DNA of 61,293 nt, counting the filler, from Sphacelaria rigidula (Eukaryota): the NCBI GenBank assembly GCA_964200075.2. It is 7 parts of 7 records of this genome, joined end to end, with 100 filler letters (N's around TTAATTAATTAA, not from the genome) between each part and the next. Parts side by side here need not be neighbours in the genome. Positions count along the whole stretch, not along the records: positions 26,314 to 34,983 come from CAXNAA020010437.1; 6 more parts are not named here. One strand, given 5' to 3'. Numbering within the stretch: position 1 is the first letter of the stretch; each line of letters starts with the position of its first letter. The notes below the pieces were generated by a model. It ran no database searches. It worked only from the letters and a program-made list of their open reading frames with translations, and was not told the DNA's origin. A program made the position numbers and the translations under genes. Shown piece by piece: positions 1 through 61,293 of this stretch.

Positions 1-58
1 CCCCCCAACTCAACCATCAGAAGGTTACGAGGTTACCAACTGAGCCACCGGGGCGACC
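1..58 (-). mobile_element. tRNA-derived SINE head (truncated by window edge)
   Basis: The reverse complement GGTCGCCCCGGTGGCTCAGTTGGTAACCTCG contains a Pol III A-box (TGGCTCAGTTGG) and closely matches 28020-28073. Confidence 0.55.
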
Positions 59-430
59 AGTGAAGGCGTGGGTGCTGAAATGGCGGTATACCTCGCATAT
101 GAGTCCACATAGCTTTTGAAAACCCCGTGGTCCGCAGTCTACCAAAATCCCTCAATCGATCATGCTTTTGTTTATGGAGGTTTTTGCTTGATAGTTATTA
201 GAAGCACAAAATATTGACGTGATGAACAACAAATCAGGTAGCTCGAGGTGCAACCGGTCGCACTCCCAAGCACGAAATCGTGAGTTTTTTACCTACCCTA
301 TCATTGCAATTTCTCGACCGTTTTTTTTTGCCAGTACCATGCCCATGCTGTATGGAGTATATTGTATGTGCGCTATAAGGGCTGTACAGCACATTAACAG
401 CAATTGACACAACACGGAGTGACGAAACAC

Positions 431-602
431 CGTGAAGCGTCCTGTGTGGCACAAAATAATACCCTGCAGCCAAATCCCCGCGAGAAACACTGCACAGTTT
501 CCCTGAAACCCTGTGAAGCGTCATGTGGGGCGCACAAGAAAGAAGCTACAGCCAGATCCCCGCGAGAAACACCGCACAGTTTCCCTGAATCCTGTAGACG
601 TG
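431..602. repeat. Two diverged ~80-bp tandem units
   Basis: GTGAAGCGTC...CAGCCA(A/G)ATCCCCGCGAGAAACAC(T/C)GCACAGTTTCCCTGAA occurs twice. Confidence 0.75.
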
Positions 603-1504
603 CTCCACAGGGTGCGTTTTGTCCACGTGTGGGCCCAGGCCAGCCCACTCCGGTTTCACCGCCGCCATCCAAGACCGCACCGTCACAAACACCGAAGTAA
701 ATTGAAATTGGAAGCGCCCTGGACACAGGGCAATCTATATTTCGAATATCTCAAAAACAATGTTCCATACAATGCAAACACAATTCCATTCGCACGCTAT
801 GGGCCAAAACGGTGGACACCACTACCAGAGTCACGGTAGGAACCAGCGCCCGGAGACAGCTGGTTTTTCATCCAAATTCGGAATCACCAATATTAGTTTC
901 AATGCTACTATGGGTCATCTGCCCAATTGAGGTATTCTCTTGGAATTTTCAAATGTATGGAACTCGAAAATATCAGAATCGTGACGCGGATAACCGTAGA
1001 TGCGTCCCGGAGACACTTTGTTACCTCGAGTAGTGGGATGGGCCTCTACGTCATTATTTTGCCGCATTGGCCCCAGTTTTTCCGAACATCCTTCACCTTC
1101 CATGAGGAGGGCAAAATTATTTCCGTGTTATCCTATATAGCGAACCACACGCAGCCATTCGGCTACCCCCAAAAATCCCTCCATACGATGGTTGGGACAC
1201 CTCTAGAGGAATTGAACATCGCTGAAGGAAATAGTGACTTTTATAGGGGTTTCATTTTAACAACGTTTCCGTGAGATTGAGAGTAACAAATCGGATTGAG
1301 AGTCAACAATTGATTCTAAAGACGGTCACATCCACATTTCAAACTGTTGCACAACACGTTGTCTTGTAGCATAATAAGAGGCTAGTTGATCCTTGGACCA
1401 GTAGACCTGAAGAAATGTCTGTAAGCAATGGTTGACAGGGATGACTACTCGATTTTAGACTTGAGAAAGTTCTGAAAAACTTTATGGGTTGGGGCAGGAG
1501 AGTA

Positions 1505-2060
1505 GTGGATCCAGCTTGTCCAGAACGTGTTTTTGTTGAAATCGGCGCCTGCCGCGACGATATGACGTCTGCCGACGCACACTTTGCCTGGGGAAATCAA
1601 TGCACCTTTCTCACCCGAGGGTCTCATGCGCCTTGGGTCGGGGTTAGGGTTAGGGTCAGTGTTAGTGTTAGTTTGTAACATTCCATGATGTTCCCCATCG
1701 ACGATTATCTACGAACATTTTCTTTAGGGTCCCTCCCTTGGACCGCGAGGGTAGGTCGTTTGCAGAATCGACACCAATTTTCACTTGAAAAAAGTATGCG
1801 TGGTCCAGATGAACTACCCTCACCGCGATGCAAGGGTTAACCGTCGTTAGGCTACGTTTGAGACTTGTTGACACGACTTTACAAGTATCGCTATCCCTAA
1901 CCCTAATCCCAACCCAACGAATAGGGTGGAACATACATTTCCTACACAAAGTGCGGCCTTGGTAGACTCCAAATCGGCGCCTGTGGCGCCGATTTCAACG
2001 GAAACGCGTTCTGTGCACGCGAGGAGCACAAGGGATTGTCAGCCCCACTAAAGTTCCGCT
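1505..2060. mobile_element. Inverted pair of TTAGGG-containing repeat modules (foldback/MITE-like)
   Basis: Left arm has GTTGAAATCGGCGCC...GGGTTAGGGTTAGGG; right arm has CCCTAACCCTAATCCC...GGCGCCGATTTCAAC. Same family as 37141-37951. Confidence 0.6.
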
Positions 2061-2658
2061 TCTCGTCGCTCACGCTCAGACCGAGAAATATCAACCATTT
2101 TCAAACGTAGCCCATCGCCGGGTAAACTCTGCTGAAATGAATTGTCAGCGGATGCCCCCAAAATGGGGTTCACGAGCCCGAGACGAAAGAGCATCAAGGC
2201 TGAATGCACCGGTTCATGACTCGCGTGTGATGTTTCGTCTTTTCATGTCGAGAAAAAGCACAACATGTCGTGGGTCAGAGTAGTTCGAGTTCATTATCGC
2301 ATGAGACTGTTGACATCTTCGCAGTCTAAAACGTAGGTCCCAGCCGTTAAGTTCCGGCTCGAATCTTTCCTTAGTCTGAGATTCGAAATAATTCTACCGC
2401 CGTACACCTGCACCAGCCACCTGGCAACAACATGCCGTTTGTGCGTGCAAGCATTTTATAATATATAGCCCAACGACAACTCGGAAAATCATCGGAAACA
2501 ATGAAAATCCAATCCTTGTGGTCCGGAGCGCAAATTGTTTCTCTATCCTCTATGAAAGGAAAAACTGACGACGGTGACCGTTCGATTCTTTGGAATGGTA
2601 CCCGACCGGTGGAATACCCTCTCATTGTACATAATAATCGGAATAACTTCGTCATGAC

Positions 2659-4690
2659 GTGGTGATTTCACGATTCAACTTCGATATACTCAACGATCAG
2701 TTGTTGGGTTATGCTCAAGCGCCTCTCATACGAACCGCCCTGTCAGATATGTGCCCCCCTGCGGACAACAATTCGCCGACCGACCCCCCGAAATCCACGC
2801 CCCCCCCTCCGCTACACATGCCTGACCCCATGGTGGTGACAAATTCACCAGATGCGCCTGACCCCCAACCCCCAACTGCACTACTGGATAGATTTTCTTC
2901 AGAACAACGCGTCAGTTTTCAAAAGTTGTGGGATGACATTACCTCTCATTTACGGCATATTGTTTTTCATCTATCTGGCAATGGTTAGAAACCCACTGTA
3001 ATCGATAGATTGAGATCCATCTTGATTAGATATTCTGAACGGTTTTGTACTGCACTCTTGGATTTAGGCCGATGTACCACGACACCGTTTAAGATCAAGA
3101 TTCCCGATGGCACTCCGCCTATCGCTATGCGTCCGTACCGTACGAACCCCTTCTTGGCGGATAAGATCCAGGTAATTCTCGATGGTTACTTATCTGCCGG
3201 TTCGATTCGGCACTCGACGTCTCCGTGGGCCTCGTCTTTAGTAGTCGTCCGTAAGAAGAATGGCAAAATCAGACTGATGTTCAATTATCAACGATTGAAT
3301 GCTGTCACCAAACTCGTCCGGCTGCCACTTCCACGGATTGATGAAATTATTGATTCTCTTGGCGGGGGTGAAGTATCTTCGAACTTTGACATGCATTCCG
3401 GCTACCACCAGCTCGTGATGGATCCAAATTCCATTGAACTGACAGCGTTTTGCACGCCATCAGGTTTTTACGAGTGGCTGGTTACACCACAAGGTGCCGC
3501 CGGAGCCCCAGGTGCGTTTCAACGTGTAATGTTCCGTGTAAGTGATGGATTGCCCAAATGCCACATGTACCTTGATGATGCAGTGTGCCACGACTCCACA
3601 CCGGCTGAACACGTCGATCAGTTGGCATCATTCTTCAATCGGTTTGAACAACACAACTTGAAACTCGCACCCTCCAAATCCCGCATTGGCGCCACGAAGA
3701 TTGAGTTCTGGGGTCATTACATCACCCCCGAAGGTCGTAGCCCAAACCTCGACAAGGTCGCCGCACTCTCCGATATGCCCATGCCACGGGACATTTCTCA
3801 ACTGCGTTCCTTGTTGGGAGTTCTAAGCTACTACAGACAGTACTTGTCAAACCTTGCCCAAACGCTGAAACCCCTCACCACCCTCCTCAAAAAAGGGGTG
3901 AAATTTGTGTTCACATTGGATCGAAAAAACCGTCCGCCGTCTTCTTGACACCCTTTCACGCCCGCCGATTCTCGTCTTCCCCGACTGGTCGGCCGCGGAA
4001 CAGGGTTCCCGCCCTTTACGGCTCCACACAGATTCTTCCAAAATTGGGTTCGGCTGCACATTATAACAGGAGCAAGTCGATGCTACTGTTCGTCCCATTG
4101 TCTGTCTGAGTCGCACCACTTTTCCGAATGAACAGAATTGGTCTGTCATGGAACAAGAGGCCAGCGCAGTTGTTTGAGGCGTGCGACGTCTGCGTCAGTA
4201 TTTATATGACATCCCGTTTGTGATTTATACCGACCATAAGTCTTTGGAAAGCCTTGCCAAAATGGCGGAACACAACGCTAGGGCCCAACGCTGGTTCGAA
4301 ATCCTGTCGTCTTACAACTTACAACTGAAGTACCGCACAGGTCTCCAGAATGCAGACGCCGACTTTCTGTCACGCTTGCCCACACCAGCTTAACCTATCG
4401 ATGAATCCCTTATGGGACGTATCACCGACCCCACCGAAGATATTGTATATTTCATAAGCAGGAATGGACATAGAGAGGTCTCTACACATCACTTTCACTG
4501 AGAGAAGCGCCGGCTTTAGGCATGGGTGGGCTGACGACCACAGCCCACGCATCAGTTCTAGGCAGCTTGCAACCTCAATCGTTGTACTCAGTTTGGAATG
4601 GACTGTCTACGAATACTGTTGACTATGACTATTTTCGTGCAACTGGCCAGCGCATGGTTTTCGCAGCAGGTGTAGAACCGTCCTTTGCTG
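2659..4690 (+). mobile_element. Degenerate Ty3/Gypsy pol (pre-RT region, RT, RNase H)
   Basis: ORF 3010-3948 has PYRTNP, STSPWAS, RL-F-YQRLN, MPQG-like TPQG and YLDD. After a frameshift, RNase H motifs follow (LHTDSSKIGFG, RPIVCLSR, YTDHKSL, NADADFLSRLP). Several stops and frameshifts. Confidence 0.92.
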
Positions 4691-7600
4691 CCCCACGACC
4701 TTTTCTTACACATAGACCCCAGCGCTGAGTAGGAGATTCAGCCCTTACGCTAGCGATTAGGCTACGCTCCGCACAGGCAACTTCAGGGTTTATTCAGACA
4801 TAAAAAATGGACTCCGGAAATCAAGTAGACAACATTATGACCAAGATACAAGATGCCGACCCAGACGCGGTGAGGGAGATACTAACAGGATACGTCCAGG
4901 AGCAAGAGAAACAGAAACAAGAACTGCGACAACAAAGTCAAGCACAGGAAGAGGATCCAAGACTGGCAGCGCGCGCGTCAGCAACAAGAGCTACGCCCCC
5001 CCAGCAACGATTCCAACCTACGACTACTACAGCAGCATTTCAAGACGTTCGAGACGCACCCCTGCATACACAGGGTCAAGCCCAGATGGTACAGTCTGGC
5101 ATTTTGAGGGTACGTTCGCATAACAGTATTGCAGCGTGGGATGGTACGGCAAAGAGTGGTGAGGATGTAAGAGAAAAGTTCATGGTTTTTAAGCTACAGA
5201 TGACAGCGTACTTTAAGCAAGAGTTCTGCGAAGAGGCTCTTTACACATCTTTTCCAATTAGGGTACATTACGATAGTGAGCGGGATTTGATCGAGAGGTA
5301 CGGAACCGAGTTGGTAGGAAAAGCCACCAGAGCATGGACTATCCTTGTCGAAAAAATTATTTTTAATCCGCTTGTGCAACAGTTAGTAAGACTGGGAAAC
5401 CCCAGCGAGGCATGGAAATACGTTGTGGACTACTACACCGTATCCCCAACCACCGAAAGGGCACAATTGGACCATGCATGGCAGACCCTTGACATGAACT
5501 TGGGAGAGGACCCCCGTTTGTATCTAGATAGAGCAAAACTGATACGGTACAAACGTACTAAGCTTGGAGTAGTGATGTCAGATGCAGATGCGAATCGGCA
5601 CTACATTCGCCGCCTCTCAAGTGACTTCGACATCGTCCATGGTGTATTGCTTGCTTTTGATGAAGTAACTACAGATACCCTGGAGCGCAAGGTGATGACG
5701 GCGCATGGTGAGATGGAACTGGCCAGGTGTAGGGCAGGAAGGAATCAGGATGGTGTACAAGGCCACGCGCTCGTCGCTACCACTGGGGGTGGCAGAGGTG
5801 GGGGCGTGTTGCAAAATGGAAGACAACAGGGCGGTGAGAGACGTCGACAACAGGGTGATGTTTTTGTCATTTCCACAGTACGAGCCATCACGATGACTCT
5901 GACTGTTACGCACAACGAAACATGCACGCACAAGAAAGTCGTGGTGATCGTGGTGCGTGAAATGGTGTTCGCCAGCAGCAATACCAGAGTACAGACAGTT
6001 TTGGGGGACGAGTTGGAAGTGGACGCGGTAGGATTCTCACCCAGTCACCGCAGCTCACTCAGCAACAACAGCAGCAACAACGCCAGCAACCCCAGCAGCA
6101 TCAGTAGCAAGCGAGACGTGGAGGACGGGGCGCAAGACGTGGATTTGGTCACAGGTACGATGCTTCGGGGCGCGGGGGTGGGAATGCTTACCCCGGCAGC
6201 CAACTTCCGTATTATAACCCGCCACAAGGTGGCTATGACTATTCAGCTTATCCTGATGGTCTATACCGCCCTGTGGGTAATGAACCCCCAATTCACCACG
6301 CCGACCCCCGTAAACGATGCATCACATGCGACGAACTGGGCCACATGCATACTTTTTGCCCATGGTGTAGAGTGGTGACGCCGCAAGTCGATTCAGGGGT
6401 ACGTCATGCGCATCCTACCTAAAAACAACCTCGTCACGGAGGACAGCAGCCCCCCCCTTGGAATCATTCCTACGGATCGGTCAACACCGTGCAACTTTAC
6501 GGTGACCAAGGGGGGAACGAAGAGAGCAGCCACGACGAACAACAGTGGAATGGAACGGATGAAGACGGGTGGGTGTTGGAAGACAGCAGCGACTTCAGCG
6601 GTGCAGGTTATGCGCACTGTATCCAGTTTCCCCGCAACCCTCCGCAATTCTCCGCAGCTGCCATCAACAACTAGATCCAGTCATCACCGCAGCAAGTTGA
6701 ACTTCAACTTCAACACCATCATCAACTGCAGCAGCAACAACAACCTCATCATGCCCAACCTGATTCCAACATGTCTTCCTCCGGTTCAGCTGCATCCCCT
6801 GCGCCGCTTCACCTGTGCATGGCACATTCTGTGTCCCGTGGTGAGTCACGTTTTGAGTTGGGTGATTTTACTTTGGGAGTTGCTTTGCTTAACCAGAGTG
6901 GGTCGGGGGTTGATGTGGATGATGGTACAGAGGAAAGAATAAGTGACAATGGTGCTTCACACCACACCACTGGTTCAGTGGCTGGTATGTTTGATTGACG
7001 CCCACCCCCGAAAGGAAATGAACACGTGATAGTGGGGAACGGAACAATTCTCCCTGTCAGACCAGTAGGGAGTTTAAAGCTCAAATTCCACATGGGAAAT
7101 TCCACCGCCCCGACATCTGTCGGTGCGTCATCAGAATTTTTCGTGCAACTGACTGACGTTTACGTACTTAAAGGAATACACTTCAACCTTTTTTCTCTGC
7201 ACCAAGTGCAGAAGAAGCATGATGTACTCTTAACTGAAACAGGAGTACATATGTTTGACGGTAGGCTTCGCTTCGATCGCAATGAGCGGTCTTCGTCACA
7301 AAGGGCCACACGTTTACCGTCAACATATGAGAACCCCCCACTTGCCGTACCAGCTGTAAGTGTTGTCACTGCCCCTCCCCCCAGTGTTGGTGTACAGTCC
7401 GCTTTACCAGCTGCAAGCGTTGTAACTGCCCCTCCCCCAAGCGTTCGTGTCCAGTCCGTTCCTCCGGCGAACGTGGTAACTCCGAGTGTTGGTTTTCAGT
7501 CAGCTTCACCGGCAAGCTTTGTACCTGCTCCCACGAATGGTGTTGGTTCTCTCCGTGCAGTACAAGGGCTTCACTGTCCAGACTTAGGTGTTTTCAAGGA

Positions 7601-8671
7601 TGAAGCCCTGATGGCTGGATTCGACACGACCCCCCCCCAGGATTTTTTTCCGCGTTTCATGAGTGAAGGAATGGGAGTTGTGTCTAAAAACGGGATTGCC
7701 CTTGCTATTCTTGCCCCCAGCCCTCACCCATTTTCAGTTGGGAAACCAAAGAAAGAAGTCGACATTAATTTTTTTCACGTTTCCCTCCCCCACCTTCATG
7801 AGACGTCACTCAGAGAAACTGCAAAACAACACGACATTTTATTGATGGGGGTACTAGCTCCATGTGCTGGGTGCTTGGAAGCGAAGGGGCAGAGAGCAGG
7901 TATTCCGAGAAGCCTGGGAACGAGGGCGACGACTGTACTAGGCAGGGTGCATCTCGACCTCACCGGTCCACACCCGCGTACTTTGGGCGCTTCAACCCGT
8001 ATGCTGGACTGCGTCGACAGCAAGTCGCGCTTCATGATGTTTTATGGCCTCGCACGCAAGTCGGACACGCTGGCCAAGGTGAAACGTTTCATCGCCGACG
8101 TCAGCGCCATCGGTACCCCGGTTGTTTTCGTATGGACAACGGGGGCGAATCCACCTCCCACGATTTCGGTGCCTTCTGCGACGATGCAACGATTCGTAGT
8201 GAATACACTGCCCCAGACACCCCCGAGCAAAACGCTGTCGTGGAAAATGCAATTTGGAGGGTGATGAAGGGCGGTCACGCTGCCCGTCTCGAAGCGCGAC
8301 GTCTGTTACCGGAGTGCCGCTTCGACGACATACCTCACCTGGGGGAGAACATGGAGCGCCTGTGGCTGGAGGCCGCGGTGTGGGCAGCGGGCGGGTTCAA
8401 TCGTTCCGCTACTACGGCGAACCCGGCAAGACTGTCGCCGTATGAAGTGTTCACCGGCAAGCGCCCGCCGCTACAGATTGTGCCGTTTCTGCAACCCAGC
8501 ATGATACGAGTCAACCGCCGAGGCAAGATGGATGCTCACTCCGTGGCCTGCCACTACCTCAATAATGGCAGTAACTATTCTTCATCGACGGTCAAGGTCC
8601 TGAAGGCTGCTACCGGTGCCGTCTGCTACACCAACAACGTTGTCTGAACGGTACCGCGTGTGGCACTGCAG
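4691..8671 (+). mobile_element. Degenerate Ty1/Copia internal region (gag, protease, GAG-pre-integrase, integrase), 3' cut by contig end
   Basis: gag ORF from 4807; Zn knuckles at 5865-5906 and 6318-6359; protease ISDNGASHHTTG (~6940-6975); HVSLPHLH...CAGC; integrase RVHLDLTGP...RMDNGGE...TPEQNAVVE. Integrase directly after protease is the Copia domain order. Confidence 0.9.
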
Positions 8672-8771
8672 NNNNNNNNNNNNNNNNNNNNNNNNNNNNN
8701 NNNNNNNNNNNNNNNTTAATTAATTAANNNNNNNNNNNNNNNNNNNNNNNNNNNNNNNNNNNNNNNNNNNN
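8672..8771. other. Artificial contig linker N44-TTAATTAATTAA-N44
   Basis: Identical 100-bp linker also at 17443-17542, 26214-26313, 34984-35083, 43754-43853 and 52524-52623; the 12-mer puts stops in all six frames. Confidence 0.97.
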
Positions 8772-8832
8772 CCCGTCTCTTCATCGAGATATACCATGTC
8801 CTCGATGATGATATCATCCTCGCTGAATCGCA

Positions 8833-9057
8833 TCAGGACAGCAGGGGAGACAGTACACATCCTTGTCGCAGTCCCTGTGTGACTTCAAACCACTCCGAGA
8901 GCTCCCCGTCGTCCATGCGTACGCGGGCCTGCATACCGTCGTGGAATTGGCGGATAGCTGCTATCATCTCATCCGGAATACCAGTTCGGGCCAGTACCTG
9001 CCACAGAAGCTCTCGGTCGACCGAGTCATATGCCTTCTGGAGGTCGACGAAGCACAT
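8833..9057 (-). mobile_element. Non-LTR (LINE, RTE-like) reverse transcriptase fragment
   Basis: [19 protein letters not shown]...[12 protein letters not shown] are typical LINE RT motifs; fragment only. Confidence 0.9.
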
Positions 9058-9299
9058 ATACCATTGGATGAAAAGAAGGTTACCATGATCTACCCAGGAA
9101 TCATGAAATGATTCCCCCCTTTCCGCGCAACAGGTATTTCCGCGGCCAGCCGCCCAGAAATCGAAAAATACCGACGCCTGAAGATACCTCCAAGCCCGCT
9201 AAACGGCCGCTGCTTATTGCAAACAAACAAGAAAGTCCTGTAAACATTTTTTTTTGTCCTTCTTCATTGTTTTACGCCGCAGAAAAGAGCTCGGCGAAA

Positions 9300-10085
9300 T
9301 TGGACACCTTGGAATGACTTGCTCTACTCGTTAAAACGGTTCCAGGACATCTTTGTGTTTTCCGGTGGTGCAGTTTTTATTTTGACCAAACAAGTATTTT
9401 TGTCCAAGAACCGTAAAGAACGGTCAAATCTAGAAAAAAAATGTCATTTTTTCCTGGACTTGACCATCTCTGGGCAAAAATTCCGGTCTGGCCAAAACCA
9501 AAACTGCGACCACCGGAAAACGGGAAGACATCCTGGAACCGCCTCAACGAGTAGAGCAACTCATGCCAACGTGCCAAACTCCGGCTAGCTCTCATTGAGG
9601 GCGTAAAATGACGAAGGAGGACCAAAAGAGCGCTTTTGCGTGATTTTTTTCTGGTTTACTACAAGAATTGGCCTACTGTAAGGCAAACAAAAAAAATTGT
9701 AAAAAAAAAAGTATGGTCCTTCCTCGTCTTACGCCCTACAAGAGCGCTAGGCGGAGTCCGACACCTTGGAATGAGTTCCTCTACTCGTTGAGATGGTTCC
9801 AGGACATCTTCGCGTTTTTTTGGTGGCCGCAGTTTTTTGTCAGTTTGCTGTAAGCATATTTGTCTAACAACGGTCAAGAACGGTCAAATCTAGAAAAAAA
9901 CTGCCGTTTTCCCCTGAACTGGACCGTCTCTGGACAACAATACTTGTTGATCACAAAAAAAAACTGCGGCCACCGCAAAACGCGAAGATGTCCTGTAACA
10001 GTCGCAGCGAGTAGAGGAAGTAATTCCAAGATGTCAACTCCGCCTAGCTCTCTTTCAGGGCGTAAAACGACGAAGAAGGACCAAA
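9300..10085. repeat. Two tandem foldback (hairpin) units
   Basis: Units ~9300-9625 and ~9715-10082 are homologous, and each is internally inverted (GCTCTACTCGTT...CCAGGA versus TCCTGG...AACGAGTAGAGC). Confidence 0.75.
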
Positions 10086-11036
10086 AAAGCATTTTCACAG
10101 GATATTTTTTTGATCGCCATAAGGAGCGGCCAAAGGGGAACAAATATTTCAGACTTCATGTCCGAACTATCCATGCCTCTGCACATACATAATATACCTT
10201 GCTGTGCGTAAGCCGTAACAAATGTGCCCATTTTCTGTACTTACGTTTGTCGGCCCTGTTCAATATCGTTGATCTACGAACAAAAGCCAGACGCATGAGC
10301 GGGGAAAGTGCGGGGTATTCAATTATTCTAGCAAGGTTACTGGGAATGTTACTTGTGAGTGGAAAAAGCAAATTGTCCCCAGTTCCTATATTTTCATAAA
10401 TGTATTGCGGATCTTGCGACGCTGTAGATTTTGGATCGTAGGTTGTCGTGACATACTAGTGCTCTACGCCCTACTCCCTCACTCGTCTCCCTCACGTCTC
10501 TTCACCCAATTTCCTACCTGTGGATACTAATAATAAAGACTTACAACACATCATCATCTTCTGCCCAGTTACTGCAGGAGGGCAGTAATCTGATTGAGCA
10601 CACAGCAGGGGGCTGTTGTTGCTGCAAGGTCATCTGATCAACCCGATAATTCGAATAGGCCCCTCGGGATTACTCTGGCTGCGGTCCGCGAGTGTGGGGC
10701 GGAAGACGGTTGTGTGGAATCTTGTTCATCATGGTAAATCAAGCTCACACAAATGCCCTCACCACCAACACACGTATTACAAATGTCAAGTTGAGAGGCC
10801 TATATTGCCTACTAAGTGAACCCGTGATAAAGTGCATACTCTGCATGCAGCTTTTTTTTTTCTGTTCTTAAGATACATGAAATATTCAAGAATCCAAAAG
10901 ACCTGAGAGGTGCGTTTCGTCCTGCGCGAGAAAGCATTTCAAGCCCCGTCAGAAGCAAACGCTACGTTCGCAAGTACTCCGTTCATCCCGCAACAGTGTC
11001 GCCTCCCTTACAACCCCCACCGCAAAATCTCAACAG

Positions 11037-14000
11037 TCTCAACGTTAGGTTAGATGATGCCTTGTTCCAGAAGCTGGTGGAGAGCCAATGGGAGCACGAG
11101 CGAAAGGCGGCGAGTGGGAACGGGCTCGACTGCGACGGGTTTGTTCGCCTCTTTAATACCATTTGGACTCCGGCGATCTCCTTCGGACGGCATCTTAGAA
11201 AGGCGGCCGGTCGCGGAGACGAAGAACTTGGTGAGTAAGTACCAAGGGGCGAATGATATGCGGTCGGGCTCTGATTTGTCTCGTGAAGCACCTTAACACA
11301 CACACGCGCGCGCGCAAACACACACACTGTATCAGCGGCTTTTTTGGGAACGAAAGTTCGAAGTCGATGCCGTGCTGATAATCTATGAACAGTAGCCAGC
11401 GTTTAGGGGAACAGAGGAGAAATTGGCACTTGGTATATAAACGATGCACTCGGTACCAACCACGTTGTGAGCTCTGGCGATTGATATCCAGGAAGGTTAT
11501 TCGTCCGCATATCTACGTCGATGGCGGCTGGGTCGTCGAACATGCCAAACAGTTGGGGCGTGACGATTTTGTTCCGTGTTGCCCCCTCTGTTCAATTTTC
11601 GTACTCTTCAACGCTCGGGGTCCTCGACCGGTTTAAAATGTGACGGCGCGCACTAAACAGTGTGTTGATGTAGCTTGATATTCGGTGTTGCTCACACCTG
11701 AGGGAAGTAAGTGGCTGTAGATCAGGGTCAGGCACACTGGTGGCTGAACGCACTTGATTGTAACTGACGCTCTTGCGCGTGGGTGTCGATTTTGCTCGGA
11801 CTTGGCAACAATCTTATCACGTCAGTCGGTGAGTAAGCGATTTACTTCTTCGTGGACACGTCTTCGCTCTGAACCGGGAGAGTATGCCACGAATTACCCA
11901 TAGTCTTGGATTACAGTCGCAACTGATAAATTGCTGAGCTCTCCCGCCCAATAATTTTGAAGAGTCTGTTTTTCTCGTTCCTGTGGGCTTCAATGGAGCC
12001 ATTTGAATCACTGTTACAGAATGGACGGCGTGGGGTCACCGCATACAGTATTTCTAGACCAATACACTCAGTCTGAACTCCTATTGTAGCTTAGAAGCCG
12101 TACTTGATCTTCCGATCGTCATCTCATCTCAAGGTTGTATCGCCCAGTCGATGTCGACCGCATTTATCTCGGAATTGGGAGACTTACATACATTACGAGA
12201 TTTAGGCACCATCTATTGTATTCCACGTAACTTTTCTTGTTCAATATGTTTCTTCAACTACAGCTGAATTTTCAGTGCGACTGCATTGTACTTACTGAGT
12301 CATCTGACAACGGAGCCAGCACAAGCTTTGGTGTGCTCCTCTTCAACTATTCACTTGTGTCGGAAAACTACAATATTTGCTTGCTGCCTTATGGTATACT
12401 TGTCGTCTAAAAATGTCGCACCACCCGTTGTGGACTACACCACGTTTCGACTGCGTACACTCTACGATGTACCGCATTTTTTTTCACATCCGGCACGTGG
12501 CACCGTTTTCGGACATCGCGATGCGATACAAAAAACACTTTGCCGTTGATTATGTGGCTCGCGTGCGCCTTGTTCGCCCTCGCGCACCGCGCCAACCATC
12601 AGTGCGAGAGCTGATTTTACGGGGGTGCAACCCCAACACTGGATCGGGTACTGGAGAGACGGCGCTTCACACGATGGCCGCGCATGGACAAGTGGACTGT
12701 GCCCGGACTCTGAAGGCACTGTCCGGGGCAGAGTTTATGGTGCAGCCGAAGGACAAGGTTGGCTATCCTTGTGCGATGACGAAATCCAGGCGGCGACGTA
12801 AAGCTAGTAAAACCGCCACATGAGTTCTTGGCTCTTGTGCATGTCATGGTGTACCGGGGAAAGCTGTGTTCGGGAATCAATCCTGTTACACCGCAATCCG
12901 TGTTGTGATCGATGGAGCAAGTAGATGTAGCAACCGGGAGCCGAAGCCGAGGCACAATGTTGAACGAGGCCCGTATGTTCTTGTGTCCGGCAACAGCCTA
13001 GTACGCCACCCAGGATGATGAAAGCTTTGATGCTCGAAGTTGGCTGTTGTTCATCATCTCACGTTTCGATGGATTTGCTCCACGCCCTCCTATCCGTCAG
13101 CCGTCGCTCAGAATTCTCGCCTTTTGGTCGAACGCTCACCCCCTGCTCTCTTCTACAATATGTCCAGGCGGGATGGACCCCTTTGATGGTCGCAGCGGGA
13201 AATGGACACACCCCATTCATGCGCTTCCTGCTGGAGGAGGGAGCGGACCCGCGCATTGCAAGCGAGAGCGGTGGGTAATTGTGCCGGGCTACACGTGCCA
13301 GAGCGTGATTGCTGCCACATAAAAACTCTGAAATACGTGCATATAGTACGTAGGGTCTTACGTGTTGTGTACTCGTCGAGTCGCCGTAGCTGCGCATCTC
13401 TTTGTCGAGGACTGTTATTCACCGCTCAAAACTGCTGTGCACGTCATGATCTTGTTTAGTTTTTTTTTTTTACATCGACACTCGTAAGTGTCGCGTATGG
13501 TAGATTCTCGTCGCATTCGTGATGACCACGAAGTGTGTTTATATGGGCGTGCTCATCCACTGCGGTCCGGTTTTACGTAAGTCACTCGTGGTTATGTCTG
13601 ACAGGCCGGACAGCTATGCATCGCGCGGCGGCCAGGGGCAGGGAAAACGCGTTGAAGACATTAATTTCGAAGAAAGCCGGCGTAAGTCGATATTTTCTCG
13701 TCCTGTTCGGCGTTTTCGGTTCTACAGGCGCCGGGTATTCAAAGCAGTGTTTCTTGTTCTTGTGTTCGATCTTCGCAATGATGTTCAAAAAGTGCACTGT
13801 GCGATCGCGACTGCTCGCTGGCGGTACATGGAACCGCAATTGCGTGGAGGAAGCAGTAGTCAGATGAGAACTTTCATGCTATCTCGTTGCATTTTTTCCG
13901 ACACGGATCTGTGTGTTGCCCGCTTCGAATGTTCAAGCACGATGCTTGCGGCGAAGTGGGTCGCTGGCTTTACGGGTGAGAACGTCTATTTGTAGCGAAA

Positions 14001-14439
14001 TAAAAGCCTCAACGCTGCCTCCGGCCGTTGTTGTGACTGTTGGTGTTCCTCGCCGTGAAAGGTGGATCGCAAGGATGGGTGCGGATACACCCCATTGCAT
14101 CTAGCGGCCATGCACGACCAGGAAGGGGCTATGAAAGTGTTATTGGAGGCTGGGGTGAGTGGGGCTACATGTAAGCTGGTCGATGATGGCTAGGGAGGGG
14201 CATCACCTGCTGTAGGGGGTACTCCGTCAGCCTTAGTCCATACGTGTCTCATAATAAAAGTTGATGACAATCATACACATATTATGCCATGCTCTACTTT
14301 CCCCCCTTGCTCCCCCTCGTGCACCTTTCAGGCGGATCCCGAAGCGGAGGACGTCCTGGGATATACCCCCAGGCGCTACTGCAGAGACCGAGTGTGGCAG
14401 AACACTATGGATGAACGCGGCGGGGGTGGCCGAAAATAG
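11037..14439 (+). CDS. Ankyrin-repeat protein, last six exons (5' part not found); first visible exon weakly EF-hand-like
   Basis: Exons ~11037-11230, 12603-12757, 13168-13270, 13605-13681, 14062-14154 and 14332-14439 (TAG), with GT-AG boundaries and matching phases. Ankyrin motifs GETALH, GWTPLMVAA, GRTAMHRAA, GYTPLHLAA, GYTP. The acceptor of the first exon is uncertain. Confidence 0.88.
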
Positions 14440-15789
14440 ATATCGTTACCACACTAGGTGCCTCTGCAGGACAGAACTAAATGCATTCATATGTATAGCA
14501 GCAGGCTGCTTGCTCTGCCAGGATTACAGCACAGTAGTGGGTTTGAGTGTAGGCTGTAGCGCGCATTTCCCTTCACCTTTGTAATTTTCTGCTTGTACAG
14601 CTGGAGCGTCCAAGTTACCCTGTATTCAAGTCACTCGTGAAGAACCCTTGGGTATAACAATACAATGATTTATCCTTTCCGTGGAAACATACATCTCCAT
14701 GCAGGCAAGGGACATTCGCCTGTACTTTATTTTAGAGCACGTCTTTTTCGCTGAGACCTCTCAGGAAACATTTCGCTTTCATTTTGCTGGATATTAGGGT
14801 GAGTTTTGTTCTGCTTGGATTTGAAGTACATTTGCTTTCCGTGCTGTGTTCTGCGTGGTGTTAAAGCGTTGTGATCATTCCGTTTGATGCATTCCTCTCT
14901 TGACGTCTCGGTGAACCCGTCGACCGTCGGACGTGTTATCTCTCTCGACCGCACGAAGGTCACACTGATTTGTGGAATCGACACTATCTTCACTTGTAGA
15001 TGGAATCGGCATCATGTTTCATTGAGGATTGGGAAATGTATGAAATCTCCAGCGTGCCATCGTTCTCGACTGAACTCCCAGTGGAGAGCTGGCACACCTC
15101 GAGGATATTTTGTTCTTGCACGCATGTCGCATCGTCTCAGCTGTACTTTTTTTTTTAATTGTCCCTGTACAGCTGCTGCAGCTGCTGCTACTAATCTACC
15201 GTACACGCGATTTTTTTTTTCTTTTTTATCATGAGCCGCTGAACATGAAAGTTACTTTCTCCTGTTTCAGATTTGAATCGGCATCATTTTTCGGATAGTT
15301 TCTGGAATGAATGCTGAGCAGATTTGTGCAAGGTCCGCACACAACTTGCTCAGTTGATGAGCAGCTACGACTTTTTCTTCAAACTATGACATGCACCGTT
15401 ACGCGACGCACACATGAATCACTGGTTCTCATGTTTCTCGGAGTTCGATCAACTGAGAGTGGCGGCGTAAGCCGCTGAAACCCTTGTATATATATATATA
15501 TACTGTATCTGTGAGGCTTGCTGGTTGGTGTCATACACGATTCTTGTAACGTTTAACAATAAAGCGCGGGAGAGGTATGCGCATAGCCGCCGCCGTGCGG
15601 CCGAACTCACGGGATCGGGGTTTAAATGTACTTAGTGTGGAGCGATGTTGAGCCGAACGGTGGAGCATGATTTTCTTTCTTGATATTTAGGCGAGGTTTG
15701 GCCGTGGTCTGGGTGGTAAACTCTTGGACTCAATCTGCACCGGGTACAGAACAATTATCTTTTGTTTTGTTGCTTTGTTGTGACTCCTC

Positions 15790-15975
15790 AGGGCTCGACG
15801 GTGGCTCTTTTTATGTTGAGATCTTCTACCGTTGAGACCTGTTGCCTGGGGTCCCGGAAATATGGCTGTACGGATATGAGAGTTCTTGGCCTCTCGAACA
15901 GTCCGAGGTTGGACTTGGTCCTGTACCGGCCTAGTCACCGGTTTACAAGGCATACAAGTCATCTCTCCGCACATG
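15790..15975. repeat. Dispersed repeat shared with 39262-39465
   Basis: Both carry GGCTCGA(C/T)G(G/A)TGGCTCTT...GGGTCCCG(G/T)AAAT(A/C)TGGCTGTACG...GGCCTCTCGAACAGTC...CTCCGCACAT. Confidence 0.65.
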
Positions 15976-17655
15976 CAAAATTAACCTCCGTATCACCTCC
16001 CCCCTTTATGCGCCCCGAGTCCCTCTTCAAGGGATCGCGGCGAACATTCGAAAGAAGGACACTGCTAGGAGTACGAGTCCACTTCTATACTGGCCTGTTT
16101 TCATTTGAGCGTGTCATATCCTCTATACTGGGTGTTGAACAAATACTATCCGGTAAATTTTATCGGCGTCCCTCTCCAGGCTCATGTATAGTATTCGGGA
16201 GACCTTGGGTTACGTCGGTTTTATGCAGTTTCCCTTCCGGTGACTCGGCATCGGATCAAAATTCTGCATAAATTGCCGTGTAAAATAGCACGCCAGTATG
16301 AGCTCGGCTAAATGGCTTGTAACAATGTAGTAGAATTCGTGGCGACTACCGCGATATAGGGTAATCGTGGGAAAGTTGAAATCAGAGACAGAACGGTGGC
16401 ATGTATGCCTTTCATATGTCTGGGGTATTTTACTTGGAGTCAGGAAAGCTTCTACGGCTATCATTGTCAGCAAGGTCTAGCTCCTTTTGCTGATGAGAGC
16501 TTGATCATCGGATCAAGTCTCTCTTCGCCGGTAACGTGAGTTTTCTGCGTCGTCGAATCTGCCTTCATATTAGATGTATCTTGATTGCATTTTGGATTAT
16601 TTTTTCTTTCTCTACATCGCACGATATTATTTACCAGCTGCGCGGCTCAATCTGTATAGATTCGGGAGTGTCCCGATTTGAGCAGAAATGTGACATACCA
16701 AAGTTGACGTCCAGATAATCGGAGAATCGGTCTGATTTTCTCACAGCTCGCCGAAAAACATGGCCCAACTGACAGGAGTCCGAAAAATCAGCCCACGAGA
16801 AAAAAGTAGCCTGTAGAAGGGCTGAAATCCTCATTTTTGTACAACTACGGATTGGTCCCCATACGTGATGTTATTAGTTTATACCTCGTATTATTAATCA
16901 AGGATAAGTATACCACTCCGTCTGGTCGAAAATAGTAAGTGATGAAGTCGGTTTCGTGTTCCAGCTACCGCGTAAACTCTGCAAAAAAACTTTTGCAGAA
17001 CTGGAGGCCCTTTTGGGGATACACGAAGGAAAGAAACAGATGAATCAACCCAGAGACATAAGTTAACCTCCCCCCCCCCGCCCCCCTTGCTCCGTCTCGA
17101 AAGGGGTGCGTGGTCAATGGTCACACGACTAAGGCAAGTAACAAATGAGTACGCCCCCCCGCCCACGGAGATAGCCGGGTTCTGCCACGGCAACGGGTTG
17201 ATTATCGGGACAAATTGTAGCCACCGCCTCGAGCTCGAAAGCACAATATTTTTCACTTCCATTTTTTTTGTGTGTTTCGTGGGTAAGCGTTCTGGCTACC
17301 CAGGGAAATCTTTACTATGAAAAATGCAATGCATTTTTCATTTCCACCGGGAAAAAAAAGATGAGATAAGGAAACGGGTGGGGGGGGGGCTTACTCATTT
17401 GTTGCTTGCCTTAGTCGTCCGACCATTGACCACGCATCCCTTNNNNNNNNNNNNNNNNNNNNNNNNNNNNNNNNNNNNNNNNNNNNTTAATTAATTAANN
17501 NNNNNNNNNNNNNNNNNNNNNNNNNNNNNNNNNNNNNNNNNNACTTTTTTCTCCCTTTTGGGCAATCAGGCTGAAGAAAGCGTGAATTTGGTGATTTTGA
17601 GTCGTGATGATCTGTCCTAACCTTGAAACCTCCAACACACGTCTTGGACACTTTG

Positions 17656-17899
17656 CATCACCCCACAGAGAGGAGCCCAGTCTGTTCTTCAGATTCGCTT
17701 GGCTCCGAGGTTTCGAGTTTGCCGCTGAACGAAAATTCGTGCGCAAAAATCTGCGCTTGCCGACCCCCGCCAGTTTACCATCACCCCACAGAGAGGAGCC
17801 TAGTCTGCTTTTCAGATTCGCTTGGCTCCGAGGTTTCAAGTTAGCCGCTGAAAGAAAGTTCGTGCGCAAAAATCTGTGCTTGCCTACCCCCGCAACTTT
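17656..17899. repeat. Tandem duplication, 123-bp unit x2
   Basis: CATCACCCCACAGAGAGGAGCC starts at 17656 and 17779, with near-identical continuation. Confidence 0.9.
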
Positions 17900-18603
17900 G
17901 GGCAAACTAGATTGTTGCGGCTGTGTACCATTCGTACCTGCATGCGTCAGCACGCGAGGACATCATTGCACTTTCTTCTCTCGACCACCACAGCAGCAGG
18001 CTGTTGTCGCTCCTCTACAGTAGTCGAAACAAGCAGCTGATCTCAGAAGAAGGTTGTGAGGATACAGCACAGCGTGATCCACTGCGATGGTCCGTCGACC
18101 TGTCCGCCTCTCCGACAAACTGTTCCGAATTTGTGGTATGTCTTGCACGGATGCGTGGATGCTTCGACACCCGTTGTTGCTCTTTGTACGTACGTGAAAA
18201 TGCAAGACTGTGCAGAAGCGAACCAGCTGCGATTGCGCTTGCTGTGGTAGTAGTGGATGTATGGCGATATCGCAGGTTAACAGCGGGTCAAAAACGTTTC
18301 GGTTGCTGTTGCTGTTGCTGTTTCTACCCGATGGCGTGACCTTGTTACTCCACGATGCTGAGGGCTGACCCACCACCCCCAAAAAAGCCGTCTTGAAGTA
18401 CCACGCTGCATGGCTCGAAGTGTAAGGTGATACAAAGATAGTGTATGTGATGCCCTGGCTATGCACGCTGAGGTTGAGATTCATCATGGACACCGCAGGA
18501 GCACCCTGTGTGTGTACTTCATTCCTCACCCGATGCGAGACTGTCAGATGCGGCGATTTTTTCAGCCAATAGAAGGCGTCCCTTCCACATCATGGGCAGA
18601 AAG

Positions 18604-18604
<1 letters not shown>

Positions 18605-18637
<33 letters not shown>
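18605..18637. repeat. (AC)n microsatellite
   Basis: Visible AC run upstream of the repeat-protein ORF. Confidence 0.9.
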
Positions 18638-18638
<1 letters not shown>

Positions 18639-18884
18639 TGGTTGCGTAACTGACGTGTCTGTTTCGCCAGACTTTGTGATACTGTGTGCTGCATCCGCTG
18701 CGGTCCTCTGCTGGCGTGTCCCCAGGCGTGAGTTAGTGAGCGTAGAAGTCCAGTACTTCGGGAAAGGCGTGGTTCGGTGTAGCACGTCTGAACGCATCTC
18801 AGCGGGTGCGGTGCTCCGGCGCCAATAGCTAACAAAAGCTACAACTACAACGCGTCCGTTGCACAGGAGGAGGGAGAGAGCTTG

Positions 18885-20255
18885 ATGATTCAAGCACGGG
18901 GCGAAACACAACGCTATGGTATTGTGGGACGCGCTGATGCTGAACGTGCAGCACCAGGTAGCGCAAGGGATAGCAAAAGTAACGATACCAGCATGATGCG
19001 GAACCCTCTCACAAACCACTCGGACGTGCTTCAACACTTGATCCCCTTCATCACTGGGGAGGGTTACCTGTTCTTGGCTGGGGCTTCCAAGCACTGGAAC
19101 ACGGCGTGGGGGAGTCGGCCTAAGGAGGCCAGCCTACCCGTTGCGGTGCAGTCGGCAACATGCCTGGCGTGGGCGAGGGATAGCGGATGTCCCTGGGACG
19201 AGAGGGTATGCTGCCTAGCGGCCTTAGAAGGCAGATTGGAGACACTTCGGTTTGCTCGAAGTCATGGTTGTCCTTGGAATGAGGAAACGTGTTCCTCCGC
19301 TGCTAAGAACGGGCATTTAGCGGTGCTGCAGTGGTGTAGAGCTCACGGTTGTCCCTGGGATGAGACAACGTGCGATTTCGCTGCCTCGGAGGGGTATCTC
19401 GAAATTCTCAAATGGTGCCGGGCCAACGGCTGTCCCTGGGATAAGCATGCATGCAGTTGCGCTGCCAGGGGAGGACATTTAGAGGTTTTACAATGGCTGA
19501 GGGCGAACGGCTGTCCCTGGGATGAGGAAGCGTGTTCCAACGCTGCCCAGGGGGGGCAGATTGATGTGCTCCAATGGTTGAGGGTGAACGGCTGTCCCTG
19601 GGATGAGGAAACATGTTCCTTCGCTGCCTCGGAGGGCCGTCTAGGAATGCTCAAGTGGTGCAGAGCCAACGGCTGTCCCTGGAATGAGGACACGTGCGCT
19701 GCTGCTGCCGTTGGGGGGCATTTGGAGGTGCTCCAATGGTGTAGAGCCAACGGCTGTAGCTGGGATGAGGAAGCATGTTGCCAAGCTGCCCTTGGGGGGC
19801 ACCTAGAGGTGCTCCAATGGTTGAGGGCAAACGGTTGTCCCTGGGATGAGAAAGCGTGTTGCTACGCTGCCTTGGATGGGCATCTGGAAGTGGTCAAATG
19901 GTGCAGAGCCAACGGCTGTCCCTGGGATGATCGTACGTGTGCCTTCGCTGCCGAGAACGGGCGTCTAGAAATGCTCCAGTGGTACAGAGCCAACGGCTGT
20001 CCCTGGGATGAGAAAACGTGTAATAACGCTGCGCGTTGGGGGCATCTAGAGGTGCCCAAGTGGTGCAGAGCTAACGGCTGTCCCTGGGGTGAGAATACGT
20101 GTAAACTCGCTGCGTGGGGAGGGCATCTTGAAGTGCTCAAATGGTGCAGAGCCAATGGCTGTCCGTGGAACAAAAACGTACTCGAAGCAGCGAAGAAGGG
20201 CGGGCACGCAGAGGTGGCACAGTGGTGCGTTGACAACGGATGCCCGCATTTCTAG
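18885..20255 (+). CDS. Intronless ankyrin-like repeat protein with ~14 tandem 27-aa CxxAAxxGHLEVLQWxRANGCPWD repeats
   Basis: Single open ~456-aa ORF (alternative ATG ~18993). F-box-like N-terminal segment PLTNHSDVLQHLIPFITGEGYLFLAGASKHW, then 81-bp repeats. This repeat type is known from algae and giant viruses. Confidence 0.88.
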   Translation: MIQARGETQRYGIVGRADAERAAPGSARDSKSNDTSMMRNPLTNHSDVLQHLIPFITGEGYLFLAGASKHWNTAWGSRPKEASLPVAVQSATCLAWARDSGCPWDERVCCLAALEGRLETLRFARSHGCPWNEETCSSAAKNGHLAVLQWCRAHGCPWDETTCDFAASEGYLEILKWCRANGCPWDKHACSCAARGGHLEVLQWLRANGCPWDEEACSNAAQGGQIDVLQWLRVNGCPWDEETCSFAASEGRLGMLKWCRANGCPWNEDTCAAAAVGGHLEVLQWCRANGCSWDEEACCQAALGGHLEVLQWLRANGCPWDEKACCYAALDGHLEVVKWCRANGCPWDDRTCAFAAENGRLEMLQWYRANGCPWDEKTCNNAARWGHLEVPKWCRANGCPWGENTCKLAAWGGHLEVLKWCRANGCPWNKNVLEAAKKGGHAEVAQWCVDNGCPHF

Positions 20256-23235
20256 CAAGCGTGTTCACCACCAGCATCAGAAGGGAAGGTGGGTACGCAG
20301 TTGTGGACGTCCAAACCAAACCCCAATGCAAATTCCGTGCTGACTAGAAGCTCTAACGTGTCGTAATATACACACCTCTCCGTCAATATGGTGTACATGA
20401 CGGTGCGGAAGAGGAGGCCGCGAAAAATGTGCGCATAGAACAGCGCGGTACCTCCCACAAGCACGTTGCCCACATCACTCGCCACGCTGAGTTGTGGCTT
20501 GGCTTGTAACTGCCTTCGGGTCATTGTGCTAACAACGCCACCAGTGCAAGCGCAGCAGTATACCCTGGACGCCCCACTGGAGTATTCCTCCAACAGTTTC
20601 CCTCGACACATGGGTCTCCCGGCAGTGTTGTGCGGCGTGTGTAGGCGCCTGTAGCTGCGCTGCCTCGAAGTGGTGTCCAGTGTCCAGTGAACCTTCAGGC
20701 TAGACTACACAGACACAAAACCATGGTGCCTGAACAATTTCACGGCACCTTTGGGTCGTGGCACCGGCGGTGCGCTACACTTGTGACGGCTGTCATGCCA
20801 CGGCTGTCAAGCCACGGCTGTCGCACTCGTCAGTGAGATGTGGCGGAGTGCTTGGATCTTCGGTGTATGACAGGCCTACCGTTGTTCAAGAAAGTCATCA
20901 CTGGTCCGTGATGTGCATGTCTGCAAGGAACATTCCTCCTCCCTCTGTGTGGTGCAAATTGACCGCTTCGACTTCGTATCGAAGTTGGAAAATGCCGAGG
21001 AACGGTGGCTACTAGTATGCCCAGCAGGGCTGACCTCGTGCTTACTTGGCATCAACACACCATTCCCTCTGGATTGTTCCGGTGCCGTCATGCTGTTCTC
21101 GAGCGCAAACATTTCCCACTACTACTACATCACTGTCTGAACACACGTTCAGGCCGTGGCCGGAGTAGCGTGTACCTTATGGGTCTTCGCCACTGTAGGG
21201 TACGGGCTTCAGCGAAACGGTTATGCATGCACGTGCGTCAAGGTGTGCATTTTACAGTTCCACACTACCGCATACAAGGATCCAACGGAAGGCGATAACC
21301 TATCAGAGTAGAGACAGGCATATCTTGCCGTTCCGGATCAGTTTAGCGTACAAGACAGTTTCGACCCCGTCGGTGGCCTGACGTATGGCATACCAATTTC
21401 AGTCACGGGCCCCATACAGGGCATACTGTACAATTCCCCTCAAACTGGCTCACCCGGCGATGCCACGGGCCCACCCCCGGGTAAACGCACTCGGATTACG
21501 TTCCCGGGCTAAAATGAATTACGTTCCTCAATTTTCGTCACTTTCAGCTCGGTGGATCGCTCAGGTGGCGGGTCCATTTCCACTACCGGTTTCAGCCGAG
21601 TACTTCCGATGCCGCAGTACATGCAGACCACAAGCCCGAGCAACCTCGTATTCACTGTTTCGGGTTGAGTCGCATGTGTCTTCAATATTGTCAGAGTAGC
21701 TGCACGCTCCTCGTAAGAAATTTATATGTCACACCAAAATATGGAGACAAATTTATACAACGTGCAACTTTTCATGGCCGTATTGTACAGTGCGGTAATA
21801 TATTCACTTTCGGCTCTCCCTCATTCTCCCACTCGATAACCCCCCCCCATCCCTGTGTCACCGTCTGTCTATACCCCTGCTGCACCTATCGTAGCACACC
21901 GTGAGGGCGACGCGAGATCGAACACTCAAGATTGGCTGCGCAACACAACGATGTCGAAAATTGCGCATCTCGGATATGTGCAGTCCAATATCTATTCACT
22001 TATAGCAAGTACCAGGGTACGGACACCCTCATCTCTCATCTGCGACGACAAGAAGGGGCAGCGAGGTACTACGATGGACAATAGAGCTATTGTGGACGAC
22101 GAGAGAAGCACACGACTCCTCGCTCCCGTTTCTCCAAGGTTGAACGTGGAGAAAATGCGCACATGCAGGAGACTAGGGGCTGGCAGTAGCAGGCGATCTC
22201 GACAGATGAAGTCCGTTGTCCTTGATCTGAGACTTGCACGAAGGTAGTTCGAAGTACGGAGCAATTGAATGGTCGATAGGATGGTAGTTTCGACAAATAC
22301 ACACTGGAGGAGACACACCCTGTTGATTGGTCCACGAGTTGGTGCTTGGTGTTTTGGTACTTTGGACCCGGCTAGCGCTGTTTTCCGAAAACGCGAAACT
22401 TTGCATGGACTTCATCCTCGACAAATCCTAAAGCATCACTGACCTGTACACGTACTAGGTTTGACTGATCGAGGAATTGGCTGTTATGCCCGTGAATGGG
22501 GCCCGATTTTGGCCACTAAATACCGGTAAATTGGACCGACCAACTACGCAGTCAGTTGAATGTAGGAGAAATGAAACCTAAACGAGCCAATCAGTATCAA
22601 TCACAAGTACACGCGTCGCTCGAAATGACGACGGCGCTCATACAAAATGTACTATTGCTACAGTACATTCTACAACACACGTGTGGCTGACGTTGCTGTA
22701 CACCTGCACACAGGGTTACAACAACAGGAGGATAGAAGCTGCTGCTCATGTTGTTGTTGTGCCCCTCTTGTTGCAATATGTTGTTGTGCGAACCTTTCAA
22801 CGCAACTTTCTCGGCAACGAAGCAGAGGATTGTACTGCCGTTTGATGCATGCGCTACCCACACACCAGAACTATTCAGAGTGTGCGGGGGGCTGTGAAGT
22901 GCCATAAGCCGGTTTGCTTTCTATCTCGAGAACTATGCGATGAAAAAATTACAGCTCTCGCATACCTACCTTAAGTAACTGGGAATGGGGTGTGTGTTAC
23001 GTTCGGCAGAGGTTCGGAAGAGATCCGACCAGTCTATGACGTCTTCATTACGTCTTTAGAACCCCTCCACGTTTATTTTAGTTTTTGTGGGCAGCGGATT
23101 TTCGGTCGGTAAGGCCTTGATTCACGGGCATGAGTGTCACACATCAACTGCATGAATGTCGCACATCAACTGATCCGTCACGGAGTCAGCCGTGGTTACA
23201 ATATAGACATGCCCAGCGCGAGTAAGCGTAAACAT

Positions 23236-23400
23236 CTGATTGATTGAATGATTGATTGATTATCGCACTTTAACTGACCTCCAGGGATTCAGCTGCGGTC
23301 ACGTGATGGACGTATCCAAGACAAAACAAAACTGAAACGCTCGCTGAAGAAGAAGAACAAGAAACGTCTAACAGGACGACATAGTAGACCAAGATGCAAA
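23236..23400 (-). repeat. Retroposon 3' end with (CAAT)n tail; further copies at ~36715-36870 (+) and ~39960-40128 (+)
   Basis: Shared CAGCGAG(C/T)GTT...CAG(C/T)TAAAGTGCGA(C/T)A followed by TCAATCAA repeats in three copies. Confidence 0.65.
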
Positions 23401-24349
23401 AACCAAAATGAATAAAAAATCAAGAAAAGCCGAGCACGGAAAAACACCGTACCCTTTCATCTTCCTAGCTGTGCCGTACGGTACTGTAGTGCTTTACGTT
23501 CCATTTCCAACACCCCGTTGCCGCCCCGATTTAATTTGTTTTCAATCGCGGGTAGGTATGAAGAGCTACAAGCCGCTGAGACTTGTCTTGTTCATTACCG
23601 AACTTTTCAAAATCTCTCGACCAAATTTGATATCTGCCCTGTGTCACGGTATTTGGAGGAACCGGTCTCGATGAGTACCAGTACTTCTGTCGGCTCGGAC
23701 AGTAACGGGTTCCGGATATAACCCGTGGATGATTCCGTCTGCTTACCGTGCATTTGAGATTTGGACATTGAGTTTTCATCGTTCCGCAGAGCATGAAATG
23801 GAGCTGGGCAGTTGTGGGGACCAATCTATCGGTCAGGATCTACACCGGTATTTCATAGTATTGATTGTTTTGGGTATACTGCCAGGCATGTTTTGGTTTC
23901 ATTTCTGGTTCTAGGTGTGGCAGAAGACAACCCGTGTAAGATGTGCCTTTCTGAGATGGGTTGAGGCTATCACCCTCCCTCGCTCTGGGTTTGAACTTAA
24001 GCAGCGACCTTCGAACAACTTCTCTTGCTCCTATCGGCTATCAGAGTCCCTGCTGGTGACCCTCTGCATGTGGTTGAAGGCTTACTTGTTTTGTTTAATA
24101 TGGTTGATTTCTCCCACCGCCAGAGATCAACTTGGACTCTGTACGCATGCACTGTGAGACCGGTTCTCGAAAAAAGCACAATATGATTCAAGCCGAAGCT
24201 TTTGTGTGGGACGAGAACTCTTATTTCGAGATACTTGTAAGCCTCTTTTTAGGGCAAGCTTTGATCACTTCCTTTCACAACCAACGATCGGGATCAGCTT
24301 GGGATGAAAACACAACCCCGTGGAAAACGCTCTTCCTGAAAACAAGTAG

Positions 24350-25680
24350 TGTCACAACTTTTATTGCGCCAACATATCAGTCATATGACACGTAGTTCGA
24401 CCGATGCTAGGTGGTTACACACACATTAAAGGACTTGACGCAAAAAGAAACAGTACCAGGCTGCTTCAGGGTGCAAAATTGATTCTCCATTAGATACAGA
24501 ACGCAAAACTGACCCGGTAGGAACATATTTGGTGTCATGGGTCAATACTACGAGCAAGCGAACGATGTGACATCACAGTCTTTTTTCCTGCTTCCTTTGC
24601 AGTGGCGCTGGTATTGCCGATGTTTCTCGGCCAATCGGGGGACCTTTATATCGTTCTGAAATCACAAACGCGATCTTCCGACTCAACTTGTACCCAATGT
24701 CGTCAAAAATCAAGTCCAAGGGGTGCCTGTACAAAGTTTCGTTGCGTACCTCGAAAAGCTTATCCCAAGCAGTCGATATGAGCTGAAGGGTACAAGGAAA
24801 ACGTCGGTTGCATACCATTATCATGTCACTAGGGGGATTCCGCATATATTTGTATACTTTAACGCACATATGGGCGATTACTCACGCCATTTTTCCGAGT
24901 CAGACCATGGAAGTTACCACACGGGTGCTCCGAGATATTTCGAAAGCTGGTACACCGCCTCCTGGGACCCGCAATATCTGGCGAAAAATACATATATTTA
25001 CACAGCCTTTGTAAAATATTTCAGAGCATCCGTGTAAACAGTCTCAGAGCCTACCTCGAAAAACGGCGTGAGTAACCGCTGGGGACAAAACTCCGGTCGT
25101 TCAATCTGAACCAGTCTGCAACGTCTGTCGTAATAACGCCCAGTCCCTGTAGATGACAAAAATGCTCGTTTCCACGAGTAATGCCGGTGTGGTTTTTGGC
25201 AAGGTCCAAGATAGATATCTCAATGATGAAGCTCCGGCATACGATTTTTCACTTTTCCTCTTCAGCAAAATTGGGACAAGAACCCTCTCACCAATCCTAT
25301 ACCAACACGAAAAAACAGCGGAATCTTTCGCTTTGAATGATGGTCACCATGATGCAAGTATTCCCCACTCTCGTTTTTCTCTAGCGAACGTTACCGTTTT
25401 GTTTACATTGACTACCACTACATTTCGACCACAGCTGGGTCCCTTTAGGGTCAGTTACGTGCGACAATTGAAATCGTGGACAAGAAAGTCCTCGAGATCT
25501 CATCCATCGCTCCGGCTCCGGCGCGGCTGCCGGGACGCATACTACATTGTACACTTGCGCTGTATCATGGTTTGTCACTATCGCCAGCAGTGTGAGACTC
25601 CAACTTCCCGAAAGAAAACCCCACGACCAATAGAATTCTCCTGATCGTTCGGGCTTCTGAGGAAAAGGGTTTTCCAAGGT
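24350..25680 (-). pseudogene. Highly decayed IS630/Tc1-like DDE transposase relic
   Basis: Motif remnants in order across shifting frames: ARTIRRILLVVGFSFGK, RDFLV, GDHH...DSAVFSCW, ILDLAKNH (like ILDNAxYH), PP..EL.VI*LICW (like PPYHPELNPIELIW). Confidence 0.4.
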
Positions 25681-26704
25681 TTCTTGTAACCTGCTCCGTG
25701 ATGATAGCCATAGATAATGGGAGCAATGGGAAGAAACTCAGGGAGGGAGAGAGAGAAGACAACACTCTACTGAACGGTACCGTTCTGCATCGTTCTGCAT
25801 CGTCCTATCCTGTACTGTGCCTTGTTCGGCTTTGTCCATCTATATACATGTACCTTCAGGGCGAGTTCTCTGTTGTGGATTGGCATAGTTATGACTCGAA
25901 AGATGAACGGCAGACCCAGATGACCCACCGTGAAGTATCACAGGTTCAACGCTTTTCAAAGGTCTCGTGTATCATGATCATTGGTGGTGCCCATAGAGGA
26001 AAGGAAGGAAAGCAACGGGGGGAGAGATGAGACAACACTGTAGTCGAATATACTCACACTCAATGATAGATACATGTAAGCAGGCCTGGATGCGAGGGAA
26101 ATGGATTTTATGATTAGACCATGACATATGGGTGAATGACGAGTAATGAGATGAAGTTCTATTATTAAAGGAATACCGGTATTGATGGTAACAGAGAGGA
26201 TACGTTGAGGGGANNNNNNNNNNNNNNNNNNNNNNNNNNNNNNNNNNNNNNNNNNNNTTAATTAATTAANNNNNNNNNNNNNNNNNNNNNNNNNNNNNNN
26301 NNNNNNNNNNNNNGCCGGCGTATAGGAGGGTCCGTTTCATCACGGTGGCCTCAATACACTCGCAGCTAGTTCGTTCGAGGACTGGTCAGCTCGTAAGTCA
26401 CTGAAAATTGAGCACACATGTTTTTTTTCTTGGAATGTGGAGCGGATGCGAGTATTCTCGGATCCCCAATGTGATGAGCGGTGGCAAGCAAAAGAGCACA
26501 AGAGGATCGTCAACTACGAAAAAATCACAAAATGAATAGTTAATACAATACAAGAAACAAATCCTGTGCGAGATCTTCCTCTTACGTGACCCCGGCTGAT
26601 TCGCCCTCACGTACCGAACGGTGTAGACTGGCGTCCAGAATACATGTGATGGCAACACACGCATACTTTTGCCTATCGCCTTAAATACATATAATCAGTC
26701 AGAC

Positions 26705-28955
26705 TTACAGAGTGCCATTGTCCACGACCTTTGTCGTTTTTGTTGCCCAGTACTCATCGATCGCGTTGCCAACAGGGTCAGTATCTAGCCACTCCATTTG
26801 GAGTATGACTTGACCCCCCGGAGAAACTACTGTTGCAGATCGTGCGCCGAGGACGTATGAGCACCATACCGGTTGCACTTGATCGCCGCCGTAGGGGTGC
26901 CCCGGGAGATAGTCAACAAGGAGAGCCTGCGTCAACCATGAGTCGCACGAAGTTGCGGGAGAGGTTCAAGGGCGGAGCGGGGCAAAACTCTTGCGTCTCC
27001 GCCGCTGTTTCACCATACCTCTATCATAGAACACACAACAGGGCGCGGGGGGGGGGAAGCTAAAGAGGGAGTTGATGCAACAGAATGGGACGGTTTTTCT
27101 TTCGCGGCATGCTTTTTGCTGATACCGCGACATGTACCCACAGAAAGGTTTTACGTAAAAAGCAGAAGATCGAGGTGTTCAGCACGATACAGTACAGCAG
27201 TGCTGCACAAACATTTCGCGTGCAAGTCTTTCCATAGTCTCGGTGAAGCTTCACGCCCTCCACCCTCCTCACAAAACAAACGCAATATGGCGCAAAAACC
27301 GCGAATCATCACTCACCTGTGAAGGATGTGTGTAATTCTGGATCCTAGCAACCATATTCAAGCGATCTTGATAAGTTAGGGGCTGACGCACGACGCTCCA
27401 CGACGAGGTCCAGACAGTGCCCACGTCAAAGTTGGTATCGGGTAGCATCGGGTGCGGCTCCGGGCCGTATAGGTGCACGAACGTAGCGCGATCTTTGTAT
27501 TTCTCCACCTACCGCCCGCGACAGCATGGATGGAATGGACACGATGGGGGCGTCGATGGACGATATGAAGGGTTGGGGAGTCGGAGTAAAGAAGACTTGT
27601 AGAGCGGTGCGGTGGTTGGGGTTCGAGGAGGGACGTCGATTCGCTTAAAAAAACATCGCATATTATGCATGACGTTTATTGTGGTCGGGTTTTGAGCAAA
27701 ATCAGTTCGAAGTGTGTGTGTGTAGTCATCCCATTTATTCTGGACGTCGGTCTACACCTTCCGGTATATGTGGGCGCACCAGCCGAGGTCACACAGGGGG
27801 AAGGCCAACACAGGAGTTTTTTTTTTTCTTCGTTTTAGTTCTCCACCTTCCTTCTGCGGCGCTTGCCCTTATTTTTTTATCGCGAAAGAGGTTCAGCGGT
27901 CCCTTTCCCGCGTCGAACGTCAAGCCGATTTTTTTCGTGTACCCACGACATGGTCGCTTTCCACTGTTGGGCACTGTGTGGGACAACACCCCAGGTCTCT
28001 CCGAGACTCTAACCCACAACCCAACCGTCAGAGGGTTTCGAGGTTTCCAAATGAGCCACCGGGGGGACCGGCTCCGAAGTGGGTACAAGAAAATCTTGCC
28101 AAGGTGTATTACACATAGTCGTGGCAATTGTCCAGGCTCAAGGTTAGCGCCACATAACGGCGGAAACCGCATCGTACATGGTCAATGTTGTGTAGTAATC
28201 GGTTAGCCAATCCTTTCTTGTAGAGCATGTTTTTGCCCCTGGGCTGATCGAATGTATCAGCCGACATTGGCCAAAATACAGCACATATGCGCAAATCCAC
28301 CCGAGGAGAAGCAAATCATTTTTGATTTCGCTCAAGACGGGGGCCTAGGGGTAACAAAAAAAACATCGTTCGCTGTGCCAAGGAAGTAATGTAAAGTCAG
28401 GTCGTATCTTGAGCCAAACTTGGAACCCGACTTCTTGACTGTCTAGAACAACTGAAGTCCCTGGCGGGCGGATCTGTGATCCGCAGGTCCATTTAATTTC
28501 TTCTTTTGTTCATCGATTTTCGGGTAGACGTTCCGTTCTTCCGTTCTGATGGTTTCAAAAAAATAAAACGAACCGGCGAACGGGAATATACCCCGGACTA
28601 TGGCGGTTTTGCAGCGACCACGTTGTGCGGCTAGACACACGAGGCCAGGATGCACACAGCATTACACCTACACCGTGTGAGCGATCGCAGTACTGCTCCC
28701 GATGCAACAACACGTACACCGAAATGTAGCTCTTGGTTGCCTGTGCTCGGCGTACGTTTCTTTTTTCCGGGTTGAGTCCGACAAGAAGGACTATATAAGA
28801 ACCGGTGTCTTCGTTCCCACGACGCGGTCAAGGCATACACAAATGCAAAACGGTGCGCACACACGTCTGTTTCCATTTAAAATTTCGAGATTCTCTCCGT
28901 GGTGTTCATCGCTTACTTGACCGATTTTCGTTGACTGAAGCCTATTCAACGTAGC

Positions 28956-28997
<42 letters not shown>

Positions 28998-31900
28998 ACG
29001 GTTGAATCAAGGCGTCTGTGCTTGGGGCCTCTACGGATGCTGGCAACAGCAGCTGTACATCGAGGAACCTCTACCCTTCGCATGGGCCCGTGGAACGCCC
29101 TCCAAATAATTTCCGCGTAACGTGACTGAGGTCCCGTAGCATATCTTGCTCGGTCACGCTACCGTTCATCCCTCCGGTTATTTGTCTGTGTGGGCCAACA
29201 TCCCCCCCCCCCCCAAAACAAACAAACAAACAAATCGAATCGGAACATAAAAGTTATCTTTGCAAAATTCGGGCTACATTAGCCTTTGAAGTGGCTATGC
29301 ACCAGCGGGCTGCCCTTTTGCTGTTTAATTTTTTTATCGGAAGGAGTTTCAGAACTGTTGTTTTTTTTGGAGAGACAAGGTCTACGTAAGACAACAGACC
29401 GCTACTACTCATATACCGCGCATCGTAGGATACCTGTAGATGAACCGATGGACCACGGTCAGCGGCATGGCCGTCTCAGGACAGAATATCGTTGACCGGT
29501 ACATCACAGTAGCTGTGGTTGCGCAAATCGTAGTACATGCGTACGGTCGGGACACAAAGCTGTTGCTGAATATCCGGACAGCGTGGCGTATTTGGCAGGG
29601 GTGGATGTGCAGTAGGCGGTGCGTACTTGTGTGCTTCGGTGGTGCTGTGACTTCGCGTCCTACACCTAGGCTTGGGGAACTTCTGCCCTCCACACCCCAC
29701 GCGCAACTGATCAAGACAAGTGCGATTTGACACACACACACATAAATACATGACAGGCATATAAATGGGGCGGTGAGCGTTTCCCCCTCACAAATCCCCG
29801 CCGCTCAAGCGAGAGCTCGAGGCGTTTAATACCGGGTAAGGGATTGAGACCTCGGTCGGGTTGTGCGTCTTGAACACTTGAGGCAAAGGGATGCCTTACA
29901 GCCCGCTCACTCAACAAGCATAAACTGTTTCAACCGCCTACACTTCAAAAGATCAGACGCCGTTTTCGCACGCACCAGGTCTACTAGCGACCATGTACGC
30001 CTACGCTACCGCCATCCTCCAGAAAATGGCGGGACTGCTAGGGATGGGATCCTCGAAACAGACGGCCGTAAGCTCCAAAACAGTGAAGACACGATGTAAG
30101 AAGTAATTTCACAGAGATTTCGGGATCCATGCGACGGCTGGCCTACGATGCTGCATACGAATATATTTGTATAGAGTTCAACCCGAGCGTGCTTCTATTT
30201 GACGAAACCAACCTGACCGCACCGGGGTACCTTTGCCGTTTGCGCTTCTTATATGGTTGTAGACGGTTCCTGTGTCCTCCCTCTAAAACCGTGATCGTCT
30301 GCAAAAAATGAGGCGTCTGGCCCTGGGATAGGAGGGAACGATTTCAAGCATCGGAGATGAAAGAGTTTAATCTACCCCAGAAACGCGAAGGTTATCTACC
30401 GTTTTGGCTCTCAGCATACGAACGACGACCACTATAAACCCTTACACCCTACCCCATGGTTAATGGCAACTTGTCACCCCGGGGATAGATTCGTTTTATC
30501 TCCTTCTCGAACGCGCCAAGGAGGGGTATTATCTGATGTTTTGGTGTAGTAGCGTACGAAGGACGACATTCCTGGGGACTGGAGAAAGCTATCACTACAA
30601 CCGATATCTCCCACCTAATTATATTTACGATGACTCCCCACCTTTCACACCGCGCGGATAACAGTATTTCCTCCCCTCTCTAAATACGCTTAGGAGCCTG
30701 TTAGCTATGATTTTGGCTCGTAACGCGGCGATGCCTGTGAGGCCCGGAAAGGCGCTCATTATTTTCCCCTGTAATCTTGTGACAACTCCCCACCCCATCC
30801 ATCATCCCGGGAACAGGGGATCCTGAATACAGGAAATGAGATTTTCTTGTGGGAAGGAAGTAAGGTCGAAACGCGTACTCGTGAAGCCGAAGAGCAGGCA
30901 GGCGGTGAATAATCCTTCGAGTACGGTGTCGTACCGTGGAACCCTAGGGTAATACAGTGCAAGACACTCCATCCTTACAGTATATGGTAGTGCCGTGTAG
31001 TAGTACATCATGACACAGTCGGTATTGCGAGAGCAGTGAACAATGTGTGAGAAGAGTTCAGTAGTGCAGTGTCATACATCACCCTGCAAGTACAGCGACA
31101 ACATAATACTAGGACAGACAGTATCGTTCGTTATGGTGATACATATGGCAGCGCAGTGCAGCATAAATATTACCATCGCTGCACGGGACGGCGTCAACGC
31201 TTATTATTTACTTATCAACCCCCGTGCGAAGCTGCTTCAGGAGCTGGGGCGGGCAGGCACGCCCTGCGCTGCCACGATACTGTCTTCTGCTGCGGTTGCA
31301 AATTTTCAAACACCTTACTCTACCATCGTACGTCAAGGTACGGGCGTCACCTCCCTCAAAATCGTGAGGACCTCAGCTTTCGTTCTCAAATCGTGACATC
31401 CCGATGTTCGCTTCCCCCATCTGGTCCATATTGTCTTTCCCTTGCTCAAAAAAATAAATCAAATGACCAACCATCCATCCATCCATCCAATTAATTAATT
31501 AAATTTATTTATATATATATATTGTATTGGGGTCTGTAAAATGCGTTTTCCGATTTTTGGTCCCCCGGTCTGCGTACAAATCGAGATTGGTGACTGCATT
31601 AAAGTCGGTCTAAGGCAAGCAACAAATAAGTACGCCCCCCTCCCCTCCGGGGATATGACCATTTCATCCTCTCTCCAATACGCTCGGGGGGTCTTGTCTC
31701 GGCAGGTGTATATATCTGCCTGTACAGGCAGATTCGCAGAACCTGCCTGTACCACAAAAACAGTTCCACAACACGTTTGAGCAGACCTGCTGGTCTAAGA
31801 ACGAACACATTTTTGAATTCGCCCGCCACCCTCAATAGAGACAAAGCATCATAATGCGAACAGACCACCACATGTACAGATGGGTTGTTTTTGGTAAGTA

Positions 31901-34122
31901 CCGCTCAAACATTCAGTACTAGAATGCATACGGTGGAAACTGTAATGTACAGTATTGCGATGACCCCAGCGTGTATTGTTCACAAAGGCCCTAAACAAGC
32001 CAAACTTGACCGTCTGCGCAGATGTAGGATGAAAAAACTCGCACTGCTATTCTTTTTGTATCTGTTACAGTCGCTGCACCCACTGTAATGTTTTCCACAA
32101 CCGTGCCAGCCCTCCCCACACACCCACACCTGTGTTGAGGCATGTGACGTCTGGGGAGGATGTATGTACCGGAAACGAACAATTTGTACAAACATGAGTA
32201 GATGGTTTAGCACACTCTATCCGTCGAAACTGGAGCGCATGGCCCCCATGACTGAAGTCTCCTGCCATGATACCTCGACCACCCGGGTGCAGGGATTACA
32301 TTAGATAAAAAAAGAAGAGCAGTGCGAGTTATTTTATCCTACACATGCGCAGACGGTAAAATTTGTTTTGTTGAGGGCTTTATGAACAATGCACGCTGGA
32401 GTCATCGCAATACATTATCCACCGTATGCGTTTTGGTCTGTATTGCGAACAATGTTTGCTGTAGTATAATAGTGCTGTACTGACCGTGTGAGGAGCATTT
32501 ACCAGATAACCCGTCTGTACATACAAGAGCAGATGGATTGCCTGCCCGCCAAGCGTGTATGATGAGTTGAAGGGCTGCTGGTGAGGTTCGTCTCTCTTTC
32601 TCTCTGTGTGTTTGTGGCTTGTAGTACTGTGCGTGTACATGTGGTGGTCTGTTTGTATGATGCTTCGTCTCTATTTAGGGTGGCGGGCGAATTCAAAAAC
32701 GTGTTCGTTGTTAGACTCAGGACTGGCGGGTCTGCTCAAATGTCTTGTGGAACTGGTTCTATGGTACAGGCAGGTTCTGCGAATCCACCTGTACAGGCAG
32801 ATATACGCCGGCCGGTCTTGTCCACGATTTCTTGGCATGTAACTCACGAATGACTATACCCCAGTGGACGCGAGAGATATCCCTGAAATATCCACAGCCT
32901 ACGAAAAGCTGGCCAGGCGGACCATTTTCTACATTCCGCCTCATTTTCTCGGATATGGGTCCAAAGTATTCAAGCCCCGACGGCCGTAGCTGCTGGAACC
33001 CTCATCTAGCGTTTGCACCAGCTCGTGTGACCCAATTCAAACAATAGTTAGGCCGGTGCCAATAACTCGATTTTGTATAATCGATTTCTGGGTTGGAAAT
33101 TTTGATAAAACTATCTGGAATACCTGGACTTTGACACGCCAAATTTACAAAATGGTCATGATCGACATTTTTTCGAAATTCTCACCGAGGATTCGGAGCC
33201 TCCTCTATATTTTCAATCGAACGGAGGTTGGACTACATTTCTCATCTTCATTTTCAGTCATATTCCCCAGCACATTACACTAACCTACCTGATCGTGGAT
33301 TTGCCCCTGCCCCTATACATTCCCTAAGTCAACCCCATCGATCAGATAGGGCCTACGAGGCGGTATGTACGTACATGAAGCGACCACGGCCGGTACACTG
33401 CTGCTGCATTTCATGTATTTGCTCAAGCGTCCGACAAAGCGTCGGACGAAGCGTCGCTGGTTCGAATCACGATTTTTGAGGCCTGATTGCTCGAACGAAA
33501 TGAAAAAGTTTACCGCGGATAAGACATGTCTCTGCGCAAATGTTGCGCATTTCCACGCGGTGCGCGTACCTGGGTTGCAACGCTGAAAACAACGCCCATC
33601 TACTGATACTCACGGTATAGAGTAAATCAATGACGATATTAAAATCAAGTCATTCTCAGATGAATCACCATTTCCTCCGATCCCTCAATTTTTTAGTGAA
33701 ACCAACCACATGTGACTGAATCTTACCAGTTCGTACTCATCCCAGTGGGCCCACTTTTCGACCTGGTCAGGTGCCGCCGCTCCCTGATACCGAGGGCAAG
33801 TAGCCATGCCCCATATCATCACGACAGGCAATCCTTTCTCCTGTAAAGCATCGCTCAGCCGCCAAGCATTTCCCTGCAAGTCATGAAGAGCGAAGTCTAT
33901 CGCATTTCCCCCCTCCGGTATCAAGATATGCGGGGTCCCTCCGTATCCACCCTCGATGCTGTTGCCAGGGTCAAAATTACGTCTCGGGAATTCGAAGCAG
34001 TTAGTCGTGAGGTGTGACTCGGGCCGCAATTCTCCTCGTACGATGCCCAAGAGAGTGATCCCGCGCAGCCATAACAATCCCGACAGGATGTGCTTAAATA
34101 TTGGAGCGGGTTCGCAGGTCAT
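26705..34122 (-). CDS. Iodothyronine deiodinase-like (thioredoxin-fold) protein, Cys-type, 3 exons, ~269 aa
   Basis: Exons 34122-33727, 27508-27317 and 26926-26705 (TAA), all phase-0 GT-AG. The joined protein has a hydrophobic N-terminus, AIDFALHDLQG...LSD...PVVMIWGMATCPRY, ELVEKYKDRATFVHLYGPEPHP, RQPLTYQDRL, LLVD and VVSPGGQV, colinear with deiodinase motifs PLVLNFGSCT(U)PPF / ADFLxxYIEEAHP / QHRxLEDR. The start ATG is inferred. Confidence 0.78.
27722..28073 (-). mobile_element. tRNA-derived SINE, near full length (in intron 1 of the deiodinase-like gene); partial opposite-strand copy ~26550-26660
   Basis: Head with A-box TGGCTCATTTGG homologous to 1-58; 3' end abuts a (TG)n run; GACGTCCAGAATA-like 3' segment recurs at ~26625-26655. 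Confidence 0.6.
28958..28995. repeat. (AG)n microsatellite
   Basis: Visible GA run. Confidence 0.9.
31700..32812. mobile_element. Foldback element with long imperfect inverted arms
   Basis: 31700-31878 is the reverse complement of 32634-32812, and ~31945-32065 is the reverse complement of ~32300-32418. Confidence 0.75.
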
Positions 34123-34864
34123 GTGCGGTTTGTAGCTCCAGGCAACAACGTTACGATGTATACCACTCCCTTCACGTCACCCGAGAGAGTACTCGACTGT
34201 CTCAAAAACTACGCTGAACGGCATCAACTGGCGATAGCAGTTACTCAACTTTACAGATCAAGGCGGTCTCTCCGGCGACACACCTCACGCGTGATGATAC
34301 CCTCTTGCACACCTGGCCCTTGTATATACAAGAAAGAGATACCGTGCCGTGAAGATGGACAAACAAGAAGTCATTTTCTAATCTGGATTTTCATGTCCAT
34401 TGGTCGTAATCCTGGTTGATATCTTGTGGTGCAGCCTCCTGCATGACGCGCTGCAGCGGACGCAAGAAAGGCCAATCTCATACGCTCGAGGGGACGAAAA
34501 CACCGATGGCAACTTAATGACTCTAATTTTTCAGCCTGTGACGAGTAGATCGCCATCTCGTACGGACCGTAGGAGTAGACAAAGCAGCGGAGAAGGACTC
34601 TGATCACGCATTCACCCATGTCTACCGAATCGACACCAACCGTACGAAGCGCAACCGTACAAAAAGGAGTAAACGAAAACAACAGTAGTTGGACCGCCTA
34701 CAGCTCGCAGATCGATCCTTTCAAGGGGAGGTCGCCCGCGCCAGAGGAGCGAAATTCTACTCTATAGCCCTGTTCAAGAAGCGAACAGTTTGCCCATTGA
34801 ACCAGTGAAAAGTCACTCGTTTAATGGGTAAGGCCGTGTATTAGGTCCATTATTATCGAAGATC

Positions 34865-34983
<119 letters not shown>

Positions 34984-35718
34984 NNNNNNNNNNNNNNNNN
35001 NNNNNNNNNNNNNNNNNNNNNNNNNNNTTAATTAATTAANNNNNNNNNNNNNNNNNNNNNNNNNNNNNNNNNNNNNNNNNNNNAAATGCAATGATGACCA
35101 CTACCAGCGTCTGCACGCAGGCTAGATGATGGCCGCGGGTGTACAAATCCCCAGGCTTTTTTCATAGACTAAAAGGTGGGGTTCTGAAAACTGATTTCTC
35201 TGGAGAAAGTCTCTGAGAAAAGTCGTCCAAAATAACTTTTCCCAGAGAGTTATTTCCGTCTATAAGAAGCGGCCTTTGCAGCGCGCAAACAGTCCTCGAG
35301 TTCTCTCAACCCCGTTTGCAGAGAGAAGAGAAGTCTTTACTACAGCATAAACCCTCTCATACTATCGTGAGCACGGGTCTGAACAAAGCAACTCATGCCA
35401 TATAGGCAACTCCACCGGAAGAAATTCAAAACATAAAATCGCACACACCACAAAAAACAAAAAAAATCCACCCAACACTTAACGAACCCCCCCCCATCCC
35501 ATGACACACGAGGTCGACGGTCTTACGACTATGGCATGCAAGATCATGAGTACACCCCCCCATGACACGCCAACTACACGCTGCAGCAGTAGAAGCACAG
35601 ATGACTAACCTTCATCATCGTTCTGACCGCAGGTCGGAACACAGGGATTAAACGGTCTAACGTGACGCGACAATCCGCCCGGTCCGCCCGGGAAAAAAAA
35701 AAAAGAGGCCAAACTAAC

Positions 35719-35988
35719 CTCAAAGCCCTCTCTATGGCATTGCTTAGGCCAGCTCCTGTGGGCTCCGGCGAGGTGATATGGTGTGCATCCCCGGACGCAC
35801 CGTACCCCGCGATCTCGCAGTAAATCTTAGCTCCTCGCGCCTGCGCGTGCTCCAGCGACTCGATAATCAGCACCCCCCCACCCTCAGCCATCACGAAGCC
35901 CGATCGCTCCGCATCAAATGGTCGGCTCGCGGCCTGAGGGCTGCAGATCGTTCATGTCAAGGCGGCGGAGGCGGCGGCGGCGGGGGGG

Positions 35989-36038
<50 letters not shown>

Positions 36039-39000
36039 CGATTGAGACGAGGGGGCGAGAGGAAAGGAATCTAATCTATGAGTCAATTCTCGCACAAGCT
36101 CTACTACTGCTTCCACTGCTGCTGCCAAACAAGCTAGGAGCACTCGGGGTTATCAGCAGCTCCAAAAATCCGAATATCGATGTTTCACTTCAAAATCAAG
36201 TGAGGAACCGTTTTTTACGACCAATATGTAAGCTGAGCTGCACCAATGGAACAACCAACCGAAAAAAATCCCAACCATTTCTATCTCACTTGTCATTATG
36301 TCCCGTGGCCATCGCACTCATGGCACAGAAGCCGGCGAAGCTGAGTGGTGTGATGGCAGCCTCTGCTCCCCCCGCGATCATTACATCCGCCTGCGATTTC
36401 GCACGCGCACCGCGCCAAGAGAAATCACAGATAGTAACACGACAGTAGTGCTTGCAAGTGGAATCCATCTACGATGGTTGAACAAATAAACCCAGCCGGG
36501 TTATTTTTTCTCTCTTATTGCACCGTCACGCAGTGTCTGTTGGGCCCGTCTGTCCCTCTTTACTTCAGCAGCATCGGCAACAACAACAACGACAACAACA
36601 GAAGCAGAAGCAGAAACGACAGTGAAAACTATGTTCCTACATACTATGCGTGTTTTTTACCGTCACACATCTTTCTGTGCTTTGCTGTTATTGATTTTGT
36701 ATATTATTTTTTGTTCACGTCTTAGTCTACGGTGTCGTTCTGTTCATATGTTTGTCCTTCTTTTTCGTCAGCGAGTGTTCCAGTTTTGTGTCGTCTTGGG
36801 CACGTCTATCATGGCTGGATCCTGGGGGATCAGCTAAAGTGCGACAATCAATCAAATAATCAAACAATCAAAATCAATCGATTTGGTCAAACAAAAAAAA
36901 AACGGCTGGGAACGTACTGACGTATCGGTTGACGCAAGCAGCGCTTCAGAGAGAGGTCTTGCGCTTGCTACGACCCCGCAACAATTTCATGGCAAAATCT
37001 GAAACAACGCAACTCCCGCAGACGTGTCCGTTGCGACTTCTTTTGCTTCAACGAAAAAAAACTGAGCGCACAAAAGTTCGCCGCAGACGCAAAATATTTG
37101 GGGAGTACGTTACGGTTACACGTCTCTCCGAAGCACGGTAGAGTATACCGGCGTTGGGCTACAAATATCCATGATTGATGTTACTTGATTTGAGTGTGAA
37201 CAACGAGGATCGGATTTTTAGTGGGGGGCTGACAGTCCCGTGTGCTCCGCGCGTGCGCAGAACGCATATTCGTTGAAATCGGCGCCACAGGCGCCGATTT
37301 GGGGTCTACCAAGACCATACTTTGCCTTGGGAACGTATGTACTACCCTCACCCGAGGGTTCTCGGTGTGCGTTGGGTTGGGGTTGGGGTTAGGGTTTTAG
37401 GGGTAGCGATACTTTGTAAAATTGTGTCAACCATGGACATTTCTAGCCCAACGCCGGTAAACTCGCCTCCCCCGAAGGAAAGAAAATGGCAAAACGGCTG
37501 AATAACCCTTCAAAGCACGCATATGTTATAATGATAGCGATTTCTGGTGAAAAAAAACTGTGTTAATATTCCCAGATAATCTCACGGGGGCACCTCCCGG
37601 CGGGCCAAAAATGCCGCAGAACGGTCTGTGGTCTATATCTGAAAGAGGTGGGTTAACCGTAGTTGGGCTACATTATGCCCATGGTTGACACGTTTTACAG
37701 CTACCGCTAACCCTGACCCTGACCGCAACCGAAGGCACACCGAGAACCCTCTGGCAAGGGAAGTAGGTGCATAGCGTTCGTTCGCTATGCAAAGTGTGCG
37801 TTGGTAGACCTCAAATCGGCGCTTGTGGCGCCGATTTGGACCAAAACGCCTTCTGCGCACGCGCTAGGAGCACACGGGACTGTAAAGCCCCCTCCCTTAA
37901 AGATCCGATTCTCGTTTTAGACACTCAAACCAATATCAGATTGTAGCCCAAGTCTCGACCTGTTTGCAGGTGGCGTATGCAAATAAGAGCGAGCAGGTCG
38001 CGAACGCCTCCAGAGCCGAATCCGCAAGAAACCCATTCTTAGATGGTGAACAGACTAAACAACAATCGTACTCCACAGCGGCTCACAGCAGGGCAGTAAC
38101 ACCGGATAGATTTTTCTTGTAGTAGGACGGGATACCGCAAACGTGGGCGTTGATGAGTTCTCTGCTAGACATTACCGGGAATAATTAAGTGCGTCGTTTT
38201 TTTCTCGGAGCACGTCTTTGAGGCAATTTCTCAAAGAAAAAAAAGAATGTTGATGCTGCGGCGTCATGAACAACAGGTCATCAGATGAGTGTCCAAACGT
38301 AATCCTGTCATGCGTGCGTGCGATTACGGGGCCACAACTGACAGTAGTAGTATTATACCGCACAGGGCTTGTTGTGCTCTGAAGAGTTGACTATAGTAGT
38401 ACGATACAGGAACACTCCTACTACTCGTGCCGCCGCCTCGATAGCCTGCACAGTACACGGTGTGTACAGACAGCGTGGTGTCTTGTACAACAGCAGTGCA
38501 ACAGGCGGTATCCTCGATAGCAGGCAGCTGATGCGCGTACAGTCGGTGTGTTCAGAGCATCCATTCAATCGACCATGCGCGGTGCTCGGTTGACCAAGAA
38601 CCCAATACGACTGTTGGCTTGTCAATATCGAGTAGAGACTAGCTCATCGCCGCCGAAGTATGTGGTCTCCTGCCCCAAGACAAGACCCTTTCTTGCCTGC
38701 CCTGCTGTGGAGTGCGACAGACCGCTGTTTCGTGTGTGCAGCATTTCGATTTGAAATTGGAATTATTGTGGATTTGGTTCTGGAGGCGTTCGCAACCTGC
38801 GCACTTCTGTTTGCATACCCCATCTGCAAATAGGTCGCGCCGTAGCCCAACTCCGGTTAACTCCACTGATCTGACAACGCCGGGCGTGAGACACAACAGT
38901 GAATCAACCAACCGGTGAAAACAACCACACCCTGGACAGTGGCAACAGGTAACATTGTCAAAACGTGTACTGCGCAATATGGAATATGTTGTCTGTTGCA

Positions 39001-39575
39001 ACATTGTACGCGCAATAGTCGCAGAACTGTGCGCATTAAATAATTATACTCTTGTTGACAGCGTGACCTATTGCTATTATCCAGGGTGTGAAAAAAGAAA
39101 CTGCTTTGCGAGGGTTGGGGATGTTCCCGAAGAATCTGCCAAAGCGAGGCGTTTTTTTTTCTATTTTGTTATTTATCTGGGCAAGGATTGGCCATGACCA
39201 GAGTGGTAGGCAGGCGGTTGGAGTCGACCTGCACCAGGGTACAGAGTGGAGTGACTCCCCAGAAGGCTCGATGATGGCTCTTGCTGCGTCGAGCTCTATT
39301 TACCTTCGAGATCTGGTTAACTAGGGTCCCGTAAATCTGGCTGTACGAAGATGTACGAGAGTTTCAGGCCTCTCGAACAGTCAAACAGTCCACGGTTGGA
39401 CCTGATGATATTACTGCCCTGTCTCCGGTTCACATACCATTCAAGTGATGACTCCGCACATACACGAGGATGGGTTCCAATAACTCACCATTCAATCACA
39501 TTTGCTGCGGGATACATATATATACATAAATATATTAAACATATCTAGCGTGAAGTTGCCAAAATAATACTGCAT

Positions 39576-39613
<38 letters not shown>

Positions 39614-41944
39614 CGAAACAAAAATATCGTGATGAAATATACGGAAGAGTTCGAGGACACGTGGCGACGCGCGGACAAACGAGAATCGGACCGCCGTCAC
39701 AAACGAGAAGCTGCTGCGTCGAGGGTCGCCCCTCCAAGAATCCTATCTGCTCATATCGGTTGTTGATTATGTCCTTAGTCGGTGGCTCTACGGTGCCCAC
39801 TGGTGTATGTCTGTATATACTCTGCTGCCCTGAATCCCCTGGGCTTTTTTTCTCTCTTTTTTTATTGCTACCTTTTGCTCTTTTCTTTCTTTCTTTTGTC
39901 CTAGACTGGCAATTTATTTATGTGCCTTGCTTTTTTTTACCTTTTATTCGTTTTTTTTCGCGTCTTAGTCTAATATATCGTTCCGTTTGACTTTTTTCTG
40001 ATTCTTCTTCTTCAGCGAGTGTTTCGGTTTTGTTTTGTTTTGTCTCGGGTACGTTTATCATGTGACCACGGCTGGATCATGACTGGGGGGGGCAGTTAAA
40101 GTGCGACAGTCAATCAGTCAACCAATCAGCGGCGGCTGAATTTCTATTGGAACATTTGGGGTCTAGGATTGATGAATGAATTGATGAAGTACAATACGTG
40201 AATGAATGATTTCTGTCATTTTTCGTTCGACCAGGGTTGGTCATTGTTTGTTTTGTATTCGATTTGTCGTATTTCTTCACTCAGTTGTTGGAATGATAAG
40301 TTTATGTTCGTCAATGTTTGCTCAGTTGGGTCGCGTAATAAGAATCGATTTTGTTTCTCTGTGCGCGCCTTCTTCTTTTTCTACAAATGCTGGCGATCAT
40401 TTTGTCTGTTGTTAGTTCATAATAGCGCCTTGTTGTCTCTTCCTCTGTTTACGATTGGCACACGTGTTTGAAAATCGATCTTTTTTAGAAACAATTTAGA
40501 GTGTGAGGTCTACAACAGTACTTAAATGCGCATCAACTCACCCCTTTGGTTTTTACGGGACTACTCCTACCGCACTGCAAAATGTGCGTAAGATTACGGG
40601 ACTACTGCTACTACTACTACAGTACACAAACATGTGTCAACTTACGGGACTGCTTGGGATATTTGTTCTAATGGGAGCAGTCCCGTAAACATCAAATACC
40701 AAAAGTGATGCGTTGGCACATACCAGCATAAATGGACTCCTCGGTCAAAAGATCAAGATAAGTCTATGTACTATGCTGTACACGGTAGGGCGACACACGG
40801 TATCATGCACACAAGATACGCCGCAGAAGAAGACACTGTTGACTAACGACACACACGCACGCGCGTGCCAAACCAGATGAGCCAAGAGCATCCATCTGCA
40901 AAAAATGATCGAGGCATATCAGGCAACCAATACTCGTCGATTTACATTACAATTGATGTTCAACTGTGGCTTCGGACAGTAAACCGAATGAACGGTATTT
41001 CTCTCAATTGTTCGAGTGAACTCGTGGCGTGACAAGGTAAAAATCAACCATCGAACAAGCACCCATCAATCAGTACACACCTCGCCCTCCCGAATGGCTT
41101 GCAACGCTTCCCCCAGACAGTGCGTAGCCGTCGCACAAGCGCTAACGATGCCGAAGTTGGGCCCTTTAGCACCTGTCTCTATCGCGATCACCCCCGCCGC
41201 GGTGTTTCCCAAAAGTGCAGGAATGGTGAACGGAGATATCTGCGGGTCCACGAATGGTGCAGGGGGTAGACGGGACGTGGACGGGTAGAGCGGGGGGGGG
41301 GGCGTAGGAGCCTTCTTCTTGTCCCTCTGTGCAACTAACTGTAAGTGTCGTGACTACTGCAAGATGGAGCGCATATCTCGAAATAGGAGCCGCTGCACAT
41401 GCTTCATCTGGACACGAAAAGATAGGTGGAGAGAAAAATAAAGAGTTGCAATAATCCAGTGCAAAATGTACTGACATTTCTACACACGCACGCACGTTCT
41501 TTTCATCGCACCAAGTCTGCTGTGCTTTTCACAAACCCTTCCCCACCGCACCGTGATTTGAATCATGACCCTGCTTTGTTTCACTACACGTGTACCTAAT
41601 CCTCATCCTGTGATAGGTGGGGAAAGGGAAGGGGGCGTACTCACGATCTTGCATTCCATAGCCATAAGACAATTGACCTCGTATCCATACAAGCGGGGGC
41701 GGAGCAAGCCGGGTTTTCGCTGGACCAGGCTCGCAATCGATCACCAAGCGCGAAGCGCAGTGATACGTTCGGCGAGTCGCACGAATGGGGGACGGGGGGG
41801 GCGTTCATGTTTCTACACAGCCGTCGTATCACCCCGTTGTTCTGTGCATTCAACGAACGTTCCGATGCATTCTCAACGCTCAGTCCTGTGCTTTTTTTAT
41901 CGTGTCGCGTGGTTATTGCAAAGCCGGCTGAGTTCTATCTTTTC

Positions 41945-41979
<35 letters not shown>

Positions 41980-42781
41980 CCCACGACACCACCGACAACG
42001 CTAGTATCTAGTAGTACAGGAACAGTAACAGATTGACCGAAGCGTACCAGCAGGTATAACGAGGGTGTAGCAACGACAACAACAACAACACAACCAACAC
42101 TGTCCACCCAAGCCCTAACCGCGCGTCCACATTGCCGTCAGCGTCCTTCCCACAAGGATGCCACTACGAGTACCACTCCCACATGTCCAGTGCTTACTAA
42201 GGCGGAAGCTTAAGAGAGTAGGGCGACGCGTGCACTGCGTCAAGCTGACAAGAGGTTTTCAGTGGGTTCAACACCCACACTGCCTTGAGCAAATATTTCC
42301 AAACGCTCGAGGTGCCCACCCCACATGACTGCCGTGAGGCGGTCTAGCCAAGCCTCCGGGTAATCTAATCGGGACATGGACCCGTTCGTGGGGTAAGTGT
42401 TACTATAGGTGCATTTTTTTTCTTTTTCCGTTCAAAGAAAAAAAAAGGGGGGGGGGGGGGGGGGGAAGTGCAGTGCCAAACCCTGCATTTGCTCCTCAGC
42501 CTGGACAACAGATTACACAGTCAAAAACGTGTACTGCTGCGTACAGTATGGAATCTATTGTCAATCGCAGTAGACGCAATAGTCGATACTGTACTGAACG
42601 CAGCAGTACACTTTTTTTGACACTGTAATATATTGTCATTATCCAGGTTATGGTTTACTCTTTCCTGCCATGAACAAATTTAGGGTACACGTGAAACCGA
42701 CCCCACCTTTCCCGGTCCTCTCGCGTCCAGCGTCAATGTCTGCTTCTCAAACGTCTCCATTCCTCCGAAAGCGGATCCAAC
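35719..42781 (-). CDS. fabF: 3-oxoacyl-ACP synthase II (KAS II), four internal exons
   Basis: Exons 42781-42707 ([12 protein letters not shown]...GPGK), 41239-41081 ([16 protein letters not shown]...VSACATATH, catalytic Cys), 36390-36290 ([21 protein letters not shown]) and 35940-35719 ([16 protein letters not shown]...GDAHHITSP). GT-AG with matching phases; 5' and 3' exons are off the contig. Confidence 0.95.
37141..37951. mobile_element. Composite foldback element: two inverted modules with telomere-like repeats, in a fabF intron
   Basis: Module 37141-37465 has ~38-bp own inverted termini (GAGTATACCGGCGTTGGGCTACAAA / TTTCTAGCCCAACGCCGGTAAACTC). Module ~37650-37951 is its inverted homolog. 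Both carry AAATCGGCGC...GCGCCGATTT and TTAGGG-like units. Confidence 0.72.
38926..39090. mobile_element. Small MITE-like element; related copy at 42500-42647
   Basis: Termini CACACCCTGGA...TCCAGGGTGTG; both copies share TCAAAA(A)CGTGTACTGC...CGCAATAGTCG...TTATCCAGG. Confidence 0.6.
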
Positions 42782-45375
42782 CTGCCCCCGCGGGTATGAT
42801 GCACGCCACAAACAGATATAAAAATAAAAATAAAAAGTAGTGTGCAAACGAAAATCTATATCATACGTACACGATAGTTTCATGCTTGAGACTTTTTTGT
42901 GAAGAAAAGTTGTGGACGAAGGACATAATTAATACTATTATACGCGATACTGAGAGGGTTGGAATATTCTAAACCCTCTCATGTACACAACGTTGTTGCA
43001 TCTGGATTTTTGGTGTGGATACATCGCGGAGGATACAGACATACCATAATCTTCGCAGGCACATGATCAGCACAGAATTGAATGGAATCCGACAAATATC
43101 TATGAAAAAAAAAGTGAAGGCCCATTTTTTTTTTTATTCGCACTCTTCGGTGGTTCTCCACACCAAAATTCGTCGCCATCCGCTAAATGCATCGATCGGG
43201 AGTTTCATGGAGATTTTAGTATTGGCAAGGTATTGGCGCTATCTCCCTTAGGTATAGGAATTACTAGACATGGGGTTTAATCAACGAGAAAATATGGGCC
43301 CAAACTTTTGAGCAGATGGGCACCTTCCCCTTGATTAGACGATCAATACGATATATATGCGGATCACGGCCCAACTCGTCTCTGTCGAAGAGATATTGCT
43401 TTTAGAGCTTAAATCCATTTTTGGGCTGGCCCAGCTCGTACGTATGCTGTAGTTGTAGCCGTGCTGTTGTGCATCTAAACATTCGACGATCACAGTGCGA
43501 CGGGTGCTCGAGAATGCCTGAACAGCTGTCGTGCTGCATGCGGTGTTTCGCTACGAGCTGGGCCAGCCGAGAAGCGATTCTGCAGTTTGCAGGCCCATTA
43601 TACGGCCAATACTTGGAGCTGAACCCTAGAATTTGGTATGGACAATGAGTAGGGCATAATAAAAAAAATTACTGGCGTACACAAGTTTTCTTTTTTTCAT
43701 GAGTTAGGGGCATTTTACCGATATCTGAAAACTGATTATTACCCTTAACTCATNNNNNNNNNNNNNNNNNNNNNNNNNNNNNNNNNNNNNNNNNNNNTTA
43801 ATTAATTAANNNNNNNNNNNNNNNNNNNNNNNNNNNNNNNNNNNNNNNNNNNNTAGCTCTTTCATCACGCAGTTGATTGTATCCAAATTCATCTACAGAA
43901 CAGGGAGATACAACACAAATCGATATAAGCCAAAACCGAAATCAATAAAACACACCAGACAAAACAGCAGCCCGACTACTACTCTTATCTCTGGGCCTCA
44001 CTTTCTCGCGGTTTGTAGATACTGAGGAACTGTTGGGTCGCAGCCAAAACCGGAAATGAAAAGAGAGTGAGGCTCAGGGGAACTGCTCAAACGTGTTTCG
44101 CCGCCCCATAATTCATGAACTGAGGTCATACCCTAAAATCCAAGAGCCGAGCTCTTCAATACATGCCATGGTTGGGTCACTACCTTCTTGTTTCGAATTC
44201 AAATACATGCTCTCCGTAGAGCCTCAACCTCAAGGGGCAGCCAATTCTCCGCTATTCGAATATGAAAATGTCCATCATTCAATGTCACCTTTGCCCAAGA
44301 TCATGGCTACGTCCTGCAGTCACATCATATCACAATAACACGAAGCTAAGATTCGTTGTAGTAACCAAGGGTAGGCAAAAAAAAAGCCCCAGACCTCCAC
44401 TCCATTTTCCTCAGTTTGAGCCGGCCGAGGGGTGGAGTGGGTAGAGGGGGAGGGGGGGTATTGTTCACAGCACACTAAATCCTAAACGAAACAAGTCACT
44501 TGACCTTAGAGTGGGGACGAAAGTACTGGAACTGGGGAGGGGGGGTTGCCGCAGTGGGGGGTATACTAAGCCGCACCCCGGTGGTCTGATGGTCCGACTG
44601 TAGCCATCAGGGTGCAGAGAACGAGCGTTCAATTCCTGATGTGTTCGGTTTTTTCTTTAAAGTATGTGATTTCCACCGTGGAAAGCGTGAGAACGTGAGT
44701 AAAAAAAGTTGTCGACTGAGTTCGTTCGACGGGGGTTGCCGCAGTGGGGGAGTGCTGATCCAACCCGTGAGACCAAAATGCAAGGCGTGTACCGGGGAGA
44801 GATGTGTCAATCCCTTGAGACCGTGGACTCGTCTCGAGGAAGGGGAGGGGTTTAAAGTGCGACAAATACACGAACTAAAAAGTCAGAATAATACTAAAGC
44901 CCATAGAAACAGAGATACAACACTACTTCCTGTACAAAAAACGAGAAAAACAATATTTCTTGTGCCGGCCGAGGGTGTGTGTGTGTGGAGGGGGGGGGAG
45001 GGGGGGGTAGTGTGGGTCCACATTTTTGATTTTTTTGCCCACAATCGTGGTAACTTGCATTCTTGTTGATATTCAGCGCGGTACTGTTGTTTCGAAGTCC
45101 GTAACCATCAACCATCTATCTATCCCTTCGTACCCCGTGCTGTCATTTAAGTTAATTCGTACTGTTTTTGGTACCGCGCCTTCCTTTCTTGCGCGCGGGC
45201 ATGCCCACCCTTTCTCATGTGATGACCATAGCACGCACACACAGTTGTTTGATGTCCCCACTACTGTTTCTCACCCCCGCACCGACCCCAGAAACATGTT
45301 ACGGACAAACGTAGCACCCTCCCACCACCTCCCTAGTTTGAAACCACTGTCCAGCTATAGACCACTGTGTCAACT

Positions 45376-46090
45376 TCAGGCGCCCTTGTCTTCCTGGTCG
45401 TCTGCCTCCTCTTCGTCTTCCTCCCCTTCGTCCTCCCCGTCGTTGTCTTCGTTCTTATCTTCCTCTGATGATCTGTCGCTGTAGGAACTGTCGCCGCCGT
45501 TGTCGCTCACTGATTCGGATAAGGCGCTGTTCTCGACGCGCCGTTGCCCCGCGTTCGCCCGAGACGGCGCGTTTTGTGGGTAGCGGCAGCCCTGGCGGCG
45601 GATTTCTCGCGCTTTTTCCGAGCGGGTGAGGCATCGGATTCCGACGAGTCCGGCGCCTCGTGCTCAAACCCCGGACGATCATCACACCGGGGAACACGTA
45701 AAATGGCGTCGTTCCCAGTTCGCCCGCCGCCAGTTTTCTAAAATCTTGGCGGTAGCAGCAGCCTTGAATCCCACCTCGGCATTCGCCTTGGCGAACAGGC
45801 GCAATAGCTCTGCACAAGTGTCAGCCGGCGCAACTGCAGACTGCATTTCCATGTTCGCCTCACGCGCGTTCTTCGAAAGGGCATAATACAGAGGACACGT
45901 GCCGTTCAAGCGCAGATACAGTTCATCGCGTGGGCCACACACTTCTGCCGCCAATGGCATCTTTTGGCGCTACTCGTTGTTTGCCATGAGGAGCATACGG
46001 ATGTACATGTCATCACTTCGTATGTACCTCACGATGGAATGTCGCAAGCGTCGATGGCGTAGCTGCGGCCTTTTTGGAGGAACAGAGTTT
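45376..46090 (-). pseudogene. Decayed ORF of unknown family with acidic C-terminal tail
   Basis: One frame reads ...YIRMLLMANNE*RQKMPLAAEV...KILENWRR...SSEEDKNEDNDGEDEGEEDEEEADDQEDKGA* with internal stops. Confidence 0.3.
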
Positions 46091-49000
46091 GTTTATTTGT
46101 GATGGTCGCCTGTGCATGGCAATGGGGGTGGTGGCGAGGGTCGACACGGGGGTCGGTGGAGATGCTTTGTTATTATAAGGTTCCCCTTCGGGATATTCGT
46201 ATGGGTCTCTCGAGGGTGACGCAAGTCGAAAACATATGGTTAAGAGAGGCTGGTGCTGTGCGTTTCGGGCTCTTCGGATTTTGTTCACCAGATCAAAAAA
46301 AAAACGCCACAATAGCCATTTCCGTTTTTTGGAGCCGAGACGGGGCTTTTGTTTTGAGGCCATTTTTTTCTAAGGCTTTTCCCCCCCTGCGGGGCCTACT
46401 TTTGTTTCTGAGGAGCCCTCTTTTTTTTAAAAGTCCACGTCCACGAGACTAGATCCCCTACCCCTTGCCCTCTGCTTCGTTGATGTCTCTGTCCTGTTAT
46501 TAGTTTGTTCTGGAGCCTAGACAAAGCCACTTAATAAGCGTTTCCGTCTCTGGAACAGCCTGGATTCGTTATTGAGGTTCAACATTTGGGTGAGGTTCAA
46601 CGGACCATCGAAAAACCATTTGCTTTGTCCAAATGGCTCGGGATTCGCAACCGGTTTCAACCATGTAACCCTAACCCAGAAGTTTCTGCACGGCAGAGCA
46701 AGCATGATGATGAGCAGTCCAACAGAATAACCGCCGTTATCGATTGTGCGGCATTTTGTTTTGGGCAGGACCCACGTCTAAGCTCTACGGAACACGTAAT
46801 AAATCATGCTGACAACATAATTTTTTGGACTAGCCATCGAGGTTTCGAGCGCCTCTTTGTAATAGTATAACAGTAGCAGAGCAAGCCGCAACCCAAAGGA
46901 GGTATATGACACGCTGATCCTGTGTTCAGCTCGTTAAACCAAGCTGTAGGTTCACAATCTCGACACAATTCCAGCTGTTTGGGGGGAAACACACAGCCCA
47001 AGCCTTGAAGATAACTGCAATCGGTGGATAAGGACGATAGTACAGCACAGCTTGCAGATCGACTCATGACAGTTGGCTGTGGACTTGAGACCGAGTAAAC
47101 AGGAGAGATCGATGGGGTAGGTGACGATTGAAAGCTCTTCTTATATCCAAAAATGTGCCTGTAGATCGGTCTGTGGGCAAGTGGGAATCGTGGGGGCGAG
47201 TTCCTTCACAAACCCTCCTAGCCACGCAAACAACTGCCATATTACAAAATCATTCCGACGTGTGCCTCCAACCAATCAAGTATTGGCAGGCGTGTGCCCC
47301 ATATGACTAATCCGACACAGGCAATGTCCGCATACAAACTCATGAAAACGCCAATTCAATCATGCGAATGGTTCAATATCTACTTTACACAAGCACACTT
47401 TCGACTAGGATCCTCGTCTCTTACTCGTCGGTCGTTTGTGAAACGATCGTGATATCCCACTGTGCTAGTTTAATTGTCGTATGCGGTCATATACCATCAC
47501 AATAGCCCACCCTGGATCGTTCAAGTGCAGTTCCCTTTCAGAAAAGACGAACTTGCATCGAGCCAGACCACTCCCACACCACAGAAAACTGAGATTCATC
47601 TTCAAGATCGAGTATTCTTCGGTATGGGGAGCGATAGGGTACGACTAACACGAAAAAAAAGAAGAAAAAAAAAGACAAAACACGAAATACAAGGCAAAAG
47701 AAAAAAAATCGAACCGTAACAAGAATACAGTGTCCCCGAATAGAGAATCATGAAAAATAAAAAATATAGAAATTCAAAGTGATATATCCTAGAATGCTGT
47801 GTCCTCAAAAAGCCGTGAGCATTTCCGGGATAGTCACAGGAAATCAGAGGCCCATCATTGAAACGATCATCATGCCCTGCCATAACTATATCATTAATAC
47901 AATAGTTCACTCTTTTCCGGATGTCCGATTTGTTTCAGTTCATTGGCAGAAAAACAAGCAAGCCCGCCGCCAAGGCATTATATCACTTCGATAACCGATT
48001 TCATGCTAATCCCTCGTCCCAGTCAATCAGCAAAAGCCAACAACGTACAGCCAATTTCGTCGCGAAAAAGGTGGTTTCCAGCGGAAACCATACGTTACAA
48101 AACAAAACAAAAAACTCATGATACGGACAAATCAACCCGGTTGACGTGAGGTAATTGTTGGTACATGTTTCTGAGAGCATCGACTTGCTAGGGACGTCTG
48201 GGTGATGATCTAGTCGTACAGCACTTTTTTTTTTCACACGACGAGATACGAAAACAACCGGCCGTTTCGTGAGGTCGGGTATCCGTACACGTCAAAAGAA
48301 ACGTAATTGAGTCAATACACAACCATCCGGGCAACTATGTAGTTTCGAGGCAGATCGCCCAACACATTTATTAACCTCGACAAATACATGGGACAGAGAG
48401 GACCAACGCAGTCCACCCCTCACGGTATTTGTCCGTTCGGACAAAAACGAGACCGGCTCGAACACAAATCGGAGTAGAACCCACAGCCGGTCGTACCGTC
48501 ACGTTACTTCGTCCAATAATCCCTAATAAAAACAAAATACCATCGACCGATTTCATGGGCGGGTAACCGTACGCACAAAACTGGTGTGAGCTGTGACAAG
48601 AAAATAGCGAATGGCGGACTCTGAGTCTGTAGGCTATACCAATGGTCGAATATCGACATGGCGGAACGGTCTGTTCCGGAAGTGCAGTCTATCCTATCAT
48701 GATACGTAATGGTCCTCTATGAGGAGTCGTTTGCAACCAAATATTACACTACTGCAGTGACAATTCCTCAACATCGTTACGTACGACGCGGCCAGTGGTG
48801 ACCTTGTTGTAACTTACCAATCACCAAAGTATATATCATCCGTTGCGTCGCATTACACGTGACCCTTCATATAAACGAGGTCGGTCGCACGTATGCAGGA
48901 CTCGCAGAAAAAGTTGGCCAAGTGTTCGAGACTCGAGGGTCCGGAACGTGACATAGACGCAAAAATCAAAACCAAAATAAATACAAAACTAGGGGTACGG

Positions 49001-49853
49001 TTGGCAACAGCGAAAACAAAATATCAGAAACATGAAGCAGAAAAATAACACGTGGCGACCGTCCTTGTAACGGGAGCGGTCATCGTGTGTACGAAGCAAG
49101 CAGGGTCAAGTGTTCAGCCAAGAAGGTCAAAACATTTTGGACCCCGCTTCGGTTACTATCGCCCATGGTAACATAAAACCCAACGTGGGACGCACCCCAA
49201 AAGGCGACACGTCACGACCGATCCCGAAGAGGGAGGCGGTATTCGCGTACGGAGCGATTGAACAACAGCGCAAATATTCCAGACGAGGCGGTCAGGTATG
49301 TCTACCGCTCGCCCCGGAAACTTTCGACCAAAACAAAGAAAAAAAAAAGCATAATAAACAAAACAAGACGAAAGGTGCGTACAACGAAGAAAAGAAAGGA
49401 AGAAAGAAAACAACTCGTGGCAACTGTTCCAGAATATGGAGTGGTCGCGACTATACGGCTCGAGGGAGTTGAAGGTTCAAGTGTTCCAGACTTGGTGTCA
49501 GGAAAGTTTGTGGAACGGTCGTCACGTCATACTTCGCCATATGAACCCAGAAAGAAAACAAACAAAAAACATATATCTACATCAAACACAAAATAAAAAA
49601 GGCGAAAAGAAAAAAATAAGAAGGAAGAGAAAGCAACACGATACAAGACCAAGAACAAAACACAAAGGCAGGGTCCACAGCCGAAAAATAAAATCCGAGA
49701 AGCAAATATGAAATACAAAATACCAGATAGAAAATACAACCACTGCAAGGACGGGGCTAAGCAGCACGGAAAACAAAATTCAAGGGGGGGAAGGGGAACA
49801 CATGGTTTTCCAACGACGCTACGGCGCAAGACAAGCGACTCGAACATGGTACA

Positions 49854-61293: not shown

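What the first reader, a model, noticed from the sequence alone, without database searches (positions are those of the whole stretch)
26705..34122. Complete, Cys-type iodothyronine deiodinase-like gene in a probable brown alga
Seen in sequence: three phase-0 exons split by a 6.2-kb repeat-filled intron and a 390-bp intron join into a stop-free ~269-aa protein that the ORF track shows only as fragments. It has a hydrophobic N-terminus, PVVMIWGMATCPRY (TGC codon), VEKYKDRATFVHLYGPEPHP and RQPLTYQDRL. Established: animal deiodinases DIO1-3 use FGSCTUP (Sec), YIEEAH and QHRxLEDR in a thioredoxin fold, and kelps accumulate iodine and contain iodotyrosines, mostly explained through vanadium haloperoxidases. 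Inference: this may be the reductive, de-iodinating arm of an algal iodine or organohalogen cycle, or a secreted thiol reductase. The divergent catalytic region (MAT-C for SCT-U, GPEPH for IEEAH) suggests a distinct substrate.
Basis: partly seen in the sequence, partly recalled or inferred. Interest (0 to 1): 0.85.

Follow-up and report, generated by a model that had tools for sequence, protein, structure and literature searches.

The report
Expressed deiodinase-like gene in brown alga
This is a real, spliced and transcribed gene for a probably secreted cysteine enzyme that is a distant relative of the animal thyroid-hormone deiodinases; brown algae carry several such genes, and nobody knows what they do.

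Summary
Three phase-0 exons on the minus strand (34122-33727, 27508-27317, 26926-26705) with GT..AG introns of 6,218 and 390 nt give a stop-free 269-aa protein. Contigs from 3 of 3 putative RNA runs join exactly these exons; the 1 DNA run does not.

The deiodinase reading holds at superfamily level only. No exon piece hits Pfam T4_deiodinase, and none of 16 brown-algal homologues reaches its cut-off. A 32-member family profile finds mouse Dio3 and Dio2 first in the PDB (E 3.3e-11, 4.9e-9; best peroxiredoxin 1.4e-5, N-terminal hairpin only). Two AlphaFold models of brown-algal homologues rank Dio2/Dio3 first in 4 of 4 structure searches (Z 17.2-17.3, next 14.4-15.0). A brown-algal-only profile gives no significant PDB hit.

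Cys109 aligns with the deiodinase selenocysteine. In 28 of 43 bacterial relatives that codon is an in-frame TGA. The protein keeps the Thr-Cys-Pro, Tyr, Glu-x-His-Pro and Arg positions but lacks Ser167, His219 and the DGW loop motif.

Homologues occur in at least eight brown-algal genera, where the named records are unnamed, "expressed unknown" or "thioredoxin domain-containing" proteins, in other marine protists, and in bacteria. Function is untested: reductive dehalogenation and generic thiol redox chemistry remain about equally likely.

The parts
34123..34300 (-). 5' UTR (at least). It contains a 15-codon in-frame uORF at 34224-34177.
   Evidence: The X1 contig extends to 34300. The uORF was read from the sequence.
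33727..34122 (-). Exon 1 CDS, residues 1-132: hydrophobic N-terminus, family-specific N-terminal module (L-R-P...C-F-x-F-P), Prx-like hairpin and the G-M-A-T-C-P active site.
   Evidence: phmmer with this piece finds 95 proteins at E<=1e-3.
34039..34083 (-). Residues 14-28, a hydrophobic segment (putative signal peptide or anchor).
   Evidence: Kyte-Doolittle mean 1.61. 20 of 24 homologues that could be scored have such a segment upstream of the L-R-P module. No signal-peptide predictor was available.
33997..33999 (-). Cys42 codon (TGC) in the N-terminal module.
   Evidence: Conserved in 41 of 44 aligned homologues.
33796..33798 (-). Cys109 codon (TGC), the predicted catalytic nucleophile.
   Evidence: Conserved in 47 of 48 homologues. 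It aligns with the Sec-to-Cys position of Dio3. The same position is TGA in 28 of 43 bacterial loci.
27509..33726 (-). Intron 1, 6,218 nt, GT..AG, containing high-copy repeats.
   Evidence: Skipped by contigs of X1-X3 and covered by X5. Repeat bins reach depths of up to 185,937.
27317..27508 (-). Exon 2 CDS, residues 133-196: strand beta2, E-P-H-P, the long omega-loop and the helix carrying the invariant Arg181.
   Evidence: 66% identical to P0112.
27449..27460 (-). Codons for Glu149-Pro150-His151-Pro152, equivalent to Dio3 Glu200-Ala201-His202-Pro203.
   Evidence: Alignment of the family profile to 4tr3. Conservation: E 44/48, H 46/48, P 48/48.
27362..27364 (-). Arg181 codon, equivalent to Dio3 Arg225.
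   Evidence: Conserved in 48 of 48 homologues; aligned.
26927..27316 (-). Intron 2, 390 nt, GT..AG.
   Evidence: Skipped by contigs of X1-X3.
26705..26926 (-). Exon 3 CDS, residues 197-269 plus TAA: strand betaD, the P-V-W-C helix, beta3, beta4 and the C-terminal helix.
26861..26863 (-). Cys218 codon (TGC), a candidate resolving cysteine.
   Evidence: Conserved in 45 of 48 homologues. Its role is inferred, not shown.
26461..26704 (-). 3' UTR (at least).
   Evidence: The X1 contig extends to 26461.

Best explanation
An intact, transcribed three-exon nuclear gene of a brown alga (or a very close relative) encodes a 269-aa protein. It has an N-terminal signal peptide or anchor and a thioredoxin/peroxiredoxin-type domain of the iodothyronine-deiodinase superfamily. 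It belongs to an uncurated clade that scores below the Pfam and NCBIfam thresholds. That clade has its own N-terminal module (L-R-P...C-F-x-F-P) and a longer omega-loop.

Shown:
- the gene model and its expression;
- homology to deiodinases at family level;
- equivalence of Cys109 to the deiodinase selenocysteine, including Cys/Sec alternation among relatives;
- retention of the Thr-Cys-Pro, Tyr146, Glu149-x-His151-Pro and Arg181 positions.

Inferred mechanism: the Cys109 thiolate attacks an electrophilic atom of its substrate. The resulting sulfenyl intermediate is resolved by Cys218 (or Cys42) or by an external thiol. The enzyme acts in the secretory pathway or apoplast.

Preferred substrate class (about 0.35): a halogen, as in deiodinases. 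This would be reductive removal of I or Br from halogenated phenolics such as iodotyrosines or halophenols, or reduction of HOI/HOBr-type species, releasing halide. No thyroid-hormone function is implied.
For: Gene and transcript: (joints seen in 3 of 3 putative RNA runs and 0 of 1 DNA run).

Family:
- Exon 1 finds 95 proteins at E<=1e-3 in 1.84 billion.
- The window protein keeps every family-invariant residue.

Deiodinase link:
- NCBIfam 'deiodinase family protein' NF038285 is the top hit in 17 of 17 full-length homologues (E 4.6e-5 to 2.4e-18). It also hits exons 1 and 2 weakly and colinearly.
- Profile A1 against the PDB: Dio3 at 3.3e-11 and Dio2 at 4.9e-9, aligned from the active site to the strand after helix D. 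The best peroxiredoxin is at 1.4e-5 and covers only the N-terminal hairpin.
- Foldseek puts Dio first for both models.
- VIA-align gives Dio2 Z 17.3 and Dio3 Z 17.2 with 167-168 residues aligned, against 14.4 for the next hit.
- In an unbiased scan of 48,161 chains, Dio3 has Z 17.3 against 15.0 for the next hit.
- The nearest ESM Atlas clusters are 100% PF00837.

Bridge to Pfam: exon 1 hits P0046 at 3.4e-9, and P0046 passes PF00837 (27.4 bits, cut-off 27). Bacterial relatives L031 and L011 score 47.8 and 27.0 bits.

Catalytic residue: an in-frame TGA sits at the Cys109 position in 28 of 43 bacterial loci, a Cys codon in 7, and 8 were not parsed.

Secretory location: an upstream hydrophobic segment occurs in 20 of 24 scorable members. 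Lipoprotein-like leaders are visible in bacterial members.

Substrate context, from passages of PMC2866472: brown algae hold mono- and di-iodotyrosine and halogenated phlorotannins, and they store iodide and vanadium haloperoxidases in the apoplast.
Against: - No exon piece hits PF00837. The only Pfam hit is AhpC-TSA at E 0.029.
- None of the 16 brown-algal-clade homologues scanned reaches the PF00837 cut-off. The best are 24.9, 24.0 and 21.0 bits, and 8 of the 15 hit nothing.
- AhpC-TSA is listed more often than PF00837 among the first 17 homologues (15 against 8), although only over its first 33-68 of 124 positions.
- A brown-algal-only profile gives no significant PDB hit: BCP peroxiredoxin 0.013, Dio3 0.036.
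- The Foldseek margin over PrxQ is small for the second model (5.9e-8 against 3.5e-7).
- Dio residues Ser167, Cys168 and His219 are Met, Ala and Pro in the window protein, and the DGW motif is absent. Ser167Ala cuts Dio3 activity by more than 90% (PMC7506546, passages).
- The family is not restricted to iodine accumulators.
- No recurrent neighbour appears in 22 bacterial loci and 146 ORFs. The ORFs scanned in the window show only retroelement and ankyrin domains; none is a haloperoxidase.
- The Dictyostelium deiodinase homologue is not the DIF dechlorinase (PMC3205185, passage).
- The models are of homologues 53-54% identical to the window protein, not of the window protein itself.
Confidence: 0.55

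Rival explanations
1. The protein is a generic secreted thiol peroxidase or thiol-disulfide oxidoreductase. It would be a Prx/TlpA-like redox enzyme that happens to share ancestry with deiodinases and has no dehalogenating role. Cys109 would reduce peroxides or protein disulfides in the ER or cell wall, for example during haloperoxidase-driven oxidative cross-linking.
For: - AhpC-TSA is the only Pfam hit of the window's exons and is listed in 15 of 17 homologues.
- With the brown-algal-only profile, the top PDB hit is a BCP peroxiredoxin.
- Prx, ResA and AhpE structures follow Dio closely (Z 14-15).
- There are three conserved cysteines, as in resolving-Cys mechanisms.
- The authors who found bacterial deiodinase-like proteins proposed a redox function (PMC1088965, passages).
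- Dio residues Ser167 and His219 are lost.
Against: - The AhpC-TSA matches cover only the N-terminal hairpin and the first strand, not the catalytic region.
- The active site is T-C-P with Thr at -1, as in Dio. It is not the Prx arrangement (recalled as PxxxT/SxxC), and there is no CxxC.
- The conserved E-x-H-P, loop and Arg positions are those shared with Dio.
- Dio ranks first in 4 of 4 structure searches.
Confidence: 0.35
2. The protein is a non-catalytic or binding protein that retains the fold, such as a halide or phenolic-binding cell-wall protein, with the cysteines being purely structural disulfides.
For: - It has a secretory-type leader and three conserved cysteines, which could be structural in an extracellular protein.
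- One homologue (P0039) has Asp in place of the active-site Cys.
Against: - The active-site Cys is kept in 47 of 48 homologues.
- It is replaced by selenocysteine (TGA) in 28 of 43 bacterial relatives. Established knowledge is that Sec is used at catalytic redox sites.
Confidence: 0.07
3. It is a gene-model artefact, a pseudogene or a bacterial contaminant.
For: The tool labels runs X1-X3 as RNA only by a guess, and all three come from one study.
Against: - Exact GT..AG joints occur at high depth only in those runs, while the DNA run covers the introns.
- The frame is open and all family invariants are kept.
- Spliceosomal introns and flanking retroelements exclude a bacterial origin.
Confidence: 0.03

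Closest known systems
Animal iodothyronine deiodinases DIO1-3 (Pfam PF00837; structures 4TR3/4TR4 and 9H48)
   Same: - Trx/Prx-type fold with an N-terminal hairpin, a loop, a helix and a strand inserted after beta2.
- The nucleophile sits at the same position after Thr and before Pro.
- The Tyr, Glu-x-His-Pro, Gln and Arg positions are retained.
- There is an N-terminal hydrophobic anchor.
- These are the best structural matches (Z 17.2-17.3, 167-168 residues, 20-23% identity).
   Different: - Cys instead of Sec.
- Ser167, Cys168 and His219 are replaced and the DGW motif is absent.
- In the HMMER alignment the family loop carries 7 more residues than Dio3, with its own P-D-x-N-F-D-x-G and W-S motifs.
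- An extra N-terminal module of about 35 residues with a conserved Cys.
- A conserved W-C before beta3.
- Scores fall below the Pfam cut-off.
- The organism is not known to use thyroid hormones.
Bacterial 'deiodinase-like' selenoproteins and their Cys homologues (Zhang et al. 2005, PMC1088965; NCBIfam NF038285 'deiodinase family protein')
   Same: - They share the whole domain, including the N-terminal L-R-P...C-F-x-W/F-P module and the N-P-x-W-C motif.
- They carry secretory or lipoprotein leaders.
- Cys and Sec alternate at the active site.
- Their function is unknown.
   Different: - The bacterial members mostly use Sec, in G-S-F-T-U-P-P-Y/F.
- Some carry a C-P-x-C after the W-C motif, or an N-terminal multihaem cytochrome c domain.
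- The bacterial Cys forms reach the Pfam cut-off (47.8 and 27.0 bits).
- The algal genes have introns and form their own clade.
- All members score far below the 250-bit NF038285 cut-off (at most 66.7 bits).
Dictyostelium deiodinase homologue didA and the algal 'DIO' selenoproteins
   Same: They are non-animal eukaryotic members of the deiodinase family with no known substrate (PMC2375036, PMC3205185 and PMC7539508, passages).
   Different: - The Dictyostelium protein is a selenoprotein 37-39% identical to animal enzymes (PMC2375036).
- The window protein is Cys-type and far more divergent.
- About 80% of algal DIO members are reported as Sec forms (PMC7539508).
- Whether brown-algal members were counted there would be in supplements that I could not see.
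Peroxiredoxins of the BCP/PrxQ and AhpE types, and ResA/TlpA thiol-disulfide oxidoreductases
   Same: The same overall fold, including the N-terminal hairpin (Z 13-15). There are weak AhpC-TSA/Redoxin profile hits over the hairpin.
   Different: - There is no CxxC, and Thr is at -1 rather than -3 from the Cys.
- 20-35 fewer residues align.
- Sequence-profile hits do not extend beyond about position 40-68 of the AhpC-TSA model.

Membership tests
Iodothyronine deiodinase (Pfam PF00837 T4_deiodinase) | Score at or above the Pfam gathering cut-off (27 bits). | tested here: not met
   - The exon pieces give no PF00837 hit at E<=10.
- None of the 16 brown-algal-clade homologues reaches 27 bits; the best are 24.9, 24.0 and 21.0.
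- Of the 45 proteins scanned, only P0046 passes (27.4 bits).
- The spliced 269-aa protein itself was not scanned.
Iodothyronine deiodinase (Pfam PF00837 T4_deiodinase) | Trx fold with an N-terminal Prx-like hairpin and the deiodinase insertion (loop-D, helix alphaD, strand betaD), as described in PMC11592359. | tested here: met
   The test was run on models of homologues P0014 and P0112 (core pLDDT above 90), not on the window protein.
- Element order is beta2, a roughly 30-residue coil, a helix, a strand, a short helix, beta3, beta4 and a final helix.
- Dio2/Dio3 rank first in 4 of 4 searches, with 167-168 residues aligned against 131-156 for Prx/ResA.
Iodothyronine deiodinase (Pfam PF00837 T4_deiodinase) | Catalytic Sec (or Cys) preceded by Thr and followed by Pro, at the start of helix alpha1. 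| tested here: met
   G-M-A-T-C-P in the window aligns with G-S-C-T-[U->C]-P of 4tr3. Conservation is T 44/48, C 47/48, P 48/48. The position is TGA in 28 of 43 bacterial relatives.
Iodothyronine deiodinase (Pfam PF00837 T4_deiodinase) | The anchor network Tyr197, Glu200, His202, Pro203, Gln218 and Arg225 (PMC7506546). | tested here: met
   The window has Tyr146, Glu149, His151, Pro152, Gln174 and Arg181 at the aligned positions. Family conservation is 37/48, 44/48, 46/48, 48/48, 39/48 and 48/48.
Iodothyronine deiodinase (Pfam PF00837 T4_deiodinase) | Ser167, Cys168 and His219, and the A-H-x-x-D-G-W loop start with Trp207 (PMC7506546). | tested here: not met
   The window has Met106, Ala107 and Pro175. 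The loop reads H-P-M-L-P-D-T-N-F-D-V-G-T, with no D-G-W. P0014 does keep Q-H-R.
Iodothyronine deiodinase (Pfam PF00837 T4_deiodinase) | N-terminal transmembrane anchor and a homodimer. | tested here: inconclusive
   A hydrophobic segment lies at residues 14-28 (Kyte-Doolittle 1.61). P0014 has a predicted helix at 68-89. No TM or signal predictor was available, and dimerisation was not tested.
Iodothyronine deiodinase (Pfam PF00837 T4_deiodinase) | Thiol-dependent reductive deiodination activity. | not testable with these tools
   This needs a biochemical assay.
NCBIfam NF038285 deiodinase_rel | Score at or above the curated cut-off (250 bits). | tested here: not met
   The exons score 14.3 and 15.3 bits. 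The 17 homologues score 23-66.7 bits, although this is the top family in 17 of 17.
Peroxiredoxin (Pfam PF00578 AhpC-TSA) | Score at or above the cut-off (26 bits), with a match over the catalytic region. | tested here: not met
   Exon 1 scores 14.7 bits over model positions 3-39 only. Among the 17 homologues, 2 reach the cut-off (P0039 26.9, P0046 30.2), and the matches end at model positions 33-68 of 124.
Peroxiredoxin (Pfam PF00578 AhpC-TSA) | The PxxxT/SxxC active-site motif (recalled, not from a call). | tested here: not met
   In the window, Thr is at -1 from the Cys and the preceding Pro is at -10 (P-V-V-M-I-W-G-M-A-T-C).
TlpA/ResA-type thiol-disulfide oxidoreductases | A CxxC active site. 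| tested here: not met
   The window has C-P-R-Y. The family consensus is C-P-A-F/Y-Q. Of the sequences listed, only P0084 has S-C-P-H-C.

The most novel reading that the evidence does not exclude
Brown algae use this multi-copy family of secreted or membrane-anchored Cys-deiodinase-like enzymes as the missing reductive half of their apoplastic halogen cycle. The Cys109 thiolate would abstract I+ or Br+ from iodotyrosines, halogenated phenolics or HOI/HOBr made by vanadium haloperoxidases. This would regenerate the iodide pool and limit self-halogenation. Deiodinase chemistry would then long predate thyroid signalling and be an ancient marine dehalogenation system shared with Sec-using bacteria.
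Probability: 0.2. Interest if true: 0.85.

Novelty: new variant of a known kind. Interest (0 to 1): 0.5.

Why it matters
Brown algae are the strongest iodine accumulators known. Their halogen biology is explained almost entirely through oxidising enzymes, the vanadium haloperoxidases. The review I read (PMC2866472, passages) names no deiodinase and mentions a dehalogenase only once, for a red alga.

This gene and its paralogues give a concrete, clonable candidate for a reductive counterpart. They also make the long-open question of what non-animal deiodinase homologues do directly testable. The named database records for these proteins are unnamed, "expressed unknown" or "thioredoxin domain-containing" proteins, and standard Pfam scans miss them.

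If the activity is only generic redox chemistry, the finding is still a useful re-annotation of a conserved, expressed family in which Cys and Sec alternate at the active site.

Tried and rejected
- Word-indexed homologue search with exon 1 among longer proteins found nothing.
- Single-sequence PDB searches with exons 1 and 2 gave only chance-level or no hits.
- No listed sequencing run is on record as RNA. X1-X3 are RNA by the tool's guess only.
- A first genome-contig scan with P0090 found no relative.
- Gene-neighbourhood analysis of 22 bacterial loci (146 ORFs) showed no recurrent partner and gave no functional lead. The remaining 21 of the 43 loci were not scanned.
- Pfam on 19 long ORFs of the window found only reverse transcriptase, integrase and ankyrin domains. 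No haloperoxidase or other halogen-related gene lies nearby.
- A brown-algal-only profile against the PDB was not significant for any family.
- Literature searches for a described brown-algal deiodinase-like gene:
  - 1 paper, a selenoproteome survey;
  - 34 papers, 15 listings seen, all on nutrition or thyroid;
  - 3 papers, all on animal feed;
  - 9 papers, selenoproteome or animal studies;
  - one search was ill-posed and uninformative.
- The spliced 269-aa protein itself was neither scanned against Pfam or NCBIfam nor folded. Only its exon pieces and its homologues were.
- Considered and rejected: a Prx or CxxC oxidoreductase as the family assignment (the motifs are not met), a pseudogene, and a bacterial contaminant.

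Full report
**Observation**

The minus strand between 34122 and 26705 carries three open pieces, which the ORF list shows only as fragments.
- The sequence has an ATG at 34122.
- Exon 1 ends at 33727 and is followed by GTAAGA.
- Exon 2 runs 27508-27317, preceded by AG and followed by GTGAGT.
- Exon 3 runs 26926-26705, preceded by AG and ending in TAA.
- All junctions are phase 0.
- Joined by coordinates in a script, the CDS is 810 nt with a single terminal stop, giving 269 aa.

**Transcript evidence**

Eight runs hold parts of the stretch. I laid four of them on the window.
- Runs X1, X2 and X3 each contain one contig (1233, 1131 and 942 nt; 0 mismatches; depth 311-399). These runs come from one study, and the tool labels them RNA only by a guess.
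- Each contig skips exactly 390 and 6,218 bases, with ends that read GT..AG on the gene strand.
- The contigs run from at least 26461 to 34300.
- Run X5 covers exons and introns evenly at about 30x and has neither joint.
- The joined form therefore exists only where the introns are nearly uncovered. This is what a spliced mRNA looks like.
- In X5, bins of intron 1 reach depths of 60,553 to 185,937, so the intron is indeed full of high-copy repeats.

**Homologues confirm the model**

Exon 1 alone finds 95 proteins at E<=1e-3 among 1.84 billion representatives (43 at <=1e-10). Many are exon-sized fragments.
- Full-length members align with the spliced protein from about residue 25-30 to 255, without gaps at either junction (P0014 1e-85, P0028 5.5e-68, P0038 3.6e-59 in a 95-sequence database).
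- The window protein keeps every position that is invariant or nearly so in 48 homologues. This includes three cysteines: Cys42 41/44, Cys109 47/48 and Cys218 45/48.
- The window holds only this one copy.

**Which organism**

Named homologues come from Scytosiphon, several Ectocarpus species, Pylaiella, Undaria, Choristocarpus and Ascophyllum. Their records read 'unnamed protein product', 'expressed unknown protein' or 'Thioredoxin domain-containing protein'. A further named homologue comes from the dictyochophyte Pseudopedinella.
- The window protein is 48-54% identical to all the brown-algal ones.
- In a quick maximum-likelihood tree of 45 rows it lies inside a starred clade (15 rows, SH-aLRT 99). 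That clade consists of the named brown-algal sequences, three unnamed eukprot models and the window protein.
- It sits there on a long branch (0.86), beside at least three paralogue groups.
- 'Probable brown alga' is therefore supported. The gene looks like a divergent paralogue rather than an orthologue of an annotated one.

**Is it deiodinase-like? Results against**

- Pfam on the three exon pieces gives only AhpC-TSA at E 0.029.
- Direct PDB sequence searches with exons 1 and 2 give nothing.
- None of the 16 brown-algal-clade homologues scanned reaches the T4_deiodinase cut-off of 27 bits. The best are 24.9, 24.0 and 21.0, and 8 of the 15 hit no family.
- Among the first 17 homologues, AhpC-TSA is listed in 15 and T4_deiodinase in 8. 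The AhpC-TSA matches stop at model positions 33-68 of 124, that is, the N-terminal hairpin and first strand.
- A profile built from the brown-algal-clade sequences alone gives no significant PDB hit (BCP peroxiredoxin 0.013, Dio3 0.036).

**Is it deiodinase-like? Results for**

- NCBIfam 'deiodinase family protein' (NF038285) is the top family in 17 of 17 homologues (E 4.6e-5 to 2.4e-18). All score far below its 250-bit cut-off.
- The same model matches exons 1 and 2 weakly and in colinear order.
- A profile of 32 family members finds mouse Dio3 (4TR3, E 3.3e-11) and Dio2 (9H48, 4.9e-9) first among 177,635 PDB sequences.
  - The alignment runs from before the active site, through E-x-H-P and the following helix, to the next strand.
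  - The best peroxiredoxin is at 1.4e-5 and matches only the hairpin.
- AlphaFold models of two brown-algal homologues have cores with pLDDT above 90 (P0014; P0112 with mean pLDDT 93.4). Both put Dio2/Dio3 first in four searches:
  - Foldseek: 3.3e-9 and 6.9e-9 against 7.6e-7 for ResA;
  - Foldseek: 5.9e-8 and 1.2e-7 against 3.5e-7 for PrxQ, a small margin;
  - VIA-align: Z 17.3 and 17.2 with 167-168 residues aligned, against 14.4 with 131-156 aligned;
  - an unbiased scan of 48,161 chains: Dio3 Z 17.3 against 15.0.
- The nearest ESM Atlas clusters are deiodinase clusters in which 100% of members carry PF00837 (score 0.94).
- The chain to Pfam membership is closed by bacterial-type members. 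Exon 1 hits P0046 at 3.4e-9 against the whole library, and P0046 passes PF00837 (27.4 bits). Bacterial relatives L031 and L011 score 47.8 and 27.0 bits.

**Residue-level comparison**

I used the HMMER alignment to 4TR3, my alignment of the window protein to the family, and residue roles from passages of PMC7506546 and PMC11592359.
- Kept:
  - Thr108-Cys109-Pro110, equivalent to Thr169-Sec170-Pro171;
  - Tyr146, equivalent to Tyr197;
  - Glu149, His151 and Pro152, equivalent to Glu200, His202 and Pro203;
  - Gln174, equivalent to Gln218;
  - Arg181, equivalent to Arg225.
- Lost: Ser167, Cys168 and His219 are Met, Ala and Pro.
- The D-G-W start of the omega-loop is absent. In the HMMER alignment the family loop carries 7 more residues than Dio3, with family-specific P-D-x-N-F-D-x-G and W-S motifs.
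- The family also has an N-terminal module of about 35 residues (L-R-P...C-F-x-F-P). It is well ordered in both models, and neither Dio structure covers it: the alignments start at model residues 131-140 and 47.

**The catalytic cysteine**

A motif-based scan of one genome per prokaryotic species returned 43 loci in MAGs of Myxococcota, Gemmatimonadota, Anaerolineae, Dehalococcoidales and others.
- In 28 of the 43, the codon at the Cys109 position is an in-frame TGA followed by an open frame through E-x-H-P. Seven have TGC or TGT, and my pattern did not parse 8.
- A looser pattern saw a stop at that position in 30.
- The motif reads G-S-F-T-[TGA]-P-P-Y/F, close to the animal G-S-C-T-U-P-P-F.
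- Two representatives (P0073, P0090) end exactly before this position.
- Alternation of Cys and Sec at one position is the classical mark of a catalytic redox residue (established knowledge; compare PMC1088965).

**Location**

- The window protein has a hydrophobic stretch at residues 14-28, directly before the L-R-P module.
- 20 of 24 members that my pattern could score have such a stretch; 17 of the 41 examined were not matched and were dropped.
- Bacterial members show lipoprotein-like leaders.
- Some protist members have a C-terminal hydrophobic tail.
- P0014 has a predicted helix at 68-89.
- A secretory or membrane-anchored, extracytoplasmic location is therefore likely, but it was not tested with a dedicated predictor.

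**Function**

Nothing here measures it.
- Context gave no lead. There is no recurrent neighbour in 22 bacterial loci (146 ORFs). The 19 window ORFs scanned show only retroelement and ankyrin domains.
- Two bacterial members carry an N-terminal multihaem cytochrome c domain, which hints at electron supply for a reductive periplasmic reaction.
- Brown algae contain mono- and di-iodotyrosine and halogenated phlorotannins. They keep iodide and vanadium haloperoxidases in the apoplast (PMC2866472, passages). Plausible halogenated substrates therefore exist where this protein is likely to be.
- Against a halogen role:
  - the family is not confined to iodine accumulators;
  - residues important in animal enzymes are replaced;
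  - the Dictyostelium homologue is not the DIF dechlorinase (PMC3205185, passage);
  - the discoverers of the bacterial proteins suggested a general redox role (PMC1088965, passages).
- My estimates: deiodinase-type halogen abstraction by Cys109 about 0.35, generic peroxidase or thiol oxidoreductase about 0.35, and the remainder other or unknown.

**Known or new**

- Cys- and Sec-type deiodinase-like proteins of bacteria have been known since 2005 (PMC1088965).
- A Dictyostelium homologue has been known since 2007 (PMC2375036).
- 'DIO' is listed among algal selenoprotein families (PMC7539508; its supplements, which may list brown-algal members, could not be seen).
- I found no paper describing a brown-algal deiodinase-like family (listings only for most).
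- This is best filed as a new variant of a known kind: a sub-threshold, Cys-type, intron-bearing, multi-copy algal clade with its own N-terminal module.

**Verdict**

Superfamily membership, the catalytic Cys and expression are supported. The iodine role is untested.
- Interest is moderate (0.5). It would be high if halide release is shown.

Noticed in passing
L005-L043 (for example L007:5199, L013:2601): Most bacterial relatives are apparent selenoproteins. 28 of 43 loci have an in-frame TGA at the active-site position (G-S-F-T-TGA-P-P-Y/F), so gene callers split them into two ORFs.
   Followed up: partly
P0090 and P0092 (representative proteins, no locus): Two bacterial members carry an N-terminal multihaem cytochrome c-type domain fused to the deiodinase-like domain. 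P0090 has several CxxCH motifs, and P0092 hits Cytochrom_c3_2 at E 8.4e-5.
   Followed up: no
window 34177-34224 (-): A 15-codon upstream ORF lies in the 5' UTR, in frame with the main ORF. It ends 18 codons before the main ATG and lies inside the transcribed region seen in run X1.
   Followed up: no
window 27755-28025, 31549-31819, 33446-33716, 26400-26670: Very high-copy repeats (DNA-run depth 22,000-186,000 against a baseline of 30). They also have high depth in the putative RNA runs, so they appear to be transcribed repeat families.
   Followed up: no
window 2989-3945 (+), 51086-51979 (-): Retrotransposon remnants: a reverse transcriptase (RVT_1, E 1.5e-24) and an integrase (rve plus Integrase_H2C2). 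Further long ORFs without a Pfam match lie at 4804-8644.
   Followed up: partly
window 18792-20252 (+), 12308-12820 (+): A 487-aa open frame of tandem ankyrin repeats with a recurring G-C-P-W-D/N-E motif (Ank_4, E 5.5e-34), and a second short ankyrin fragment.
   Followed up: no
window ~26215-26310 and ~34860-35035: Runs of N (assembly gaps). The second abuts a long trinucleotide repeat that reads as poly-Q, poly-L, poly-C or poly-A depending on the frame.
   Followed up: no
P0039 (241 aa): One full-length homologue has Asp in place of the active-site Cys (W-T-D-P). It may be a non-catalytic member.
   Followed up: no
P0119, P0037, P0050, P0052 (protist or metagenome members): These longer members add a C-terminal extension of about 200 residues ending in a hydrophobic segment. 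This suggests type I membrane proteins with the deiodinase-like domain outside the cell.
   Followed up: no
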